DNA from: an uncultured Alphaproteobacteria bacterium | GTDB lineage: Bacteria > Pseudomonadota > Alphaproteobacteria > HIMB59 > GCA-002718135 | DNA length: 64,000 bases | Direction of reading: 5' to 3' | Assembly (NCBI GenBank): GCA_902607435.1 | Contig: CACLJX010000001.1 | Span: forward strand, 10,899-74,898 | Shown: positions 1 through 64,000 of the stretch, piece by piece | Layout of the letters: each line of letters starts with the position of its first letter | Numbering within the stretch: the stretch's first letter is position 1 | Program-made: the position numbers and the translations under genes | The notes under the pieces: generated by a model | The model's database searches: none | What the model saw: the letters and a program-made list of their open reading frames with translations, nothing else | Told to the model about the DNA's origin: nothing

Positions 1-573
1 CAATTCTTCTCCTCCGCCAGCAAATATTATGTTTTGTTTTCCAAGTTGAATTAGTTCATATGCGTTACCAATACAATGGCTACTTGTCGAACAAGCTGAT
101 GAAATTGAATAATTTACACCTTTTATTTTGAAAGGAATAGCCAAGGTTGCTGTATTTGTACTCGACATCGTTCTTGGTACCATATAAGGACCAACTTTTC
201 TAGAACCACGGGACTTAGCTATTTCATAAGCATTTAAGAAATTTTGAGTTGAAGGACCTCCAGATCCTACAATAATTCCTGTCATTTCATTTGAAATTTC
301 ATTTTCTTCTAATTTTGCATCTTTTATTGCATTTTTCATTGCAATATAATTAAAAGCAGCACCATCACCCATAAATCTTAAAATTTTTCGGTCAATATTT
401 TCTTCTAAATTAATATTTGGCTTTCCATGGACGAGACTACGAAAAGAAAACTCTGCATATTCAGGAGCTTTAACAATTCCTGATTTTAAATTTTTTAAAT
501 TAAAAACAACATCATCTTTTGTATTGCCAATGCACGAGACTATTCCAAGTCCAGTTATTACTACACGATTCAT
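1..573 (-). CDS. fabB: 3-oxoacyl-ACP synthase I (KAS I), N-terminal part; C-terminus lies beyond the left edge
   Basis: My minus-strand translation from ATG (573..571) reads [17 protein letters not shown]...[39 protein letters not shown]. This is near-colinear with E. coli FabB, including the active-site SSAC. It lies directly downstream of fabA. Confidence 0.9.
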
Positions 574-576
574 TAA

Positions 577-1083
577 TTATTTTTCAGTAGTAAAAAGACC
601 AACCTTCATATCTTTAACTTCATATATTTGTTTTCCATCTGCTTTCATAATTCCATCCGCAATACCCATTATTAGTTTTCTTAGAATTAATCTTTTAAGA
701 GAGATGTGGTAAGTGACTTTTTTTACAGAATTTAAAACCTGACCTGAAAATTTTACTTCACCGACACCAAGAGCTCTTCCTTTTCCAGGTTGACCAATCC
801 ATCCAAGATAAAAACCTATAAGCTGCCACATTGCATCTAAGCCTAGACAACCAGGCATAACAGGATCATTTTTAAAATGACAATCAAAAAACCACAGATT
901 AGGCTTTATATCTAATTCAGCTATCACTTCCCCCTTATCATAACTGCCACCTTTTTCATTGATATTTATTATTCTGTCTAACATTAGCATAGGAGGCAGG
1001 GGGAGCTGTGCATTGCCTTTGCCAAATAGCAATCCTTTGGCACAATCTATAAGTTGATCATAGTTAAAAGAGTTTAGTTTCAT
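577..1083 (-). CDS. fabA: 3-hydroxydecanoyl-ACP dehydratase/isomerase
   Basis: Contains [33 protein letters not shown] and [18 protein letters not shown], as in E. coli FabA. The ORF-track start at 1125 is a TTG; the first ATG (1083) gives the canonical N-terminus. Confidence 0.92.
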
Positions 1084-1146
1084 AATAATATCATTATTAG
1101 ATATATAATTGTTAAATATTATCAATTAATTCTTTTAATTAATACC

Positions 1147-1899
1147 TTAAGATTTATTACTATTATTAATACAACCACTATTTTTCTTAACATTTATGTG
1201 ACTAATTTTCATTGATTTAGAACTTATTATTATTAATATATTTTTAATAATGTGTTTAGTAAAAAAATTTATTGTAGTTTGTGCTGCAATTAATCCTGTT
1301 AAACCAGCAGCTGTTCCAATTACACCTATAGACTCGCATCTAGGCAAATTAGGTTCATTTTTATTTGGATAAATACAATTTAAACACAAATGATTTTCTT
1401 TTATATTTTTGAATAAAATTACTTGGCCATCAAAACCAATAACAGAGGTGCTGATAAGAGGTATTGATTGTTTAACACAGAATTTATTTATTAAATTCAT
1501 AGTATGCCAATTGTCAGTGGCATCAATGACAAGAGATGGTTTGTATAAATATTTTTTTATATTTTTGCCATTAATTTTTTGAAAAATAGTTTTTATTTTA
1601 CATTCGGGATTAATCCCATTTAATATTTTTTTTGCTACCTTAACTTTTGCTTTTCCAACATGATGAATTGAATAGAGAATTTGTCTATTAAGATTGCTTT
1701 TTTGAATCTTATCGTTGTCAATTAATGTTAATATCTTTATTCCAGTTGTTAATAAATATTGTGCAACTGCACATCCAATTCCGCCCATTCCAATTATTAT
1801 TACATGTTGTTTTTGAATATAATTAAAAGTTTTTTCATCAAATTCTTTAAGAATAAGCTGTCTAGAAAAAATTTCTAATTCTTGTTCTGATATAGTCAA
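1147..1899 (-). CDS. ThiF/MoeB-family adenylyltransferase
   Basis: FSRQLIL N-terminus, Rossmann motif IIGMGGIGC, CLNC...PRC zinc-type cysteines. Apparent TTG start. Confidence 0.8.
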   Translation of the reverse strand: MTISEQELEIFSRQLILKEFDEKTFNYIQKQHVIIIGMGGIGCAVAQYLLTTGIKILTLIDNDKIQKSNLNRQILYSIHHVGKAKVKVAKKILNGINPECKIKTIFQKINGKNIKKYLYKPSLVIDATDNWHTMNLINKFCVKQSIPLISTSVIGFDGQVILFKNIKENHLCLNCIYPNKNEPNLPRCESIGVIGTAAGLTGLIAAQTTINFFTKHIIKNILIIISSKSMKISHINVKKNSGCINNSNKS

Positions 1900-1918
1900 T
1901 TTAAATCTTATTTATCAT

Positions 1919-3103
1919 TTATAGATTATTATTTTTAAAATTATCTATAATCTTGTTAACCAATAATTTTGCAATATTAATTTTTGTCATTTTTTTAAAT
2001 TTCAATATTTTGTTATTACTAATTAAAATAATTTTATTAAAATCTGATCCAAAAACTCTGTTATTTTTATCTATTTTATTTCCTACAATCCAATCACTAC
2101 CTTTTGCTTTAATTTTTTTTGTAGCATTAGTTATTAAATTTTCTGTTTCTGCAGCGAAACTTATTACTAGTTGTGGACGTAGTTTTTTACTTGAGCAAAT
2201 TTTTTTTACAATATCAGGATTATTCATTAATGTAATATTTTTAAATTTCTCTCTTTTAATTTTCTGTTTTATTTTTTTTGTTGGTTTAATGTCACTCACT
2301 GCGGCAGTAAAAATTGCAATGTCTGTTTTTAAACATTTACGAACAGTTTTGTACATTTCTTCTGCGGTTATAATATTTATAATTTTTACATTTGATGGTG
2401 GTTGTAAATTTGTAGGCCCGGTAATCAAAGTAACTTTTGCTCCGGACAATGATAATTGTTTAGCAATTTCATATCCTTGTTTTCCGCTAGAAAAATTTGA
2501 AATATATCTTATTGGATCAATTGATTCAATTGTTGGCCCTGCTGTTACAATGCAAGTTTTATCTTTAAGTTTTTTTGTTTTTTGAGCATAATTTAAAATA
2601 ACCTGAATAATTTTATTTTCTTTTGTAAGTCTACCAAGACCTTTTTCACCGCAAGACAGGTAACCATAATCAGGCCCAATAAATTCTATTCCTTTTTTTT
2701 TTAACTTATAAATATTGTCCTGGTTTATAGAATTATTCCACATTTCTACATTCATTGCAGGTATTATTATAATTTTCTTATTAGAAGCTATAAGAGACGT
2801 GCTTGCAAGATCATCAGCATACCCATGCACAAATTTAGCTATAAGATTGGCTGTTGCCGGGCATACAATAATCAAATCACTTATTCTCGTTAATTTAATG
2901 TGAAGCATTTTGTTATTTTTTTCTGAAGAATTATAATACACTCTTCCCTTGATAGAATGCTTTATTAAACTAGAATTTATTAATTTCTTTGCACTATCAG
3001 TGACTATGCAATTTATATACATTCCTTTATTAGTCAGAATAGATAATATTTTTATGCATTTTTTTGCTGCGATTGATCCAGAAATTATAAATAAAAACTT
3101 CAT
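1919..3103 (-). CDS. coaBC: bifunctional phosphopantothenoylcysteine decarboxylase / phosphopantothenate-cysteine ligase
   Basis: 394 aa. N-terminal flavoprotein domain (ISGSIAA, PAMN) and C-terminal CoaB domain (SGKQG, FAAETEN-like). TAATG overlap with ubiE. Confidence 0.9.
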   Translation of the reverse strand: MKFLFIISGSIAAKKCIKILSILTNKGMYINCIVTDSAKKLINSSLIKHSIKGRVYYNSSEKNNKMLHIKLTRISDLIIVCPATANLIAKFVHGYADDLASTSLIASNKKIIIIPAMNVEMWNNSINQDNIYKLKKKGIEFIGPDYGYLSCGEKGLGRLTKENKIIQVILNYAQKTKKLKDKTCIVTAGPTIESIDPIRYISNFSSGKQGYEIAKQLSLSGAKVTLITGPTNLQPPSNVKIINIITAEEMYKTVRKCLKTDIAIFTAAVSDIKPTKKIKQKIKREKFKNITLMNNPDIVKKICSSKKLRPQLVISFAAETENLITNATKKIKAKGSDWIVGNKIDKNNRVFGSDFNKIILISNNKILKFKKMTKINIAKLLVNKIIDNFKNNNL

Positions 3104-3840
3104 TAAATTTTTGTAGCTTTATGTATACATACTATCCCATTAAATAAATTAATATATGTAGCATTTATAAATCCAATTTTTTTAAGTTTATTTAATAAAA
3201 TATCTTGATGTGGAAACTGATTGATACTTTCTACAAGATATTTATAAGCTTTTTTATTATTTGCAATTTTTTCACCAATTAGTGGAATAGTATTTTTTTT
3301 ATATAATTCATACATTTTATTAATTAAGGAAGATTGCGGAGTACTAAATTCTAAGCAATAAAAACTTCCTCCTGGTTTTAAGATTCTCCAAGCTTCTGTC
3401 AGTGCTTTATTAATTAAAGTTATATTTCTTAAACAAAAAGAAATTATGTATTTGTCAAACAAATCATTTTCAAATGGAAGATTTTCAGCATTACAGTTAA
3501 TCCAATTAATTTTTTTTATTTTATTAGATAAATTATCTCTACCATATTTTAGCATTTCAAAATTTAAATCAGTTGAGACTAACGAAACATCTGGGTTATT
3601 TTTTTTTATTATTTTGATTAAATCACCTGTACCTGACCCAATATCAATTATTTTGTCAGTTTTTTGAATATTCATTAATCCTATAAGATCTTTTTTCCAA
3701 ATTCGATGAGTTCCAAAACTCATAAGATCATTCATTAAATCATATTTTGCAGAAACTTCACTAAAAATATTTTGTACCATTTTTGTTTTCTGGTTTTGTT
3801 TAACTTTTTGTTTGCCAAAACTTGTTTTAAGATTATCCAT
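3103..3840 (-). CDS. ubiE: demethylmenaquinone/ubiquinone C-methyltransferase
   Basis: YDLMNDLMSFGTHRIWKK and SAM motif DIGSGTGD are typical of UbiE/MenG. Confidence 0.9.
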   Translation of the reverse strand: MDNLKTSFGKQKVKQNQKTKMVQNIFSEVSAKYDLMNDLMSFGTHRIWKKDLIGLMNIQKTDKIIDIGSGTGDLIKIIKKNNPDVSLVSTDLNFEMLKYGRDNLSNKIKKINWINCNAENLPFENDLFDKYIISFCLRNITLINKALTEAWRILKPGGSFYCLEFSTPQSSLINKMYELYKKNTIPLIGEKIANNKKAYKYLVESINQFPHQDILLNKLKKIGFINATYINLFNGIVCIHKATKI

Positions 3841-3850
3841 AAATATAATT

Positions 3851-4672
3851 ATGCCTGAGTTACCTGAAGTTCAAACAACTATTATCGGTTTGCAATCATT
3901 ACTTAATAAAGAAATAACTAATATTATATTATATTCAAGAAAACTTAGATATTTAATACCAAAAAACATAACAAATATTTTAAAAAACACTCAAATTTTA
4001 AAAATTAGCAGGATAGGAAAATATATAATATGTGAACTCAATAATAATTATTCACTTATTTTTCATCTTGGAATGTCTGGGAGATTTCAAATATCCAAGC
4101 TTGATGATTATATACCTTCTAAACATGATCATATTTTAATATTTTTTGATAATAAAAAAATTTTATCCTACAATGATCCAAGAAAATTTGGCTTTGTTGA
4201 TTTAAGTGGTAGTAAAGAAGTTTGTCATAAAACATATATTGCAAAATTGGGATTAGATCCTTTTGATAAAAAATTAACTAATAATTATTTATTTAACAAA
4301 ATTAAATTTTCTCGTGTTCCAATTAAACAAATTTTACTTAATCAAAAAATTATTGCTGGTATTGGCAATATTTATGCAAACGAAATTTTATATGATGCAA
4401 AGATATCCCCTTTTATCCAAGGATCTTGTTTAGATGTTGATAGTATTAAAATATTAATTAAATCTATAAGAAAAATACTAAAACAAGCTATTAAGTTAGG
4501 CGGAACATCAATTAAGAACTATATTTCAACCGATGGCACTCTAGGTAATTTTCAAAATAAGTTTAAGGTGTACAATAAAGAAAACCAAAATATTTCAGGT
4601 TTTAAAATAAAGCGTGTTATTCAATATGGCAGATCAACTTTTTATTGTCCTGATATTCAAATAACTAATTAA
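3851..4672 (+). CDS. mutM: formamidopyrimidine-DNA glycosylase
   Basis: Canonical MPELPEV N-terminus at ATG 3851 (the ORF-track start at 3812 would overlap ubiE). H2TH region and C-terminal zinc-finger-like end. Confidence 0.9.
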   Translation: MPELPEVQTTIIGLQSLLNKEITNIILYSRKLRYLIPKNITNILKNTQILKISRIGKYIICELNNNYSLIFHLGMSGRFQISKLDDYIPSKHDHILIFFDNKKILSYNDPRKFGFVDLSGSKEVCHKTYIAKLGLDPFDKKLTNNYLFNKIKFSRVPIKQILLNQKIIAGIGNIYANEILYDAKISPFIQGSCLDVDSIKILIKSIRKILKQAIKLGGTSIKNYISTDGTLGNFQNKFKVYNKENQNISGFKIKRVIQYGRSTFYCPDIQITN

Positions 4673-4802
4673 CATAATTTTTATATAATTAGTTTTCAAA
4701 TATTAGATATTTTTGTTAAAGTAAAACAATTTGATATATGTTTTATTATTAAATTGAATTAAATTAACTTGATATATCTCAAATTTTTTTTAAGTAAAAA
4801 GA

Positions 4803-6467
4803 ATGAATAATTATAATAAGAATTTAGATAAGAATTCTTCTAACTATGTACCTCTTTCTCCACTAACATTTTTAGAAAGAGCTAAAGATATATATCCAGA
4901 TTACGAAGCTTTGTTTTATGGTAATAGAAAATATACATGGAAACAAACTTATGATCGTTGTATTCAGTTCGCAAGTGCATTAGAAAAAATTGGCATAGGT
5001 CTTGGAGATACAGTTTCAGTTTTAGCTGCTAATACTCCTGAATTGTTTGAAGCTCATTACTTTATTCCAATGACAGGTGCCGTAATAAACACAATCAATA
5101 TTCGGTTAGATTCTCATACTATTGCATATATTTTAGAGCATAGTGATGCAAAGCTTTTTATTGTTGATACACAATTTTCTCCTGTAATAAAAAAGTCTTT
5201 ACAACAAATTAATAAAAAAATTCCTATTATTGATATAGTTGATAGTCAGGCTCAATTAGAAAAAGGAGAAGGTGAACGTCTAGGACAATGGACTTATGAA
5301 GATTTTTTATCTAGTGGCGATCTAGACTATAACTGGAAAAAACCCCAAGATGAATGGCAAGCAATTTCCTTAAGTTACACTTCAGGAACAACAGGCCAAC
5401 CAAAGGGTGTAGTTTATCATCATCGTGGTTCTTATCTAATGTCAATGGGGAGCGTTGTTGCTTGGAACATGCCAAATAATTTAAGTTATCTATACACAGT
5501 TCCAATGTTTCATTGTAATGGATGGGGCTATCCCTGGACGCTTGCTTTACTTAATGCAAAAGCAGTATTTTGTCGTTACATTGTTGCAAAAAATATTTTT
5601 AATTTAATTGATAAACATAATATAACGCATTTTGGTGGCGCACCAATTGTTTTAAATTTAATTGCTAATGCGAAAGAAGAAGATAAGAAAGTATTAAAAA
5701 ATAAAGTTTATGCAATGACGGCAGGCGCACCTCCACCTAGTGTAATTTTAGAAAAAATGGAAAAATTGGGTTTTGAAGTAATGCATGTCTACGGATTAAC
5801 CGAAACATATGGGCATATATTACATTGTGCATGGAATTCTTCCTGGAATGAATTATCTCAAGATAAAAAAGCAGAAATTAAAGCACAGCAAGGAGTTCGT
5901 TATCCTCATACAGAAGAAGTAGCTGTTCTTAATCCTAGGACATACGAATATGTTCCTATGGATGGTCAAACAATGGGAGAAATAATGATTCGAGGTAATA
6001 CAGTTATGAAAGGATATTATAAAAACAAAGATGCTACAGAAGAAACAATGAAAAAAGGTTGGTTCCATTCTGGTGATTTAGCAGTTATGCATCCCAATGG
6101 ATATATTCAAGTCAAGGACCGTTCAAAAGATATTATTATATCTGGAGGAGAGAATATTTCATCTGTTGAAGTAGAAAACATTATTGCTAAACATGAAGCG
6201 GTTTCTTTAGTTGCTGTAGTAGCAAAACCTGATGAAAAATGGGGAGAAACACCTTGCGCATTTATTGAATTGAAAGCAGGAATACAAACAACTGAAAAGG
6301 AAATAATTGAATATTGTAAAAAAAATATGGCTGGATTTAAGAGACCAAAACATGTAATCTTTGGCGAACTGCCCAAAACATCAACTGGAAAAATTCAAAA
6401 ATTTGAACTTAGAAAAAAAGCAAAGGAGAAAAAGTGGACCCAAAAACTTACAAATTTGATACATTAA
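4803..6467 (+). CDS. AMP-forming acyl-CoA synthetase (medium/short-chain type)
   Basis: AMP-binding motifs YTSGTTGQPKGV, GYYKNKDAT, WFHSGDLA, SGGENISS, PKTSTGKIQK. Confidence 0.88.
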   Translation: MNNYNKNLDKNSSNYVPLSPLTFLERAKDIYPDYEALFYGNRKYTWKQTYDRCIQFASALEKIGIGLGDTVSVLAANTPELFEAHYFIPMTGAVINTINIRLDSHTIAYILEHSDAKLFIVDTQFSPVIKKSLQQINKKIPIIDIVDSQAQLEKGEGERLGQWTYEDFLSSGDLDYNWKKPQDEWQAISLSYTSGTTGQPKGVVYHHRGSYLMSMGSVVAWNMPNNLSYLYTVPMFHCNGWGYPWTLALLNAKAVFCRYIVAKNIFNLIDKHNITHFGGAPIVLNLIANAKEEDKKVLKNKVYAMTAGAPPPSVILEKMEKLGFEVMHVYGLTETYGHILHCAWNSSWNELSQDKKAEIKAQQGVRYPHTEEVAVLNPRTYEYVPMDGQTMGEIMIRGNTVMKGYYKNKDATEETMKKGWFHSGDLAVMHPNGYIQVKDRSKDIIISGGENISSVEVENIIAKHEAVSLVAVVAKPDEKWGETPCAFIELKAGIQTTEKEIIEYCKKNMAGFKRPKHVIFGELPKTSTGKIQKFELRKKAKEKKWTQKLTNLIH

Positions 6468-7744
6468 GCTTACACGGAGGACATCAACCAGATAAAAATT
6501 TTGGTTCTAGAGCTGTTCCAATTTATCAAACCACATCTTATGTTTTTCAAGATACAGATCATGCAGCTGCATTATTTAACTTGGAACAAGGTGGGCATAT
6601 TTACAGTCGTATTTCTAATCCTACTGTTGCAGTTTTAGAAGAAAGAGTTTCTGCATTAGAAGGCGGTACTGGTGCAATAGCAACAGCTTCGGGTCAAAGC
6701 TCGGTTTTTCTTACTATAATGACTTTAGTTAATTCTGGTGATCATATTGTATCTTCATCACAACTTTATGGGGGAACAGTTAATTTATTGCGTTTAACGC
6801 TTCCTAGACTTGGTATTGAAACTACTTTTGTCAAACCAAGAGATACTGAAGGTTTCAAAAAAGCAATTAAGCCAAATACAAAACTTGTGTTTGGAGAAAT
6901 TATTGGAAATCCAGGGTTAGAGATTATGGACGTTCCTGAAGTTGCTAAAATTGCTCATGATTCTGGAATACCGCTAGTAATAGATGCTACTTTTAATACA
7001 CCTTATCTTTGTAATCCACTTAACATTGGTGCTGATCTAGTTGTTCATTCATTAACAAAATGGATGTGTGGTCATGGAACATCAATGGGAGGAATATTAG
7101 TAGAGGGAGGAAAATTTGATTGGAAACAAAACAATAAATTTCCTACGATGACTGAACCATATCCAGGATACCATGGTCTATCTTTTGCAGAAGAATTTGG
7201 ACCAATGGCTTTTACTATGCGAGCCCGAGCTGAAGGAATGCGAGATTTTGGACCGTGCATGAGTCCAACTAATGCTTTTAATATTCTTCAGGGTATAGAA
7301 ACTTTGTCAGTGAGAATGGACAAACATATGTCTAATACTATGAAAATGCTAGAGTATCTTACAAATCATGTAGGAGTAGAGTGGGTTACGCATCCAGATT
7401 TACCTAATCATACTGACCACAAAGTAGCTAAAAAAATATTACCAAAAGGTGCGGGTTCAATGATTGCTTTTGGCGTTAAAGGAGGAAGGTTAGCAGGAGA
7501 GGCCTTTATTAATGGAGTTAAGCTTGCTTCTAATCTTGCTAATGTGGGAGATGCAAAAACATTGGTTATTCATCCAGCTTCAACAACTCATGCACAGATG
7601 GATGCAGAAACAATGAAACTAGCTGGATTAACAGAAGATATGATACGTCTTTCTGTTGGTATTGAAAATGTTGAAGATATTATTGAAGATTTTGAAAACG
7701 GCTTTAGAGCCGCAAGAAAACCACGTTTAGTAGCTAATAAGTGA
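6434..7744 (+). CDS. metY: O-acetylhomoserine sulfhydrylase (PLP-dependent)
   Basis: FDTLSLHGGH, SRISNPT and HSLTKWMCGHG (PLP lysine region). GTG start at 6434 preceded by AAGGAG at 6424..6429, inside the upstream gene. Confidence 0.9.
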   Translation: MDPKTYKFDTLSLHGGHQPDKNFGSRAVPIYQTTSYVFQDTDHAAALFNLEQGGHIYSRISNPTVAVLEERVSALEGGTGAIATASGQSSVFLTIMTLVNSGDHIVSSSQLYGGTVNLLRLTLPRLGIETTFVKPRDTEGFKKAIKPNTKLVFGEIIGNPGLEIMDVPEVAKIAHDSGIPLVIDATFNTPYLCNPLNIGADLVVHSLTKWMCGHGTSMGGILVEGGKFDWKQNNKFPTMTEPYPGYHGLSFAEEFGPMAFTMRARAEGMRDFGPCMSPTNAFNILQGIETLSVRMDKHMSNTMKMLEYLTNHVGVEWVTHPDLPNHTDHKVAKKILPKGAGSMIAFGVKGGRLAGEAFINGVKLASNLANVGDAKTLVIHPASTTHAQMDAETMKLAGLTEDMIRLSVGIENVEDIIEDFENGFRAARKPRLVANK

Positions 7745-8553
7745 AATTAAAAGTTAATAATAAAGAAGTTTTTGCTTCTACTGGTGGTCAATCTTTTGAT
7801 AAAAACAAGCCAGTAATTATATTTGTACATGGTAGCGGCTTAAGTCATGTTACATGGGTTTTACAAACTCGTTATTTTGCTTTTCATGGATATAGTGTTT
7901 TAGCAATAGACTTACCAGGACACGGATATTCTGATGGCCCATCATTAAAATCAATGGAAGAAATGGGAGATTGGATAGCAGATGTAATTGATTCATTAGA
8001 AATAATAGAAGCTTCACTAGTAGGACATTCACAAGGTTGTTTAGTTGTAATGGAAACAGCTTCGAGATACCCAGACAAGGTAAAATCTTTGAGTTTAATG
8101 GGAGGAGGCGGTGCTATCCCTATGAATCCTGAATTACTAAATTTAGCTGAAAATGGAGATGCAAAAGCTGTTGATTTAATGATGGATTGGGCACACGGGC
8201 CTGCAGGCCATTTTGGAGGACACTCTGTTCCTGGTTTGCATCATATTAATATTGGAGGGACTATAGTACTTAATGGTTCTGTCAAAGAAACTTTGGGGGT
8301 GGATTTTAGAGCTTGTAATAATTATAAAAATGGTTTTGAAGCAGCAAAAAAAATTAGATGTCCTACACTTAATATTCTTGGTGAATATGATAGGATGATA
8401 CCAGTTAAAGAAGGAAAGAAATTGGCTGATAATATAAAAAATTCTGAAATTGTTATTATACCTAAATGTGGGCATATGATTTTATTAGAAGAAGCTGACC
8501 AAGCTCTTGCTGCTTTAAAAAAATTTATTAAACAGAATCACCCTACAGAATAA
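7741..8553 (+). CDS. alpha/beta-fold hydrolase
   Basis: HGSG oxyanion region, nucleophile elbow GHSQG, C-terminal GHM. GTGA overlap with the metY stop. Confidence 0.8.
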   Translation: MKLKVNNKEVFASTGGQSFDKNKPVIIFVHGSGLSHVTWVLQTRYFAFHGYSVLAIDLPGHGYSDGPSLKSMEEMGDWIADVIDSLEIIEASLVGHSQGCLVVMETASRYPDKVKSLSLMGGGGAIPMNPELLNLAENGDAKAVDLMMDWAHGPAGHFGGHSVPGLHHINIGGTIVLNGSVKETLGVDFRACNNYKNGFEAAKKIRCPTLNILGEYDRMIPVKEGKKLADNIKNSEIVIIPKCGHMILLEEADQALAALKKFIKQNHPTE

Positions 8554-8562
8554 ATAGATTAT

Positions 8563-8760
8563 TTAAGAATTAACTTTTTCTTCAGAGATTGGTTTGTCTG
8601 GTCTAGTAAGTCTTTCTAATTCGTCCAATTCAGCTTCTTTTTTCGCGATTCTTTTTTGTTTTCGAGCTTCGAGCTTCATTTTTCTTTTTAACTCTTTTTC
8701 CATTTTTCTGTCGCCAGCTTTAGATTTGTGATTATAATGAATGCCCATAACATATTCCAA
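8563..8760 (-). CDS. small highly charged hypothetical protein (65 aa)
   Basis: The ORF fills an otherwise empty gap between convergent and divergent neighbours. K/E/R-rich, predicted helical. No family recognised. Confidence 0.4.
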   Translation of the reverse strand: MEYVMGIHYNHKSKAGDRKMEKELKRKMKLEARKQKRIAKKEAELDELERLTRPDKPISEEKVNS

Positions 8761-8832
8761 AAGGAGCTATTTACTAAATTTTATATTCTATTTCTAGTCT
8801 TTTAAAAAATATCTAATATATGTAACATAATA

Positions 8833-9513
8833 ATGAACAAAAAAAATCCATTAACAGGACCTTCATTTGAACCTCATAAAAGGCCGGAAAAATTTGTTAT
8901 TTTGCTTCATGGATATGGAGATAACGGTGAAAACTTTATCCCTTTGGCACAAGAACTTTATGATTTAAAATTGAATGCTAATTTTTTTGCTCCAAATGCT
9001 CCTTCTACTGTTCCTCAATATCCTATTGGAAGACAGTGGTTTGATCTTTATCCCAATGGGATTAATTTTAATGAAGCTGGAACAAAAGAAAAAGAAATAC
9101 TAAAGCAAGATTGTATTTCATCTTTAAATCTTCTTAAAAAATATATTGATGTTTTGTGTTCAAAATATCTTGTTACATACAAAGATTTTTTTATCCTAGG
9201 TTTTTCTCAAGGTGCGATGATGGCCTTTGAACTAGGCAAATATGTTAATCAAGTTTTTGCAGGTTGTATTTTACTATCAGGAAGAATTTTACCTTCTGGA
9301 AGTCATAATAAAAAACCTTTTATAAAAACACCGATGATGATTGTTCACGGAGAACAGGATACAGTTATAGAACCAAAATATTTTGATGAAGCATGTAGTA
9401 TATTGAAAAAAGAAGGTTTTTTATATGAATCACATCTTATAAAAAATGAAGCACATTCTATTTCATCAAAGATTCTATATTTAGTCCAAAAATTTATAAA
9501 AAAAAATATATGA
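8833..9513 (+). CDS. phospholipase/carboxylesterase-family serine hydrolase
   Basis: LLHGYGDNG, GFSQGAMMA (GxSxG), VHGEQDTVI. Confidence 0.8.
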   Translation: MNKKNPLTGPSFEPHKRPEKFVILLHGYGDNGENFIPLAQELYDLKLNANFFAPNAPSTVPQYPIGRQWFDLYPNGINFNEAGTKEKEILKQDCISSLNLLKKYIDVLCSKYLVTYKDFFILGFSQGAMMAFELGKYVNQVFAGCILLSGRILPSGSHNKKPFIKTPMMIVHGEQDTVIEPKYFDEACSILKKEGFLYESHLIKNEAHSISSKILYLVQKFIKKNI

Positions 9514-9577
9514 CGTAAACGCAATGTCATACTATAATCTTATCTATATTATATGATTATGGAGCATAGTAATTAAT

Positions 9578-10132
9578 ATGGACAAAAGCATCAATCCTTC
9601 GCTTGTTTTAAATGCTGATTTTCGTCCTTTAAGCTATTATCCGCTTTCTCTATGTTCTTGGCAAGATGCTATAAAGTCAGTCTTTCTCGATCGCGTTTCA
9701 GTCATTGAAAGTTATGAAGAAGAAGTCCATTCTCCTTCTACAACTTTTAAATTGCCTAGTGTTATTGCTCTTAAAGATTATGTTAAATGTTTACGGAAAC
9801 CAGCATTTACAAGATTTAATGTTTTTCTTCGTGATAATTTTTGTTGTCAATATTGCAATCAAAAATTTTCAGCAAATGATTTAACATTTGATCATATTAC
9901 TCCAAAGTATCTTAATGGAAAAACAACATGGACAAACGTAGTGTCAGCATGTACCTTATGCAATCTTAGCAAAGGAAGAAGACTTCTTCGATATACTGAC
10001 ATGATTTTGATCAAATCACCTGTTAAACCGACTTCTATGCAATTATTGAATAATGGAAAAAATTTTCCTCCTAATTATCTTCATAAAAGTTGGCGTGATT
10101 ATTTGTATTGGGATACGGAATTAGAAAACTAA
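9578..10132 (+). CDS. HNH endonuclease-domain protein
   Basis: CCQYCN...FDHITPKYLNGKTTWTNVVSACTLCNLSKG is an HNH/CxxC zinc motif. The N-terminal ~80 aa is unassigned. Confidence 0.75.
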   Translation: MDKSINPSLVLNADFRPLSYYPLSLCSWQDAIKSVFLDRVSVIESYEEEVHSPSTTFKLPSVIALKDYVKCLRKPAFTRFNVFLRDNFCCQYCNQKFSANDLTFDHITPKYLNGKTTWTNVVSACTLCNLSKGRRLLRYTDMILIKSPVKPTSMQLLNNGKNFPPNYLHKSWRDYLYWDTELEN

Positions 10133-10707
10133 ATTTTTTTTGAAATTGCAATAGCCGTTTTACAACCAACGGATATGATTTTGGTCAAAAAATTATAACC
10201 AAAAGTATTCTCAGCATCATGTTCAAGTCCAATATCATGATGTTCTAACTCATCTTTTTCGAATTTTTTAATAGTGCGTATTAATTTTTTTTGATCAGTT
10301 CCTAATTGTTTTGCTTGTTTGTTATAGTGTTCTCCGATTACTGATTCAACAGCAACTGTGCAAGCCATTGCGGCTTTTTTTCCTAACAAAGCAGTTGAAG
10401 CGCCTAATAAGTATCCAGCTATATTCCATATTGGCAATAATGCTGTTGGGCGGACTCGATTTTGAATAATTAATTTTTCAAAAGTTTCTATATGAAGTTT
10501 TTCCTGATCAGCCATTTGCTGAATAGTTTGACCAATTTTAGAGTTTTTACCAAATATAGCTATTTGACCATCATAAATTCTTGTCGCACCATATTCCCCT
10601 GCATGATCGACACGAATGATTTGTTCTAGTAAATATTTCTCAGTTCTTGATCCTTGATTTATTTTTTCTTTTTTAAATTTAGTTTTAGTTATTTTTCTCT
10701 TTTTCAT
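10129..10707 (-). CDS. coq7: demethoxyubiquinone hydroxylase (COQ7-type di-iron)
   Basis: RVDHAGEYGA..., ferritin-like E..H repeats (EKLHIETF, ELEHHDIGLEH). Confidence 0.85.
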   Translation of the reverse strand: MKKRKITKTKFKKEKINQGSRTEKYLLEQIIRVDHAGEYGATRIYDGQIAIFGKNSKIGQTIQQMADQEKLHIETFEKLIIQNRVRPTALLPIWNIAGYLLGASTALLGKKAAMACTVAVESVIGEHYNKQAKQLGTDQKKLIRTIKKFEKDELEHHDIGLEHDAENTFGYNFLTKIISVGCKTAIAISKKI

Positions 10708-11182
10708 AAAAAACTTTAATAATGAATATAGTATTAAACAACAGAAATAAAAAAAGCAAAATAGTATTTATTGTTGCGGCAGATAAACCTAGAATTGACC
10801 AAGTAATATCATTACAATTAACTATTGTTTTATTAAGTATTTGTTCTTTAAGTCCTTCAATAGAATTTGTTTTTTTTATAAAAGCAGAACAATTGGAAGG
10901 TCCGAGTATTAATTTTTTTTCAATTCCTACATGCCATATTGAATAAAACAATCCGTAAAAAATAGCTAGCTCAGTTAAAATATATAACCATATATTTGAT
11001 ATTTTTCTTATCAAGTAAAAAAGAATGAAAACACCTATTATAAAATAGTAGGGGTAGCGTTGATACAAACACATTTTACAAGGAGAAAGGTTAAAAACAT
11101 ACTCCGCAATAAATGCACTAGAAATTGCAATAATACTTAAGGTGAAAAGAATAACGGCCCAATATCTAATCAAGTAACTCAT
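10685..11182 (-). CDS. DsbB-family disulfide bond formation protein
   Basis: Four predicted TM segments. PCKMCLYQRYPYY matches the DsbB CxxC..QR motif. A second Cys pair (CSAF...NC) lies in the loop. Confidence 0.75.
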   Translation of the reverse strand: MSYLIRYWAVILFTLSIIAISSAFIAEYVFNLSPCKMCLYQRYPYYFIIGVFILFYLIRKISNIWLYILTELAIFYGLFYSIWHVGIEKKLILGPSNCSAFIKKTNSIEGLKEQILNKTIVNCNDITWSILGLSAATINTILLFLFLLFNTIFIIKVFYEKEKNN

Positions 11183-11763
11183 AAAAATTTGATTAATAAA
11201 AAACTTCCAATTAATAAAACAAAAAATAATAGTGTAAGAATATTAAAATAACGATCAATAGCATTTCTTATAAAATTTCCAAATAATTTCAATAATCCTG
11301 CTATGAGAAAAAAACGCAAACCACGAGCTAGAAAACTAACAACAATAAATAATGGTAAGTTAAGAGCAAACAAACCACTTGCTATTGTAATAAATTTAAA
11401 TGGAAAAGGAGTAAATCCAGCGCCCAACACAATCCAAATCCCCCAGTTATTGTAGTAAGATTCAAAATTAGAAAATTGATTATTTAAATCATAATAATGA
11501 ACAATTAGTGTCCCAATTGAATTATAGAAAAAAAATCCAATGAAATAACCTATGATGCCACCAATTACAGAACTAAATGTGCAAATCATTGCATATATCC
11601 AGGCCTTTGCCCTTTTTGTAATTATCATTGGTATTAAAATAATATCAGGAGGTATAGGAAAAAGAAAACTTTCAAAAAATGAAATTATAGCAAGAAACCA
11701 GGGAGCTTTTGGATGATTAGATTTTTCCAGTGTCCAATTATAGAGTTTTCGAAGTAAATTCAT
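11179..11763 (-). CDS. YqaA/DedA-family membrane protein
   Basis: APWFLAIISFFESFLFPIPPD is a signature of the DedA/SNARE-associated family. Multi-pass membrane protein. Confidence 0.75.
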   Translation of the reverse strand: MNLLRKLYNWTLEKSNHPKAPWFLAIISFFESFLFPIPPDIILIPMIITKRAKAWIYAMICTFSSVIGGIIGYFIGFFFYNSIGTLIVHYYDLNNQFSNFESYYNNWGIWIVLGAGFTPFPFKFITIASGLFALNLPLFIVVSFLARGLRFFLIAGLLKLFGNFIRNAIDRYFNILTLLFFVLLIGSFLLIKFL

Positions 11764-11772
11764 TTATATACA

Positions 11773-11857
11773 TGGTAGGAGTAGAGGGAATCGAACCCAC
11801 ACCACCGAAGTGACCGGATTTTGAATCCGGCGCGTCTACCAGTTCCGCCATACTCCC
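11773..11857 (-). tRNA. tRNA-Leu (anticodon CAA), type II with long variable arm, CCA encoded
   Basis: The reverse complement reads GGGAGTATGGCGGAACTGGTAGACGCGCCGGATTCAAAATCCGGTCACTTCGGTGGTGTGGGTTCGATTCCCTCTACTCCTACCA. It has an acceptor stem (G1-U72 wobble), a D-arm and the anticodon stem-loop CCGGA-TTCAAAA-TCCGG. It also has a T-arm GGTTCGATTCC and a 3' CCA. Confidence 0.9.
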
Positions 11858-12121
11858 TTTTGTTTTTTTCCATATTTACTTGGTTTTTATTTCTAAGTCT
11901 ACCAGGTAATTTTGTAAACTTTATTTTGAAAAGTATCTTGAGAGTGTAGTAAAAAATCCATAAAATTTACTAAAATACTAGTGAACGAAATTAAATTTAC
12001 TAACGAGTTTTTTTATCATTACTCAACTAAGCTATTGATGAAGTAAGTTTAAAGATTAAAAAAAGTGATGGAATTATTAATTTACTTACTTAACAGATTA
12101 TATTTTTTTTAGAGGAAAATA

Positions 12122-14170
12122 ATGAAATCAAATATTAATTCATCTAGATGCATTACTATTGTAGGACCAAGTCAGACAGGAAAAACTTCTTTAATGGAAA
12201 GCATTTTACACGTTTGCAAACAAATTCCTAACAAAGGTAAAATAGGTGACAATAATACTTTATCAGACCATTTGTCAGAAGAACAAGAATTAAAGATGAG
12301 TATATCAATGGGAATCTCAAATGCTCAATTTATGGACGAGGATTATACTTTTATTGATTGCCCTGGTTCCAATGAGTTTATTAATGAATTTTTACAAGCA
12401 ATAAGAATTTCTGACTTAAGTATTGTTGTTATAGAACCAATAAAAGAAAAAATTTTATCTCTTGTTCCTTATTTTTTCTATTTAAATAAAATGAATATAC
12501 CTCATATTTTGTTTATTAATAAAGTTGATAATTTGAATTTTGAAATCAAAGATTTACTAGGAACAATTCAAGAATATTCTCCTAAACCATTAGTAATAAG
12601 ACAAATACCTATTAGAGAAGGAGATAAAATTATAGGTGCTGCTGATGTAATTCATGAAAGAGCTTACACTTATGAAAAAGAAAAACCTTCACAAATTGTC
12701 AAAATACCAGAACAATTAACATCTGCTCGGGAGGAAATACGAGAAAAATTACTTGAAACTTTAGCTGATTTTGATGATGCTTTAATGGAAAAAATATTAG
12801 AAGATGTTCCAACTTCAACTGAAGAGATATATGAGCATTTGAAAAAAGATATAGCTTCTAATAGCATTGTTGAAGTTCTTACTGGATCAGCTGAAAATGA
12901 AACTGGCATTCGACGTTTGTTAAAAACTATCAGACATGATTGCCCTATTTATAAAAAAACAGTTGAAAGAAATGGGCTTAAAATAAATAAAGATACTGCT
13001 TGCGTGCAAATTTTCAAAACTAATTTTGTTCCTCATAAAGGTAAACAAAGTATAGCGCGAGTATGGTCTGGTGAATTACAAGAAGGCAACACTTTACAAG
13101 ATAGTATACGTTTGCAAAATTTATTCTCCCTTCAAGGTAAAGAATTTGTAAAAATTTCAAAAGCTAAAGCTGGAGATATAATTGGCCTATCTCGTATAGA
13201 ATCAATTAATACAGGAGATTTGATCTCTGATGAAGATAAGGAAATCAAGAAAGATAATGATATACTTATTCCTCCTCAACCTATTTATTCAAAAGCTATC
13301 ATAACAATTAAAAGAGAAGATGACGTTAAATTGTCTGAGTCATTAAAAGAGATTATAGCAACAGACTCATCGTATGCTATTGAGCGTAATACAATTACTC
13401 AACAATTATTATTATGGGGCCAAGGAGAAATTCACTTACGTATAGCATTAAATAAATTAAAAAATAATTATAATGTTGAAACAAAAGAAGAAAAAATAAA
13501 CTTTGCTTTTAATGAAACTATTCAAGGCAGTGTGTCTGATCATACTACAACTCATAAAAAGCAATCTGGTGGAGCCGGACAATACGCGAGGGTAGTTGTA
13601 GATGTGAAACCTTTGCCAAGAGGAGAGTTTTTTAAATTTGAAAATAAAATTGTAGGTGGCGTGATTCCAAAAACTTATATTCCTTCAGTAGAAAAAGGAT
13701 GCAAAGAATGTATGCAAAAAGGCCCACTAGGTTTTCCTGTAACAGATATACAAGTTACTTTAAAAGATGGAAAAACCCATGATGTTGATTCAAATTCAAA
13801 TTCATTTCATATAGCTGGTATTAAAGTTTTAAGAGAAACGTTAGAAAACTGTAAACCGGTTTTACTTGAACCCTATCATAAAGTAAGATTTTTGGTACCT
13901 TCTAAGAATATTAATAATATTTATACTTTAGTTACGAGTAAAAGAGGAATGATTAAAGAAAATCTTCAAAAAGATGGATGGGTAGGCTATGAAGTTTTGG
14001 AGGCAGAGATACCCGGATGTGAATTATTTAATTTAATTATTGAAGTTAAAAGTTTAACAGAGGGATTGGGCTCATTTGAACATGAATTTGAACGAATGCA
14101 AATAGTACAAAGTAAAGAACTTTCAGATAGTTTGATTAGCAAATTTTCATCAAAAGAAAAAGTAGAATGA
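12122..14170 (+). CDS. elongation factor G paralogue with degenerate GTPase motifs
   Basis: 682 aa. P-loop GPSQTGKTS, G3 DCPGS (canonical DTPGH), G4 NKVD, GSA. Domain IV tip HDVDS is conserved. Confidence 0.85.
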   Translation: MKSNINSSRCITIVGPSQTGKTSLMESILHVCKQIPNKGKIGDNNTLSDHLSEEQELKMSISMGISNAQFMDEDYTFIDCPGSNEFINEFLQAIRISDLSIVVIEPIKEKILSLVPYFFYLNKMNIPHILFINKVDNLNFEIKDLLGTIQEYSPKPLVIRQIPIREGDKIIGAADVIHERAYTYEKEKPSQIVKIPEQLTSAREEIREKLLETLADFDDALMEKILEDVPTSTEEIYEHLKKDIASNSIVEVLTGSAENETGIRRLLKTIRHDCPIYKKTVERNGLKINKDTACVQIFKTNFVPHKGKQSIARVWSGELQEGNTLQDSIRLQNLFSLQGKEFVKISKAKAGDIIGLSRIESINTGDLISDEDKEIKKDNDILIPPQPIYSKAIITIKREDDVKLSESLKEIIATDSSYAIERNTITQQLLLWGQGEIHLRIALNKLKNNYNVETKEEKINFAFNETIQGSVSDHTTTHKKQSGGAGQYARVVVDVKPLPRGEFFKFENKIVGGVIPKTYIPSVEKGCKECMQKGPLGFPVTDIQVTLKDGKTHDVDSNSNSFHIAGIKVLRETLENCKPVLLEPYHKVRFLVPSKNINNIYTLVTSKRGMIKENLQKDGWVGYEVLEAEIPGCELFNLIIEVKSLTEGLGSFEHEFERMQIVQSKELSDSLISKFSSKEKVE

Positions 14171-14181
14171 GGTAAGTAAAA

Positions 14182-14607
14182 CTAAATTGATTTTTCATCA
14201 TAATAATGAGCATACTTTTTTATTTGTTGAATCATTGCATAAACCCCATTTCTTCTGCCCGGAGTTAAAAGGACGTCAAGTTCTAATTTTTTAAGTGATT
14301 CGAAATTTGAAGCTAGAATATCAGCAGGTTTATTTTTCCCGTAAATATCAGTTAAAATTGTCACCATACCTTTTGATATAAAAGCATCTGAGTCACTATA
14401 AAAATTTAATATGCAATCTTTAAATTCTGGGACTAACCATACTTGTGCTTGGCATCCTTCAACTTTAAAACTTTCTTTACGATATTCTTCAGGAAATAAA
14501 ATAGCTTTTTTTCCTTGATCAAGAAGAAACTTATATTTGTCCATTGTTTCTTCAAAAGAATCAAGGCTATTTTTATAAAAATTAATTTTTTCTTCAATTT
14601 TTATCAT
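14182..14607 (-). CDS. sufE: cysteine desulfuration (sulfur acceptor) protein SufE
   Basis: VEGCQAQVWL matches the SufE active-site Cys region. 141 aa. Confidence 0.85.
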   Translation of the reverse strand: MIKIEEKINFYKNSLDSFEETMDKYKFLLDQGKKAILFPEEYRKESFKVEGCQAQVWLVPEFKDCILNFYSDSDAFISKGMVTILTDIYGKNKPADILASNFESLKKLELDVLLTPGRRNGVYAMIQQIKKYAHYYDEKSI

Positions 14608-15656
14608 TGTATATGTTTTCTTAAAATAAGAGCAGTTTCTTCAGGTAATACATCCATAATAAATACACCTGCCATTGTTTCAGAACCAGCAAGTATTTTT
14701 GGTTTATCACCAGATCGCAGGGGAGGATAAAATTCAACATGAAAATGAAACTTATCGTCTTCTAAATTTGGCGCAGCATGAAGTCCCATTATATATGGAC
14801 ATTTCTTATTCAAAAAAGAATCATATCCTTTTACAACTTTTTGTAAACAAATTGAGAAAGATCTAATTTGATCTTCATTGAATTGCCAAGGTCCTGCAAC
14901 TTTTGTTTTGGGTATAATCCAGATTTCATAAGCGTATCTTGCAAAAGGTGGAATGGCGGCAATTATATTGTCATCTTGATACACATAATATTTTTTTTCA
15001 AGATCATGCATTAAGGCATTTAAATAATTTTTTTTTTGGAAAGCCATAATTTCTTTTTTAATTACAGGGGGAATAAATGAATATCCATATATTTGCCCAT
15101 GAGGATGATGCAGAGTTACCCCACATTCTTTGCCTCTATTTTCAAAAGGTAATACATATTTAATATTATCATTTGTTAATAATTCTCTATATCTATCATT
15201 CCAAGTGTGAACGAGTAGTTCTATTTGTTCTAATGGCATATCAGCAACAGTATCTTCATGGTTTGCTGAATAAACAATAATTTCACAATGTCCATTAGAA
15301 GGCTTAGTTTTTAAACCATCAAATTTGGTAATATTTTCATTATGAGTACAAAAACTTGACCATCTATTTGGAAATACTGCAACTTCAAAATTTTTAAATG
15401 GAATTTCTGTTGGAAAATTTAAATCATTACTTGGACAAAAAGGGCAATATTCTTTAGGCGGAAAAGTAGTTCTTTTTTCTCTTCCAGCTGAATATGTAAT
15501 CCATTCTTGACGAAGAGGATGCCATCGCATGTGAGGAGGTAGAATATTTGTTATTTCAATTTCTTGCATATTTTTTTCCTCATGTTTTACAGTACTAAAT
15601 AATAGAAGATCCTTGCTATCATTTCTTTTAAAAATTCTTTTAAAATATTTTTTCAT
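14604..15656 (-). CDS. galT: galactose-1-phosphate uridylyltransferase
   Basis: CPFCP zinc site and the HPHGQIY active-site HPH motif. The true start may be the internal Met at 15569. Confidence 0.88.
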   Translation of the reverse strand: MKKYFKRIFKRNDSKDLLLFSTVKHEEKNMQEIEITNILPPHMRWHPLRQEWITYSAGREKRTTFPPKEYCPFCPSNDLNFPTEIPFKNFEVAVFPNRWSSFCTHNENITKFDGLKTKPSNGHCEIIVYSANHEDTVADMPLEQIELLVHTWNDRYRELLTNDNIKYVLPFENRGKECGVTLHHPHGQIYGYSFIPPVIKKEIMAFQKKNYLNALMHDLEKKYYVYQDDNIIAAIPPFARYAYEIWIIPKTKVAGPWQFNEDQIRSFSICLQKVVKGYDSFLNKKCPYIMGLHAAPNLEDDKFHFHVEFYPPLRSGDKPKILAGSETMAGVFIMDVLPEETALILRKHIQ

Positions 15657-16629
15657 TTTTTAATTTTCGTTCCCATTGAATCGCTGTTTTTAATATAAAA
15701 TTTAAATTATTATATTTAGGCGTCCAATCAATTATTTGTTTTAACTTAGTGATATCAGAAATTAATTTAATGGAATCTCCAGGACGTCTTGGACCATATT
15801 CAATGTTGATTCTATTGTTACATATCTTGTTAATTTCATCTAGAATTTCTTTAACTGAATATCCCTTACCATACCCACAATTTAATATCTTTGATTGTTT
15901 CTTTTTTAACAAATATTCAAGTGCTTTAACATGTATTTCAGCTAGATCAGAAACGTGAATATAATCTCGTATAGCTGTTCCATCTAAAGTATTATAGTCT
16001 TTTCCAAAAATAATTACTTTATCTCTTTTTCCAATAGCAGCTTCACTAGAAACTTTGATTAAATGTGTGGGGTTTTTTGAAATTAAACCACTTCTCATTT
16101 GAGGATCTGAACCAGCAACATTAAAATAACGTAAAATTATATATTTTAATCTATTTTTAGAAAGATTAATCAAATTTTTTTCTGTTTCAATTTTTGATTC
16201 TGCGTATGGATTAAGAGGATTTAATTTTGTATTTTCATCAATTAATCCATTTAAGATAGGATTACCATAAACAGCTGCTGTTGATGAAAAAATAACGTTA
16301 ATTAATCCATTTTTAAAACATGTATCAAATAATATTTCAGAATTTTTTGTATTATTAATAAAATATTTTTTAGAGAACTGTAAAGATTCTTCTACCTTAA
16401 TAAAAGCAGCAAAATGCATCACAGCAATAAATTTTTTTTTTTGAAGAATAGATGAAATGATTTCAACGTCATTTATATTGCATTTTACAAAATCCGCTTT
16501 TTTGGGTATTAATTGCTCATGCCCGGTGCTCAAATCATCGAGTATTGTAACATTATATCCTGCATCCAATAAACTCAATGAGACATGGCTTCCTATGTAG
16601 CCAGCTCCACCAGTAACTAATATATTCAT
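15640..16629 (-). CDS. galE: UDP-glucose 4-epimerase
   Basis: MNILVTGGAGYIGSH and the short-chain dehydrogenase (SDR) motif YAESK (YxxxK). 329 aa. Confidence 0.9.
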   Translation of the reverse strand: MNILVTGGAGYIGSHVSLSLLDAGYNVTILDDLSTGHEQLIPKKADFVKCNINDVEIISSILQKKKFIAVMHFAAFIKVEESLQFSKKYFINNTKNSEILFDTCFKNGLINVIFSSTAAVYGNPILNGLIDENTKLNPLNPYAESKIETEKNLINLSKNRLKYIILRYFNVAGSDPQMRSGLISKNPTHLIKVSSEAAIGKRDKVIIFGKDYNTLDGTAIRDYIHVSDLAEIHVKALEYLLKKKQSKILNCGYGKGYSVKEILDEINKICNNRINIEYGPRRPGDSIKLISDITKLKQIIDWTPKYNNLNFILKTAIQWERKLKNEKIF

Positions 16630-16686
16630 ACTTTTTATTAATTACTTTCTTTAATACACAATTGGTATTAATGATTCGATAATTAT

Positions 16687-17529
16687 ATGAAATTACTTAG
16701 ATATAGAAAAAATGGCTTAATTGAGCCGGGCATTTTAGATGTTGAAGGCAATATAAGAAATGCATCTTCACTAACAAAAGATTGGTCAAACAAGACATTA
16801 AATCTTGAAAATATTAATAAATTGAGTGCAGCTAATATATCTGCTTTACCAAAAGTTGACGATATAATCTCTATTGCTCCTTGTATAGGAGGAGTTGGAA
16901 AATTTATTTGTATAGGATTGAATTATTCAGATCATGCTGCTGAAACTGGAATGGAAGTACCAAAAGAACCTATAATATTTATGAAAGCAACAAGTTCCAT
17001 CTGTGGACCTAATGATGATATAATTATACCAAAAAACTCAAACAAAACAGATTGGGAGGTTGAACTTGGTGTTATTATAGGAAAAGAAGCAAAATATATT
17101 TCAGAGCAAGATTCACAAGATTACATTGCTGGCTACTGTGTTGTGAATGATCTTAGTGAACGTGAATTTCAATTAGAACATTTAGGACAATGGGTCAAAG
17201 GAAAATCATGTGATACTTTTGGTCCAATCGGACCATATTTGGTTACAAAAGATGAAGTTCTGGATCCTCAAAATTTAGAATTATATTTAGAAGTAAATAG
17301 TCACATTATGCAAAAAGGATCTACATCTAAAATGATATATGGTGTTAATTTTTTAATTAGCTACTTAAGTCAATTTATGTCTTTACAACCTGGAGATATA
17401 GTTTCGACAGGGACACCCCCAGGTGTTGGGATGGGGAAAAAGCCATCAATTTATCTAAAAGCTGGTGATAAAATTAAATTAGGCATACAAGGTTTGGGTG
17501 AACAAAATCAAAATGTGATTTCATTATAA
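16687..17529 (+). CDS. fumarylacetoacetate hydrolase (FAH)-family hydrolase/isomerase
   Basis: GLNYSDHAAE, DWEVELGVIIGK, GTPPGVG are FAH-family motifs. 280 aa. Confidence 0.85.
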   Translation: MKLLRYRKNGLIEPGILDVEGNIRNASSLTKDWSNKTLNLENINKLSAANISALPKVDDIISIAPCIGGVGKFICIGLNYSDHAAETGMEVPKEPIIFMKATSSICGPNDDIIIPKNSNKTDWEVELGVIIGKEAKYISEQDSQDYIAGYCVVNDLSEREFQLEHLGQWVKGKSCDTFGPIGPYLVTKDEVLDPQNLELYLEVNSHIMQKGSTSKMIYGVNFLISYLSQFMSLQPGDIVSTGTPPGVGMGKKPSIYLKAGDKIKLGIQGLGEQNQNVISL

Positions 17530-18683
17530 TGTTTGGTAATATTAACAATTGCCATAATACAAAAGATTTTAGAAGGCTTGCTAAACGAAAACTACCTAGT
17601 CCTATTTTTCACTATATAGATGGAGCCGCAGATGATGAAGTGACCTATCGGCGAAATACAGAAGCATATGAACAATGTGATTTAATACCTAATGTTTTAG
17701 CTGGTGTTGAAAATATAGACATGTCAACAACAGTGATGGGTAAAAAAATTGATATGCCTCTTTATTTAGCTCCAACTGCATTGCAACGATTGTTTCATTA
17801 TGATGGTGAAAAAGCAGTTGGTAAAGCTGCAGAAAAATTTGGTACAATGTTCGGTATTTCTTCACTTGCTACAGCAAGTATTGAAGAAATTTCTGATTTA
17901 ATTAAAACACCAAAACTTTTTCAACTTTATGTTCACAAAGACAAGGGATTAAACAAAAGCATGATTGATAGATGCAAAAATTCTAACTTTGATGCTCTTG
18001 CTTTAACAGTTGATACTATAGTAGGAGGAAATCGAGAAAGAGATTTATATACTGGATTTACATCTCCTCCTAGATTAACTTTAAAAAGTTTATTTAGTTT
18101 TGCTATGCATCCTAATTGGGCTTTTAATTATTTCACTCATCCACGATTTGAGCTTAGCCAATTAAAAGATTTTTTTGGAGAAGGTACAAATATATCTGTG
18201 TCTGTAAGTGATTATTTTACTAAGTTAATTGATCAATCAATGGATTGGAAAGCAGCAGAGGAAATTAATAAACATTGGGGCAAACAATTTGCTTTAAAAG
18301 GTATAATGTCAGTAGCAGATGCTAAAAAAGCAGTAGATATTGGAGCTACAGCAATTATGGTTTCAAATCATGGAGGAAGGCAACTAGATGGATCTCGCTC
18401 TCCATTTGATCAATTGTCAGAAATTGTTGATGCGGTTGGGGATAAAATTGATGTTATTTGTGAAGGAGGAATTCGAAGAGGGACCCATGTTTTAAAAGCT
18501 TTATCTTTAGGTGCAAAAGCTTGTTCTGGAGGAAGATTTTATTTGTATGCTCTTGCAGCTGGAGGACAAAAAGGCGTTGAAAAAGCTTTATTAAATTTAC
18601 AAACAGAAATAAAAAGAGATATGCAGCTGATGGGAGTTACAAAAGTGGATCAACTATCTCGTACAAATATAAAATTCAGATAA
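17529..18683 (+). CDS. FMN-dependent alpha-hydroxy acid (L-lactate-type) dehydrogenase
   Basis: PIFHYIDGAADDE, VSNHGGRQLD, GGIRRG. TAATG overlap with the upstream FAH gene. Confidence 0.88.
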   Translation: MFGNINNCHNTKDFRRLAKRKLPSPIFHYIDGAADDEVTYRRNTEAYEQCDLIPNVLAGVENIDMSTTVMGKKIDMPLYLAPTALQRLFHYDGEKAVGKAAEKFGTMFGISSLATASIEEISDLIKTPKLFQLYVHKDKGLNKSMIDRCKNSNFDALALTVDTIVGGNRERDLYTGFTSPPRLTLKSLFSFAMHPNWAFNYFTHPRFELSQLKDFFGEGTNISVSVSDYFTKLIDQSMDWKAAEEINKHWGKQFALKGIMSVADAKKAVDIGATAIMVSNHGGRQLDGSRSPFDQLSEIVDAVGDKIDVICEGGIRRGTHVLKALSLGAKACSGGRFYLYALAAGGQKGVEKALLNLQTEIKRDMQLMGVTKVDQLSRTNIKFR

Positions 18684-18745
18684 ATTTTAAAAAAAATACA
18701 AAAAAAACATTTATTCTCTTAAAAATTTATTCTAAGATTTTTTAT

Positions 18746-19072
18746 ATGAATAAAGAAAAAGAATATGAATCTATTCATATTGGCCAATCAGAAGATCTCG
18801 ATAAAGACAGTGTAGAAAATTTTGAATATGAAGAAATTGATTACGCTATTTATCATTTAGAGAGTGGGTTCTTTGCAACTCAAGGTCATTGTCATTGTGA
18901 AGAACAAGCTTTGTTGAGTGAAGGCACAATTGAGGGAGAAGAATTAGAATGTGCAAGTTGTGGACGAACGTTCAGTATAGTATCCGGAGATCCTATTAGT
19001 GATCCAGGAATGAAACCATTAAAAATTTACGAAGTTACTGAAGAGAATGGTAGCTTGTTTTTAAATATTTAA
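18746..19072 (+). CDS. Rieske-fold ferredoxin-like mini-protein with non-canonical CxC...CxxC ligands
   Basis: 108 aa. ...GHCHCEEQALLSEGTIEGEELECASCGRTF... aligns to the small oxygenase ferredoxin pattern CxH..LSEG..ECPxHG, with Cys in place of both His. Confidence 0.6.
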   Translation: MNKEKEYESIHIGQSEDLDKDSVENFEYEEIDYAIYHLESGFFATQGHCHCEEQALLSEGTIEGEELECASCGRTFSIVSGDPISDPGMKPLKIYEVTEENGSLFLNI

Positions 19073-20038
19073 ATTTATATTTTTTCTATTAATAATATTA
19101 TTAACATTAATTTTTGATTTATTATTTAAGTAATTAGAAATGTTTTCACATGCCTCTACAGCCATTCTTTTTCTACATTCAAGTGGAAGTGCAGCACTGT
19201 GAGGAGATAGCACTATGTTATCTAATTTAAATAAAGGATTGTCGTTACTAGGTGGTTCTTTTTCATAAACATCAATTCCAGCCCCATAAATTTCCTTATT
19301 GTTCAAAGCCCAAAATAAATTTTGTTCATTTACTATCCCCCCCCTTGCAGTGTTTACTAGGATACACGTATTTTTCATCATCAATAATTGTTCTTTGGAG
19401 ATCATATTTTTAGTATTTTTATTAAGAGGCAAATGTATGCTAACAAAATCAGCAATTTTCAAACCTTCTTCCAAATTTATAGGAAAACAATTATCCTTTT
19501 TAATAATTGAAGCATCAATAAAAGGATCATACACATATACTTTAGAATCAAAGCCAAGGCATCGTTTAGCCAGTGTTTTGCCAATTCTTCCAAAGCCAAG
19601 AATTAAAACATTTTTTTCATATAATTCAAAAAAATCTGGCAATAAATTTTTTTCTTTATATTTTCCATTTCTAACAAGTTGATCAGATTGTTTGGTTATT
19701 TTGCATATACTCAAAAACATCATCATTACATGTTCAGCTACACTTATAGCGTTAGAAGTTCCTGTTATTGCAAGGGCTATTTGATGATTATTGAGATAAT
19801 TCAAATCAACATTGTCATATCCAACACCGTGACGAGAAACTATTTTTAAATTATTACAATTTTTGAGAATATCACTTGTTAATTTTGGTGTTCGAAGAAC
19901 AATGCCATCAACGTTATGCAATTTATTAATTAAATTATCTGATGAAAAATCTTTGATTTCAAAAACATCACACCCTTTTTTTTCTAAAATAGACCATCCA
20001 TCAGCATGAATTGAACCTATCATTGCAATTTTACTCAT
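19061..20038 (-). CDS. D-isomer-specific 2-hydroxyacid dehydrogenase (NAD-binding)
   Basis: SRHGVGYDNVD, GFGRIGKTLAKR, NTARGG..., SPH. 325 aa. Confidence 0.85.
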   Translation of the reverse strand: MSKIAMIGSIHADGWSILEKKGCDVFEIKDFSSDNLINKLHNVDGIVLRTPKLTSDILKNCNNLKIVSRHGVGYDNVDLNYLNNHQIALAITGTSNAISVAEHVMMMFLSICKITKQSDQLVRNGKYKEKNLLPDFFELYEKNVLILGFGRIGKTLAKRCLGFDSKVYVYDPFIDASIIKKDNCFPINLEEGLKIADFVSIHLPLNKNTKNMISKEQLLMMKNTCILVNTARGGIVNEQNLFWALNNKEIYGAGIDVYEKEPPSNDNPLFKLDNIVLSPHSAALPLECRKRMAVEACENISNYLNNKSKINVNNIINRKNINLNI

Positions 20039-20044
20039 AATTAA

Positions 20045-21055
20045 CTAACTATAATTAATTTTAACTGTTTTTTTATTTTCAAAAGAATCATAAGCAGCAT
20101 TGGCAATAATTAGAGCCTTTCTTCCATCTTCGAAATTAACTGTAGTAGGTTTTTTATTATTTATGCAATTCACAAAATTTTCAAGCTGATTTTTGTATGC
20201 TATTTCATATCTTTCAATAAAGAAATTAAGTATATGATCTTTTGAACTAGTGTTTCCATTACTATAAGAAGTAACTGATGTGGGTGTTTGATTATTTGAG
20301 ATTAACATTCCTTTATTGCCAAATAATTCAACTCTTTGATCATAACCATAAGAAGCATGTCTTGAATTATTGATATGACATAATACTCCTGATTCTGATT
20401 TCATGATAATCATAGCAGTATCAATATCATTTGCCTCTTTAGCCTCTGCGCTAAATAGTCTATCCCCAGTTGCATATATTTCAACTATAGGATCATTTTG
20501 AAGAATAAAGCATGCCAAATCAAAATCATGTATTGTCATATCTCTAAACATCCCTCCAGATACTTTTAAATATGCAGCAGTGGGTCCGCTTGGATCCCTA
20601 CTTGTTATTATGATCTGTTCTAATTTACCTATTTCACCTTTATTTTTTCTTTCATTTGCTGAGAGATGACTCGGGTCAAATCTTCTATTAAAGCCAATAT
20701 GTATAGGAATATTATATTTCTCTAATTCTTTTTTACATTTGTTCACTCTATTAATATCTAGGTCAATTGGTTTTTCACAAAAAATTGCCTTTCCTGCTTT
20801 TGCAGCTGACAGTATGTATTTTGTATGGGTTGGTGTTGATGTACAAATATAAACAATATCTACACTGGGATTAGAAATTGCCTCTTTAGGAGATAAAGCT
20901 ACTGTACCACCATATAAACTTGTAATCTTATTGGCAGCATTACTATCTATATCATAAACACATTCAATACTACATTTTGGATTTAGAGCTATGTTTGCAG
21001 CATGTATTTTTCCTATTCGACCCACTCCTAACAAAGCAAATTTAAGTATTTTCAT
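20045..21055 (-). CDS. iolG: myo-inositol 2-dehydrogenase (Gfo/Idh/MocA family)
   Basis: LGVGRIGKIHA, CEKP, GFNRRFDP, GGMFRDMTIHDFD, as in alphaproteobacterial IdhA/IolG. Confidence 0.85.
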   Translation of the reverse strand: MKILKFALLGVGRIGKIHAANIALNPKCSIECVYDIDSNAANKITSLYGGTVALSPKEAISNPSVDIVYICTSTPTHTKYILSAAKAGKAIFCEKPIDLDINRVNKCKKELEKYNIPIHIGFNRRFDPSHLSANERKNKGEIGKLEQIIITSRDPSGPTAAYLKVSGGMFRDMTIHDFDLACFILQNDPIVEIYATGDRLFSAEAKEANDIDTAMIIMKSESGVLCHINNSRHASYGYDQRVELFGNKGMLISNNQTPTSVTSYSNGNTSSKDHILNFFIERYEIAYKNQLENFVNCINNKKPTTVNFEDGRKALIIANAAYDSFENKKTVKINYS

Positions 21056-21199
21056 GCTATTTTCTTTTTATACGTTTCTATAATTTGGATATATATTATT
21101 ATTCATAACCACTAAACCATTTTACAGAAAAAAAAATATTATAGTAAATGTTTGGATTAAAAATAATATGAATTATAAGATATTAAAGAATTTAAAAAA

Positions 21200-23044
21200 A
21201 TGAAAACACTTCGATTAGCCTGCTCCCACGCATTAATTAAATATATAGTTGCGCAAAAAATAATAATTGACGGTAAAAAAATGCCATTATTTGCAGGTGC
21301 TTTTGGAATATATGGCCATGGCAATGTTGCTTGTATTGGGCAAGCAATGGAAGAGTTTCAAGATCAATTACCTGGTTATAGGGGGCATCATGAACAAAAC
21401 ATGGCACTTACTGGTATTGGTTATGCTAGGGCCATGAGACGAAAACAAATTTTTATTGCAACATCTTCAGTAGGTCCAGGTTCAACAAACATGGTTACAG
21501 CTGCAGCGGTAGCTTTAAGCAATAGACTTCCCATATTATTATTACCAGGAGACACATTTGCAAGCCGGTTTCCTGATCCTGTACTTCAGCAAGTAGAAAA
21601 TTTTCATAGCCCGACTTCAACACAAAATGATTCTCTCAAAGCAGTATCAAAGTATTTTGATAGAATAACTAGGCCAGAACAAATTTTATCCTCCTTACCT
21701 CAAGCACTACAAATGATGCTTGATCAAGCTGATTGTGGTCCGGCTACAATATCAATGTCACAGGATGTACAGGGGGAAGCATTTGATTATCCAGAAGTTT
21801 TCTTTGAAGAACAAATTCATGAAATTAGAAGAATTTATCCCGATCAAAATCAGATTAAAAATGCAACAGAGATAATTAAAAATTCCCAACAACCTATTAT
21901 TATTTCTGGAGGCGGTGTTTTGTATTCAGAAGCAGAAAAAGAACTTTCTGAATTTGCAAAAAAACACCATATACCAGTTACTTCTACAGTGATGGGTATT
22001 GGTTGTATGGATAAAGAAGATCCATATTACATTGGGCCAATTGGTTGTCTTGGAGTTGGTTCTGCAAATGTTTTGTCTAAGAAAACTGATTTGGCTTTAG
22101 CTGTAGGAACTAAACTAGGCGATTTTACTACTGGGTCATGGACGAATTTTCATAATCCTGATTTTAAATTGGTTTCTATTAATGCCGCACGCTTTGATGT
22201 AACTAAACACAGAGCAACTCCGGTTGTGTCTGACGCCAAGATAGGATTATTGGAATTATCAAAAGTCCTTGGAGATTGGAAAGCACCAGATCATTGGTAT
22301 CAACAAGCTGTTAAAGAAACTAAAGCATGGGATCAATATGTTGAAAAACAAAGTGGTCCTACTAATCAAGAAATACCTTCATATGCTCATGCTGTGGGGG
22401 CTGTTTATCGAAATGCTGATCCAACAGATATTGTTGTGACTGCAGCAGGAGGTCTTGTTGGTGAAGTTGCTCAAGTGTGGAAACCAAAACAAATCAATAC
22501 CTTTGAAACAGACTGGGGATATAGCTGCATGGGATATGAAATATCTGGAGCCCTTGGGATAAAAATGGCCAAACCTAATCAAGAAGTAATAGTTTTTGTT
22601 GGTGATGGTTCTTACTTATTAAATAATAGTGATATTTACAGTTCGATACTTTATGAAAAAAAATTGATCATTGTTGTATGTGACAATAGTGGTCATATGG
22701 TTATTAACCGCCTCCAATTAGCTAAAGGTGGTAAGGAATATTTATGTAATTTAAAAACTTCAAGAGCTACAAATTTTATTGAAGTTGACTTTGCTGCCCA
22801 TGCTGCAAGCATGGGTGCTGAAACTGAGGCTATAACTTCAACTTCGGAATTAGAAGCAGCTTTTTTGAGAGCTAAAAAATCAAATAAAACTTATGTGATA
22901 GCACTTAAAACTCATGGCTATGAATGGTTAGAGGGAACTGCATTTTGGGAAAGTCCTACTTTAGAAGTTTCATCTACTGACAATAATAAAAAAGCATATC
23001 AAGAGCATAAAGAAGGAAAAGAAAAACAAAGAAAAGGAGTTTAA
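21200..23044 (+). CDS. iolD: 3D-(3,5/4)-trihydroxycyclohexane-1,2-dione acylhydrolase (ThDP-dependent)
   Basis: 614 aa ThDP enzyme: GIYGHGNV, SSVGPGSTN, GDGSYLLNNSD. Size and N-terminus are typical of IolD. Confidence 0.88.
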   Translation: MKTLRLACSHALIKYIVAQKIIIDGKKMPLFAGAFGIYGHGNVACIGQAMEEFQDQLPGYRGHHEQNMALTGIGYARAMRRKQIFIATSSVGPGSTNMVTAAAVALSNRLPILLLPGDTFASRFPDPVLQQVENFHSPTSTQNDSLKAVSKYFDRITRPEQILSSLPQALQMMLDQADCGPATISMSQDVQGEAFDYPEVFFEEQIHEIRRIYPDQNQIKNATEIIKNSQQPIIISGGGVLYSEAEKELSEFAKKHHIPVTSTVMGIGCMDKEDPYYIGPIGCLGVGSANVLSKKTDLALAVGTKLGDFTTGSWTNFHNPDFKLVSINAARFDVTKHRATPVVSDAKIGLLELSKVLGDWKAPDHWYQQAVKETKAWDQYVEKQSGPTNQEIPSYAHAVGAVYRNADPTDIVVTAAGGLVGEVAQVWKPKQINTFETDWGYSCMGYEISGALGIKMAKPNQEVIVFVGDGSYLLNNSDIYSSILYEKKLIIVVCDNSGHMVINRLQLAKGGKEYLCNLKTSRATNFIEVDFAAHAASMGAETEAITSTSELEAAFLRAKKSNKTYVIALKTHGYEWLEGTAFWESPTLEVSSTDNNKKAYQEHKEGKEKQRKGV

Positions 23045-23063
23045 TTACTCCATTAATTATTAT

Positions 23064-23510
23064 TTACCACACAGACCCATCAGGTTTGATCACACCCTTA
23101 TTTAAAATAAAACACCCATAAGCTCTTGCATCAGTTGTAGATACAATAACGAAAGCTTCTTTGGCTTCTTTATAAAACTGCATTCTTTCAATGGTGCCGA
23201 TTTTCCATTTATCGCCTGAAGTATTTTTTACAACATCAATAAAATCTTTATGTACGTCGTTTATTTCATGAGGATTGTTATCAATTTCCATTCTTTTGAC
23301 TGGACAGTCAACAAAACTATCAAGTGGAAATACAGATAAGATTGCTTTGGCGGCGTTAGGAATATCAATACCATCCAATCTAACTAATCTTTTTGCTAGT
23401 GATGATGAAGGAAAATTTGCATCAGCTAAAACTAGTGTATCGCCATGTCCCATTGAGCGTAAGGCACTTAACAATTTGGGACTTAAAATTGGATCAATAT
23501 CAATTAACAT
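23064..23510 (-). CDS. RbsD/FucU-family sugar mutarotase/transport-associated protein
   Basis: SMGHGDTLVLADANFP is the family signature. 148 aa. Confidence 0.8.
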   Translation of the reverse strand: MLIDIDPILSPKLLSALRSMGHGDTLVLADANFPSSSLAKRLVRLDGIDIPNAAKAILSVFPLDSFVDCPVKRMEIDNNPHEINDVHKDFIDVVKNTSGDKWKIGTIERMQFYKEAKEAFVIVSTTDARAYGCFILNKGVIKPDGSVW

Positions 23511-23621
23511 TTATAAAACCATATAATTATAAATAAATTATTCAATATTAATTATATCCTTATTAATAACTTAGACAAAATCTATTGAAATCAATTAGTT
23601 TTTTCCTTAATTGTACCATGC

Positions 23622-24377
23622 ATGATTTCCAATCCACCTGATATCATTCTTGAAGCCAAAGGTATCTCAAAATATTTCGGAACAATAACAGCACTTGAAA
23701 GTGCAAATCTTAGTCTTAGGCCTGGAGAAGTGTTAGGTGTTGTTGGAGATAACGGTGCTGGAAAATCTACTCTAATGAAAGTCTTATCTGGTTTATTTAA
23801 ACAAAGCGCAGGATCAATATTTTTTGAAGGCAAAAAAGTAGAGTTCTCTAGTCCTCGAGATTCCCAAAATTTAGGCATAGAAATGGTTTATCAAGATCTT
23901 GCTTTGGCTGAAAACTTACCAATAGGCGATAATATTTTTTTGGGAAGAGAGCCTACAAGAAAGTTTGGACCATTTAAATTTCTTGATCATAAACAAAAAA
24001 GACAGCTGACTGAAGAACATCTTTCTAGGTTAAAAATAAATGTTAAAAGTGCTGATCAAAGAGTAGAAGAACTTTCCGGCGGTCAGCGTCAAGCGGTTGC
24101 AATTGCTAGGGCAACAGCTTTTGATGCAAAAATAGTTATTATGGATGAACCTACAGCCGCTCTTGCAGTAAAAGAAGTTGGCAAAGTTTTAGATTTAATT
24201 AAGGGTCTAAAAAATTTAGGGGTTGGTGTAATTGTAATTAGTCACCGTATGGATGATATATTTACCGTATCAGACCGTGTCATGGCTTTATTTCAAGGAA
24301 CAAATTTTGCTGAGTCACACTTAAGAGAAACTTCTCGAGATGAAGTTATTGGATGGATAATGGGCAAAAAAATATAA
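23622..24377 (+). CDS. sugar ABC transporter ATP-binding protein (single ABC domain)
   Basis: Walker A GDNGAGKST, signature LSGGQRQ, Walker B IVIMDEPT. 251 aa. Confidence 0.9.
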   Translation: MISNPPDIILEAKGISKYFGTITALESANLSLRPGEVLGVVGDNGAGKSTLMKVLSGLFKQSAGSIFFEGKKVEFSSPRDSQNLGIEMVYQDLALAENLPIGDNIFLGREPTRKFGPFKFLDHKQKRQLTEEHLSRLKINVKSADQRVEELSGGQRQAVAIARATAFDAKIVIMDEPTAALAVKEVGKVLDLIKGLKNLGVGVIVISHRMDDIFTVSDRVMALFQGTNFAESHLRETSRDEVIGWIMGKKI

Positions 24378-24381
24378 GTAT

Positions 24382-25389
24382 ATGGAACAAAAAGACGATA
24401 CTCTTTTTATTAAATTAATCCCCTACATTGATAAGTATGGGATACTTCTTTTGATTGCAATAATGTTACTTGTCTTACATCTTCTGCAACCTGATGTATT
24501 TTTTTCATGGCGCAATATAACTAACATATTTAAACAAATATCGTGGCAGTCTATGCTAGCCCTTGGTGTGTTCATGGTCATTGTTACAGCAGGCATAGAT
24601 TTATCTGTCGGATCAATACTCATGTTGTCTTTAATGGCGCTTGCAATTTCATCAAGAGCCGGACTTCCTTGGCAAATTGTAGTTCTCGTTGCACCTGCAG
24701 TAGGATTGGTATGCGGAATGATTAATGGATTAGGAATAACCATTCTTCGAATGCCCCATCCATTTATTATGACTCTTGGGACACTTTATATATTTAGAGG
24801 TGTTGGAAACTTGATTTCAGGTGGTGTTCCAATAGGTGGATTTGCAAATCAAATTAGATCCATAGGAAATGGAAAAATAAAATTAGAGTGGCTTTACGGA
24901 GAGGGTGCGGCACAATACATTCCTTCAAGTCTAATTATTATAATTATTATATATGTTATTTTTTGGATTTTTTTAAATCAAACTAAAATTGGAAAATGGA
25001 TTTATGCGATTGGTGGTAATCCTGGAGCTGCACGAGCAGCTGGGATTAACGTTAATAGAATTTTAGTTCTTGTATATACCTTATGTGGTTTTTTAGCAGG
25101 TATTGGAGCACTAATTCTTGCAGGCAGAACTGGTTCAGCATACCCTAATGCTGGCTTGCAATCAGAACTGGATGCAATTGCTGCTGTCATTATTGGAGGA
25201 GCAAGTTTTTTCGGAGGTCGAGGAACCGTATTAGGTGTTTTTGCAGGAGTATTCATAATGGGATTACTCAGAAATGGCTTAAATTTGATGAATGTTAGTG
25301 TTTTTTGGCAACAAGTTTTAATAGGATCAATTATTATTTTGGCTGTTTATATAGATGTTTTACGTAGGCAATTTGGTACCAGGAAATAA
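24382..25389 (+). CDS. sugar ABC transporter permease (ribose/CUT2-like)
   Basis: Multi-pass membrane protein. TAGIDLSVGS and GGASFFGGRGTV motifs are typical of RbsC-like permeases. Confidence 0.88.
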   Translation: MEQKDDTLFIKLIPYIDKYGILLLIAIMLLVLHLLQPDVFFSWRNITNIFKQISWQSMLALGVFMVIVTAGIDLSVGSILMLSLMALAISSRAGLPWQIVVLVAPAVGLVCGMINGLGITILRMPHPFIMTLGTLYIFRGVGNLISGGVPIGGFANQIRSIGNGKIKLEWLYGEGAAQYIPSSLIIIIIIYVIFWIFLNQTKIGKWIYAIGGNPGAARAAGINVNRILVLVYTLCGFLAGIGALILAGRTGSAYPNAGLQSELDAIAAVIIGGASFFGGRGTVLGVFAGVFIMGLLRNGLNLMNVSVFWQQVLIGSIIILAVYIDVLRRQFGTRK

Positions 25390-25457
25390 CAATAGATTAA
25401 GTTGAATTATTTTCTTTTTTAATTACCATTATTAAATAATTTTTTTAGGAGGAAAAT

Positions 25458-26360
25458 ATGAGACTATTTGTTTCTGTAATTTCTGCAGTTTCGATTCTTT
25501 TCTCTTTTAGTGCTTTTTCAAAAACTATTTTGTTAAGCACCAAAGGACCTGGTTCAGGAAATCCATTTTGGGCTTCTGTTGAACAAGGTGCAAAAGATGC
25601 TGCAGCTGAATTAGGTGTTGATTTAGTTATTTTATCACCACCACAAGAAAGTGATGTAATGGCACAAGTAAATCAACTTGAAGATCAAATTGCTAAAGGC
25701 GTTGATGGTATTGCTGTTGCTCCAACTGATCCGTCTGCTGTTGCTCCAATTCTAGATGATGCTATTGCAGCAGGAATCCCTGTTGTTTACATTGATACTA
25801 ACGGTATTAATGAAGGTGTAACTTTCATTGGAACAAACAATTATAATGGCGCAAAGCTTGCTGCTGATTATATTTGCGGTAAAGTTCCAAGTGGTTCTGA
25901 TGTAGCAATACTTCAAGGAATGATTACACAAACTACTGGTCAACACAGAGCTGAAGGATCACACAAAGGTCTAACAGAATGTGGTTTGAATATAGTAGCT
26001 GAACTTCCAGCAAACTGGGATACTGCACAAGGTATGTCGGTAATGGAAGATATCATTACTGGTAATCCAAATATTAAAGCAGTATTTGCGTCTAATGACA
26101 ATATGGCATTAGGTGCATGGGAAGCACTTGAAGGTGCTGGTATGACTGATGTTGTACTTGTTGGATTTGATGCCAACCCAGATGCAGCTGCAAGTGTTGC
26201 TGCTGGTAAAATGTCAGCAACTGTAGCTCAGTTCTCTTACAATATGGGTTATATGGGAGTAGAAAATGCTCTTAAGTTAGCTAACGGAGAATCAATTCCA
26301 GATAATATTGACACTGGAACTGTTCTTGTCACCGCAGAAAACGCAGCTGACTTTATGTAA
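25458..26360 (+). CDS. periplasmic sugar-binding protein (ABC system 1)
   Basis: Signal peptide ...FSAFS/KT. Periplasmic-binding-protein type I fold hallmarks (VDGIAVAP, VVYIDT, GFDANP). Strong SD AGGAGG upstream. Confidence 0.88.
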   Translation: MRLFVSVISAVSILFSFSAFSKTILLSTKGPGSGNPFWASVEQGAKDAAAELGVDLVILSPPQESDVMAQVNQLEDQIAKGVDGIAVAPTDPSAVAPILDDAIAAGIPVVYIDTNGINEGVTFIGTNNYNGAKLAADYICGKVPSGSDVAILQGMITQTTGQHRAEGSHKGLTECGLNIVAELPANWDTAQGMSVMEDIITGNPNIKAVFASNDNMALGAWEALEGAGMTDVVLVGFDANPDAAASVAAGKMSATVAQFSYNMGYMGVENALKLANGESIPDNIDTGTVLVTAENAADFM

Positions 26361-26385
26361 ATTAATTTAACTTAAATAAAATTAT

Positions 26386-26414
26386 TAAAAAGGCAGGTAA
26401 AACTGCCTTTTTTC
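26386..26414 (+). terminator. intrinsic terminator/attenuator after binding-protein gene 1
   Basis: AAAAAGGCAG-GTAAAA-CTGCCTTTTTTC: 6-bp GC-rich stem (26391..26396 / 26403..26408) extendable by A:T pairs, followed by a T-run. Confidence 0.7.
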
Positions 26415-26476
26415 TTGTTAAAGTTTATAAAAATAGTAGTTATTAATTTAATACTTTTAATAGGGAGGAAGATTTT

Positions 26477-27412
26477 ATGAAAACTATTAAATATTTTTTA
26501 GTAAGTGTAATTTTCTTTTTAGCAATATCAACTTCTGTAAACGCAATTACAATAGGTTTTTCAGTTGCTAGATTTGATGATAATTTCCTAACAGTAATGA
26601 GAAACGACGCTGTTAGACGCGCTGAAGAAGCAGGTCATACTATGCAAGTTGATGATGCAAAGGATGATGTTACAACTCAGTTAAGTCAAGTGCAAAACTA
26701 TATAGCATCTGGTGTAGATGCAATTATTGTCAATGCAGTTGATACTGATACTACTCAAGCAATGACAAAAGCAGCTGAAGGCGCTGGTGTACCACTAGTA
26801 TATGTTAATAGACAACCTATTGATCTAGATGCTTTAGGCGCTACAACAACTTTTGTTGGCTCAAATGAAAAATGGTCTGGAACTCTAGAAGCATTTGAAA
26901 TGTGTGTTCAAGCTGGAGGAACAGGTACAGCAGTAATGCTAATGGGCCAATTAAGTAATGAAGCAGCTCGTTCACGTTCAGAAGATGTCAGAGAAGTACT
27001 TAAACTGTCAATGTGTAATGGCATTGATTTAATTGAAGAGCAAACTGGTAATTGGAGTAGGCTTGAAGCAAACGACATAATGACTAACTGGATTGCTGCT
27101 GGTTTAGAATTCAATATTGTTTTTGCTAATAATGATGAAATGGCAATTGGTGCAATCCAAGCTTTGAAATCAGCTGGAATTAGCATGGATGATGTTATTG
27201 TAGGTGGTGTTGATGCTACTGAAGATGCATTGAATGCAATGCTAGCTGGCGATCTTGATGTAACAGTGTTTCAAAATGCTGCTGCTCAAGGCGCAGGAGC
27301 TGTAGATGCTGCAGCTGCATTAGTTGATGGCGCATCACTTCCAAACTTTGTTGTTATTCCATTTGAATTAGTAACAATGGCCAATATTGATAATTATATT
27401 GGACAAAATTAA
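26477..27412 (+). CDS. periplasmic sugar-binding protein (ABC system 2)
   Basis: Signal peptide ...SVNA/IT. Type I binding-protein motifs (VDAIIVNAVD, LVYVNR, GGVDAT). SD GGGAGG upstream. Confidence 0.88.
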   Translation: MKTIKYFLVSVIFFLAISTSVNAITIGFSVARFDDNFLTVMRNDAVRRAEEAGHTMQVDDAKDDVTTQLSQVQNYIASGVDAIIVNAVDTDTTQAMTKAAEGAGVPLVYVNRQPIDLDALGATTTFVGSNEKWSGTLEAFEMCVQAGGTGTAVMLMGQLSNEAARSRSEDVREVLKLSMCNGIDLIEEQTGNWSRLEANDIMTNWIAAGLEFNIVFANNDEMAIGAIQALKSAGISMDDVIVGGVDATEDALNAMLAGDLDVTVFQNAAAQGAGAVDAAAALVDGASLPNFVVIPFELVTMANIDNYIGQN

Positions 27413-27431
27413 TTCTACTTAATCAATTTTT

Positions 27432-27467
27432 TGACCCCGCAGTAAAAATATATTGCGGGGTCATTTT
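27432..27467 (+). terminator. intrinsic terminator/attenuator after binding-protein gene 2
   Basis: Perfect 10-bp stem TGACCCCGCA (27432..27441) / TGCGGGGTCA (27454..27463), 12-nt loop, then TTTT. It ends 11 nt before the next ATG. Confidence 0.8.
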
Positions 27468-27478
27468 CAAAAACTAAA

Positions 27479-28264
27479 ATGAACAGTGAAGAAAAAAAAA
27501 TAATATTAAAAACAGAAGGTCTTACTAAGCATTATGGTGGTGTCAAAGCCTTACACGATGCTGATTTTACTCTTGCTGACGGAGAACATGTTGCAATCGT
27601 AGGAGATAATGGCGCAGGGAAATCAACATTTATTAGACAAGTAACAGGTGTAGAAATTCCTACATCAGGTAAAATTTATTTTGACGGTAATTTAGTTAAT
27701 TTTAAAACTCCAGCAGATGCAAAAAAAGCTGGAATAGAAGCGGTATATCAAAATTTAGCTTTAGCTGATGATTTAGATGTTCCTTCTAATATTTTTTTAG
27801 GCCAGGAAGAAACATATTTTAACCTTGGACCATTTAGTTTTTTAAATGAAAATAAAATGTTCAAACAATCTATTGATGTATTGGCTAAAACAGGAATTAA
27901 AATCCCTGATATAAAAATTACAATGAATAATATGTCGGGTGGACAAAGGCAGTGCGTTGCAATTAGTCGTTCTGCTGGTTTTGCATCAAAATTAATTATT
28001 ATGGATGAGCCAACAGCTGCTCTTGGTGTACAAGAAACAAAACAAGTAGAAAAAATTATTAGAAGTTTAAAGGAAAATGGAGTGCCTTTAATTATGATTA
28101 GTCATAATTTACGGCAAGTATTTAATTTAGTTGAAAAAATATGGGTATTTCGTCAAGGACAAATTGTCGGTTGTGTTGAAACTTCTAAAACAGATGGTAA
28201 TGAAATTGTTTCTCTCATTACAGGAGTAAAGCAAGGAGTTGGCGAAGAGGCGAGCTTTATATGA
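27479..28264 (+). CDS. sugar ABC transporter ATP-binding protein (single ABC domain)
   Basis: Walker A GDNGAGKST, MSGGQRQ, IIMDEPT. 261 aa. Confidence 0.9.
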   Translation: MNSEEKKIILKTEGLTKHYGGVKALHDADFTLADGEHVAIVGDNGAGKSTFIRQVTGVEIPTSGKIYFDGNLVNFKTPADAKKAGIEAVYQNLALADDLDVPSNIFLGQEETYFNLGPFSFLNENKMFKQSIDVLAKTGIKIPDIKITMNNMSGGQRQCVAISRSAGFASKLIIMDEPTAALGVQETKQVEKIIRSLKENGVPLIMISHNLRQVFNLVEKIWVFRQGQIVGCVETSKTDGNEIVSLITGVKQGVGEEASFI

Positions 28265-28286
28265 TTCATTCTGCAATTATTCTATA

Positions 28287-29306
28287 ATGATTCAAAAACA
28301 AAAAAATTTCATCTCAAGTTATAGAAAATTACCACCTGAATTTAACATTTTTTTAGTTTTATTAGGTATTGCTTTAGTGTTTGAAATTCTAGGATGGATT
28401 TTTATTGGACAAAGTTTTTTACTTAATAAACGAAGGCTCGTCATTATGATCCTACAGGTATCTGTAATTGGAATAATTGCAGTTGGGGTGACACAAGTAA
28501 TTATTATGGCAGGAATTGATTTATCAGGGGGATCTCTTGTTGCCTTATCTGCAATAGTAGCAGCAAGTTTGGCACAAAATTCTACATATACAAAAGCAAT
28601 CTATCCTCATCTAACGGATCTTCCTTTTATTGTACCGGTTTTGGCAGGAATAGCTTGCGGATTATTTGCTGGTTTTATTAGTGGAAGTCTCATCGCCCGG
28701 ACAGGAATTCCTCCCTTTATAGCTACACTGGGTATGCTTGTTTCTGCTAGAGGAGCAGCAGCATGGTATAATAATGGCAAACCTGTAAGTTTTTTAGGGG
28801 ATGACTTTACTGCATTAGGTCAAGGAGCTTGGCCAGTTCTTATCTTTTTAGTTGTTGCAGCAGTTTTTCATATTTTAATGCGATATACTCGATATGGTAA
28901 GCATACCTATGCCATAGGTTCAAATGAAGAAGCCGCCCGTGTAGCTGGTATTAATATTGTCAGACATAAAATTATTGTTTACTCGATTGCTGGAGCTTTA
29001 TCTGGTTTAGCAGGAGTAGTAACAGCCGCAAGGGCTATGTCAGCACAAGCTGGTATGGGGATGATGTATGAGTTAGATGCAATTTCAGCTGCAGTTATAG
29101 GAGGCACATCACTATTTGGAGGAAGAGGAAGGATCGCAGGAACTTTATTTGGAGTTTTAATATTGGGAGTGATATCTTCTGGATTTGTTTTTATGAGAAT
29201 TGATGCTTATTATCAAGACATGGTCAAAGGTGCGATTATTGTTGGAGCAGTTATTGTTGATCATTATCGTAATAAAAAAATGAGAAATAAAGATAAAGAT
29301 ACTTAA
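28287..29306 (+). CDS. sugar ABC transporter permease (ribose/CUT2-like)
   Basis: MAGIDLSGGS and GGTSLFGGRGRI motifs. The ORF-track start at 28239 is a TTG overlapping the ATPase; the first ATG is at 28287. Confidence 0.85.
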   Translation: MIQKQKNFISSYRKLPPEFNIFLVLLGIALVFEILGWIFIGQSFLLNKRRLVIMILQVSVIGIIAVGVTQVIIMAGIDLSGGSLVALSAIVAASLAQNSTYTKAIYPHLTDLPFIVPVLAGIACGLFAGFISGSLIARTGIPPFIATLGMLVSARGAAAWYNNGKPVSFLGDDFTALGQGAWPVLIFLVVAAVFHILMRYTRYGKHTYAIGSNEEAARVAGINIVRHKIIVYSIAGALSGLAGVVTAARAMSAQAGMGMMYELDAISAAVIGGTSLFGGRGRIAGTLFGVLILGVISSGFVFMRIDAYYQDMVKGAIIVGAVIVDHYRNKKMRNKDKDT

Positions 29307-29350
29307 TTAATAAAATTAATTAATTTTGTAATGACCATTCCTAAAAAAAT

Positions 29351-30346
29351 ATGAAAGTTAATTTAAATAAATGGTATTTATGTGATTTAGATAAAGAAAG
29401 ATATGTTCAACTTAAAGAAAAGTCTGATTGGGCAGGTTTTCAACATGTAGGTTTATTCTTTATTAGTTTATTTTTTTTTGGTTATCTTTCTTATTTTTTT
29501 TGGGGAACATGGTTGGGGATAATATTTTTATTAATATATGGAAATATTTATTCTTGTAGCAATCCTATTTGGCATGAAACAGGTCATAGAACTGCTTTTA
29601 AAACAGATTTATATAATAAGATTTTTTATCAAATAGGAAGTTTCATGACAAATTTTGATCCTACAAGATGGCGATGGAGTCATTTTAACCATCATAGTCA
29701 TACACTATTTACAAAAGATCCGTATGATTTTGAAATTGAAATTAGAAAACCTACAGACCTTCTTTTTTTTGCAAGCAGAATCATACCTTGCGGTAGATTT
29801 TTATATATTCATAAATTGCCTCATTTGGAAACTTTACAACATGCTTTAGGTATTACAACTCATGTTATGAAAGATTGTATTCCAAAAAAACAGCAAAATA
29901 AATGCAGGTTAATTGCTCGTATTCATGTTTTAATTTGGATTTTAATCTTTACAGTTGCGATCATTTATCAATCCTGGCTCCCTATAATATATATTATACT
30001 GCCTACATTTTACGGTAACACTCTTTTTGAATTATTTGGTTTAACACAACACGCTGGATTATCAAATAATATTAAAGATCATCGTATTAGTACAAGAACA
30101 GTTATTTTAAATCCTATATTTAGTTTTTTATATTGGCATATGGAGTATCATATTGAGCATCACATGTTTCCTATGATACCATCATATAATTTAAAAAAAT
30201 TACATCACTTAATTAAAGACGATCTTCCTATTCCAAAAAAAAATTTATGGAATGCATACAAAGAAATTATTCCTGCTGTTATTAAACAAACGAAAGATCC
30301 CAATTATAAAATAAATGTAATTCTTCCTGCGCCTAAAATAAATTAA
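29351..30346 (+). CDS. membrane di-iron fatty-acid-desaturase-family oxygenase (MocD / rhizopine-oxygenase-like)
   Basis: Three His boxes: HETGH, HFNHH, HIEHH. The C-terminal HIEHHMFPMIPSYNL resembles the MocD-like subgroup as I recall it. N-terminal TM hairpins. Confidence 0.7.
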   Translation: MKVNLNKWYLCDLDKERYVQLKEKSDWAGFQHVGLFFISLFFFGYLSYFFWGTWLGIIFLLIYGNIYSCSNPIWHETGHRTAFKTDLYNKIFYQIGSFMTNFDPTRWRWSHFNHHSHTLFTKDPYDFEIEIRKPTDLLFFASRIIPCGRFLYIHKLPHLETLQHALGITTHVMKDCIPKKQQNKCRLIARIHVLIWILIFTVAIIYQSWLPIIYIILPTFYGNTLFELFGLTQHAGLSNNIKDHRISTRTVILNPIFSFLYWHMEYHIEHHMFPMIPSYNLKKLHHLIKDDLPIPKKNLWNAYKEIIPAVIKQTKDPNYKINVILPAPKIN

Positions 30347-30357
30347 ATTTAAAATTT

Positions 30358-31179
30358 TTAATTAATAGAGCAAGTTTTTTTTAAATAATTTATACTTTTA
30401 ATTATTTTGTTTGATGGATTTTTCATATTCTGAATTTTTTTTGCAAAAGGTTCAAAGGAAAATACTCCTTCATATCCTTTTTTAATTAAGTTTTTTAATT
30501 GATCAACATTCTTCAAAACATCATTTTCATCAATTAATACTCTATGTTTATCAAGCATTTCTGAGGTTTTTAATTTATTATTAGATACTCCAGAAATATG
30601 AACCAAACCTGTTTGTTTAGGAAATATCTTATTTTCTCCTGCTAGGTAATGATGAAAAGTATCATGTAAGATTTTTAAAGTATTTTTTGGCGAAATTTGA
30701 TCTATAGCTTCTGCTACTTCACTTTTAAAACGAAGTGATGATGTTTTAAAGCCTAATGGTTCGACATAACCCATTAAACTATAATTATTTAAAATTGACT
30801 TAATTTTTTTTAGAGAATTATATAATAATTTTTGGCGTTCTTTATGGTTTATAAATTTACCATTATTTAAAGGGACAAGTACAATTCCTTTGCAATTACA
30901 TTTTTTTGCAAATTCACATAGAAATATAAGTTCTTTCCTCCTTTTATCATTCCATAGATTGAATTTTTGTAATGCATTAATGGAGAGTATCTTAATTTTT
31001 AATTCTTTGGATAATTCTTTTATCATATTTGGTTCCATAGCCTTAAGAGAAACATTAGGTAAATCATTTCGTATTTCAATATTTTGAATATTCATATTAT
31101 TTGATAATGCAAAAAAATCTTTTAATATTAAATTTGGTGACAATATGTGATTTAAAGCAAAATGATTATTTATACTCAT
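30358..31179 (-). CDS. xylose-isomerase-like TIM-barrel protein (IolI / MocC-like sugar isomerase/epimerase)
   Basis: 273 aa. The pattern of conserved E/H/D (YVEPLG, HDTFHH, HISG, FEPF) is typical of AP-endonuclease-2/xylose-isomerase-like TIM barrels. Confidence 0.65.
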   Translation of the reverse strand: MSINNHFALNHILSPNLILKDFFALSNNMNIQNIEIRNDLPNVSLKAMEPNMIKELSKELKIKILSINALQKFNLWNDKRRKELIFLCEFAKKCNCKGIVLVPLNNGKFINHKERQKLLYNSLKKIKSILNNYSLMGYVEPLGFKTSSLRFKSEVAEAIDQISPKNTLKILHDTFHHYLAGENKIFPKQTGLVHISGVSNNKLKTSEMLDKHRVLIDENDVLKNVDQLKNLIKKGYEGVFSFEPFAKKIQNMKNPSNKIIKSINYLKKTCSIN

Positions 31180-31296
31180 TTTTTTACCATATAATTATTA
31201 ATTTTTATTTCAACATATAATATTGTAAGGTAATTTGATGAGAAAAATTTTCAAACATTTAAAAACTTCTTTATAATAAAATAATTTTTTTATATT

Positions 31297-32442
31297 ATGT
31301 TAAAAATTGGTTTAATTGGGTGTGGACACATTGCTGAAACTTATTTTAGAAGTCAGAAATATTTTAACAACATAGAAATCATATCGTGTGCAGATATAAA
31401 CGCTGAAGCTGCAAAAAAATGTGCACAAGAATATAATATTGAATCCAAAGACGTTGATGGTCTTTTAGCAGACAAGGAAATTAGTATTGTGTTAAATTTA
31501 ACAACTCCTCAAGCTCACTATGAAATAATTAAGAAAACATTACTTGCTGGAAAACACTCTTATTGTGAAAAACCACTATCAACAAATTATGAACACGGTG
31601 CTGAATTGCTACAATTAGCAAATGATAACAACTTATATATTGGTAATGCTCCCGATACATTTTTAGGAGGAGGAGCTCAATTAGCTCGTCAATTAATTGA
31701 TCAAGACAAAATAGGGGATATTAAGCTAGGAGCTATCAATTTTGCATTTCCTGGAGTGCAATCTTTTCACCCTGAACCGGAATCTTGGTTTAAGAAAGGA
31801 GGAGGTCCTGTAATTGATATGGGGCCCTATTATTTTACTGCATTAGTCAATCTTCTTGGTCCAGCAAAATGCGTTCGTGCGAAAGCAATAAAAGTCAATG
31901 ATTACAGAACTATTGCCACGGGACCAAAAAAGGGTGATAAATTTGAAGTTGAGATCCCCACTTCGATAATAGGATCAATAGAATTTAAAAATTCGGCCGT
32001 GATACAATTTTTTTTATCATTTGATGTTATTAATCATCAAAGAAATCACATTGAGCTTTATGGAACTAAAGGATCAATGATAGTGCCGGATCCAAATATG
32101 TTTGGAGGATCTGTTTTTTCGTCTTATACAGAACGTGGTGAGTGGAAAGAATACTCTTCCTCAAATATGTTGATTGGTAAAACGAATATTTTTAACAAAA
32201 GCGTGAGGTCCAATGAACAACCAGAAGTTGCTAATTATCGGGGTGTTGGATTATCTGAAATGATTGATGCTATAGAAAATAATAGAACCAATAGATGTAA
32301 CGGAAAACTTTCTCTACATGTTTTAGATATGATTGATTCAACAATTAATGCCGCCATCAATGGCGTTGAACAAAATTTAAGAACAAGTTGTGAAAGACCA
32401 TTGGTCTTTTCTGAAAATGAAATTAAACAATTAATGAAGTGA
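31297..32442 (+). CDS. Gfo/Idh/MocA-family NAD(P)-dependent oxidoreductase
   Basis: N-terminal Rossmann motif IGLIGCGHIA and the CEKP motif. 381 aa. Confidence 0.85.
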   Translation: MLKIGLIGCGHIAETYFRSQKYFNNIEIISCADINAEAAKKCAQEYNIESKDVDGLLADKEISIVLNLTTPQAHYEIIKKTLLAGKHSYCEKPLSTNYEHGAELLQLANDNNLYIGNAPDTFLGGGAQLARQLIDQDKIGDIKLGAINFAFPGVQSFHPEPESWFKKGGGPVIDMGPYYFTALVNLLGPAKCVRAKAIKVNDYRTIATGPKKGDKFEVEIPTSIIGSIEFKNSAVIQFFLSFDVINHQRNHIELYGTKGSMIVPDPNMFGGSVFSSYTERGEWKEYSSSNMLIGKTNIFNKSVRSNEQPEVANYRGVGLSEMIDAIENNRTNRCNGKLSLHVLDMIDSTINAAINGVEQNLRTSCERPLVFSENEIKQLMK

Positions 32443-33698
32443 TGCAATCCTTTAACTCAGTTCAAATTGAAAAAAATATAATAAAACAAAAAGTAAAATT
32501 AAAGCAGTTATCTCATAATTATAAAATAAACTTTGAAAATATAGAAAAAAAAATTTTGATTGATGTTGAAGAAGTCGAAAAATTAAAAATACAAAATAAA
32601 AAAATTATTCCAGAGATTGATTATAAAAATATAAAATATCAATTAATTAATAACGAAATTGTTGATCTTGTAAAAAAGAGAGGCTGTGTTGTAATACGTA
32701 ATGTATTCGAAAAAGAAAAAGTTATTAAATGGAATCGTGAAATTGAGCAATATATTGATGAAAATAATTATTATGAAGATCAAAAAGAAAAAGCAGGCTT
32801 GGATCAATATTTTAGTGATCTTCAGTCGGGGAAACCGCAAATTTTTGGATTGTACTGGTCTAAACCACAAATAGAAGCAAGAGAGTCAGAGAGTATGGCT
32901 ATTGTTAAATCTTGGCTAAACAACTTGTGGAAATATGAATTTAACAATATAAAAATTTTTGATCCAAATAAAGAGCTAGTATATGCGGATCGTATCCGGC
33001 GGCGTGAAGGGGGAGATGCTTCGCTAGGACTATCTCCACACTGTGATGCTGGATCAGTAGAGCGATGGATTGATAGTGCTTATCAAAAAATTTATGAACC
33101 AATTTTCTCTGATAAGTTAATGGATTATAATCCTTTTAATGCACAATTTAGGGATCAAACAGAAGAAATATCTTCGGCAGCTGTTAGCCATGTATTTCGA
33201 ACTTTTCAAGGGTGGTTAGCACTTACAGAACAAGGTCCCTCTGACGGCACTTTACAATTAATTCCAATTATCAAATCCATGGCTTACATTTTAACACGAG
33301 CCCTTCTTGATGATGTGCCTAATAATTCTTTATGTGGTTCTATGCCCGCCAGGGCTCTTTCTGTTAACTCTAAATACCATTCTGTTTTACTAAGAGCATT
33401 GATATCTATACCTAAAGTATATCCTGGTGATACAGTTTGGTGGCATCCTGATGTTGTTCACGCAGTAGAAGATAAACATCATGGCAAAAATTATAGTAAT
33501 GTAATTTATGTTGGTTCAACTCCTTATTGTCAAAAAAATTTTGATTACGCAAAAAAACAATCAGCAAAATTTTTAGAAGGGAAAAGTCCTCCTGATTTTG
33601 CGGCAGAAGATTATGAAGTGAATTATACTGGGAGAGCGACTATTAATGATTTAACCGCATTGGGTAAAAAACAAATGGCACTAGAGAGTTGGGATTAA
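32439..33698 (+). CDS. DUF1479 (YbiU-like) protein, putative Fe(II)-dependent oxygenase
   Basis: 419 aa, similar in length and layout to E. coli YbiU. Candidate facial triad SPHCDAG ... WWHPDVVHAVE. The start overlaps the upstream stop (GTGATG). Confidence 0.6.
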   Translation: MMQSFNSVQIEKNIIKQKVKLKQLSHNYKINFENIEKKILIDVEEVEKLKIQNKKIIPEIDYKNIKYQLINNEIVDLVKKRGCVVIRNVFEKEKVIKWNREIEQYIDENNYYEDQKEKAGLDQYFSDLQSGKPQIFGLYWSKPQIEARESESMAIVKSWLNNLWKYEFNNIKIFDPNKELVYADRIRRREGGDASLGLSPHCDAGSVERWIDSAYQKIYEPIFSDKLMDYNPFNAQFRDQTEEISSAAVSHVFRTFQGWLALTEQGPSDGTLQLIPIIKSMAYILTRALLDDVPNNSLCGSMPARALSVNSKYHSVLLRALISIPKVYPGDTVWWHPDVVHAVEDKHHGKNYSNVIYVGSTPYCQKNFDYAKKQSAKFLEGKSPPDFAAEDYEVNYTGRATINDLTALGKKQMALESWD

Positions 33699-33699
33699 A

Positions 33700-34125
33700 T
33701 TACCAAGTTCCAATATTTTCCATTGATTGCCAAGGCTCTGCGATAGGCAGTGCTCTCCCTTCTTGAAGTAGTTCAATAGATATTCCATCAGGTGATTTTA
33801 TAAATGCCATATGTCCATCACGTGGAGGACGGTTAATTGTAACACCTTTTTTCATTAAATTATCACAAGTTTCATAAATATTTTTAACGCTGTAAGCTAA
33901 ATGACCAAAATTTCTTCCACCTGTGTATTTTTCAGGATCCCAATTATAGGTTAGCTCTAATAAAGCATGACGTTCATCACTATTTTCAGCACCAAGAAAG
34001 ATAAGAGTAAATTTCCCCTTTTCATTTTCTATTCTTCTTGTCTCCTTAAGACCAAGTTTGTTACAATAAAAATCCAGAGAATCCTCGATGTTTTCAACTC
34101 TAACCATTGTATGTAAGTATTTCAT
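33700..34125 (-). CDS. gloA: lactoylglutathione lyase (glyoxalase I)
   Basis: [20 protein letters not shown]...LELTYNW...GHLAY...[10 protein letters not shown] is colinear with E. coli GloA. Confidence 0.88.
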
Positions 34126-34194
34126 AAGCTTTAATATCCTTTTACAAAAATTATCATTTTTAATTTAAAATTAATAGTTATAAATTTACTTAAT

Positions 34195-35193
34195 ATGAAA
34201 AGTTTAGATGCAATACTTGACAATATTCAACAAAATAACTTCCTTATTATAGGAAGGGCTGGAATTGATATTTATCCAGATCCTCCAGGAACTAAAACAG
34301 AAAATGCCAAAAAGTTTGTAACTCACTTAGGGGGATCATCGGCAAACATTGCTGTTGCTTTAACTAAGCTTGGTGGCAAATGTCATTTACTGACCTGCGT
34401 ATCTGAAGATGCACTAGGAAGATTAGCTGTGAATCAACTTAATCACTATGGTGTTGATACTTCTTTAATTAGATATGTGAAAGGTGAGTCTAGAATTTCT
34501 TTTGCCGTAGTTGAAACAACAATTAAAGAACATCAATCTATCATTTATCGTAATAGTGCTGCAGATTTAGAAATGAGTAAAGAAGATGTTAATCAAATTA
34601 ATTATAAAAAATTTTCTTCCATTATAGTTACAGGTACTTCCTTAGCAGCAGAGCCTTCTCGATCAGCTACATTAGAAGTTTTAAATAAAGCAAAAAAAAA
34701 TAATCTATCTATTATTTTGGACATTGATTATCGCCCTTATACATGGAGCTCTTTGCAAGAAGCATCCAGAACCTATCTTAAAGCTGCAGAAGTTAGTGAT
34801 ATCATAATTGGGAATGATGATGAATTTGGTGTAATGGCAGAGGATTATAATGAAGGAATAAAATTAGCTGCAAAATTAAGTAAATCTACTGCTTCAATTG
34901 TAATTTATAAAATGGGAGAAAATGGATCAATTACTTTTACGGAAAATAAAAAAATTAAGACTGGAATATTTCAAGTCCATGCATTAAAGCCAACAGGGGC
35001 TGGTGATGCGTTTATGGGTGTTTTTATTTCATCGCTTTTAAATAAAAAATCAATTAAAGATTCAGTTGTTTATGGATCAGCAGCAGCAGCAATTGTAGTA
35101 ACAAAAGTTGGTTGTTCGCCAGCTATGCCTGATAAGGAAGAATTAGAATTATTTCTAAAAGAAAATATGATAACAAACTTTAAAGAAAGTTAA
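34195..35193 (+). CDS. iolC: 5-dehydro-2-deoxygluconokinase (PfkB family)
   Basis: PfkB motifs GGSSANIAV and TGAGDAF. Operon context with iolB. Confidence 0.8.
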   Translation: MKSLDAILDNIQQNNFLIIGRAGIDIYPDPPGTKTENAKKFVTHLGGSSANIAVALTKLGGKCHLLTCVSEDALGRLAVNQLNHYGVDTSLIRYVKGESRISFAVVETTIKEHQSIIYRNSAADLEMSKEDVNQINYKKFSSIIVTGTSLAAEPSRSATLEVLNKAKKNNLSIILDIDYRPYTWSSLQEASRTYLKAAEVSDIIIGNDDEFGVMAEDYNEGIKLAAKLSKSTASIVIYKMGENGSITFTENKKIKTGIFQVHALKPTGAGDAFMGVFISSLLNKKSIKDSVVYGSAAAAIVVTKVGCSPAMPDKEELELFLKENMITNFKES

Positions 35194-35194
35194 A

Positions 35195-36037
35195 ATGCAT
35201 ATTCCTCCACTAGACAATAACAATCAACCTATTGTTGATGCGAATGACTCTAGAGTTCCACTAAATTACTTTAATATAGTAAAATTAAAAAAAGATCAGT
35301 CTTTCGAGTACATTGTTCCGGGTTATGAAACTTGTATTGTGCCAGCTACGGGTACTATTGATATTGAAGTAGAAGGTATAAATTATAATACTATTGGAAA
35401 TAGAATTGCCAATGTTTGGGATGGAGAACCGGAAGGCGTATATATACCAACTAAAACTAAAGCTAGTTTTGTATGTAAAACTGAGAAAGCAGAAATTTTT
35501 ATAGCCGGGGCTAAATACGATAAAATACTTCAACCTTTTGCAGTAAGATCAAAAGAAATTGATATGGTTCAATATGGCTCTGATGACACTAAAACACATA
35601 GAAAAATTAAACATATTCTTGGTGCCAATCACCATGACAAAGTTGGAAGACTGCTATGTAATGAACTTTATACGGTGGGACAAGGAGGTTGGTCCGGATT
35701 TCCACCTCACAAACATGATACTGACCGCCTTCCTGACGAAACACGTCATGATGAAACATATAATTATCGATTTAAACCTAATCATGGATTTGGATTTCAA
35801 CTTTTTCAAAAAGAAGATGGCAAATTAGGAGAAGCACACCACATTACTGATGGATCAACAGTTGTGATTGATAAAGGATATCATCCATGTGTGGTTGCTC
35901 CTGGATATGAAATGTATTATTTCACAATTCTAGGTGGATTAAGTCAAAGATCTCTTGTTCAATACTTTCAACCTGATCACGCATATCAAATTGAAACTAT
36001 ACCCGGTATTAAAGATATGATTGCTAAATATAAATGA
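35195..36037 (+). CDS. iolB: 5-deoxy-glucuronate isomerase
   Basis: GGWSGFPPHKHDTDRLPDETRHDETYNYRF matches the IolB cupin core (SSYPPHKHD...EETYY). Confidence 0.85.
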   Translation: MHIPPLDNNNQPIVDANDSRVPLNYFNIVKLKKDQSFEYIVPGYETCIVPATGTIDIEVEGINYNTIGNRIANVWDGEPEGVYIPTKTKASFVCKTEKAEIFIAGAKYDKILQPFAVRSKEIDMVQYGSDDTKTHRKIKHILGANHHDKVGRLLCNELYTVGQGGWSGFPPHKHDTDRLPDETRHDETYNYRFKPNHGFGFQLFQKEDGKLGEAHHITDGSTVVIDKGYHPCVVAPGYEMYYFTILGGLSQRSLVQYFQPDHAYQIETIPGIKDMIAKYK

Positions 36038-36867
36038 CAGTTAAAACTTTAAAAGAAGTTTTAAACAAAGCTAATAAAAAAAAATATGCCGTTGCAGGAC
36101 TGGTTGTTTTAGGATGGGAAGATGCTTTAGCTTATACCCAAGCTGCAGATGAAACTGGTATTCCGATAATTCTTCAAGCAGGACCTGGCTGCAGAAAATA
36201 TACACCCGTTTCTATTTTGGGTAAAATGTTTCGTTATTTAGCAGATCAAACAAAAACACCTGTTGTATGTCATATTGATCATGGATATTCAGTACGAGAA
36301 TGTTTAGAGGGAATTGACAACGGATTTACATCAGTTATGTTTGACGGCTCAAAATTACCAATAAAACAAAATATAAAAATAACTTCATCAATAGTTAAAA
36401 TAGCCCATAAATCTAATGTTTCCGTTGAAGGAGAAGTTGGTTTCGTTGGTTATAATGAAGGTAAGATGTCAATAGGGAGCAAAATAGAGGAGGTAGAATT
36501 ATTTGCAAAAGAAAGTGGTGCAGATGCAATTGCAATTTCTGTTGGTAATAAGCATTTGCAAACAACAAAAATTGCAAAAATAGATTTTGATAAAATTAGT
36601 GCTATTGAAAAAATCACTCACTCCCCTCTTGTACTTCATGGGGGAAGTGGTATTCCAAGTATTATTAGAAAAAAACTAGCAAGAAATTATAATGTTGCTA
36701 AATTTAATATTGGAACTGAACTTAGGATGCTTTTTGGTAATACAGTTAGAAAAAATATTTTAAGAAATAAAAAAAGTTATGATAGAATAGAATTGTTGAA
36801 ACCAACTATTAAAGAAATGACAAAACTTACAAAAAAAATTATTTTTAATATTGGTCCTGCAATATAA
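36034..36867 (+). CDS. iolJ: class II fructose-bisphosphate-aldolase-family enzyme (IolJ-like 6-phospho-5-dehydro-2-deoxygluconate aldolase)
   Basis: HIDHG, SVMFDGS, LVLHGGSG class II aldolase motifs. ATGA overlap with iolB. Confidence 0.75.
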   Translation: MTVKTLKEVLNKANKKKYAVAGLVVLGWEDALAYTQAADETGIPIILQAGPGCRKYTPVSILGKMFRYLADQTKTPVVCHIDHGYSVRECLEGIDNGFTSVMFDGSKLPIKQNIKITSSIVKIAHKSNVSVEGEVGFVGYNEGKMSIGSKIEEVELFAKESGADAIAISVGNKHLQTTKIAKIDFDKISAIEKITHSPLVLHGGSGIPSIIRKKLARNYNVAKFNIGTELRMLFGNTVRKNILRNKKSYDRIELLKPTIKEMTKLTKKIIFNIGPAI

Positions 36868-36872
36868 TTTAC

Positions 36873-37661
36873 ATGTTAAATAATTCTATTATTGATATTT
36901 GGAAAAATGGCAAAGCCGTTATTAACGGTTGGTTATCTATTCCTAATAGTTTTACTGCAGAAAGCATGGCAAAAATGGGATGGGATTCTTTAACTATAGA
37001 TCTACAACATGGTATGAATGATTATTCAACTTCAATTTCCATGCTTCAAGCAATTGCTAATTCTTCTACTATTCCATTTGCTAGAGTTCCTTGGAATGAA
37101 CCAGGGATAATTATGAAAATGCTTGATGCTGGAACTTGCGGAATCATAGCCCCAATGATTAATACCAAAGAAGAATGTGAAAAATTTGTTTCTTATTGTC
37201 GTTACCCACCTTTAGGTCAGAGAAGTTTTGGTCCTATGAGAGCACAATTATCTTTTGGTTTGGATTATCACCAAGATGCTAACACTCAAATTATTACACT
37301 AGCAATGATTGAAACTCAAGAAGCCGTAAAAAATATTGATGAAATATTATCTGTAGAAAATTTGAATGGTATTTATGTAGGTCCAGCCGATATGAGTTTA
37401 ACCTATGGTTTAAAGCCACAATTTGATGTTAAGGAGGATCCTGTTTTTTCAAATATTAAGCTAATTGTCAAAAAAGCAAAAGAGCATGGCAAAATAGCTG
37501 GTATACATAATGGAACTACTGAATACGCTAAAGAAATGATATCTCTAGGCTATCAGTTTGTTACAATTTCATCAGATTATAGGGCGATGTCGACATATGC
37601 GCAAAGTATAATCAAAGAAATGAAAGAAATAAAAGAAATAAAAGAAAGCTCCTCTTACTAG
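36873..37661 (+). CDS. HpcH/HpaI-family (class II pyruvate) aldolase
   Basis: 262 aa. WLSIPNSFTAE, DLQHG, RVPWNEPG, GPADMS are typical of 2-keto-3-deoxy-acid aldolases. Confidence 0.8.
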   Translation: MLNNSIIDIWKNGKAVINGWLSIPNSFTAESMAKMGWDSLTIDLQHGMNDYSTSISMLQAIANSSTIPFARVPWNEPGIIMKMLDAGTCGIIAPMINTKEECEKFVSYCRYPPLGQRSFGPMRAQLSFGLDYHQDANTQIITLAMIETQEAVKNIDEILSVENLNGIYVGPADMSLTYGLKPQFDVKEDPVFSNIKLIVKKAKEHGKIAGIHNGTTEYAKEMISLGYQFVTISSDYRAMSTYAQSIIKEMKEIKEIKESSSY

Positions 37662-37664
37662 ATA

Positions 37665-38558
37665 TTAAATATTATAGCCTACTTCAGTTAGTATTTTGCT
37701 AAGATAATTATATCCAATTTTGGCATATTCAAGCGGATTAGCCTTTTTTGGATCTTGCTCGGCTTCTACTACTAGCCATTTTATATATTTATTATTATAT
37801 AAAGTTTCAAGCAGTGGCTTATAGTTGATGCATCCATCACCTGGTACGGTAAAAATTCCCTCTAAAAAAGAATCTCTAAAACTTAGATCATTTGCAAGTG
37901 ATCTATTTAAAACTTCCTGTCTGATATCTTTGCAATGTACATGATTAATTCGACCTACATATTTTTTTAATATTGATTCATAATCCCCTTGTGCAAAAAG
38001 AATATGACCTGTATCAAAAAGTAGTGAGGTTTTATCATTTGTATTATCAAGTAATCGATCAACATCTTGTTCTGTTTGAATTATAGTTCCCATATGTGAA
38101 TGATATGACATCGGTAATCCAACATCAGATAGTCTTTTCGAAATTTCTGTAATTTTGTTACAATAATTGTTCCACTCACTATCTATTAATTTAGGTCTTG
38201 CACTAAGCGCAACACCAGCTTCTCCTTGAATAGAGCCTGAAACATCAGCAAATATAAAAACAGAGGATTTAACAAATTTGAGTAGTTCAATTTGGGTTTG
38301 CATAGCTTGCCATTCTTCTTCAATACTCTTTTCTTTTAATTTTGATCCATACCAGCCACCAGGCAAATAAAGATTAAATTTATTAATGAGGTATTTTACT
38401 GTACCTGGGTTTCTTGGAAATTTACCCCCCAATTCAATTCCACTATATCCAACAGATTGAGCTTCAAAAAGACAAGTCTCAATAGGAGTATCACCACCAA
38501 GTTCTGGCATGTCATCATTACTCCAAGCAATTGGTGCTATTCCAAGGTTTATATTCAC
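37665..38558 (-). CDS. iolE: inosose (2-keto-myo-inositol) dehydratase
   Basis: The N-terminus LGIAPIAWSNDDMPELGG is characteristic of IolE. TIM barrel of 297 aa. Confidence 0.88.
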   Translation of the reverse strand: MNINLGIAPIAWSNDDMPELGGDTPIETCLFEAQSVGYSGIELGGKFPRNPGTVKYLINKFNLYLPGGWYGSKLKEKSIEEEWQAMQTQIELLKFVKSSVFIFADVSGSIQGEAGVALSARPKLIDSEWNNYCNKITEISKRLSDVGLPMSYHSHMGTIIQTEQDVDRLLDNTNDKTSLLFDTGHILFAQGDYESILKKYVGRINHVHCKDIRQEVLNRSLANDLSFRDSFLEGIFTVPGDGCINYKPLLETLYNNKYIKWLVVEAEQDPKKANPLEYAKIGYNYLSKILTEVGYNI

Positions 38559-38699
38559 ACTATTATTAAGTTATTTATTAAACATCAATATATAATAAAA
38601 AATAGTATTATGTAAAAAAATTTGATTCATGAATAATTTACATTTATTAAAAATTAGAGTTATAAGATTATTATAAATTTTATCTTTATAACTTAATAC

Positions 38700-39629
38700 G
38701 TGAAAATATATAATATTAAACTAGGTACTTCTTTAAATATTTCTAATATTAATTTAGCAATTGGCAATTTTGATGGCATTCATTTAGGACATCAAAAAAT
38801 TATTAAAGAACTAATTAATAATTCAAAAAAAAATCAACTCCAATCAGCTATTTTAAGTTTTAATCCTCATCCAAGACAATTTTTCTCTGATAATTATGAA
38901 AATTTCAATATTATGTCTGAAAGTTCAAAGATTTCTTTTCTTGAGAAATTGGGATTAGATTATTTTTTTTCTTTAACATTTGACCATTCTATTGCATCGC
39001 TTACACCTCATAAATTTATTAAAGACATATTAATAAGTCAACTCAAAATAAAAAATTTAATTGTAGGATTTAATTTTAAATTTGGAAAAAATAGACTAGG
39101 TGACGTTAATTTGCTTCAAGATCAATCTGGTAATAACTTTAATATTAAAGTTATTCATCCCGTAAAGTCTAATACAACATCAGAGGTGTTTTCATCTTCT
39201 TTAATCCGTAAAAATATTCAAGCTGGTAATTTTGAAAAAGTCAACAATTGGCTTGGAAGAAACTGGTCGATGGGCGGGACTGTTGTTGTCGGAGATAAAA
39301 GAGCAGGAAAAATTAATTTTCCAACAGCAAATTTAATTCCGTCTAATCTGATACACCCAAAAAAAGGTGTTTATGCGGTTAAAGTAAAAATCGAGAACAA
39401 TTTATTTAACGGAGTCGCAAATTTTGGCAATAGACCAACAGTTGATGGTACAAAACTACTACTAGAAGTTCATTTATTTGATTTTGACGAAAATATATAT
39501 GGTAAAGATTTGACTGTTGAATTTCTAACATTTATTAGAGATGAAAAAAAATTTGAAAATTTTGATTTTTTAACAAAACAAATTCATAAAGATATTCAAA
39601 TAGCTAAAAATTATCATTCAAAAAAATAA
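38700..39629 (+). CDS. ribF: bifunctional riboflavin kinase / FMN adenylyltransferase
   Basis: GNFDGIHLGHQ, PTANL, LEVHLFDF. GTG start. Confidence 0.9.
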   Translation: MKIYNIKLGTSLNISNINLAIGNFDGIHLGHQKIIKELINNSKKNQLQSAILSFNPHPRQFFSDNYENFNIMSESSKISFLEKLGLDYFFSLTFDHSIASLTPHKFIKDILISQLKIKNLIVGFNFKFGKNRLGDVNLLQDQSGNNFNIKVIHPVKSNTTSEVFSSSLIRKNIQAGNFEKVNNWLGRNWSMGGTVVVGDKRAGKINFPTANLIPSNLIHPKKGVYAVKVKIENNLFNGVANFGNRPTVDGTKLLLEVHLFDFDENIYGKDLTVEFLTFIRDEKKFENFDFLTKQIHKDIQIAKNYHSKK

Positions 39630-39630
39630 T

Positions 39631-42426
39631 ATGGAATATAAAGATACAATTTTTTTACCCAAAACATCTTTTGAAATGCGTGCTAATCTTCCTTCTAAGG
39701 AGCCGAAAATTTTAGATATTTGGAATAAGAAAAATATTTATTCTCTCTTGAGAAAAAAATCTAAAGGTAGAGAAAAATTTGTTCTTCATGATGGCCCGCC
39801 ATACGCTAATGGACATATTCATATGGGAACAGCACTCAATAAAATTTTAAAAGACGTTGTTGTTAGAACACAGCAAATGTCAGGTAAAGATTCTCTGTAT
39901 GTCCCTGGTTGGGATTGTCATGGTTTGCCTATTGAGTGGAAAATTGAAGAAGAATATAGAAAAAAAGGACGCAATAAAGATGACGTTCCAATTGTACAAT
40001 TTAGAAAAGAATGTAGAGAATTCGCAGAAAAATGGATTAACATACAAAAAAAAGAATTTAGACGATTAGGGGTAGAAGGAGATTGGGATAATCCTTATTT
40101 GACAATGTCAAATGAAGCAGAAGCTCAAATTGTTAGAGAATTAGGCAAGTTTTTACTTGATGAAAGTCTATACAAAGGAGCTAGACCAGTATTATGGTCA
40201 GTAGTTGAAAAAACTGCTCTTGCTGATGCTGAGGTAGAGTACGAGGATCATACCTCCAATACAATTTATGTAAAATTTAAGGTTACAAAAAGTATAGTCA
40301 AAGAACTTATTGGAAATGATATTCTAATATGGACTACTACACCTTGGACAATACCTGGCAGCAGAGCTTTAGCGTATGGTTCAGATATTGAGTATACCTT
40401 GGTTCAAATATTAGAAGTTGATGAAACAAGTATTGCGAAAGTAGGAGACAAGATATTAGTTGCAAAAGAATTGTATGACAACGTATCTAAAGAGATAGGT
40501 ATTATCAAAACTGAAGTTATAAAATTTTTTTTTGGTAAAGAACTCAAAGATACTGAAACAAACCATCCCTTTAAAAATATCGGATATGACTTTTCTATAA
40601 AATTGCTAGAAGCTGATTTTGTTACTCTTGATCAAGGATCAGGAATAGTGCATGTAGCCCCTGGACATGGCGCTGATGATTATAATTTAGGAGTTAAAAA
40701 TAATATAGATATTGTTCAAACTGTTACCGATGATGGTAGATATAATGAAAATGCAAAAGGTTTTGTAGGTGAACATGTTTACAAGGTTGATTTAAAAATT
40801 GCTGAAAAACTTAAGGAATTGGGCAGACTTGTTTACTTGGGAAAATTACGTCATAGTTACCCACATTCGTGGAGATCTAAAGCCCCTCTTATTTTTAGAA
40901 ATACGCCGCAGTGGTTTATTTCAATGGACAAACAAAATCTACGCAAAAAAGCATTGAAATCGATCGATGAAACTAAATTTTACCCACCTCAAGGACAAGC
41001 TAGACTAAGGTCTATGATTGAAACTAGACCCGATTGGTGTGTTTCGAGACAAAGAGTATGGGGCGTTCCACTTCCTCTATTTATTAATAAAAGAAATGGT
41101 GAACCAATAAGAGATATCAATGTTATTAATCGAATTGCTGACATTTATGAAAAAGAAGGGAGCGATTCATGGTTTACTAGCAATCCAAAGCTTTTTCTTG
41201 GTGAAGAATATGATGCTGGTGATTATGATCAAGTCAAAGATATTGTTGAAGTATGGTTTGATAGTGGGTCTACTCATGCTTTTTGTTTAGAAAAAAGAGA
41301 TGATTTAAAATGGCCAGCTTCGATGTACCTTGAAGGTAGTGATCAACACAGAGGATGGTTCCATTCATCTCTATTAGAATCTGCAGGCACCAGAGGGAGA
41401 GCACCATACGAAAGTGTTTTAACTCACGGATTTGTAGTTGATGGTAAAGGAAGAAAAATGTCAAAATCTCTTGGAAATGTTATTTCACTTGATGATATTT
41501 TAAATAAATATGGTGTTGATATTTTACGTCTTTGGGTTGTTGCATCTGATTATTATGATGATCTAAAAATCGATAATTCTATTTTACAAGCACAAACAGA
41601 CTCATACAGAAGGATAAGAAATACATTTAGGTATTTAATAGGCAATTTGAATGACTTTCAGGAAAATGAAAAAATAGACATCAATGAATTTCCTGAATTA
41701 GAACAATTTATTTTACACAGATTATGGGAAATAGATCAAATTATAAAAGATTGTATTTCTCAACATAACTTTCATTCAATGTTCACAACTTTGCTTAATT
41801 TTTGTTCTAATGAACTATCTGCATTTTACTTTGATATTCGCAAAGACACAATTTATTGTGACAGTTTTTCTTCTAAAAAAAGAAGAGCTACAAGAACGAT
41901 TTTAGATATTCTTTTTAATTGCCTTGTACGTTGGCTAGCGCCTTTTTTAATTTTTACATGTGAAGAGGCTTGGCAATCCAGAGGAAATAGCACAAGTATT
42001 CATCTAGAAGATTTTTTAATTGTTGATACAAAATTTAAAAATGATGTTATTGCTAAAAAATGGGAAAAAATTAAAAATATTCGAAAAGTAATTACTGGTG
42101 CACTAGAAAAAAAACGATCAGATAAAACAATTGGATCAAGTTTAGAAGCACATGTTGACGTTTATTTATCTTCTGATTATGATTCTATTCGTAAAAATAT
42201 AAATATTGCAGAAATCGCAATAACTTCTTCTGCAACCTTTATTTCTACATTAGTCCCAAATGAAAAAAATAATTTATCTTCAGGTTTTAATATTGATGAA
42301 ATACCAGGTGTTTCAGTGATTGTAAAAAAAGCAACTGGCTTAAAATGCAATAGATGCTGGAAAATATCAAAAGAAGTTAAAAATACTCATGAAATTTGCC
42401 ATAGATGTAAAGTAGCAATTATTTAA
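39631..42426 (+). CDS. ileS: isoleucine-tRNA ligase
   Basis: 931 aa. HMGT (HIGH-type) and KMSKS motifs. C-terminal CNRC...CHRC zinc finger. Confidence 0.95.
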   Translation: MEYKDTIFLPKTSFEMRANLPSKEPKILDIWNKKNIYSLLRKKSKGREKFVLHDGPPYANGHIHMGTALNKILKDVVVRTQQMSGKDSLYVPGWDCHGLPIEWKIEEEYRKKGRNKDDVPIVQFRKECREFAEKWINIQKKEFRRLGVEGDWDNPYLTMSNEAEAQIVRELGKFLLDESLYKGARPVLWSVVEKTALADAEVEYEDHTSNTIYVKFKVTKSIVKELIGNDILIWTTTPWTIPGSRALAYGSDIEYTLVQILEVDETSIAKVGDKILVAKELYDNVSKEIGIIKTEVIKFFFGKELKDTETNHPFKNIGYDFSIKLLEADFVTLDQGSGIVHVAPGHGADDYNLGVKNNIDIVQTVTDDGRYNENAKGFVGEHVYKVDLKIAEKLKELGRLVYLGKLRHSYPHSWRSKAPLIFRNTPQWFISMDKQNLRKKALKSIDETKFYPPQGQARLRSMIETRPDWCVSRQRVWGVPLPLFINKRNGEPIRDINVINRIADIYEKEGSDSWFTSNPKLFLGEEYDAGDYDQVKDIVEVWFDSGSTHAFCLEKRDDLKWPASMYLEGSDQHRGWFHSSLLESAGTRGRAPYESVLTHGFVVDGKGRKMSKSLGNVISLDDILNKYGVDILRLWVVASDYYDDLKIDNSILQAQTDSYRRIRNTFRYLIGNLNDFQENEKIDINEFPELEQFILHRLWEIDQIIKDCISQHNFHSMFTTLLNFCSNELSAFYFDIRKDTIYCDSFSSKKRRATRTILDILFNCLVRWLAPFLIFTCEEAWQSRGNSTSIHLEDFLIVDTKFKNDVIAKKWEKIKNIRKVITGALEKKRSDKTIGSSLEAHVDVYLSSDYDSIRKNINIAEIAITSSATFISTLVPNEKNNLSSGFNIDEIPGVSVIVKKATGLKCNRCWKISKEVKNTHEICHRCKVAII

Positions 42427-42455
42427 ATGAGATATAGTAAATTATATTGTTATTA

Positions 42456-42911
42456 ATGAAGTTTATTTTTTTTTTCATATTAATATTGTTAGATTACTAC
42501 TCTAAAAAACTAATTTTTAATTTAATTGAATTAAACAATATTATAACTTTACTGCCATTTATTGATATTATTCATATTCATAACTACGGTATCTCTTTTG
42601 GGTTATTTGCTGAGGTTTTGCCAGTATGGATTATAGTTTTATTTGGAGCAATGATTACAGTGTTCATAATATTTCTATTTTTTAGCACATCAAACCAAAT
42701 TGAAAAGTGGGGTTATTTGTTGATTTTAATTGGAGCTATTTCAAATCTTGGAGATAGAATTATTAATGATTATGTATTAGATTTTATATATATACATTAT
42801 AAAGACTTTTATTGGCCTGCTTTTAATTTTGCTGATGTTTATATTACTATTGGAGTTTTGATAATTATTTATGAAAATTATAGAATATTTAAATCAAGTA
42901 TAAAAAAATAA
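42456..42911 (+). CDS. lspA: lipoprotein signal peptidase II
   Basis: NYGISFG and FNFADV motifs. Conserved position after ileS. First ATG at 42456 (the track start at 42447 is a TTG). Confidence 0.85.
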   Translation: MKFIFFFILILLDYYSKKLIFNLIELNNIITLLPFIDIIHIHNYGISFGLFAEVLPVWIIVLFGAMITVFIIFLFFSTSNQIEKWGYLLILIGAISNLGDRIINDYVLDFIYIHYKDFYWPAFNFADVYITIGVLIIIYENYRIFKSSIKK

Positions 42912-42912
42912 T

Positions 42913-43461
42913 ATGACTAAATTTAAAATCATTAACCTATTAGTAATTTCTTTTTTTTTAATTTTTATTTCTGGTTGTTCAAAGGTTAGAGAAAGCGCTG
43001 GTGTTACAAGAAAATCGATTGATGAATTTCAAGTAGTTGAAAATCCGCCTTTAGTAATTCCTCCAGATTTTAGTTTAGTAGCACCTGATCAATTACAGCA
43101 AAAGAACATCACAAATTTTGAAAACGAATTAGCTCAAGAAATATTATTTGGATTAAATAATGAAAATAAAATTGATGAAAAACAAATATCAACAATGAAT
43201 CAAATTCTTTTAAATGCAAGTGCTTCTAATACATCGGATATTATTCGTGATGAAATCGATCAAGAGTTCGACCAAAAAAAATCAACAAAAACTATTTTTA
43301 ATACTAATTGGGAAAATGAAATAGATATTTTAGATGCTGTAGCAGAGTCTAAAAGAATTAGAGATAATACTTTTAATAATGAGTCATTTACAGAAGGTGA
43401 AGTGACTATAAAAAAAGAAAAAATAAAAATTAAAAAAAAGAAAAAATTTATTTTTTTCTAA
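42913..43461 (+). CDS. lipoprotein (DUF3035-like)
   Basis: Lipobox FISGC. PPLVIPPDFSLVAPD resembles the DUF3035 core. Lies after lspA, as in many alphaproteobacteria (from memory). Confidence 0.6.
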   Translation: MTKFKIINLLVISFFLIFISGCSKVRESAGVTRKSIDEFQVVENPPLVIPPDFSLVAPDQLQQKNITNFENELAQEILFGLNNENKIDEKQISTMNQILLNASASNTSDIIRDEIDQEFDQKKSTKTIFNTNWENEIDILDAVAESKRIRDNTFNNESFTEGEVTIKKEKIKIKKKKKFIFF

Positions 43462-43467
43462 TTTAAT

Positions 43468-44712
43468 ATGATTAATTTTGAAGTTCGTTATCATAATGTA
43501 GATATACAAAAAATTAATGAAGAATTAAACAAAGTTGAAAACACAACAACTAAGTTCTCTCAAATATTTGCTAACTTACCCTGTCTTAATATTATAAATG
43601 AACTTAATGATATTAATGAAATAAACATAATATCAAAACAATTATCTAAAAATAAAAATCAATTTATTGTATTGGGCACAGGAGGATCTAATTTAGGAGC
43701 TAAGGCATTAGTTAATATTTTACACGGATCTGAATCCAACAAAATAAAATTCTATGACAATATTGATCCAATAAAATTTCAGAATTCAATTCAACAATTT
43801 GATATTGAAAAACTTGGAATAATTATAATTTCTAAATCCGGTAATACTCCAGAAACACTTTGCCAATTTTCTGCTTTAATAGAAATTTTACAAAATAAAA
43901 AAAATGGGAAATATTTGTTAGAAGAGTGCTGTGTTATAACTGAAAATAAAGAAAGTCCTTTGAAACAAATAGCAAATAATTATAATTGTAGAATTTTGTA
44001 TCATCATCCTGATATTGGAGGAAGATATTCAGTATTTTCTAATGTTGGTTTATTGGTAGCTTCAATTGCTGGCTTAGATATTACTAAAATACGTGACGGA
44101 GCCAAGGATTTGATTTCACAAATTAAAGATGGCTTTTTTAAAGAACACTTAATTAGTGCTCATTTAATATTATCTTTGCAAAAATTAAGAAAGATCAATT
44201 TAAATGTTTTAATGACATACTCTGATGCTTTATTTTTTTTTGGTAAATGGTATTTGCAATTGTGGGCCGAAAGTGTTGGGAAGAATTCAAAAGGTATTAC
44301 TCCAATTCATTCTATTGGAACAACAGATCAACACAGTCAATTACAGTTGTATTTAGATGGTCCTAGAGATAAATTTTTCACATTTATTACAAAAAATCAC
44401 TCAGATCTTGGACTTAAGATGAATAGCGAAATTTTAAAAAAATTCAAGGTTAGTTATTTAGCTGGAAAAAAAATGGGGGATTTAATGCAAGCTGAACAAC
44501 AATCAACTATAGATATTTTTATTAAAAATGGTCTCCCTATGCGAGAAATTTTTTGCAAAGATATTGATGAATTTTTAATTGGTCAATTAATGGCTCTTAG
44601 TATTATAGAAACTATTACATTTTGCACTCTGTTAGGCGTGAATCCATTTGATCAACCTGCTGTTGAGCAAGGAAAACAATTAACAAAAAAATATCTTTTT
44701 AATAATATATAA
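43468..44712 (+). CDS. pgi: glucose-6-phosphate isomerase (short type)
   Basis: LGTGGSNLGA, ISKSGNTPET, IGGRYSVFS, TTDQHSQLQLY. Confidence 0.88.
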   Translation: MINFEVRYHNVDIQKINEELNKVENTTTKFSQIFANLPCLNIINELNDINEINIISKQLSKNKNQFIVLGTGGSNLGAKALVNILHGSESNKIKFYDNIDPIKFQNSIQQFDIEKLGIIIISKSGNTPETLCQFSALIEILQNKKNGKYLLEECCVITENKESPLKQIANNYNCRILYHHPDIGGRYSVFSNVGLLVASIAGLDITKIRDGAKDLISQIKDGFFKEHLISAHLILSLQKLRKINLNVLMTYSDALFFFGKWYLQLWAESVGKNSKGITPIHSIGTTDQHSQLQLYLDGPRDKFFTFITKNHSDLGLKMNSEILKKFKVSYLAGKKMGDLMQAEQQSTIDIFIKNGLPMREIFCKDIDEFLIGQLMALSIIETITFCTLLGVNPFDQPAVEQGKQLTKKYLFNNI

Positions 44713-44814
44713 TCATTAAAAAGCTTATGATAATAGGTAGTGAACAATTGTTTAATTTTTGTCTTAATTAATTTTCCTGTAGTTTTTTTAGAAAATGTTA
44801 AGATTGTTTAATTA

Positions 44815-45387
44815 TTAATAAATATTATTAATTAAAAAGTACACTTTTGTTTTTCCATAATTTTTCTTATTAAAACAATAAAAAAAAGAAGGAATTTCAA
44901 TTTTTAACTTTTCTGAACATTCTAAAATTAATATTGCATCCTTAGATAATATTTTAGATTGATAGATATTGTTAAATAATTTTTCAAAAGGATTAATTGT
45001 GTAAGGAGGATCCATAAAAACTAATGATATTTTCTTGTTTATATTATTAAATTTACTTAATAAAATATTTTCTTTTTTAATTTCAAATTGATTATTTTTA
45101 CATATCTTTTGACAATTTTTTTTTAAATAATAAATAGCATCAATATTGTTTTCATAAAAATAACAAAAATTTGCTCCTCTGGAAATAGCTTCAAGTCCTA
45201 GTGCACCACTACCAGCAAATAGATCAAATATATTTTTTTTGTTGTAGATATCAATATTATTTTTTATTTCATAACTTTCTATTATTGAAAAAATGGACTC
45301 ACGTTTTTTAATTGAAGTTGGTCTAACATTATTTTGAGAAACCTCAATTTTGGTTCTTTTTTTTATGCCTCCAACAATATTTATCAT
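44815..45387 (-). CDS. rsmD: 16S rRNA (guanine966-N2)-methyltransferase
   Basis: DLFAGSGALGLEAISRGA and DPPY motifs. 190 aa. Confidence 0.85.
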   Translation of the reverse strand: MINIVGGIKKRTKIEVSQNNVRPTSIKKRESIFSIIESYEIKNNIDIYNKKNIFDLFAGSGALGLEAISRGANFCYFYENNIDAIYYLKKNCQKICKNNQFEIKKENILLSKFNNINKKISLVFMDPPYTINPFEKLFNNIYQSKILSKDAILILECSEKLKIEIPSFFYCFNKKNYGKTKVYFLINNIY

Positions 45388-46079
45388 AAAAAATCTTGTG
45401 GAATCCTGTTAATTTCTTCTATTTGACCTGGATTTTGTTTTGTTAATTTAATTGATCCATATTGCAGTCTTATAAGTTTAACAATAGTCCACTTATAAAA
45501 TTCACAAATATTTCGTATTTCTCTATTTTTTCCTTCATGTAATTTGAATATTAACCAGCAGTGTTGATCTTTTATTTTTTCAATCTTTGCTTTTATTTTG
45601 CCGTAAAATATTCCTTTAATGGATATTCCTAAATTTATTTTTTTTATTGAATTCACTTTGACTTCACCCTTTATACAAACCCTGTAAACTCTAAGAATAT
45701 TTGAAAAAGGAAGTTCTAATTTTCTAGCAAAATCTCCATTGTTTGTTAATAAAATTAAACCTTCGCTCATGAAATCTAATCTTCCAATAGAAATTAGCCT
45801 CGGTAAGTTTTTTGGCAAAATATCAAATATAGTTTTTCTTTTTTTTGGATCTTTATTGGAGCATATAACTTTAATTGGTTTATAAAATTTCCATAATTTG
45901 ATTTTTAATTCAAGTTTTAATATTTTACCACAAACTAAAATTTTATCTTTATAAGAAACATTAGTACCTGGTATTGTACAAAGTTTGCTATTAATATAAA
46001 CCTTTTTATCTAATATAAGCTTCTCTGCATCTCTTCTTGAACAATATCCAGCATTAGAAATATATTTTGCAATTCTCAT
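45384..46079 (-). CDS. RsuA/RluB-family rRNA pseudouridine synthase
   Basis: N-terminal S4 domain (RIAKYISNAGYCSRRDAEKLI) and catalytic GRLDFMSEGLILLTNNG. Confidence 0.85.
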   Translation of the reverse strand: MRIAKYISNAGYCSRRDAEKLILDKKVYINSKLCTIPGTNVSYKDKILVCGKILKLELKIKLWKFYKPIKVICSNKDPKKRKTIFDILPKNLPRLISIGRLDFMSEGLILLTNNGDFARKLELPFSNILRVYRVCIKGEVKVNSIKKINLGISIKGIFYGKIKAKIEKIKDQHCWLIFKLHEGKNREIRNICEFYKWTIVKLIRLQYGSIKLTKQNPGQIEEINRIPQDFL

Positions 46080-46084
46080 AGTAA

Positions 46085-46792
46085 TTAGAGAGTATTTTTA
46101 ATAAAGTCAGTTATAATTAATTTGTCAGCTTCAGTAATTAAGAACTCAGGATGCCATTGTATCCCTAAGCACCATTTATGATTTATGTGTTCTACTGATT
46201 CAATAATTCCATCTTTTGATTTTCCATTAATAATTAAATTTTTACCTAGCTTATCAACAGCTTGATGGTGAGCACTGTTAACCATAATACTTGATTGGTG
46301 AATTATACTATGAAGTTTAGTTTGAGATACAATAAAAACCTCATGACTTGTTTCATTACGAGGATTAGATTGTTCATGATCTAAAGTTTTATAATTTAAA
46401 CTATTAATATCTTGTATAAGTGTGCCTCCTAAATATACATTAAGTAGTTGTTCTCCTCCACATATACCCAGTATGGGAATATTTTTTTCTAAACCTAATT
46501 TACACAATTGTATTTCAAAGGCAGTTCTAATATTTTTTTCATTTCTAGAATTGATATTTTTTTTGCCATAAATTGAAGGTTTAATATCAAAATTTCCTCC
46601 AGTGATAATTATACCATCTATAAAACTTGCAATATCATTAATAGAATTTAATGAATGAGATAATGGAAACGGAATGGCACCTAATTCTTCAATTGAATGA
46701 AGATAATTTTGTCTTATAGCATACCAAGGGAATTTTGAATAATGCCCTGATTCTTCACTATCTAGAGTAATTCCAATAATTGGTTTTTTCAT
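46085..46792 (-). CDS. class I glutamine amidotransferase / gamma-glutamyl-GABA hydrolase-like (peptidase C26)
   Basis: GICGGEQ nucleophile region, HH...WHPE catalytic His/Glu region. Confidence 0.75.
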   Translation of the reverse strand: MKKPIIGITLDSEESGHYSKFPWYAIRQNYLHSIEELGAIPFPLSHSLNSINDIASFIDGIIITGGNFDIKPSIYGKKNINSRNEKNIRTAFEIQLCKLGLEKNIPILGICGGEQLLNVYLGGTLIQDINSLNYKTLDHEQSNPRNETSHEVFIVSQTKLHSIIHQSSIMVNSAHHQAVDKLGKNLIINGKSKDGIIESVEHINHKWCLGIQWHPEFLITEADKLIITDFIKNTL

Positions 46793-46836
46793 TACAATCT
46801 ATGTTATTAATAATTTATTAATTTCTATTATATTCT

Positions 46837-47304
46837 ATGAATACAAATTATTATATGGATTTAGCTATTGAGCAGGCAAAAAAAGGCCTTCAAGTTAATG
46901 AAGTGCCTGTTGGAGCAGTATTAGTTGATGATATAAAAGAAAATATTATAGCTTCATTTCATAATGAAATTATCAAACAAAATAATCCTATTAAGCATGC
47001 AGAAATTCTGGTTATTGAAAAAGCATGTAAATTAAAAAATAGCAGATATCTAAATAATACTTCAATTTTTATTACTCTTGAACCATGCGCAATGTGTGCT
47101 TCAGCAATTAGTTATGCAAGGATAGATAAATTATATTTTGGAGCATATGATGAAAAAAAAGGAGCAGTAGAAAGTGCAATAAATTTTAATCATAACAATT
47201 ATTATGTTCCTGAAATTTATGGCGGTATAAAAGAAATTGAGTGTTCATTATTATTAAAAAGTTTTTTTAATTTATTAAGAAAAAACGATGTCAAAAAAAC
47301 ATAA
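46837..47304 (+). CDS. tadA: tRNA-specific adenosine deaminase
   Basis: HAE...PCAMCASAI zinc motifs. 155 aa. Confidence 0.9.
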   Translation: MNTNYYMDLAIEQAKKGLQVNEVPVGAVLVDDIKENIIASFHNEIIKQNNPIKHAEILVIEKACKLKNSRYLNNTSIFITLEPCAMCASAISYARIDKLYFGAYDEKKGAVESAINFNHNNYYVPEIYGGIKEIECSLLLKSFFNLLRKNDVKKT

Positions 47305-48622
47305 TATTCCTGAATATTATATTTCAGAATTTAATAAAATAATTCGTGATGTAGTGGAATCAAATTTTGGTTATGTTCGTTTAAGAGGAGAAATTTCTGA
47401 AATTAGACCAGCTACAAAAGGGCAACTATACTTAACACTTAAAGATGATAATTCAATTCTTAGTGGAGTAGTGTGGGAAAGCAAAATCAAATATTTGAAG
47501 TTAAAGCCTGAGATAGGTGTTGAGGTTATAGCAACAGGAAAAATAACAACATGGTCTAGATATAAAACGACATATCAAATTGATATTGACAATTTAGAGT
47601 TAGCTGGAGAAGGAGCATTATTAAAGCTAATTGAAGACAGAAAAAAAAAACTTGCGTCCAAAGGAATTTTTGATGATAAATATAAAAAACAAATTCCTTT
47701 TCTACCTAATAAGGTAGGTGTAATCACATCTCCTACAGGATCGGTTATTCATGATATTATAAATAGAATTAATGAACGATTTCCAGTTCCAATTGACTTG
47801 TGGCCTGTATCTGTACAAGGGACTGAATCTGCTCAAACAATTATTAGAGCAATTAAAGGTTTTAATGATGTAAGTTATTTTAATAAACCTGATGTAATAA
47901 TAATCGCCAGAGGAGGTGGTAGTGTCGAAGATTTAATGACATTTAATGATGAAGAATTAGTAATGTCAGTTTTTGAATCAAAAATACCAATTGTATCAGC
48001 TATCGGGCATGAAACTGATACAACCATTATTGATTATGTTAGCGATCATAGAGCGCCAACACCAACTGCAGCAGCTGAAAAAATTGTTCCAGTTAGAGAT
48101 GAACTATTACATAAAATCAATTTTTGTTCAGAAAGATTCTTAAATTCTATGAAAAGAATTATGGTGCTGAAAGCAAATTTAATTTCAAATTTATCAAAAC
48201 TAATTCGAGAGCCTAGACTTATCTTAGATTCTTATAAAGGTCGGTTTTTAACTATTTCTAAAGATTTATACAATTCTTATTCTATTCTTAAAGAACAAAA
48301 AATTAATAATCTCGAAAAATTATATAGTAAATTAATTTCTCCTGAAAATATTTTAAAGATAAAGAATTTACAATATAATAATATTCACAAAAATTTAGAA
48401 TTCCAAATTAGTCAAAAAACTAATTTAACACGTTCAGGATTAAATAATCTCAAAAGATTACTTATTTCCAATTCGGTTAATAATAATTTAAAAAAAGGTT
48501 TTGTTATTTTAAAAAAATCAAACAAAATTATAAAAAAATCAAATCAATTGAACAAAATTGATAAAATTAAAATAAAATTTTTTGATAGCAACATCAACGT
48601 AAAATTGAAAAAACTTAATTAA
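47288..48622 (+). CDS. xseA: exodeoxyribonuclease VII large subunit
   Basis: N-terminal OB fold (VRLRGEISE...GQLYLTLKD), GVITSPTGSVIHD, ARGGGS. Confidence 0.9.
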   Translation: MSKKHNIPEYYISEFNKIIRDVVESNFGYVRLRGEISEIRPATKGQLYLTLKDDNSILSGVVWESKIKYLKLKPEIGVEVIATGKITTWSRYKTTYQIDIDNLELAGEGALLKLIEDRKKKLASKGIFDDKYKKQIPFLPNKVGVITSPTGSVIHDIINRINERFPVPIDLWPVSVQGTESAQTIIRAIKGFNDVSYFNKPDVIIIARGGGSVEDLMTFNDEELVMSVFESKIPIVSAIGHETDTTIIDYVSDHRAPTPTAAAEKIVPVRDELLHKINFCSERFLNSMKRIMVLKANLISNLSKLIREPRLILDSYKGRFLTISKDLYNSYSILKEQKINNLEKLYSKLISPENILKIKNLQYNNIHKNLEFQISQKTNLTRSGLNNLKRLLISNSVNNNLKKGFVILKKSNKIIKKSNQLNKIDKIKIKFFDSNINVKLKKLN

Positions 48623-49484
48623 ATCTGTTATGTTGCCAAAACCACTGCATAGGGTTTGTTTTTATCCATTGCTCAATTATTTTATGAATTTCAAGCATAG
48701 AATCTATATCGGTTTGATTTTTTTGAAAAGGATTGAAAGGTGGATGAATTATTATTGAAAAATTATTAATTTTTTTTCTAATAGTCTGGATAGGTACTAA
48801 ATTTAAATTATATTTTCTAGCAATTTTTAAAAAACCAACCTGCGTTTTAACATTTAAATTAAATAATTTTACTTTACTTCCTGCTGAATCTTTTTGATCA
48901 ACTAAGAGAAACATCGATAGTTTATTATTAATAGCTTTAAGAATATCTTGAGCGCTTTTTCTGCCTTTGGGTGTAAAAAAAGTTTTAGTTGTAGTTAATG
49001 TTTGTTTTCTTATTTTTAAAATGAATTGATCAATATATGAATTATTAATATGCCTATAAATGACCCCAACACTTATTCCAAATTTATCAAGTATTGGTAC
49101 TAATAATTCCCAATTTGCTTGATGTAGCCCAAAAAAAATTACTTGTTCATTATTATTTTTGATTTTTTGTAGAATTTCGATTCCTTTGATTTCAATTTTA
49201 TTATTTTTATCATCAAGTATTTTGTTTAAAATTGAAAATTCAATAAAAGTTTTACCTAAATTATCCCAGCTCTTCATCACATTTTTACTAATTTCTTTAT
49301 CATTTAAACTAAAAAATATTTTTTTATAATTAGATACAGCTATTTTGTGATGTTTTGTAAAAGTACCAAAAATTTGGAAAAGTATTCCTCCAAAATATGA
49401 AACAAAATTAATTGGTAAAAATTTTAGAATAAAAAAAAATATATATATAAAAAAAAACTCAATAGAATATCTTAATTTTTTCAT
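48615..49484 (-). CDS. lpxL: lipid A biosynthesis lauroyl/myristoyl acyltransferase (LpxL/HtrB family)
   Basis: 289 aa. HQANWE-type catalytic region (GLHQANWELL). Context with lpxK-waaA. Confidence 0.75.
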   Translation of the reverse strand: MKKLRYSIEFFFIYIFFFILKFLPINFVSYFGGILFQIFGTFTKHHKIAVSNYKKIFFSLNDKEISKNVMKSWDNLGKTFIEFSILNKILDDKNNKIEIKGIEILQKIKNNNEQVIFFGLHQANWELLVPILDKFGISVGVIYRHINNSYIDQFILKIRKQTLTTTKTFFTPKGRKSAQDILKAINNKLSMFLLVDQKDSAGSKVKLFNLNVKTQVGFLKIARKYNLNLVPIQTIRKKINNFSIIIHPPFNPFQKNQTDIDSMLEIHKIIEQWIKTNPMQWFWQHNRFN

Positions 49485-50488
49485 TTAATAGTTGTTTTGT
49501 CATTCATGAGTCTATCTTCAATAATACTTGATAAAATATCAGTTAGTAATTCTTCATTTTCAAAAACAATCTCACCATCGAGAGTATTGATAATAGATCT
49601 ATATGATTTTGGAATTCTTACAAAATCTTTTCTTGTAGTCACTAAAATAGATTTTGTTTTGTTAGCATTTTCAGCAAGTGCCAATAAATCATTTTCATTA
49701 TATATATGATGATCGGGATAAGAAATTTGTGTTACAATTTTTGCTCCTTGTTCTATTAATGAGTTAAAAAATTTTTCAGGATATGCTATTCCGGCGAAAG
49801 CAGTAATATTTTTACCTTTGTATATTTCATTTGTTACATTTATTGTAAAATTTGCTTTAAATATTGGGATTTGAGAAGGAATCATTTTTTCTAAATCACT
49901 GCTAATATTACCAATTACAATCACTAAATTTGTTCTTATGAGACCTCTTTTCACACTTTCCCTCAATGGACCAGAAGGCATCACTCTTTTATTTCCAAAT
50001 TCTTGTTCTCCATTTATTACAACTATTGAAAAATCTTTTCCAATTGATGGATTTTGAAAACCATCATCCATAATTAAACAATCGGCACCATTGTTTTTCG
50101 CAAGATGTGAAGATTTAATTCTGTCTTTACCAATCCATGTTGAAGCTACTTCAGATAATAGTAATGATTCATCTCCAACAGATTTGGGGGAATGCCAGGG
50201 TTCTACTAATGTACATTGTTTAATCATTCCAGCATAACCTCTAGCAATGAAATGAGGTTTATAACCAGCCTTAATTAATATTTTACCAATTTTTAATGAA
50301 ACAGGAGTTTTTCCTGCTCCACCTACAACTATATTGCCAATACAAATAATTGGAATAGGAGAAAGTTTTTTAATACTTAAAAAATTGCGCAACTTAGTAC
50401 CAAATCTAAAAAGCAATGAAAAAGGATATAAGGATGAGGAATAAAGAGTGTCTTTTTTTTTGTACCAAAATTTCGGGGCTTTTAACAT
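49481..50488 (-). CDS. lpxK: tetraacyldisaccharide 4'-kinase
   Basis: GNIVVGGAGKTP P-loop, RGY, DDGFQN. Confidence 0.9.
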   Translation of the reverse strand: MLKAPKFWYKKKDTLYSSSLYPFSLLFRFGTKLRNFLSIKKLSPIPIICIGNIVVGGAGKTPVSLKIGKILIKAGYKPHFIARGYAGMIKQCTLVEPWHSPKSVGDESLLLSEVASTWIGKDRIKSSHLAKNNGADCLIMDDGFQNPSIGKDFSIVVINGEQEFGNKRVMPSGPLRESVKRGLIRTNLVIVIGNISSDLEKMIPSQIPIFKANFTINVTNEIYKGKNITAFAGIAYPEKFFNSLIEQGAKIVTQISYPDHHIYNENDLLALAENANKTKSILVTTRKDFVRIPKSYRSIINTLDGEIVFENEELLTDILSSIIEDRLMNDKTTIK

Positions 50489-50490
50489 TA

Positions 50491-51735
50491 TTATACTCCG
50501 AGAATATTATTAATAGTGCTAAATAATTTTTCAGATTGAAAAAAATTTTTTTCAGAAAATTTTTTAGCTTTGTTTTTAATCATATTTAATTTTGCAGAAT
50601 TATTAAAAAGATCCAAAAGAAAATTCTCAATTTCAATAACGTTATTAAACATATAGCATGCTCCTGAATCAATCATGTCAACAAAAATATTTTCCCAATT
50701 ATAAATATATGGACCGGTTATAATAGCACAATTATTTTTTGCTGGTTCAAGAGGATTATGACCTCCCATTTTTATAAAAGAACCTCCAAGAATTACGACA
50801 TCACTTAAAGAAAAATATAATGGCATTTTACCAAATGAATCTACTATAAAAATATCTTCTTTAAAATTTTTGGAATCTTTGAAGTTTATGCATTTAATAT
50901 TTTTGTTTTTAAATAAAGTCATAATTTCATCAAGTCTTTCTGGATGTCGAGGGGCAATTATAATTTTTAGTTTGTTAATTTTAGATAAAGTATTTTTAAA
51001 TAATTCTAAAAATATTTTTTCTTCGTCTTGATGAGTACTTGCTAACATTAAAACCTTAAAATCGTTTAGATTATTTAGGAAATCACTAGAATCTGTTTTA
51101 ATATTATTTTTATCAATCGATGATAATTTCAGATTACCTATATAATTTACATTTCTATTTGATAAAAATTCAATTCTTTTTTTATCAAGTGGACTTTGAG
51201 CAAAAATTTCATCGAATGAACTAACTATATTTTTATAAAAAAATTTTATAAATTTCCATTTTTTATAAGATTGAGGAGAAATTCTGGAATTAACAAAAAC
51301 ACTTCTTATTGATTTCTTTTTCAATAAATTCAAAGTTATTGGCCATAAATCAGATTCTATCCATATACTTATATGAGGCTTCCATTTTTCTAAGAATCTA
51401 TTAACCCATTTATTAACATCAATAGGTGCATATTGATGAATAATTTTATTACCATAATTTTCTATTGCAAAATTTGCAGCACTCACTGTTGTTGTTGTGA
51501 CTAAAATATTATAATTTATATGTAATTTATTTATTAATATTGCTGCAGATTTAAATTCACCAACACTAGCAGCATGGATCCAAATAATTTTACCCTGAGG
51601 TTTAATTATTGATGAAATTCCATAACGTTCACGATATCTAATTTTATCTTCTTTTCCCCTTAATATTCTTAGATATAAATTAATTTTTATTAATGGAATA
51701 AGCAAAAAAATAAAAAATTGATAGAAAAATAACAT
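50491..51735 (-). CDS. waaA: 3-deoxy-D-manno-octulosonic acid (Kdo) transferase
   Basis: WIHAASVGE motif. 414 aa. Context. Confidence 0.88.
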   Translation of the reverse strand: MLFFYQFFIFLLIPLIKINLYLRILRGKEDKIRYRERYGISSIIKPQGKIIWIHAASVGEFKSAAILINKLHINYNILVTTTTVSAANFAIENYGNKIIHQYAPIDVNKWVNRFLEKWKPHISIWIESDLWPITLNLLKKKSIRSVFVNSRISPQSYKKWKFIKFFYKNIVSSFDEIFAQSPLDKKRIEFLSNRNVNYIGNLKLSSIDKNNIKTDSSDFLNNLNDFKVLMLASTHQDEEKIFLELFKNTLSKINKLKIIIAPRHPERLDEIMTLFKNKNIKCINFKDSKNFKEDIFIVDSFGKMPLYFSLSDVVILGGSFIKMGGHNPLEPAKNNCAIITGPYIYNWENIFVDMIDSGACYMFNNVIEIENFLLDLFNNSAKLNMIKNKAKKFSEKNFFQSEKLFSTINNILGV

Positions 51736-51738
51736 TAG

Positions 51739-52404
51739 TTAAATTTTACTTTTAGCTTTCATTATACTATCATCAATCATTTTTTTTAATAAATTTTGAT
51801 ATTTACTAATTTCATTATCTTTTAGATTTGCAGGAATATAAATTGGATTATTCCAAACAAAAAAACATTTAGAAAATGGTAGAGTTACTAAAAAAGAATC
51901 CCATGATTTTAGTTTAATATTTTTTGAAGACCAAAAGCCACAAGGAATAATAGGGATTTTTGTTGATTTAGCAATTTTGATTATACCTTCAGAAACTACT
52001 TCTTTTGGACCACGAGGTCCATCTGGAGTTAAGCCAACATATTCGTTCATTTTTAAAATATTAAAAATAGATCTAAGGATGAAACTATTGCCCTTTAATG
52101 AGGACGGGATATTATTTAGCTTGAAATATTTTCCTATAATTGCTCCAATTCTTCCATCACTGTGAGATGAGGCTAATATATTTATTTTTTTTTTAGATTG
52201 CCAACAGAAAGAAATCATCATTAATTGACTGTGCCAAAAAGCTAAAATAAATGGCTTATTATTTTTCCAAAATATTTTTGGAATGGATTGATTCTCAAAA
52301 TATATTGAGGATGTTGTTCTAACGATAGCAATATAAAATGCAGCAATTAATCCAATAATATTTTGGACTAAAAAATTTTTGAAAATTTTTTTTTTAATTT
52401 TCAT
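51739..52404 (-). CDS. DUF374 / lysophospholipid-acyltransferase-like protein
   Basis: FWHSQL, SSHSDG, TPDGPRGP motifs. Conserved position between msbA and waaA (from memory). Confidence 0.7.
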   Translation of the reverse strand: MKIKKKIFKNFLVQNIIGLIAAFYIAIVRTTSSIYFENQSIPKIFWKNNKPFILAFWHSQLMMISFCWQSKKKINILASSHSDGRIGAIIGKYFKLNNIPSSLKGNSFILRSIFNILKMNEYVGLTPDGPRGPKEVVSEGIIKIAKSTKIPIIPCGFWSSKNIKLKSWDSFLVTLPFSKCFFVWNNPIYIPANLKDNEISKYQNLLKKMIDDSIMKAKSKI

Positions 52405-54160
52405 TATTTAACTGTCCTGTTAAGTGGAGTTGAGCATAAAGTTTATTCTTATCTATAAGTTCTTGATGAGTTCCTGAACCTTTAATTTTTCCTTTATCTA
52501 TTAGATAAATTAAATCAGCATCTTCGATAGTACTTAATCGATGAGCAATAACAAGAGATGTTCTATTTTTCATTAAAAGATTTATTGATTTTTGAATATT
52601 TTGTTCTGTTAAATTATCCAAGGATGAAGATGCTTCATCTAGAAAAAGTATCGGAGCATTTTTCAGCAAAGCTCTTGCAATAGCAATTCTTTGGCGCTGT
52701 CCTCCTGATAATTTTATTCCACTTTCGCCTATTATAGTAGAAAATTGATTTGGAAGTTCATTAATAAAATCAATAGCCCCAGCTTCTTTTGCAGCTTTTT
52801 CAACTTTCTCTCCTGAGGCATTTAAATTACCATATTTTATGTTTGACATTATTGTGTCGTTAAACAGCATTGTATCTTGAGTTACTAAGGCAATATTTTG
52901 TCTAAGTGAAGCTAGACTAACGTTGTTTATATTTTGTCCATCTATTAATATTTCACCTTTTTGATTATTAAAAAAACGAAGTATTAAATTAAAAATTGTT
53001 GATTTTCCTGCACCAGACCTACCTACAAAAGCAACTTTTTTACCAGCAGGAATTATAAGGTTCAAATCCTTAAAAACAATCTTTTCATTATATGCAAAAT
53101 CTAAGTTTGTAACTTCAATTTTTCCTTTTGTAACTTTTAAATCAATTTTTTTAAATTCATTTTTTTCAATATTTTTTTCTTCACTGTCTAGAAGTTCAAA
53201 AATTCGTTCTGCACTTGCTAGACCTTCTTGTATACTAATATTTAAATTTCCTAATGCCTTTACTGGTTGATATGCTAAAAGCAAACTAACAAGGAAACTC
53301 ATAAATTGTCCCGTAGACATATTTTCATTGAGAACAAATACTCCTCCAGCATATATGGAAAGAGCTATTGCTAAACTTCCAATAAATTCCATTAGAGGAC
53401 TTAAGCGATTACTTATGAAAGCTGATTTAATAAAGTAATCTTTAATTTTATCAATAATTGCAAAAGCTTTTTTTGTTTCGTGTTGTTCCTGGTTATATGC
53501 TTTTACTTGACGTATACCTCTAATACTTTCACCTAGTATATTAGAAAAAGATGCTATTTCATTTTGAATTTTGTATGTTATTTTTCTAATACTTTGACCA
53601 ATTTTTCTTATAGGCCATAGTGCTAAAGGGAAAGCAAAAAAAGCAAAAAAAGTTAATTGCCAACTTTGATAAAACATATTTCCAAGTAAAAAAATGATTA
53701 CTAAAAAATCTTTAACTACTCCTGTAACCGTTTTTACAATTGCCATTCGTAAAAAATATGTATCGTTAATCAGTCTAGAAATTAAATTACCTGATTTTGA
53801 ATCACCAAAATATTTTAAATTGAAGAACATTAGTTTACTAAACATTTCAGATTGAAGAGTAGCAATAATTTTGTGAGCAACTTTACTCATTTGAAATGAA
53901 TGTGAATATGTAGCAATACCCTTAAATAAAGTTGTGATAATGATAGCTATTGGAATTAATAATAACATCTCTTTATCACCTTTTATGAGTACATCATCTA
54001 AAGCCGGTCTAACTAACCAAGCATGTAAGCCAGTGGCTGCAGCAGAAATCATCATCATGATTAATGCAAAAAATATACTTAGTTTATGAGACAGTATATA
54101 ATTTGTGATTAATCGATTAGCGGTATTTTTTTTTAAAGTAGCATTTAACATCAAAGGCAA
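52394..54160 (-). CDS. msbA: lipid A export ABC transporter (fused permease/ATPase)
   Basis: Six-TM N-terminal domain plus ABC domain (GRSGAGKST, LSGGQRQR, LFLDEASS). Confidence 0.85.
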   Translation of the reverse strand: MPLMLNATLKKNTANRLITNYILSHKLSIFFALIMMMISAAATGLHAWLVRPALDDVLIKGDKEMLLLIPIAIIITTLFKGIATYSHSFQMSKVAHKIIATLQSEMFSKLMFFNLKYFGDSKSGNLISRLINDTYFLRMAIVKTVTGVVKDFLVIIFLLGNMFYQSWQLTFFAFFAFPLALWPIRKIGQSIRKITYKIQNEIASFSNILGESIRGIRQVKAYNQEQHETKKAFAIIDKIKDYFIKSAFISNRLSPLMEFIGSLAIALSIYAGGVFVLNENMSTGQFMSFLVSLLLAYQPVKALGNLNISIQEGLASAERIFELLDSEEKNIEKNEFKKIDLKVTKGKIEVTNLDFAYNEKIVFKDLNLIIPAGKKVAFVGRSGAGKSTIFNLILRFFNNQKGEILIDGQNINNVSLASLRQNIALVTQDTMLFNDTIMSNIKYGNLNASGEKVEKAAKEAGAIDFINELPNQFSTIIGESGIKLSGGQRQRIAIARALLKNAPILFLDEASSSLDNLTEQNIQKSINLLMKNRTSLVIAHRLSTIEDADLIYLIDKGKIKGSGTHQELIDKNKLYAQLHLTGQLNNEN

Positions 54161-55024
54161 TTAAAATATTAATAAATATATAAAGCAAAGTAATCCAAAA
54201 AAATTATTTATTCTAAAAAAATAATTTGAACTTTTTTTTGATTTAATATCCCATTTATTACAAAAATATACCATAGCAAACAAAAATAAAATAATGATGA
54301 AAATACTTGTTATTAGAGACGTTTTTTGGAAGCCTATATACCCAGTGGTGATTAAAAAAATTGTGTAGAAAATCATAACAAATATTTTTCCATTATTTCC
54401 AAATAATACAGCTGTTGATTTAATATTATTTTTTATATCATCCTCTCGATCTTGATAGGCATATATTGTGTCATAAGCCATTGTCCAAAAAATACAGCCT
54501 ATATATAAAATAATAAAAGATATTGATAAATAATTATTAAACTGCATTGAAACTATTAATACACCCCAGCTAAATATAATGCCTAAAAATAATTGAGGCC
54601 AATAAGTATAACGTTTCATAAATGGATATAAAATTACTAAAGGTAAAGATAAAATACCTAGCATAATGGACTTAGTGTTAAATTGTAGCAATATTAAAAA
54701 AGCTAACAATAACAAAATAAACAAAAAAATTATAGCTTCTAAGATTGAAATTTCTTTTGTAACTAAAGGTCTTGAGTTTGTTCTTTCAATATTTTTATCA
54801 AGATTAATATCAATAATGTCATTAACAATGCATCCAGCACTTCGCATTATAAAAGAACCCATGAAAAAAAGAATATACCAATTTATAAGATCTATCTGGT
54901 TAATTGAAAGAGTAGCGAGACCAAACCAACAGGGCCACATTAAGAGAGAGAATCCTGTAGGTTTATTAAAACGAATTAGATCAAGTAAAGATTTGATTTT
55001 TCTTGGAAGCAATATATCCAGCAT
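54161..55024 (-). CDS. ubiA: 4-hydroxybenzoate polyprenyltransferase
   Basis: RFNKPTG...WPC, NDIIDINLD...R motif, YAYQDREDD. Confidence 0.88.
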   Translation of the reverse strand: MLDILLPRKIKSLLDLIRFNKPTGFSLLMWPCWFGLATLSINQIDLINWYILFFMGSFIMRSAGCIVNDIIDINLDKNIERTNSRPLVTKEISILEAIIFLFILLLLAFLILLQFNTKSIMLGILSLPLVILYPFMKRYTYWPQLFLGIIFSWGVLIVSMQFNNYLSISFIILYIGCIFWTMAYDTIYAYQDREDDIKNNIKSTAVLFGNNGKIFVMIFYTIFLITTGYIGFQKTSLITSIFIIILFLFAMVYFCNKWDIKSKKSSNYFFRINNFFGLLCFIYLLIF

Positions 55025-55058
55025 TATATAAATGACAAAAACATATTATATTAAATAA

Positions 55059-55793
55059 ATGAAAAAGTCTAAGACACGTATTTTTGTAAGTAAAACCATA
55101 ACATCTAATTTGATGATACATATAAAACATAAGCAACATCATTTTCTAAAAAATGTACTTCGAATTAAAATTAATGATCTAATAAATATTTTTGATGGTA
55201 AAACGGGGGAGTGGAAAACTAAGGTTATATCTGTAAACAGAGATAAAACAATTTTACATGTAATTGAGAATATTAAAAAAATGATTCATTCACCTGATAT
55301 ATTATTAGTTTTTGTTCCAATTAAACAGCATCGAATGAATATAGCTATTCAAAAAGCAACAGAATTAGGAGTTTCAAAAATTATTCCATGTATTGCACAA
55401 TATGCCAATGTAAGAAATATCAATATTAAAAATTTACAAATCAATGCCATTGAAGCTGCTGAACAATCTGACCGCTTAGATGTCCCAATAATTGAAAAGC
55501 CTGTTAATCTTAAATCATTATTGACAGAATGGCCTGAAGATAGAAAAATTATTTATTGTGATGAAAAAATTCGTAATGGTAAAGAAATCATATCTTTGTT
55601 ACTTCCTTTAAAAGATTACAATTATAAATGGGCAGTACTCGTAGGACCTGAAGGAGGATTTTCAGATACAGAAAAGGAATTAATAACAAAGAAAAAATAT
55701 GTAATACCGGTTTCTTTAGGAGATAGGCCACTTCGTGCTGATACAGCAATTACTGTTTCTTTATTTTGTATTAATAAACTTTTAGATAAATAA
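55059..55793 (+). CDS. rsmE: 16S rRNA (uracil1498-N3)-methyltransferase
   Basis: PUA-like N-terminus (HHFLKNVLRIK) and a SPOUT C-terminus (GPEGGFS...LGDRPLRADTA). Confidence 0.85.
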   Translation: MKKSKTRIFVSKTITSNLMIHIKHKQHHFLKNVLRIKINDLINIFDGKTGEWKTKVISVNRDKTILHVIENIKKMIHSPDILLVFVPIKQHRMNIAIQKATELGVSKIIPCIAQYANVRNINIKNLQINAIEAAEQSDRLDVPIIEKPVNLKSLLTEWPEDRKIIYCDEKIRNGKEIISLLLPLKDYNYKWAVLVGPEGGFSDTEKELITKKKYVIPVSLGDRPLRADTAITVSLFCINKLLDK

Positions 55794-55840
55794 ATTTATT
55801 TCATAAATAGAGGATTTGATTTATAAATAATTCTAGTATT

Positions 55841-56479
55841 ATGACCGTTGCTTATTCATATCTACTTTTTATTGTTTTAGGGATTTTCTTATTTTGTTAT
55901 TTTATTGCAACAAGAGTTTGGATCAAAGTTGATGAAAAGAATAAGAAATTAGATCCTGACAAAGGTAGTAAAAATAGAAGAGATTTTCTTTATCTTTCTT
56001 CAATAACTGTTGGCGGAGTAGGAGTTGCTGCATTTATGTGGCCTTTTTTAAAAAGTATGAATCCTGCTGAAGACACTTTAGCACTTGGAACAACCGAAGT
56101 AGATCTATCTAATATTTCAATTGGTCAAAGCATAACTGTTAAATGGCGAGGAAGACCGGTATTTATTCGTAGAAGAACACAAGAGGAAATTACAGAAGCT
56201 AACAGTGTGGAAGTTGCATCTTTAAGAGATCCCATGGAAGATAAAGATAGAGTTCAACAAGAAGAATGGCTAGTTATGGAAGGTGTTTGTACTCATTTAG
56301 GATGTGTTCCACTAGGACAAAAAATGTCGGATACAAAAGGTGAATATAATGGTTGGTTTTGCCCTTGTCATGGATCACACTATGATACTTCAGGCCGAGT
56401 TAGAAAAGGTCCAGCCCCGGATAATTTGCCTATTCCACCTTACAAATTTATTAGTGATACAAAAATTATAATTGGATAA
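55841..56479 (+). CDS. petA: ubiquinol-cytochrome c reductase Rieske iron-sulfur subunit, with N-terminal hydrophobic extension
   Basis: Twin-arginine [28 protein letters not shown] and [14 protein letters not shown]. No petB/petC follows. Confidence 0.88.
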
Positions 56480-56488
56480 TAATAAATA

Positions 56489-56683
56489 CTAGTCTTTGTT
56501 AAATATTTTTTTTAGAATTTTGTTTGAAAAAAATAAAATTAAAAAAGATGAGACAATAATAATTAAAGCTATGCTAGCACCAGACATACCATTGTCAGTA
56601 TAGCAAACTGCACAGGCTAAACCTGGCAAAGGGACTATTACAACTAGAATAGCAATAAATAATTTGTACAATCGATTAAGCAT
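56489..56683 (-). CDS. 64-aa two-TM membrane protein with CAVC motif, translationally coupled to ctaB
   Basis: TAATG overlap with the ctaB stop (56681..56685). Two hydrophobic helices flank GLACAVCYTDNG. Confidence 0.55.
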   Translation of the reverse strand: MLNRLYKLFIAILVVIVPLPGLACAVCYTDNGMSGASIALIIIVSSFLILFFSNKILKKIFNKD

Positions 56684-57582
56684 TATATAATATTATCTAA
56701 TAGAATAGTTGTAAAAATCAAGAAAAGATAAAGAATTGAGAAGAAAAAAATTTTCTTTGCTATTTTCTTTTCTAGTTCAATGTTTCTTTCAATAAATAAT
56801 TTGTAGCACAAATATACATAATAATAACCTAATACCGAGGCACATATAAAATATACTAGACTAGAGTAACCAAAGAAAAAAGGAGTCAGAGCTACTACAA
56901 ACAGGATTAAAGAATAAATAAATATATTTATTTTAGTTGTTTTAATACCAGCAGTAATTGGTAGCATAGGAATTTTTGCATTTTTATAATCTTCTTTTTT
57001 GTACAGACTTAAAGCCCAAAAATGAGAAGGTGTCCAAAAGAAAATAATTAAGAAAAGTAAAATTGGTTCTAAAGTTATGTTACCCGTTACAATAGTCCAT
57101 CCAATAATAGGAGGGAAAGCCCCAGCCGCTCCTCCAATTACTATATTTTGGGATGTTTTTTGTTTTAACCATATTGTATATACTACTACATAAAATAAAA
57201 TTGTAATAGCTAGTAAAGTAGCGGATATAAGATTTGCAAAAAAATAAAGTGCAAGAACTGATATAACAGAAGTTAATAAACCAAAAATTAAAGCTTGTTT
57301 TTTTGTAACTTTTCCTGTTGGTATTGGTCGCAGACAAGTTCTTTCCATTAATGCATCAAGATCAGATTCGTACCACATATTTAAAGTACCAGCAGCCCCG
57401 GCACCCAAAGCTACTGCAATTAATGATAAACTTGCATTGAAAAAGCTCACTTCATGTGGTGCAATCAATAAACCTACAACACAAGTAAAAATAACGAGAG
57501 ACATTACTCGCGGCTTCATTAATTGAAACAAACTATTAAAGTAGATTAATAAATTGTGATCTTTTATATTAATGTTTTGCAA
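56683..57582 (-). CDS. ctaB: protoheme IX farnesyltransferase (heme O synthase)
   Basis: LMKPRVMSLVIFT and the UbiA-family architecture. Lies in the oxidase operon. Confidence 0.9.
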   Translation of the reverse strand: MQNINIKDHNLLIYFNSLFQLMKPRVMSLVIFTCVVGLLIAPHEVSFFNASLSLIAVALGAGAAGTLNMWYESDLDALMERTCLRPIPTGKVTKKQALIFGLLTSVISVLALYFFANLISATLLAITILFYVVVYTIWLKQKTSQNIVIGGAAGAFPPIIGWTIVTGNITLEPILLFLIIFFWTPSHFWALSLYKKEDYKNAKIPMLPITAGIKTTKINIFIYSLILFVVALTPFFFGYSSLVYFICASVLGYYYVYLCYKLFIERNIELEKKIAKKIFFFSILYLFLIFTTILLDNII

Positions 57583-57600
57583 TTTTTATTTCCAATCTGT

Positions 57601-57924
57601 TTAGCCGCCATTTATCAGGAAAAATAATTTGCGTATTAATAAAGTATAGTACGACTCATGCCACATAATGAATACAAATACTAAAATCGCAAAACAAGGA
57701 AGCAAAATAGCTGAAATAATAGGCAAGCGTTCCCACCACATATGCATAAATATGGCACAAATGAATCCAGCTTTAAGCATCATAAATAATAAGATTAAAC
57801 CCCAACGTGTATAACTTTGAAATCCATACCAATCTACCCAATATGAGAATGCACTAAATACGAAAAGAAGAATCCAAACAAAAAAATATATTTTTAGGGG
57901 ATGCTGTTGTGTTCCTTCTGCCAT
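57601..57924 (-). CDS. heme-copper oxidase subunit IV (prokaryotic CyoD/CtaF-like)
   Basis: 107 aa, three TM segments. LKAGFICAIFMHMWWE resembles the bacterial subunit IV family motif. Confidence 0.65.
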   Translation of the reverse strand: MAEGTQQHPLKIYFFVWILLFVFSAFSYWVDWYGFQSYTRWGLILLFMMLKAGFICAIFMHMWWERLPIISAILLPCFAILVFVFIMWHESYYTLLIRKLFFLINGG

Positions 57925-57933
57925 TATATTACC

Positions 57934-58644
57934 TCACCATAAATAAAAAAATGCAAAAATAAAAACCCAGACTAAATCAACAAAGTGCCAATATAATCCC
58001 ATAATTTCTACAGCTTCATAATGTGATTTTTGCGATGTGAAGAAACCTCTTCTTCCAGTATCAAAATCACCTCGCCATGCTTTTCTTGCCATAATAAATA
58101 AAAAAATAACACCTATTGTGACATGAGTTCCATGAAAACCTGTGACCATAAAAAATATTGAACCAAATTGAGGAGCTCCAAATGGATTTGCCCAAGGGCG
58201 TACGCCTTCCATGATTAATTTAGTCCACTCAAAAGCTTGCATTCCAACAAAGGAGGCACCAAAAATTGCAGTTGCAAGCATTAAAATAGCGCACATTTTA
58301 CGATTTTTTTCATACCCATATTTCACAGCAAGAGCCATTGTTCCACTACTTGTGATAAGAATAAAAGTCATGATTGCAATTAAAAGAAGGGGAACGTTAT
58401 AATCACCGATATGCAGTCCAAAAACTTCACTAGGATTAGGCCACTCAGATTTTGCAGAAAAGCGAACTGTCATGTAAGAGATTAAGAAAATACTAAATAC
58501 AAAAGTATCGCTTACAAGAAAAATCCACATCATCGCTTTACCCCAAGGAACGCCTTTAAAAGCTTTTTGATCAGAAGCCCAATCTTTTACCATCCCCTCA
58601 TTGGGAGGTACTGTTATTTGAACTGGCGTTGTAGATTCTTCCAT
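57934..58644 (-). CDS. cytochrome c oxidase subunit III family protein (CoxP-like)
   Basis: TGFHGTHVTIG and YWHFVDLVWVFIF. Confidence 0.85.
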   Translation of the reverse strand: MEESTTPVQITVPPNEGMVKDWASDQKAFKGVPWGKAMMWIFLVSDTFVFSIFLISYMTVRFSAKSEWPNPSEVFGLHIGDYNVPLLLIAIMTFILITSSGTMALAVKYGYEKNRKMCAILMLATAIFGASFVGMQAFEWTKLIMEGVRPWANPFGAPQFGSIFFMVTGFHGTHVTIGVIFLFIMARKAWRGDFDTGRRGFFTSQKSHYEAVEIMGLYWHFVDLVWVFIFAFFYLW

Positions 58645-58657
58645 GAACTTCTCCTCT

Positions 58658-59293
58658 TTATGAAAATAACATTAACCCAAATAAAACAACCCACACAGCT
58701 AATAAAAAATGCCAATAAATAGCACAGAGCTCAACAGTATGTTTTGCATCAACAACAACAATATCACTGGTTATCCAAACTTTTTTTATAGTCATGTTCC
58801 AATAAACTAATCCACCAATTAAATGCAATCCATGCAAAGCAGTAAAAACATAAAAATATGCATTAGCTGGATTTGCAGCAACATAATATCCAAGATTAAT
58901 TAATTGCAGCCAAACAAATAATTGTCCTAAAAGAAAAGCAAAAGCTAAAAATCCAATTATTAAAAGTTTTTGTTTAACTTTTGCAAACTGATTATTTTTT
59001 GCAGCAGTTTGAGCACTAATAAAAAAAGCACTACTTATAAAAAGAATCAGTGTATTAAACCATAATAAAAGTGGTTCAGGCATTTGCTGCCAATCGGCAT
59101 AAACTAATCTGTCAGAATAAGTTATAATAAACAAACTAAAGAAGATTGAGCTAACAACCATTATATAACGCAAACCTAGCTTTCCTTTGCTTAAATTTAA
59201 AGTCTCGCCGTCATGCATGTTATCAATTTTAGCTTGAGCTGGATCCCATGGCTTCTGAGTTAGAAGTTGAAATATAGTTTCTTTTTTTTTCAC
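58658..59293 (-). CDS. second, divergent subunit III family protein (CoxO-like)
   Basis: TALHGLHLIGG and YWHFLLAVWVVLF. 4-nt overlap with subunit I. Confidence 0.8.
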   Translation of the reverse strand: MKKKETIFQLLTQKPWDPAQAKIDNMHDGETLNLSKGKLGLRYIMVVSSIFFSLFIITYSDRLVYADWQQMPEPLLLWFNTLILFISSAFFISAQTAAKNNQFAKVKQKLLIIGFLAFAFLLGQLFVWLQLINLGYYVAANPANAYFYVFTALHGLHLIGGLVYWNMTIKKVWITSDIVVVDAKHTVELCAIYWHFLLAVWVVLFGLMLFS

Positions 59294-61086
59294 GTAGCTT
59301 CCGCTTTAGCTTCAGGAATTTGATCTGGAGCAATATCTTGAGGAATAAAATCTTCCTTTGCTCCTGGGACATTAAAATCATAAGCCCAACGGTAAACAAC
59401 AGGTAGTTCTTTACCAAAATTACCATGCCCTGCTGGAACCTCTGGAGTGCGCCATTCTAAAGAACATGCTTTCCATGGATTTTTCCCTGCCTTTTTACCA
59501 AATTTGGCACTTGTAATAATGTTATATAAAAATAATATTTGTGTAAAACCAACAATCAAAGCAACAATTGTTATAAATTGGTTAAGATAATTCGTTGAAA
59601 CTGCCATATATTCACTATCATACATTTCAAAATATCTTCGCGGTACGCCAACAAAACCTAAATAATGCATAGGAAAGTAAATTGCATAAGAACCTAAAAA
59701 AGATATCCAGAAGTGAATTTTACCCATACCTTCATGTAAAAAACGTCCAGTGATAAGAGGGAACCAATGATAAATAGCTCCAAAGACAACTAGAACAGGA
59801 GCAATACCCATCACCATGTGGAAATGAGCTACAACAAAATATGTATCAGATAAAGGAACATCAACAATCACATTCCCCAAAAACAATCCTGTTATACCTC
59901 CATTAACAAATGTCACAATAAAAGCGAGTGCGAATAACATTGGAATGGTTAAGTTAATATTAGCTTTCCAGAGAGTTATAACCCAGTTGTATACTTTAAG
60001 AGCTGTTGGCACAGCAATGATTAATGTTGTTGTTGCAAAGAAATAACCAAACCAAGGATTCATCCCAGCTACATACATGTGATGCGCCCAAACAATAAAG
60101 CTTAAAGCTCCAATGATAACAATTGCCCAAACCATCATGCGGTAACCAAAAATATTTTTTCTAGCATGAATGGAAATTAAATCTGATACGATGCCAAATG
60201 CTGGGAGCGCAACAATGTATACCTCTGGATGACCAAAAAACCAAAAGAGATGTTGAAATAGAATTGGACTACCACCACTATATTCGGATTGTTCGCCAAA
60301 CTCAACTAATGCAGGCATAAAAAAACTTGTTCCTAATAAATTATCTAAAGTCATCATAATGCAAGATACTATAAGAGCTGGAAAAGCGAACAGGGCTAAA
60401 ACTGTTGCTGTAAAAATACCCCATACTGTAAGTGGTAAGCGCATTAGAGTCATGCCGCGTGTACGAGCTTGCAGAACAGTAATAACATAGTTTAATCCAC
60501 CCATTGTAAATCCAACCACAAATATGGATAACGATATAAGCATCAAAACAATTCCCAAACCATCACCACCAGGTGTTCCAGAAGTTATGGCTTGAGGAGG
60601 ATATAATGTCCAACCAGCCCCTGTAGGTCCACCAGGTACAAAAAAACTTGCAACCAAAACTAATACAGCTAATAAATAAACCCAATAACTCACCATATTT
60701 ACATAAGGAAAAACCATATCTCTTGCACCGACCATTAAAGGTATAAGATAATTCCCAAACCCTCCAAGAAATAAAGCTGTTAGTAAATAAATGACCATAA
60801 TCATGCCATGCATCGTAACAAATTGATAATATTCTGCTGCTCCAAGAAAAGGCACCAACTGAGGAAAACCAAGTTGCAAACGCATCAACCAAGACAAAAC
60901 TAGAGCAACTAATCCAATTGATATTGCAGTTATAGAGTATTGAATACCAATTATTTTTGCATCCTGACAAAATATCCAACGAGTCCAAAAACTTTTTGCA
61001 TGATATAAGTCTTGAGGAGGAACCTCTAAAGCAGGTATTACTTCACCTTTATCAACTGCAATGTCTTCATAACTATCAGCAGCCAT
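59290..61086 (-). CDS. heme-copper oxidase subunit I (A-type)
   Basis: GNYLIPLMVGARDMVFP, WFFGHPEVYI (His-Tyr and Glu of the D channel), HHMY, HFHMV. Confidence 0.92.
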   Translation of the reverse strand: MAADSYEDIAVDKGEVIPALEVPPQDLYHAKSFWTRWIFCQDAKIIGIQYSITAISIGLVALVLSWLMRLQLGFPQLVPFLGAAEYYQFVTMHGMIMVIYLLTALFLGGFGNYLIPLMVGARDMVFPYVNMVSYWVYLLAVLVLVASFFVPGGPTGAGWTLYPPQAITSGTPGGDGLGIVLMLISLSIFVVGFTMGGLNYVITVLQARTRGMTLMRLPLTVWGIFTATVLALFAFPALIVSCIMMTLDNLLGTSFFMPALVEFGEQSEYSGGSPILFQHLFWFFGHPEVYIVALPAFGIVSDLISIHARKNIFGYRMMVWAIVIIGALSFIVWAHHMYVAGMNPWFGYFFATTTLIIAVPTALKVYNWVITLWKANINLTIPMLFALAFIVTFVNGGITGLFLGNVIVDVPLSDTYFVVAHFHMVMGIAPVLVVFGAIYHWFPLITGRFLHEGMGKIHFWISFLGSYAIYFPMHYLGFVGVPRRYFEMYDSEYMAVSTNYLNQFITIVALIVGFTQILFLYNIITSAKFGKKAGKNPWKACSLEWRTPEVPAGHGNFGKELPVVYRWAYDFNVPGAKEDFIPQDIAPDQIPEAKAEAT

Positions 61087-62004
61087 TTAATTATTTCCTT
61101 TTTTATTTAAAGCCATTTGTATCAAATCAGTTTGATCAATGCTAGCCATGATTTCTTCAAATGTTATCTGTTCACTAAGCCATTCTTGATAATCTTGATT
61201 TTCATCTACTAAAACTCTACCTCTCATTGCATAATGACCTGTTCCACAATATTCCATGCAAAGAATCTCAAAATCACCCGTCCTAATAGGTGTGAACCAA
61301 TAGTATGTTACAACCCCAGGCACCATATCCATTTTAGCTCTAAATTGTGGAATATAAAAATCATGCAAAACATCAATTGAGCGAAGATTCATTTTTACAG
61401 GCTGATTTATTAATATGTGTAAATCATCCCCTTCAATTAAAACATCATCTAAGCCATTTGGATCATCAAGATTCATTCCAAAGGGATTTTCGTCGTTAAT
61501 ATTTCTGAGATCAGTTAATCCTAAGACACCATCTTCACCAGGTAATCGATAATTCCAATACCATTGTTGCGCCATTACTTCTATGTCTGCTGCTTCTTCC
61601 GGCACTGTTACAAATTTATTCCACACTATTAATCCTGGTGCAAGCAATGCACATACTCCAAGGGTTGTTAAAATAGTTAAAGTCCACTCAAGTTTTGAAT
61701 TTTCAGGTTTATAATCAGACTTTCTATCTTTATCGTATCTAAATCGCCAAACACAATAAGACATAAATAGGCACACAGCACAAAAAACAGCACCTGTAAC
61801 CCAAAAAGTTAAAATAATTGTTCCATCAATATTGCCCCAGTTAGACGCTACCTCAGTCCACCACCAGGGGGTCCAAAAATGAAAAGCGATTGAGCCTATA
61901 ATCACTAGTGCTAGAGCCATAGATACTGCCCTTCGTGGGAATGCTACTGCAATAATTATTCCAATGACAGCAAATAATAAAACTAGAGCTAGAGCAATAA
62001 TCAT
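61087..62004 (-). CDS. heme-copper oxidase subunit II with CuA site (no fused cytochrome c)
   Basis: CuA motif HDFYIP ... CMEYCGTGHYAM. N-terminal TM segments. No CxxCH anywhere. Confidence 0.9.
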   Translation of the reverse strand: MIIALALVLLFAVIGIIIAVAFPRRAVSMALALVIIGSIAFHFWTPWWWTEVASNWGNIDGTIILTFWVTGAVFCAVCLFMSYCVWRFRYDKDRKSDYKPENSKLEWTLTILTTLGVCALLAPGLIVWNKFVTVPEEAADIEVMAQQWYWNYRLPGEDGVLGLTDLRNINDENPFGMNLDDPNGLDDVLIEGDDLHILINQPVKMNLRSIDVLHDFYIPQFRAKMDMVPGVVTYYWFTPIRTGDFEILCMEYCGTGHYAMRGRVLVDENQDYQEWLSEQITFEEIMASIDQTDLIQMALNKKGNN

Positions 62005-62193
62005 AAATTCACTTCCTATATATCATTTTTTAATCTAGCAATAGTAACTTTCTATATTTTTATTTATATAATTGTGCGACCTTTAGTCTTACTTGTCTTA
62101 TGAGATAAGTATAACAATATTCATTGAGATATTTTTTAGTTAATTTATTAAAAAGAATTGTAGGATAATAACTTAGATTTATAGGAGATTCAG

Positions 62194-62631
62194 ATGAGAT
62201 ATTTATTAATAATTTTGTTTAGTTTATTTTTATCAAAAATAGTTTTTGCAGAAGATGTAACAATAGAGATGTTGAACAAATTAGATAAACGGAGCATGGT
62301 TTATAGTACAGAAATAGTTAGAATTAATTCAGGTGATACTGTATTTTGGAAATCTACAGACAAAGGTCATAATGTGCAATTTATATCAAAAAATGGAGTT
62401 CCTGAAGGGGTTGAAAAATTTAAATCTAAGATTGGAAAAGATACAGAATTCACTTTTACTATACCTGGCATTTATGCATATTGGTGTGTTCCACATAAAA
62501 CAATGGGCATGATTGGTTTTGTTATAGTTGATGGAGATGTATCAAATTTAGATTCAATAAAAAAAGTTAAATTTCTTGGCAAGTCAAAAAAAATAGCTCA
62601 AACATTAATTACAGAAATTGAAGGATTATAA
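62194..62631 (+). CDS. pseudoazurin (type 1 blue copper protein)
   Basis: Signal peptide. Ligand motifs DKGHNV and YWCVPHKTMGMIG. Confidence 0.85.
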   Translation: MRYLLIILFSLFLSKIVFAEDVTIEMLNKLDKRSMVYSTEIVRINSGDTVFWKSTDKGHNVQFISKNGVPEGVEKFKSKIGKDTEFTFTIPGIYAYWCVPHKTMGMIGFVIVDGDVSNLDSIKKVKFLGKSKKIAQTLITEIEGL

Positions 62632-62642
62632 TTTGTTTTTAA

Positions 62643-63185
62643 ATGAAAATTAAAAAAAATAAATTTGTAATATTTTATGTATTTAGTATAGTTTTATTAC
62701 TTATTCTTCTTTTATTGGCCATTCCAGCATCTAAATTTTTAAGCAAAATTAATTTAGATGATAATGAATTTGTTACTGATCAAAAAATTATCAATCCCGA
62801 AGCTAAATCTCCAAAAATTATTGAAAGGTCAATGCAAATAAAATTTTTTGCAGAAGTAGATGATTTATTAAATTGGGATTTTCAAGCTTTGCAAGAAAAT
62901 ATTAATATTAAAATTGGTGAAAATAGTGTGATCAGTTTTGAGGGTAAAAATTTATCTGACAAAACGATTACATCAACAGCTAATTTTATTGCTTCACCTG
63001 AATTAATTTTACCCTATTTGATAAAAGTAGAGTGCTTTTGTTTCACTGAACAAACGTTAAATCCTGGGGAAAGTAAAATATTTACCATGGTTTTTTTTCT
63101 TGATCCCTCATTGGATTCTGACAGTAATTTTGATAATTTAAAAGATCTTGTATTCACATATCGATTTTCAGAATATAAAAGTTAA
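62643..63185 (+). CDS. ctaG: cytochrome c oxidase copper-insertion assembly protein CtaG/Cox11
   Basis: N-terminal TM segment and the VECFCFTEQ copper-binding motif. Confidence 0.88.
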   Translation: MKIKKNKFVIFYVFSIVLLLILLLLAIPASKFLSKINLDDNEFVTDQKIINPEAKSPKIIERSMQIKFFAEVDDLLNWDFQALQENINIKIGENSVISFEGKNLSDKTITSTANFIASPELILPYLIKVECFCFTEQTLNPGESKIFTMVFFLDPSLDSDSNFDNLKDLVFTYRFSEYKS

Positions 63186-63226
63186 TTTTTATTAATATTG
63201 ATTTATATACTTTATATAGAATAGAC

Positions 63227-64000
63227 GTGCATTATTTAAGTACTCGCAATAACCAACTTAAAGAATCTTTTATAGATATTCTTTTTCAAGGATTATCAAA
63301 AGAAGGAGGGTTATATTTGCCAGAAGTTTGGCCGATAATTCCAATTGATAGTTTAAGAGGAAAAAGTTATCAAGAAATAGCACATGCTGTTATTCATCCA
63401 TATATAAAGGAAAGTATTTCTGAAAATGAATTAAGTTCAATATTAATAAAAACATATAAGAGTTTTGATCATGATAATGTTGCTCCTTTGATCAAAATTG
63501 AAAAAAACAAATATATTCTTGAACTTTTTTACGGCCCAACTTTTGCCTTTAAAGATTATGCGTTGCAATTTTTAGGAAACTTATTTTCACATGTGATGCT
63601 AAATTCAAATAAAAAAATTACAATTTTAGGAGCTACTTCGGGAGATACTGGCTCAGCTGCAATAGAAGCTTTTAAAAGCAAAAAAAACATTAATGTTTTT
63701 ATTTTGCATCCGCATAATATGGTATCTGATGTGCAACGCCGCCAAATGACCACAGTAGCAGATTCTAATATTCATAATATAGCTTTGGAAGGCACATTTG
63801 ATGATTGTCAAAAAATTGTCAAAACTCTTTTTTTAGATTCAGAAATTCAATCTCAAACATCTCTTACAGCTGTTAATTCCATTAATTGGAGCCGTCTCAT
63901 TGCTCAAACTGTTTATTATTTTTGGGCATATACACAACTAGATTCAAAAAAAATCAGCTTTATTGTGCCATCAGGAAATTTTGGTAATATTTTTTCAGCT
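63227..64000 (+). CDS. thrC: threonine synthase, N-terminal part (runs off the right edge)
   Basis: My own translation from GTG 63227 reads VHYLSTRNNQ...GLSKEGGLYLPE...PTFAFKDYALQFLGNLF...GATSGDTGSAAIEAF. The frame stays open to position 64000. Confidence 0.85.
   Translation, partial: MHYLSTRNNQLKESFIDILFQGLSKEGGLYLPEVWPIIPIDSLRGKSYQEIAHAVIHPYIKESISENELSSILIKTYKSFDHDNVAPLIKIEKNKYILELFYGPTFAFKDYALQFLGNLFSHVMLNSNKKITILGATSGDTGSAAIEAFKSKKNINVFILHPHNMVSDVQRRQMTTVADSNIHNIALEGTFDDCQKIVKTLFLDSEIQSQTSLTAVNSINWSRLIAQTVYYFWAYTQLDSKKISFIVPSGNFGNIFSA

What the first reader, a model, noticed from the sequence alone, without database searches (positions are those of the whole stretch)
18746..19072. Rieske-fold mini-protein in which both histidine ligands appear replaced by cysteine (CxC...CxxC)
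**Seen in sequence**
- The 108-aa ORF reads ...ATQGHCHCEEQALLSEGTIEGEELECASCGRTFSIVSGDP...PLKIYEV...
- I re-translated the DNA directly (ggt cat tgt cat tgt ... tgt gca agt tgt gga) and it agrees with the supplied track.
- Spacing and flanking residues (LSEG, a Gly-rich turn, EC..., then a P..P..Y.V ending) follow my recollection of the small oxygenase-coupled Rieske ferredoxins (CxH-x(n)-LSEG-...-ECPxHG).
- The ligand boxes here read C-H-C and C-A-S-C, which gives four Cys. Two extra His in HCHC leave some ambiguity.

**Inference**
- An all-Cys cluster on a Rieske fold would be expected to have a much lower, pH-independent potential than a 2His/2Cys cluster. The site could instead bind a mononuclear metal.
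- The gene lies 62 nt downstream of an FMN-dependent alpha-hydroxy acid dehydrogenase, and no ferredoxin reductase is in the window.
- One speculative wiring has the flavoenzyme reducing this protein, which then feeds the desaturase-like oxygenase at 29.3 kb.
Basis: partly seen in the sequence, partly recalled or inferred. Interest (0 to 1): 0.6.

Follow-up and report, generated by a model that had tools for sequence, protein, structure and literature searches.

The report
All-cysteine Rieske-fold protein in SAR11
A small protein of abundant marine SAR11-type bacteria has the fold of a Rieske iron-sulfur ferredoxin, but both metal-binding histidines are replaced by strictly conserved cysteines; no such natural variant turned up in the literature searched, and it sits at the end of a deoxy-sugar/L-lactate operon.

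Summary
ORF 18746-19072(+) encodes a 108-aa acidic protein. It passes Pfam's Rieske threshold, and its model (pLDDT 92) superposes on oxygenase-coupled Rieske ferredoxins (TM 0.85, rmsd 1.6 A). Alignments put C49-x-C51 on the CxH box and C69-x-x-C72 on the CxxH box.

The four Cys are kept at fixed spacing in 119/120 metagenomic homologues and 81/81 genomic copies (SAR11/Pelagibacterales, HIMB59-type). Median dN/dS is about 0.12. The two His in HCHC vary, so they are not ligands.

The best canonical relatives by profile score are MocE-type ferredoxins, encoded next to or fused with MocD-like FA_desaturase oxygenases. In the window the MocE slot beside MocD (29351-30346) is empty.

The gene is the last one of a conserved operon, [dehydratase]-SDR-FAA hydrolase-FMN L-lactate dehydrogenase-R, found in about 75 of 77 evaluable loci. 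This is the 6-deoxyhexose route that yields pyruvate and L-lactate.

My best reading is a Cys4 redox carrier for the flavoenzyme, possibly feeding MocD. The metal (mononuclear Fe, Zn or all-Cys 2Fe-2S) and the partner are not established. The engineered equivalent (ARF H44C/H64C) assembled a cluster poorly.

Verdict: a new variant of a known kind, of moderate to high interest.

The parts
18746..19072 (+). Gene for the 108-aa Rieske-fold, four-cysteine protein ('R4C'); pI 4.2, 25 D/E against 6 K/R
   Evidence: ORF; Pfam Rieske above the gathering score; AF2 pLDDT 92; Foldseek TM 0.85 to CarAc and NDO ferredoxin; dN/dS 0.12
18890..18898 (+). Ligand box 1, C49-H50-C51 (tgt cat tgt), in place of the Rieske C-x-H box
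   Evidence: Alignments to BphA3 and CarAc; C49 and C51 invariant in 81/81 genomic copies with both TGT and TGC in use; the middle residue varies
18950..18961 (+). Ligand box 2, C69-A-S-C72 followed by Gly, in place of the Rieske C-P-x-H-G box. In 36 of 80 genomic copies it reads C-P-[ST]-C-G, a rubredoxin-like knuckle
   Evidence: alignments; box variants counted; invariance
18684..18745 (+). 62-nt AT-rich spacer between FMN_dh and R4C, with no promoter-like or terminator-like match
   Evidence: Sequence; scan; a spacer of about 53-79 nt is conserved in related loci
17529..18683 (+). FMN-dependent alpha-hydroxy-acid dehydrogenase, L-lactate-dehydrogenase-like; its start overlaps the FAH stop
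   Evidence: PF01070 429 bits; NCBIfam L-lactate dehydrogenase PRK11197 298 bits, below the 376 cut-off; directly upstream of R4C in about 75 of 77 evaluable loci
16687..17529 (+). FAA-hydrolase family enzyme, closest to 2,4-didehydro-3-deoxy-L-rhamnonate hydrolase (products pyruvate + L-lactate); first gene of the window's operon
   Evidence: PF01557; NF053535 380 bits, E 6e-114, below the 500 cut-off; upstream of R4C in every locus with enough flank
19061..20038 (-). Convergent D-2-hydroxyacid dehydrogenase family gene; its 3' end overlaps the R4C 3' end by 12 nt
   Evidence: PF02826/PF00389; conserved downstream in most loci
29351..30346 (+). MocD-like membrane di-iron oxygenase (FA_desaturase family) with His boxes HETGH, HFNHH and HMEYHIEHH; candidate downstream partner
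   Evidence: PF00487; His boxes and hydrophobic segments
30347..30357 (.). 11-nt gap between MocD and the convergent AP_endonuc_2 gene: the position where relatives outside SAR11 carry a canonical MocE Rieske ferredoxin is empty here
   Evidence: for the gap; L088, L089 and L091 show FA_desaturase -> Rieske -> AP_endonuc_2(-)
30358..31179 (-). AP_endonuc_2 (IolE/MocC-like TIM-barrel) gene, convergent on MocD
   Evidence: PF01261
23064..23510 (-). L-fucose mutarotase-like gene (RbsD/FucU); supports 6-deoxyhexose use in this island
   Evidence: PF05025; NCBIfam L-fucose mutarotase 91 bits, below the 141 cut-off

Best explanation
R4C is a small, acidic, cytoplasmic metal-binding protein with the fold of an oxygenase-coupled Rieske ferredoxin. 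The two Cys and two His that normally hold a [2Fe-2S] cluster have become four strictly conserved Cys (C-x-C-x17-C-x-x-C).

It most likely descends from the MocE-type ferredoxins that feed MocD-like di-iron oxygenases. In SAR11 and HIMB59-type bacteria it has moved to the 3' end of the 6-deoxyhexose operon: [acid-sugar dehydratase]-SDR-diketo-acid hydrolase-FMN L-lactate dehydrogenase-R4C.

Proposed mechanism (inferred, not shown):
1. The hydrolase releases pyruvate and L-lactate.
2. The FMN enzyme oxidises L-lactate.
3. R4C takes the electrons one at a time from the reduced flavin, as the heme domain does in flavocytochrome b2.
4. R4C passes them on to the membrane MocD-like oxygenase where one is present, or otherwise toward the respiratory chain.

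An acceptor reducible by lactate (E0' about -190 mV) needs a fairly high potential. [quoted passage not shown]

Shown: the fold, the ligand replacement, its conservation, the operon position and the MocE-like affinity. Inferred: redox activity, metal identity, and both electron-transfer steps.
For: - Fold and ligands.
- Conservation: four Cys in 119/120 homologues and 81/81 genomic copies, with synonymous TGT/TGC turnover and dN/dS 0.12.
- Operon: FAH -> FMN_dh -> R4C on one strand, 53-79 nt apart, in about 75 of 77 evaluable loci. No promoter-like or terminator-like match in the gap.
- Pathway: Pfam-annotated contigs show rhaM, MR_MLE, SDR, FAA_hydrolase, FMN_dh and R4C. FAH is closest to 2,4-didehydro-3-deoxy-L-rhamnonate hydrolase, and FMN_dh is closest to L-lactate dehydrogenase. 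lldD belongs to rhamnose regulons in other bacteria (PMC3870299).
- Unmet need: the FMN enzyme is the only operon member that needs an external, non-pyridine electron acceptor (established knowledge of the FMN_dh family).
- Ancestry: the eight best canonical hits to the 4-Cys profile are all MocD-linked. Near relatives include FA_desaturase-Rieske and FA_desaturase-Rieske-FNR fusions.
- Empty slot: the window's MocD has intact His boxes but no adjacent ferredoxin, and the window holds no reductase.
- Mononuclear option: the Rieske scaffold can host a rubredoxin-like Fe(Cys)4 site, whereas the exact CxC..CxxC double mutant of ARF assembled [2Fe-2S] poorly (PMC2946596). CXC+CXXC forms a mononuclear Cys4 site in Hsp33. 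Box 2 often reads CPxCG.
Against: - L001 and L115/L116 keep an intact 4-Cys gene directly after FAH with no FMN_dh. The protein therefore does not strictly depend on the flavoenzyme.
- MocD lies within 10 kb of R4C in only about six loci. L095 has MocD but no R4C at the syntenic place.
- Bacterial LldD-type enzymes normally reduce quinone directly and need no carrier (own knowledge).
- The rubredoxin-like site engineered on ARF used CxxC..CxxC, not CxC..CxxC.
- There are no metal, redox or expression data. Structure prediction returns no model coordinates, so the S-S geometry could not be measured.
- MocE ancestry rests on a small margin in profile score (57-70 against 56 bits or less), and the distance tree was unresolved.
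Confidence: 0.4

Rival explanations
1. R4C is a relocated MocE: a low-potential all-Cys [2Fe-2S] ferredoxin. Its real partner is the MocD-like oxygenase, which would O-demethylate or hydroxylate inositol or sugar derivatives. An unlinked NAD(P)H-dependent reductase reduces it. Its place behind the FMN enzyme is only co-regulation within a carbohydrate island.
For: - The best canonical relatives are MocD-adjacent or MocD-fused ferredoxins.
- The MocE slot next to the window's MocD is empty, and R4C is the only ferredoxin-like gene in the window.
- Loci without FMN_dh (L115/L116) still have R4C, with MocD 8.6 kb downstream.
- Box spacing and the Pro-rich third loop of Rieske ferredoxins are retained, and the cluster loops are modelled at pLDDT of about 95 in Rieske geometry.
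- A single His->Cys change (H64C) in ARF still gave a low-potential [2Fe-2S] cluster.
- Rieske His bind through N-delta-1, so their reach is close to that of Cys (own knowledge).
Against: - The exact double substitution in ARF largely abolished cluster assembly.
- MocD is not seen within 10 kb in most R4C loci, and many marine MocD loci have no R4C nearby.
- No reductase is linked.
- The tight, near-universal position after FMN_dh would be left unexplained.
Confidence: 0.25
2. R4C is a Zn(Cys)4 protein with no redox role. The former cluster site has become a structural zinc-ribbon-like knuckle. The protein acts as an accessory or small subunit of an operon enzyme (FMN_dh or the FAH hydrolase), as cluster-less NirD does for NirB.
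For: - Rieske-fold proteins without a cluster exist and act as subunits: NirD structures are among the fold hits.
- A second family of small Rieske-like proteins with degenerate ligand boxes sits in catabolic operons.
- CXC+CXXC is a proven Zn(Cys)4 motif in Hsp33.
- There are weak zinc-ribbon profile echoes on residues 50-85 (LysW, Trm112p, RPAB4; E 0.03-0.1).
- The ARF double mutant did not take a cluster, and the rubredoxin-like triple mutant bound Fe or Zn.
- R4C stays next to FAH even where FMN_dh is absent.
- Replacing an Fe-S cluster with Zn would save iron in an iron-poor ocean (inference).
Against: - A purely structural site would not obviously require all four ligands to sit exactly at the ancestral cluster positions.
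- The very acidic surface is typical of electron carriers, although this is not specific.
- The zinc-ribbon profile hits are all below threshold.
- The FMN enzyme's unmet need for an electron acceptor would remain unexplained.
Confidence: 0.25
3. R4C is a thiol/zinc redox switch of the Hsp33 kind. Oxidation of the CxC and CxxC pairs would release the metal and change the activity of an operon enzyme.
For: The motif is identical to the Hsp33 switch. If the FMN enzyme acts as an oxidase, it could produce H2O2 (own knowledge of the family).
Against: There is no fold relationship to the Hsp33 C-terminal domain, since the model is a compact Rieske fold. There is no regulatory domain and no evidence of any kind. 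SAR11 genomes are streamlined and poor in regulators (own knowledge).
Confidence: 0.05

Closest known systems
MocE-type Rieske ferredoxins of the MocD/MocE/MocF 'ferredoxin oxygenase complex' (rhizopine catabolism; TIGR02377)
   Same: - About 105-110 aa, single domain, the same fold.
- Highest profile similarity among canonical proteins (57-70 bits).
- Also found in inositol/sugar catabolic islands together with a MocD-like FA_desaturase oxygenase and an AP_endonuc_2 gene.
   Different: - Ligands are CxC..CxxC rather than CxH..CxxH.
- It scores 37 bits against a TIGR02377 cut-off of 136.
- It is not adjacent to MocD, being 10.3 kb away in the window.
- It is embedded in an FAH-FMN_dh operon.
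- No MocF-type reductase is nearby.
Oxygenase-coupled Rieske ferredoxins with solved structures (CarAc 1VCK/2DE5, BphA3 2E4P, BphF 1FQT, NDO ferredoxin 2QPZ, TDO ferredoxin 3DQY)
   Same: - Fold match at TM 0.85 and rmsd 1.5-1.7 A over about 100 residues.
- The LSEG motif, box spacing, the Gly after box 2 and the Pro-rich loop are all retained.
   Different: - Both His ligands are Cys.
- Sequence identity is only 22-28%.
- The genomic partner is not a Rieske non-heme-iron oxygenase and not a Pyr_redox_2 reductase.
Engineered Sulfolobus solfataricus ARF variants (Kounosu 2004; Iwasaki 2005; reviewed in PMC2946596)
   Same: ARF H44C/H64C has exactly the CxC..CxxC ligand pattern on a Rieske-type ferredoxin scaffold. 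ARF H44I/K45C/H64C shows that this scaffold can hold a rubredoxin-like Fe(Cys)4 site.
   Different: - Those are laboratory mutants. The double mutant assembled a cluster poorly, and the working mononuclear design used CxxC..CxxC.
- R4C is a natural family under purifying selection, with hundreds of members.
NirD / Rieske_2 (PF13806) small subunits of assimilatory nitrite reductase
   Same: A small single-domain Rieske fold that has departed from the 2His/2Cys ligand set. NirD structures are among the fold hits (3C0D, 2JO6, 4AIV).
   Different: - NirD has lost its ligands, whereas R4C keeps four invariant Cys.
- Rieske_2 scores 16.2 bits against a cut-off of 27, and TIGR02378 scores 37.7 against 74.65.
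- There is no nirB in the window.
Rubredoxin, the electron donor to AlkB (a membrane di-iron oxygenase of the FA_desaturase superfamily)
   Same: Possible functional analogy: a small acidic Cys4 iron protein serving a FA_desaturase-family oxygenase. Box 2 often reads C-P-x-C-G, like a rubredoxin knuckle.
   Different: - The fold is different and there is no Pfam rubredoxin match.
- Box 1 is CxC rather than CxxC.
- Iron binding has not been shown.
Flavocytochrome b2 (FMN_dh domain fused to a heme b5-like acceptor domain)
   Same: Functional analogy for the proposed first step: an FMN-dependent L-lactate dehydrogenase handing single electrons to a dedicated small carrier (own knowledge).
   Different: - The carrier here would be a separate Cys4 Rieske-fold protein, not a fused heme domain.
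- The transfer is entirely inferred from operon structure.

Membership tests
Rieske [2Fe-2S] domain proteins (Pfam PF00355) / Rieske-type ferredoxins | Sequence profile match above the curated threshold | tested here: met
   PF00355 scores 31.5 bits against a gathering score of 20.3, E 1.7e-7, covering profile positions 4-88 of 88
Rieske [2Fe-2S] domain proteins (Pfam PF00355) / Rieske-type ferredoxins | Rieske fold: a beta-sandwich with a cluster-binding subdomain | tested here: met
   AF2 pLDDT 92, pTM 0.81; Foldseek TM 0.85 and rmsd 1.6 A to 2DE5_D, 2QPZ and 1FQT
Rieske [2Fe-2S] domain proteins (Pfam PF00355) / Rieske-type ferredoxins | Ligand motifs C-x-H ... C-x-x-H (2 Cys + 2 His) | tested here: not met
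   C-H-C ... C-A-S-C. Both His positions are Cys in the alignments. This holds in 119/120 homologues and 81/81 genomic copies
Rieske [2Fe-2S] domain proteins (Pfam PF00355) / Rieske-type ferredoxins | Binds a [2Fe-2S] cluster with Rieske-type EPR (g_av about 1.91) and a pH-dependent potential | not testable with these tools
   Needs purified protein. The engineered ARF H44C/H64C analogue assembled a cluster poorly
MocE family 2Fe-2S ferredoxin (TIGR02377) | Score above the NCBIfam subfamily cut-off | tested here: not met
   37.1 bits against a cut-off of 136.15
MocE family 2Fe-2S ferredoxin (TIGR02377) | Encoded next to, or fused with, a MocD-like FA_desaturase oxygenase | tested here: not met
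   The window's MocD is 10.3 kb away and its adjacent slot is empty. MocD lies within 10 kb in only about six R4C loci. Canonical relatives are adjacent or fused
MocE family 2Fe-2S ferredoxin (TIGR02377) | Closest sequence affinity among Rieske ferredoxins | tested here: inconclusive
   The top eight canonical hits by profile score are MocD-linked (57-70 bits, against 56 or less for the others), but the NJ tree is unresolved. Control proteins P0174 and P0161 are not MocD-linked
NirD / Rieske_2 (PF13806, TIGR02378) | Profile score above threshold, and partnership with NirB | tested here: not met
   PF13806 scores 16.2 against 27. TIGR02378 scores 37.7 against 74.65. No nitrite reductase gene is in the window
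Rubredoxin (Fe(Cys)4) | Two CxxC(G) knuckles on the rubredoxin fold | tested here: not met
   Only box 2 is CxxCG-like; box 1 is CxC. There is no rubredoxin Pfam hit, and the fold is Rieske
Rubredoxin (Fe(Cys)4) | Mononuclear, redox-active iron bound by four Cys | not testable with these tools
   Needs spectroscopy. One search shows only that the scaffold is compatible with such a site
Hsp33-type Zn(Cys)4 redox switch | CXC + CXXC cysteine pattern | tested here: met
   The pattern is C-x-C-x17-C-x-x-C. The Hsp33 motif is described. This is a match in pattern only
Hsp33-type Zn(Cys)4 redox switch | Hsp33 domain architecture and fold | tested here: not met
   No Hsp33 family hit. The model is a single Rieske domain

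The most novel reading that the evidence does not exclude
R4C is a natural rubredoxin-type mononuclear Fe(Cys)4 centre built on a Rieske scaffold. It wires an FMN-dependent L-lactate dehydrogenase directly to a membrane MocD-like di-iron oxygenase. In the ocean's most abundant heterotrophs, sugar-derived lactate, not NAD(P)H plus a ferredoxin reductase, would then pay for oxidative O-demethylation or hydroxylation of inositol or sugar derivatives. The change would also halve the carrier's iron cost and remove its need for Fe-S assembly.
Probability: 0.12. Interest if true: 0.8.

Novelty: new variant of a known kind. Interest (0 to 1): 0.62.

Why it matters
The 2His/2Cys ligand set is the defining feature of Rieske proteins, and it sets their high, pH-dependent potential. 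Laboratory attempts to replace both His by Cys on this scaffold largely failed to assemble a cluster.

A large natural family under purifying selection with exactly that substitution therefore points one of two ways. Either evolution found how to hold an all-Cys cluster on a Rieske fold, or the fold was repurposed for a mononuclear Fe or Zn site. Either answer bears on how Fe-S scaffolds, rubredoxins and zinc ribbons interconvert.

The family belongs to SAR11 and HIMB59-type bacteria, which are globally abundant and iron-limited. It sits in an operon for 6-deoxyhexose (rhamnose/fucose) and L-lactate use, a part of marine carbon turnover that is still being mapped. It also offers a candidate for the missing electron donor of the orphan MocD-like oxygenases that are common in these genomes.

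The protein is small and soluble, so the question can be settled quickly at the bench.

Tried and rejected
1. **His48/His50 as alternative ligands (a CxH reading).** Rejected: both positions vary freely.
2. **A broader, conserved clade of 4-Cys Rieske proteins.** P0158, P0172 and P0247 have CxC..CxxC, but their relatives P0271-P0280 have degenerate boxes and sit next to an esterase and an ABC transporter. The four Cys there are sporadic, and that family says nothing about this one.
3. **NirD identity.** Rejected on scores and on the lack of a nirB context.
4. **A spurious ORF.** Rejected: dN/dS 0.12, 612 homologues and conserved synteny.
5. **A phylogeny to prove MocE ancestry.** The NJ tree on BLOSUM distances was saturated (all distances about 0.71-0.75) and gave a meaningless single-sequence sister. 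Only the profile-score ranking plus gene context could be used.
6. **What follows FMN_dh orthologues outside SAR11.** The word-indexed search returned only orthologues of 86% identity or more, so this led nowhere.
7. **AFDB fold search for UniProt names.** The library was unavailable.
8. **Cys S-S distances in the model, to separate mononuclear from binuclear sites.** Not possible, because the tool returns no coordinates.
9. **AF2 'linker-fusion' complex of FMN_dh with R4C.** Not attempted. The input rules would probably refuse a chimera, and the output gives no interface information.
10. **Literature searches for a natural all-Cys Rieske protein.** Nothing found. The library omits much subscription literature.
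Full report
**1. Observation**

The ligand codons read tgt-cat-tgt (18890-18898: C49-H50-C51) and tgt-gca-agt-tgt (18950-18961: C69-A-S-C72). The upstream gene ends at 18683, which gives the stated 62-nt gap.

**2. It is a Rieske-fold protein**

- Pfam's Rieske model matches nearly end to end (profile positions 4-88 of 88) at 31.5 bits, above the gathering score of 20.3. Rieske_2/NirD stays below threshold at 16.2 against 27.
- NCBIfam gives only sub-threshold hits of similar strength to HcaC, NirD, MocE and AndAb ferredoxins, at 37-42 bits.
- phmmer against the PDB finds the oxygenase-coupled Rieske ferredoxins: CarAc at 1e-9, BphA3 at 1.6e-7, NDO ferredoxin at 2.7e-6.
- An AlphaFold2 model was built from an alignment of family members only, without templates. 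It is confident (pLDDT 92, pTM 0.81, and about 95 across both ligand loops).
- The model superposes on CarAc, NDO ferredoxin, BphF and TDO ferredoxin at TM 0.82-0.87 and rmsd 1.5-1.8 A. NirD structures rank lower.

**3. Both His ligands are Cys, and this is conserved**

- The gapless BphA3 alignment places C-H-C on C-T-H and E-C-A-S-C-G on E-C-S-L-H-M. The CarAc alignment agrees for box 2.
- Of the 120 best of 612 homologues, 119 have C-x-C-x17-C-x-x-C.
- In 80 genome loci all 80 copies have it, at identical spacing.
- A codon-level analysis of 81 genes shows the four Cys invariant while TGT and TGC alternate at each site. Median dN/dS is 0.116 with saturated dS.
Both vary (H/N/R/Q/S/I and N/P/H/Y/T/S/V and others), so neither can be a ligand.
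- Box 2 reads E-C-P-[ST]-C-G in 36 of the 80 genomic copies, which is the rubredoxin-type knuckle.
- The protein is very acidic: pI 4.2, with 25 D/E against 6 K/R.

**4. Who has it**

All 80 genome loci come from Pelagibacterales/SAR11 or HIMB59/'MarineAlpha5'-type single-cell genomes and MAGs. The window itself has 29.8% GC. In a search of 1.84 billion 50%-identity representatives, the family occupies only a handful of clusters. After them come ordinary CxH..CxxH ferredoxins.

**5. Where it came from**

Ranked by score against the 4-Cys profile, the eight best canonical proteins are all linked to MocD-like FA_desaturase oxygenases.
- P0146, P0151 and P0153 lie directly downstream of a 331-aa FA_desaturase gene and upstream of a convergent AP_endonuc_2 gene.
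- Five low-GC marine Rieske genes lie beside MocD paralogues.
- Multi-domain near relatives are natural fusions. P0154, P0159, P0171 and P0220 are FA_desaturase-Rieske. P0202 is FA_desaturase-Rieske-FNR. P0189 is Rieske-FNR.
- Two canonical controls that are equally close by raw distance (P0174, P0161) are not MocD-linked.

This matches the MocD/MocE/MocF 'ferredoxin oxygenase complex' of rhizopine catabolism, which is encoded as one transcription unit.

In the window, the MocD-like gene (29351-30346) has intact His boxes and hydrophobic segments. It is followed after only 11 nt by the convergent AP_endonuc_2 gene, so the MocE position is empty.

The ancestry claim has limits. The score margin is small (57-70 bits against 56 or less) and a distance tree was unresolved. 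I therefore treat MocE descent as the best-supported origin, not as proven.

**6. Where it lives now**

tblastn of the window's proteins against the 80 loci shows FAH -> FMN_dh -> R4C on one strand, with a 53-79-nt spacer, in essentially every locus that has enough flank. A convergent 2-hydroxyacid dehydrogenase and iolD lie downstream.

Pfam-annotated contigs carrying a 74%-identical homologue show the wider unit: rhaM, a GFO-type dehydrogenase, IclR, then CoA-transferase, MR_MLE dehydratase, SDR, FAA_hydrolase, FMN_dh and R4C.

Counts over 84 loci:
- MR_MLE>SDR>FAH>FMN_dh>R: 41
- SDR>FAH>FMN_dh>R: 33
- The window lacks the SDR.
- L001 and L115/L116 lack FMN_dh, so FAH is followed directly by R.

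NCBIfam places the FAH closest to 2,4-didehydro-3-deoxy-L-rhamnonate hydrolase (380 bits, below the 500 cut-off). It places the FMN enzyme closest to L-lactate dehydrogenase (298 bits against 376). A FucU-like mutarotase lies at 23064-23510.

This is the non-phosphorylative 'diketo-hydrolase' route for L-rhamnose/L-fucose, which ends in pyruvate plus L-lactate, extended by an L-lactate dehydrogenase. lldD genes are known members of rhamnose regulons in other bacteria.

No promoter-like or terminator-like match lies in the 62-nt gap. No ferredoxin reductase or other ferredoxin was found in the window (five ORFs of 100 aa or more at 55.8-63.2 kb were not scanned).

**7. Mechanism**

What is shown:
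- R4C is a conserved Cys4 site at the ancestral cluster position of a Rieske ferredoxin fold.
- It is very probably co-transcribed with an FMN L-lactate dehydrogenase.
- Its genomes carry MocD oxygenases that lack their usual ferredoxin.

What is inferred:
- FMN-dependent alpha-hydroxy-acid dehydrogenases need an external acceptor: O2, quinone, or a heme domain as in flavocytochrome b2. This is established knowledge of the family.
- R4C is the only non-enzyme gene in the operon. I therefore propose that it accepts single electrons from the reduced flavin.
- It would deliver them to MocD where present, or otherwise toward respiration.

Thermodynamics then bear on the metal (typical values, from my own knowledge):
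- The lactate/pyruvate couple, at about -190 mV, cannot usefully reduce a typical all-Cys [2Fe-2S] ferredoxin at about -250 to -420 mV.
- It can reduce a rubredoxin-like Fe(Cys)4 centre at about -50 to +50 mV.

The engineering record points the same way. In S. solfataricus ARF, H64C alone gave a low-potential 3Cys/1His cluster. The H44C/H64C double mutant, which has the same pattern as R4C, 'largely impaired the cluster assembly'. A Cys4 triple mutant gave a rubredoxin-like mononuclear site. CXC+CXXC is also a proven mononuclear Cys4 motif, the Zn site of Hsp33.

Points against this reading:
- The working ARF design was CxxC..CxxC, not CxC..CxxC.
- Rieske His bind through N-delta-1 and so have a Cys-like reach. 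A natural family could therefore have adapted to hold an all-Cys cluster.
- R4C persists in three loci without FMN_dh.
- MocD is seen within 10 kb in only about six loci, and it occurs without R4C at a syntenic site in L095.

My estimates are: redox carrier for the FMN enzyme, with mononuclear Fe favoured, 0.40; all-Cys [2Fe-2S] MocE replacement, 0.25; structural Zn or NirD-like accessory protein, 0.25; thiol switch, 0.05.

**8. Comparison and novelty**

R4C passes the sequence and fold criteria of the Rieske domain family but fails its defining ligand motif. It fails the MocE, NirD and rubredoxin membership tests. It is best described as a Rieske-fold Cys4 protein derived from MocE-type ferredoxins.

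Three literature searches found no description of a natural all-Cys Rieske variant. The closest precedent is the engineered ARF mutants. The library lacks much subscription literature, so prior description cannot be excluded.

A second small family contains sporadic 4-Cys members, but it does not conserve them.

I rate the finding a new variant of a known kind.

Noticed in passing
window 29351-31179: The MocD-like FA_desaturase oxygenase (intact His boxes) and a convergent AP_endonuc_2 gene are only 11 nt apart. In relatives outside SAR11 a canonical MocE Rieske ferredoxin sits between them. MocD here has no adjacent electron donor and no reductase anywhere in the window.
   Followed up: yes
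L122, L123, L155 (also L124, L128, L130, L138, L150): Low-GC (28-31%) marine contigs carry two or three MocD paralogues clustered with one canonical CxH..CxxH Rieske gene. Genomes of SAR11-like composition therefore hold both the canonical and the 4-Cys types.
   Followed up: partly
L001:1247-2493; L115/L116:184-1428: A lineage close to the window (R4C 74-79% identical) has FAH followed directly by R4C with no FMN_dh gene. It is either a clean loss of FMN_dh or the state before the gene was inserted.
   Followed up: partly
proteins P0202, P0189, P0245: Unusual natural fusions among near relatives: a 760-aa FA_desaturase-Rieske-FNR protein (a complete MocD-E-F system in one chain), a Rieske-FNR protein, and a SufBD-core-Rieske protein.
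   Followed up: no
L081-L086; proteins P0271-P0280, P0158, P0172, P0247: A separate family of about 107-aa Rieske-like proteins has degenerate ligand boxes, with a few members reading CxC..CxxC. It is conserved between an esterase (Abhydrolase_3/COesterase) and an SBP_bac_1 ABC transporter. Function unknown.
   Followed up: partly
window 16687-19072 against about 75 related loci: The window's operon lacks the SDR (and the MR_MLE dehydratase) that precede FAH in nearly all other loci. Here GalE (15640-16629, minus strand) directly abuts FAH.
   Followed up: partly
window 14182-16629: SufE (Fe-S sulfur-transfer protein), GalT and GalE form a block on the minus strand that is conserved 3-5 kb upstream of R4C in about 35 loci. 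In L095 and L099 the same block abuts MocD instead.
   Followed up: partly
window 17529-18683 against 18746-19072: The FMN_dh has many homologues at 92-96% identity, whereas the best R4C homologue is 86% identical. The mini-protein evolves markedly faster than its neighbour.
   Followed up: no
window 20045-37661: A large inositol/sugar island: iolG (above the NCBIfam cut-off), iolD (above the cut-off), FucU-like, two tandem sugar ABC systems with two binding proteins, a GFO-family dehydrogenase, a Gig2-like protein (PF07350), glyoxalase, PfkB kinase, IolB/KduI, a class-II aldolase and an HpcH/HpaI aldolase.
   Followed up: partly
protein P0282: The 90%-identity cluster of the 106-aa homologue P0078 also contains a 251-aa Tara protein labelled COG1721. 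It may be a fusion, a read-through or a clustering artefact.
   Followed up: no
window 9578-10132: A stand-alone HNH endonuclease ORF (PF01844/PF14279) lies among housekeeping genes next to COQ7 and DsbB.
   Followed up: no

Follow-up and report, generated by a model that had tools for sequence, protein, structure and literature searches.

The segment 26477-33698 of the 64-kb stretch of DNA analysed here (the window) stands about an even chance of being an accessory "pre-processing" module of a SAR11 inositol island that demethylates a modified cyclitol. Judged by gene content and conserved neighbourhood, an importer, an oxygenase and an inosose-isomerase-like enzyme probably demethylate a modified inositol ahead of its normal breakdown. 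The inositol pathway itself lies in two arms. The upstream arm (20045-23044) holds iolG (20045-21055, minus strand; TIGR04380, 390 bits, cutoff 355) and iolD (21200-23044, plus strand; TIGR04377, 779 bits, cutoff 715). The downstream arm (34195-38558) comprises iolC (TIGR04382, 319 bits, cutoff 300), iolB, a class II aldolase (iolJ-like), an HpaI-like aldolase and, on the minus strand, iolE (TIGR04379, 367 bits, cutoff 290). The models cited are from NCBIfam, and iolG, iolD, iolC and iolE each clear theirs. Since iolB scores 169 bits against a TIGR04378 cutoff of 205, it is assigned at family level only.

A MocD-family oxygenase

The gene at 29351-30346 (plus strand) encodes a 331-aa protein with a PF00487 (FA_desaturase) match of 112.6 bits in the Pfam profile search. 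All three His boxes noted in the preliminary description are present (HETGH at residue 75, HFNHH at 111 and HIEHH at 267), their His residues are invariant among the 42 family members compared, and hydrophobic blocks lie ahead of the first box and between the second and third. Among annotated proteins it comes closest to rhizobial MocD or MocD-like proteins (R. leguminosarum, R. etli; 40-41% identity over 97% of the length), and it groups with MocD proteins in the same 42-member comparison. NCBIfam lipid-desaturase models respond very weakly (DesB, 29 bits against a cutoff of 500), and the PDB search returned no relative, lipid desaturases included. On these comparisons the protein is a MocD-family membrane di-iron oxygenase without lipid-desaturase affinity, in keeping with the rhizopine-like oxygenase that the preliminary description had proposed.

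MocD has been described as the oxygenase converting 3-O-methyl-scyllo-inosamine into scyllo-inosamine, and O-demethylation is the sole genetically assigned activity within its family (PMC2593844). The 29351-30346 product is thus probably a methyl-group hydroxylase (O-demethylase). Fusion proteins of the family carry Rieske domains or rubredoxin, some of the latter with rubredoxin reductase as well, and cytochrome b5 is not among the partners; such fusions show the family's need for a Rieske or rubredoxin carrier. The MocD family falls within the AlkB/XylM-type hydroxylase superfamily, and the rubredoxin and rubredoxin reductase fusions recall alkane hydroxylase systems.

An importer in the same unit

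As the preliminary description had it, the oxygenase gene lies immediately downstream of two sugar ABC importers, both of CUT2 type (23622-26360 and 26477-29306). A bidirectional terminator-like hairpin at 26387-26412 (10-bp stem, AAAAAGGCAGG...CTGCCTTTTT) marks the boundary between the first importer, whose last gene is SBP1, and the second, and a GGGAGGA ribosome-binding site follows 3′ of it, ahead of the ATG of SBP2. This second importer comprises, all on the plus strand, the periplasmic binding protein SBP2 (26477-27412, Peripla_BP_4), a single-domain ATPase (27479-28264, ABC_tran) that matches RbsA-type models over their N-terminal half only, and a permease (28239-29306, BPD_transp_2). 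Spacing is tight: 66 bp between SBP2 and the ATPase, a 26-bp overlap (-26) between ATPase and permease, and 44 bp from the permease end to the oxygenase, with no terminator-like site found between the last two genes. SBP2, ATPase, permease and oxygenase are shown by this layout to form one co-oriented unit.

The top PDB relative of SBP2 is 4YO7 (E 1e-49), a structure presumably solved with myo-inositol bound. SBP2 is 57-58% identical to binding proteins of Rhizobium RCAM05350 (L138), Pararhizobium (L140) and Marivivens (L139), each adjoining a TIM barrel and MocD, and 52% identical to the one adjoining MocR and MocD in a MocR-type locus (L043). By these identities it is of the type that other Alphaproteobacteria encode beside MocD-family and inositol genes. 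In S. meliloti, SBP2-type proteins are also encoded at a distance from MocD, some 870 kb, a point that weighs against a dedicated cyclitol module.

A conserved triad with an IolI-like TIM barrel

Convergent with the SBP2-oxygenase unit is a xylose-isomerase-like TIM barrel of 273 aa (30358-31179, minus strand; PF01261). It is 35-47% identical to MocD-adjacent TIM barrels of R. etli, M. huakuii, Rhizobium RCAM05350, Pararhizobium and Marivivens, and homologues carry the source name 2-keto-myo-inositol isomerase. Its AF2 model (pLDDT 95) aligns with STM4435 and B. subtilis IolI at a TM score of 0.88, above generic epimerases, and we regard it as a putative inosose (2-keto-myo-inositol) isomerase.

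SBP2-type importer, MocD and IolI-like TIM barrel together make up what we call the triad. Independent TARA and JGI contigs (L057, L058, L106) encode an identical or 98-100% identical oxygenase in the same order as the window (SBP2, ATPase, permease, oxygenase, convergent TIM barrel), so the order is no artefact of assembly. The triad is also found in Rhizobium RCAM05350, Pararhizobium and Marivivens; in the last it directly abuts iolG-iolC-iolD-iolE-iolB, with an importer that shares 55-62% identity with the window's (ATPase 62%, permease 55%). Two records of Ensifer adhaerens place an SBP2 homologue 2.5-3.7 kb from a MocD-like gene, and a locus of a second SAR11 lineage (L068) combines TIM barrel, PanB-like gene, oxygenase, the Gfo/Idh/MocA dehydrogenase GFO381, two iolG and iolD. 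From this synteny, the upstream importer and the convergent TIM barrel are the oxygenase's real conserved partners.

Homologous loci also carry genes of C1 metabolism. A PanB-like gene with PurU and/or FolD lies 3′ of MocDEF in M. huakuii (L044), in the MocR-type locus and in Rhizobium RCAM05350; the three triad orthologues all keep the PanB-like gene and one keeps PurU; and in 21 of 29 SAR11 loci a PanB-like gene lies no more than 3 kb from the oxygenase. Read as a C1-tetrahydrofolate signature, these genes fit demethylation. Few loci lack a PanB-like gene, the window being one; none of PanB-like, PurU, FolD, MocE and MocF was found in its 64 kb, which weighs against the cyclitol reading.

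A SAR11-specific partner and family contexts

Diverging from the TIM barrel is a pair of genes whose coordinates and domains, like those of the TIM barrel, agree with the preliminary description. The first encodes GFO381 (31297-32442, plus strand), a 381-aa protein with N- and C-terminal GFO_IDH_MocA Pfam domains. Of 40 scorable SAR11 loci, 13 have an orthologue (59-69% identity) adjoining the oxygenase, never with MocE or MocF, and by this distribution GFO381 is a SAR11-specific oxygenase partner. The second (32439-33698, plus strand), which shares 4 bp at its start with the end of the GFO381 gene, encodes a DUF1479/Gig2-like protein (PF07350, 426.8 bits; PhyH weak, 25 bits) with PDB relatives 4RGK/7TWC, YbiU and Gig2. 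It probably has an Fe(II)/2-oxoglutarate oxygenase fold and is also found beside the oxygenase in five further loci (L005, L007, L008, L013, L067).

Across SAR11 the MocD-type oxygenase family is, by its gene neighbourhoods, a radiation across many contexts: a xylose-isomerase/FGGY-kinase/transketolase island (L006), oxidative aldose loci (L012, L017, L084), a GH127/CUT1 locus (L011) and, for some paralogues, non-sugar settings. Linkage to iol and transport genes, expected from the preliminary description, holds in the window, L068 and Marivivens, but the iol part of it is not general; of 11 SAR11 loci, only 4 have iol genes at a distance of 10 kb or less from the oxygenase. These non-inositol settings also weigh against a cyclitol module.

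Proposed route and rival readings

In the proposed route the importer would take in a modified cyclitol, with an O-methyl-inositol as the likeliest candidate, and the oxygenase, reduced by a carrier encoded elsewhere, would hydroxylate the methyl group. The hemiacetal product would collapse into formaldehyde and a free inositol isomer, which GFO381 or IolG would oxidise to an inosose; the IolI-like TIM barrel would convert this into 2-keto-myo-inositol for IolE, IolD, IolB, IolC and IolJ. The DUF1479 protein may be a second oxygenase for another substituent. That a modified cyclitol feeds the iol pathway, as the preliminary description proposed, is still unproven, but it is supported because the triad recurs, joins iolGCDEB in Marivivens and has C1-folate genes at homologous loci.

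An unlikely though serious competitor as substrate is an aldose or glycoside with a methyl or other modification; the module would then owe its place among iol genes to a hypervariable sugar island put together as a mosaic. L006 and L038, which share the window's chromosomal site ahead of glyoxalase, ribF and ileS, carry oxygenase-GFO381-PhyH/DUF1479 sets with an XylA2-type isomerase, FGGY kinase and transketolase and without iol genes; other paralogues lie beside lactonase, SDR, MR_MLE, DHDPS and IlvD genes or beside GH127 and CUT1 importers. Moreover, mocDEF of P. syringae adjoins xylA2 (PMC5132102), and the nearest solved relatives of GFO381 include the C-glycoside 3-oxidase DgpA. The window oxygenase, however, shares its unit with an importer whose Marivivens orthologue is joined to iolGCDEB, its convergent neighbour is IolI-like, and no aldose kinase, isomerase or lactonase was found adjoining it. 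We find C-H hydroxylation of a deoxy- or C-methyl-cyclitol (quercitol-type, cyclohexanetetrol, laminitol, mytilitol), with no O-methyl removal and with DUF1479 as second hydroxylase, distinctly improbable. The AlkB/XylM kinship, the rubredoxin-type fusions and the co-occurrence of up to three oxygenase-type genes in SAR11 loci would suit such chemistry, and without a PanB-like gene, unlike most loci, the window may not need C1 capture; against it stand the family's one assigned activity and the retention of PanB-like (once with PurU) in the three triad orthologues.

An ordinary acyl-lipid desaturase or lipid hydroxylase, in the sugar island by chance, is barely credible. The Pfam domain, the source name "fatty acid desaturase" of homologues and the non-sugar contexts of some SAR11 paralogues speak for it, but the DesB score, the PDB result, the clustering with MocD, the fusion partners and the conserved company of importer, TIM barrel, PanB-like, MocE and MocF all point elsewhere. 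A true rhizopine or inosamine (moc) system is just as hard to sustain, even with a MocD-family oxygenase, iol genes and a binding protein resembling that at the MocB position of the MocR-type locus. The "same parts list" as rhizobial moc, claimed in the preliminary description, holds at superfamily level and fails in its particulars. GFO381 shares no more than 21-24% identity with rhizobial GFOs (23% with the MocA-position gene) and was rejected as MocA; both window binding proteins fall far under the rhizopine model NF052284 (31 and 89 bits, cutoff 420), so there is no MocB of that type; and the MocC position of the moc-type locus holds an IolE-type gene, matching the window's iolE, whereas the TIM barrel, being IolI/STM4435-like, was rejected as MocC. 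Regulators of MocR or LacI type are absent, no MocE-family ferredoxin or MocF-like reductase lies anywhere within the 64 kb, and no aminotransferase or deaminase was found in the island; in nature, besides, rhizopines are reported to be rare (PMC6668481). The missing reductase had been taken to make the locus mechanistically distinct. Yet 31 of 40 scorable SAR11 loci likewise lack redox partners in cis, so the gap does not set this locus apart.

An all-Cys Rieske-fold protein

The island's only small metal-site protein is a 108-aa Rieske-fold protein at 18746-19072 (plus strand; PF00355, 31.5 bits). Gene and fold are as first described, but it does not qualify as a MocE: the MocE model TIGR02377 gives it 37 bits (cutoff 136), both His ligands are absent from its C-x-C...C-x-x-C motif, and among 120 homologues C49, C51, C69 and C72 are invariant and a His ligand occurs in none. 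We therefore rejected it as MocE equivalent. Its gene is always the last of a RhaM/MR_MLE/SDR/FAA-hydrolase(/FMN_dh) operon, a 6-deoxyhexose operon, and the protein probably stands outside the oxygenase module.

A MocD-family oxygenase in a SAR11 carbohydrate island

ORF and domain searches recovered every gene named in the preliminary description at the coordinates claimed, with correct domain calls throughout. The oxygenase candidate, a 331 aa FA_desaturase protein (PF00487, 112.6 bits; cutoff 29.7), lies at 29351-30346 (+) and is followed by a xylose-isomerase-like TIM barrel (30358-31179, −), a 381 aa Gfo/Idh/MocA protein, hereafter GFO381 (31297-32442), and a DUF1479/Gig2-like protein (32439-33698); a weak Rieske-domain match is found at 18746-19072 (+). 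The three His boxes of the oxygenase (HxxxH, HxxHH and HxxHH) were confirmed at residues 75, 111 and 267, and their His residues are invariant across 42 relatives. One hydrophobic block precedes box 1 (approximately residues 32-66) and another separates box 2 from box 3 (approximately residues 184-220). Judged from its sequence, the protein belongs to PF00487 and has the layout expected of a membrane di-iron enzyme.

The best annotated relatives are rhizobial (283 plasmid records, ~34-41% identical across 97% of the length), one of them carrying the annotation "hydrocarbon oxygenase MocD-like protein". Identity reaches 40-41%, again over 97% of the length, with MocD or MocD-like proteins that adjoin ferredoxins passing the TIGR02377 model. 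The clustering with lipid desaturases that the preliminary description named as a refutation of its proposal did not occur: NCBIfam desaturase/hydroxylase models gave only 29-36 bits, and a neighbor-joining tree places the SAR11 proteins as a radiation sister to the rhizobial MocD clade. The oxygenase is a member of the MocD subfamily, and lipid desaturases, carotenoid oxygenases and AlkB are all more distant from it than MocD. AlkB/XylM hydroxylases, which work with rubredoxin or ferredoxin partners, share with it the superfamily, the His-box di-iron site and the dependence on a one-electron carrier, but AlkB itself is only marginally similar in sequence (E 0.5, with no solved relative among PDB structures) and the context here is carbohydrate, not hydrocarbon. 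The family is small, with 118 representative clusters at E ≤ 1e-30 among 1.84 billion. Distant homologues (26-33% identity) in Clostridia, Planctomycetota and Victivallales (L018-L037 in our numbering of compared loci) have none of the partner genes and therefore serve as an outgroup only.

The window has a G+C content of ~30%. Its housekeeping genes share 71-87% identity with their counterparts in Pelagibacteraceae single-cell genomes and MAGs, which assigns it to a SAR11-type organism. Independent contigs from TARA and JGI carry the oxygenase, identical or 98-100% identical, in an unchanged gene order, so that the arrangement can be taken as real. In SAR11 the region preceding glyoxalase, ribF and ileS, where this oxygenase lies, is a hypervariable carbohydrate island. 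Upstream of the oxygenase are iolG and iolD, then two CUT2 ABC importers between iolD and the oxygenase; downstream are iolC, iolB, an iolJ-like aldolase and iolE. TIGR04380, TIGR04377, TIGR04379 and TIGR04382 all exceed their cutoffs, as for a canonical iol pathway, and iolB is assigned at the family level only (TIGR04378, 169 bits, below the cutoff of 205). An Rfam search of the window returned no riboswitch or regulatory RNA, and a promoter scan was uninformative (39 sites against 45.8 expected).

A conserved importer, oxygenase and TIM-barrel unit

A terminator-like hairpin (26387-26412) separates the binding protein of the first importer (SBP1) from that of the second (SBP2); of the hairpin and promoter scan results, only the hairpin was used. 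The second importer (26477-29306, +) runs from SBP2 through ATPase and permease into the oxygenase with gaps of 66, −26 and 44 bp. SBP2 is 52% identical to the binding protein at the MocB position of L043, an R. leguminosarum locus, and 57-58% identical to binding proteins adjoining MocD-type genes in several other genomes. Its closest PDB relative is 4YO7; a single-sequence AF2 model of SBP2 was unusable (pLDDT 44).

The 273 aa TIM barrel is 35-47% identical to TIM barrels of the R. etli, M. huakuii, Rhizobium RCAM05350, Pararhizobium and Marivivens loci, and its homologues are named 2-keto-myo-inositol isomerase by JGI, NCBI and UniRef. Its model (pLDDT 95) superposes with TM 0.88 on both Salmonella STM4435 (2Q02/4HGX according to the Foldseek descriptions) and B. 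subtilis IolI, with generic ketose epimerases ranking lower. Against the IolI structure 1I60 the sequence match is weak (phmmer E 1e-4), and Foldseek gives E 2e-17 for the structural match; identities are 30% to STM4435 and 21% to IolI. STM4435 is in the PDB solely as a structural-genomics entry, and a literature search on 4YO7 and STM4435 found nothing.

The same three components recur elsewhere. In Rhizobium RCAM05350 (L138), PurU, PanB-like, MocF, MocE and MocD genes stand divergent to LacI, TIM barrel and SBP; in Pararhizobium qamdonense (L140), PanB-like, MocF, MocE and MocD are divergent to LacI, TIM barrel, SBP, ATPase, permease and a Gfo/Idh/MocA gene (GFO). Two Ensifer adhaerens records have an SBP homologue 2.5-3.7 kb from a MocD-like gene. 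The marine isolate Marivivens sp. LCG002 (L139) carries LacI, MocD, MocE, hydrolase, PanB-like, TIM barrel, SBP, permease, ATPase, iolG, iolC, iolD, iolE and iolB, its permease and ATPase being 55% and 62% identical to those of the window. The TIM barrel gene is found in iol-linked loci; in the marine locus L046 it is linked with PanB-like, oxygenase and GFO(382) genes, and the SAR11 locus L068 combines TIM barrel, PanB-like, oxygenase, GFO381, two iolG and iolD. On these arrangements, the SBP2-type importer, MocD-type oxygenase and IolI-like TIM barrel form a unit conserved across two orders and repeatedly joined to iol.

Relation to moc and mocDEF-like loci

In R. etli, S. meliloti pSymB, M. 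huakuii, Aminobacter and Paracoccus, the gene after the MocD-type oxygenase encodes a MocE-family Rieske ferredoxin, and a FAD reductase usually comes next. The R. leguminosarum bv. viciae locus L043 is a moc-type locus, with the order GFO, SBP, a frameshifted MocR-type (GntR-aminotransferase) regulator, MocD, MocE (178 bits on TIGR02377) and MocF, and a DegT-type aminotransferase nearby. The preliminary description had credited this locus with the same parts list as moc, apart from the reductase. That holds for the MocD-family oxygenase, 40% identical to MocD of L043, but MocE, MocF, MocR, MocA and a MocB of the NF052284 type were each looked for in the window without success. Neither domain of the L043 MocR-type ORF found a match in the window by tblastn, and the window encodes no LacI-type regulator. 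On the MocB model NF052284 (cutoff 420 bits) SBP1 scored 89.3 and SBP2 31.3; the binding protein at the MocB position of L043 itself scores only 39. GFO381 is 23% identical to the GFO at the MocA position of L043, which resembles IolG more closely, and the two have only the superfamily in common. MocC we take to be an IolE/MocC-family TIM barrel; the 273 aa TIM barrel is without a homologue in L043, whose IolE-type gene matches the window iolE (37665-38558) at 45% identity. On these comparisons the window module is a member of the MocD family and not a moc system. With MocDEF, the oxygenase of rhizobial rhizopine catabolism (S. meliloti L5-30, R. leguminosarum), it shares the FA_desaturase subfamily, an identical His-box architecture, the inositol link and the SBP type, whereas the MocE-family ferredoxin, MocF and MocR are missing from the window. 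An inosamine, one of the substrates first proposed, is unlikely because the island has no nitrogen-handling gene.

The closest architecture is that of the uncharacterised LacI-regulated mocDEF-like loci of R. etli, M. huakuii, RCAM05350, Pararhizobium qamdonense and Marivivens sp. LCG002, which share the triad (importer 55-62% in Marivivens, oxygenase 34-41%, TIM barrel 35-47%); in Marivivens it is contiguous with iolGCDEB. Those loci encode MocE (with or without MocF), PanB-like (with or without PurU and FolD) and LacI, none of which is in the window, whereas GFO381 and DUF1479 are in the window and absent from them. Woody-host Pseudomonas syringae has an orphan mocDEF without mocCABR, of unknown function, adjoining an alternative xylose isomerase (PMC5132102). 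That mocDEF-xylA2 arrangement parallels SAR11 loci where the oxygenase is two genes from a XylA2-type protein (PF27526), but the window has no XylA2 and carries iolC, iolB, the iolJ-like gene and iolE at that position.

A PanB-like neighbour and proposed oxidative demethylation

The most constant neighbour of MocD-family oxygenases is a divergent PanB-like gene (ketopantoate hydroxymethyltransferase family), the product of which scores far below true PanB cutoffs. Among SAR11 loci, 21 of 29 have it no more than 3 kb from the oxygenase and 9 of 11 no more than 10 kb away; most of the rhizobial loci that were compared, L043 and S. meliloti pSymB among them, have it too (positions include L004:9094-9966, L012:5975-6802, L044:11673-12473 and L043:11681-12112, with many more); it is absent from the Aminobacter locus L002 and from the window. 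The gene is missing from the mocCABRDEF description. It is succeeded by PurU and FolD in M. huakuii (L044) and L043, and by PurU in RCAM05350 (L138). True PanB uses 5,10-methylene-tetrahydrofolate, and the PanB-like/FolD/PurU string is the sort of C1-folate oxidation set that accompanies demethylases. The genetics underlying MocD activity are reportedly those of Bahar et al. 1998. A passage of PMC2593844 cites MocD as the oxygenase converting 3-O-methyl-scyllo-inosamine to scyllo-inosamine.

We propose, with about even chances of being right, that the window module imports a modified cyclitol, demethylates it oxidatively and isomerises the product into the iol pathway. The oxygenase would hydroxylate the methyl group, and the C1 unit would be caught on tetrahydrofolate. 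A functional analogy exists in marine Bacteroidota, where a cytochrome P450/ferredoxin/ferredoxin reductase system demethylates 6-O-methyl-D-galactose (PMC6292453, PMC9400963). The proposed logic would be the same, oxidative O-demethylation giving formaldehyde and a usable sugar and calling for formaldehyde handling, but the likeness goes no further than analogy, the P450 being a haem enzyme and the window oxygenase a predicted membrane di-iron protein of an unrelated family.

Electron supply

MocD-family proteins occur naturally fused to Rieske, either alone or with a FNR-type reductase, and also to rubredoxin together with rubredoxin reductase (P0365-P0367, P0376, P0379, P0397, P0439 and P0478); such fusions show the family's need for a one-electron carrier. 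MocF queries from R. etli, R. leguminosarum and SAR11 gave nothing significant by tblastn in the 64 kb, which also encode no canonical ferredoxin, the remaining genes of the window being housekeeping. The preliminary description saw in the missing reductase a trait setting this locus apart. The comparison does not bear this out: a MocE or MocF is nearby in 9 of 40 scorable SAR11 loci and neither is nearby in the other 31, orphan oxygenase lineages likewise have no carrier nearby, and in MocF/MocE-type loci one MocF/MocE pair is common to two oxygenases. The simplest reading is that the oxygenase draws on a carrier that is shared and encoded elsewhere.

Two proteins of the island were considered in the role of MocE or of MocE/MocF. 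The Rieske-fold protein (18746-19072), first proposed as the MocE counterpart, is ruled out as a MocE-family member by its TIGR02377 score (37.1 bits against a cutoff of 136.15; a SAR11 ferredoxin in L012 passes with 137.8) and by its all-Cys site, C-x-C...C-x-x-C and not C-x-H...C-x-x-H; it also belongs to a different operon. The four Cys are invariant in 120 homologues and the residue between the first two varies, so that the protein has no His ligand. Its gene is always last in an operon with RhaM mutarotase, enolase-superfamily dehydratase, SDR and FAA-family hydrolase genes, usually also with a FMN L-lactate dehydrogenase, commonly just before it; this operon is an oxidative 6-deoxyhexose (fucose/rhamnose-type) route. 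Rieske-fold gene and oxygenase share an island in the window, L015 and L087, and the other contigs end too early to judge. Because L051-L055 end before the expected oxygenase position, the all-Cys protein keeps a place as a carrier for the oxygenase, as a long-shot candidate.

GFO381 came into question through its distribution. Orthologues (59-69% identity) adjoin the oxygenase in 13 of the 40 scorable SAR11 loci, and none of the 40 has both GFO381 and MocE/MocF (13 and 9 loci; Fisher's exact p = 0.02, uncorrected for relatedness). Since Gfo/Idh/MocA enzymes lack a one-electron cofactor, a mechanism in which GFO381 substitutes for MocE/MocF was rejected; the exclusion more likely reflects distinct types of locus. 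GFO381 shares only 21-24% identity with rhizobial GFOs, and the solved structures closest to it are those of an uncharacterised oxidoreductase and of the C-glycoside 3-oxidase DgpA. The DUF1479 gene starts 4 bp ahead of the GFO381 stop codon; its product, a candidate Fe(II)/2-oxoglutarate oxygenase, has a weak PhyH Pfam match (25 bits) and close similarity to uncharacterised DUF1479 structures only, and the literature gave no characterised function for DUF1479. Both genes are SAR11-specific additions, often accompanied by a PhyH-family protein.

The all-Cys protein belongs to a conserved SAR11 family of ~106 aa Rieske-fold proteins (612 homologues) in which C-x-C...C-A-S-C replaces the Rieske Cys2His2 ligands; besides the window copy, members are found at L015:374-694 and in L051-L055 and L087.

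Substrate range and significance

The oxygenase family has radiated in SAR11 (L003-L017, L058-L137), with two or three paralogues in 15 of 97 loci. At the same island site the oxygenase-GFO381 set also occurs with a XylA2-type isomerase, FGGY kinase and transketolase, without iol genes. Other paralogues are found in oxidative aldose loci, in a GH127/CUT1 locus, beside sufE, galT and galE, beside a CoA-transferase, and as a bare oxygenase/PanB-like pair in the core genome. The link to iol proposed at the outset thus stands for the window, L068 and Marivivens but not for the family, since iol genes lie within 10 kb in only 4 of 11 SAR11 loci; this count, together with the XylA2, aldose, GH127/CUT1 and core-genome contexts, means that the family as a whole is not inositol-specific. 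The cyclitol assignment for the window draws on the importer and TIM barrel of this particular lineage and on the synteny across orders. Taken jointly, these observations allow a tentative and rather doubtful wider reading, by which the SAR11 MocD-type radiation (up to three copies per locus, mostly paired with PanB-like) strips methyls from methylated sugars and cyclitols of marine dissolved organic matter, the window holding a cyclitol-specific version with a shared carrier elsewhere, conceivably the all-Cys Rieske-fold protein of the same island. The PanB-like protein may hand the oxidised methyl to tetrahydrofolate, and carbon skeleton and methyl would pass to sugar/inositol pathways and to C1 oxidation, respectively.

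Methylated sugars and cyclitols are an organic-matter pool closed to ordinary sugar pathways, and the sole established marine route for sugar O-methyl removal is the P450 system of polysaccharide-degrading Bacteroidota (PMC6292453, PMC9400963). If the wider reading were true, SAR11, the most abundant marine heterotroph, would own a dedicated and diversified means of opening such compounds and could also burn the methyl via its known C1 oxidation pathway. The literature searched did not link MocD-type genes or rhizopine with SAR11 and reported no bacterial pinitol or methyl-inositol demethylase. The proposal gives a testable function to widespread orphan mocDEF-like loci, including P. syringae mocDEF-xylA2, and the rhizobial TIM barrel plus PanB-like loci are possibly for pinitol- or ononitol-type plant cyclitols. 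Marivivens sp. LCG002, with the whole locus contiguous with iolGCDEB, offers a cultured marine model.

Other features of the island and its surroundings

The hypervariable stretch spans approximately 14182-38558, between a tRNA (11776-11857)/EF-G-like/sufE side and ribF-ileS. In related genomes the flanks are conserved, with sufE-galT-galE at one end and glyoxalase-ribF-ileS at the other, and the cassettes between them are exchanged; in L059 and L062 an oxygenase paralogue, 63-68% identical, directly adjoins sufE. The window island is composite, inositol genes being mixed with parts of an oxidative 6-deoxyhexose pathway (16687-20038, 23064-23510 and 36873-37661) that comprise a FAA-family diketo-hydrolase, FMN lactate dehydrogenase, 2-hydroxyacid dehydrogenase, FucU/RbsD-type mutarotase and HpaI/RhmA-like aldolase. 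The first ABC importer, with its RbsB-like SBP1, may serve this pathway. A plastocyanin/azurin-family cupredoxin (62194-62631, +) adjoins cytochrome c oxidase genes and CtaG, a housekeeping respiratory context unrelated to the oxygenase module. Both CUT2 ATPases are half-size, single-domain proteins (251 aa, 23622-24377; 261 aa, 27479-28264) matching only the N-terminal half of ~500 aa RbsA-type models, and the Marivivens orthologue (L139:12131-12901) has the same half size.
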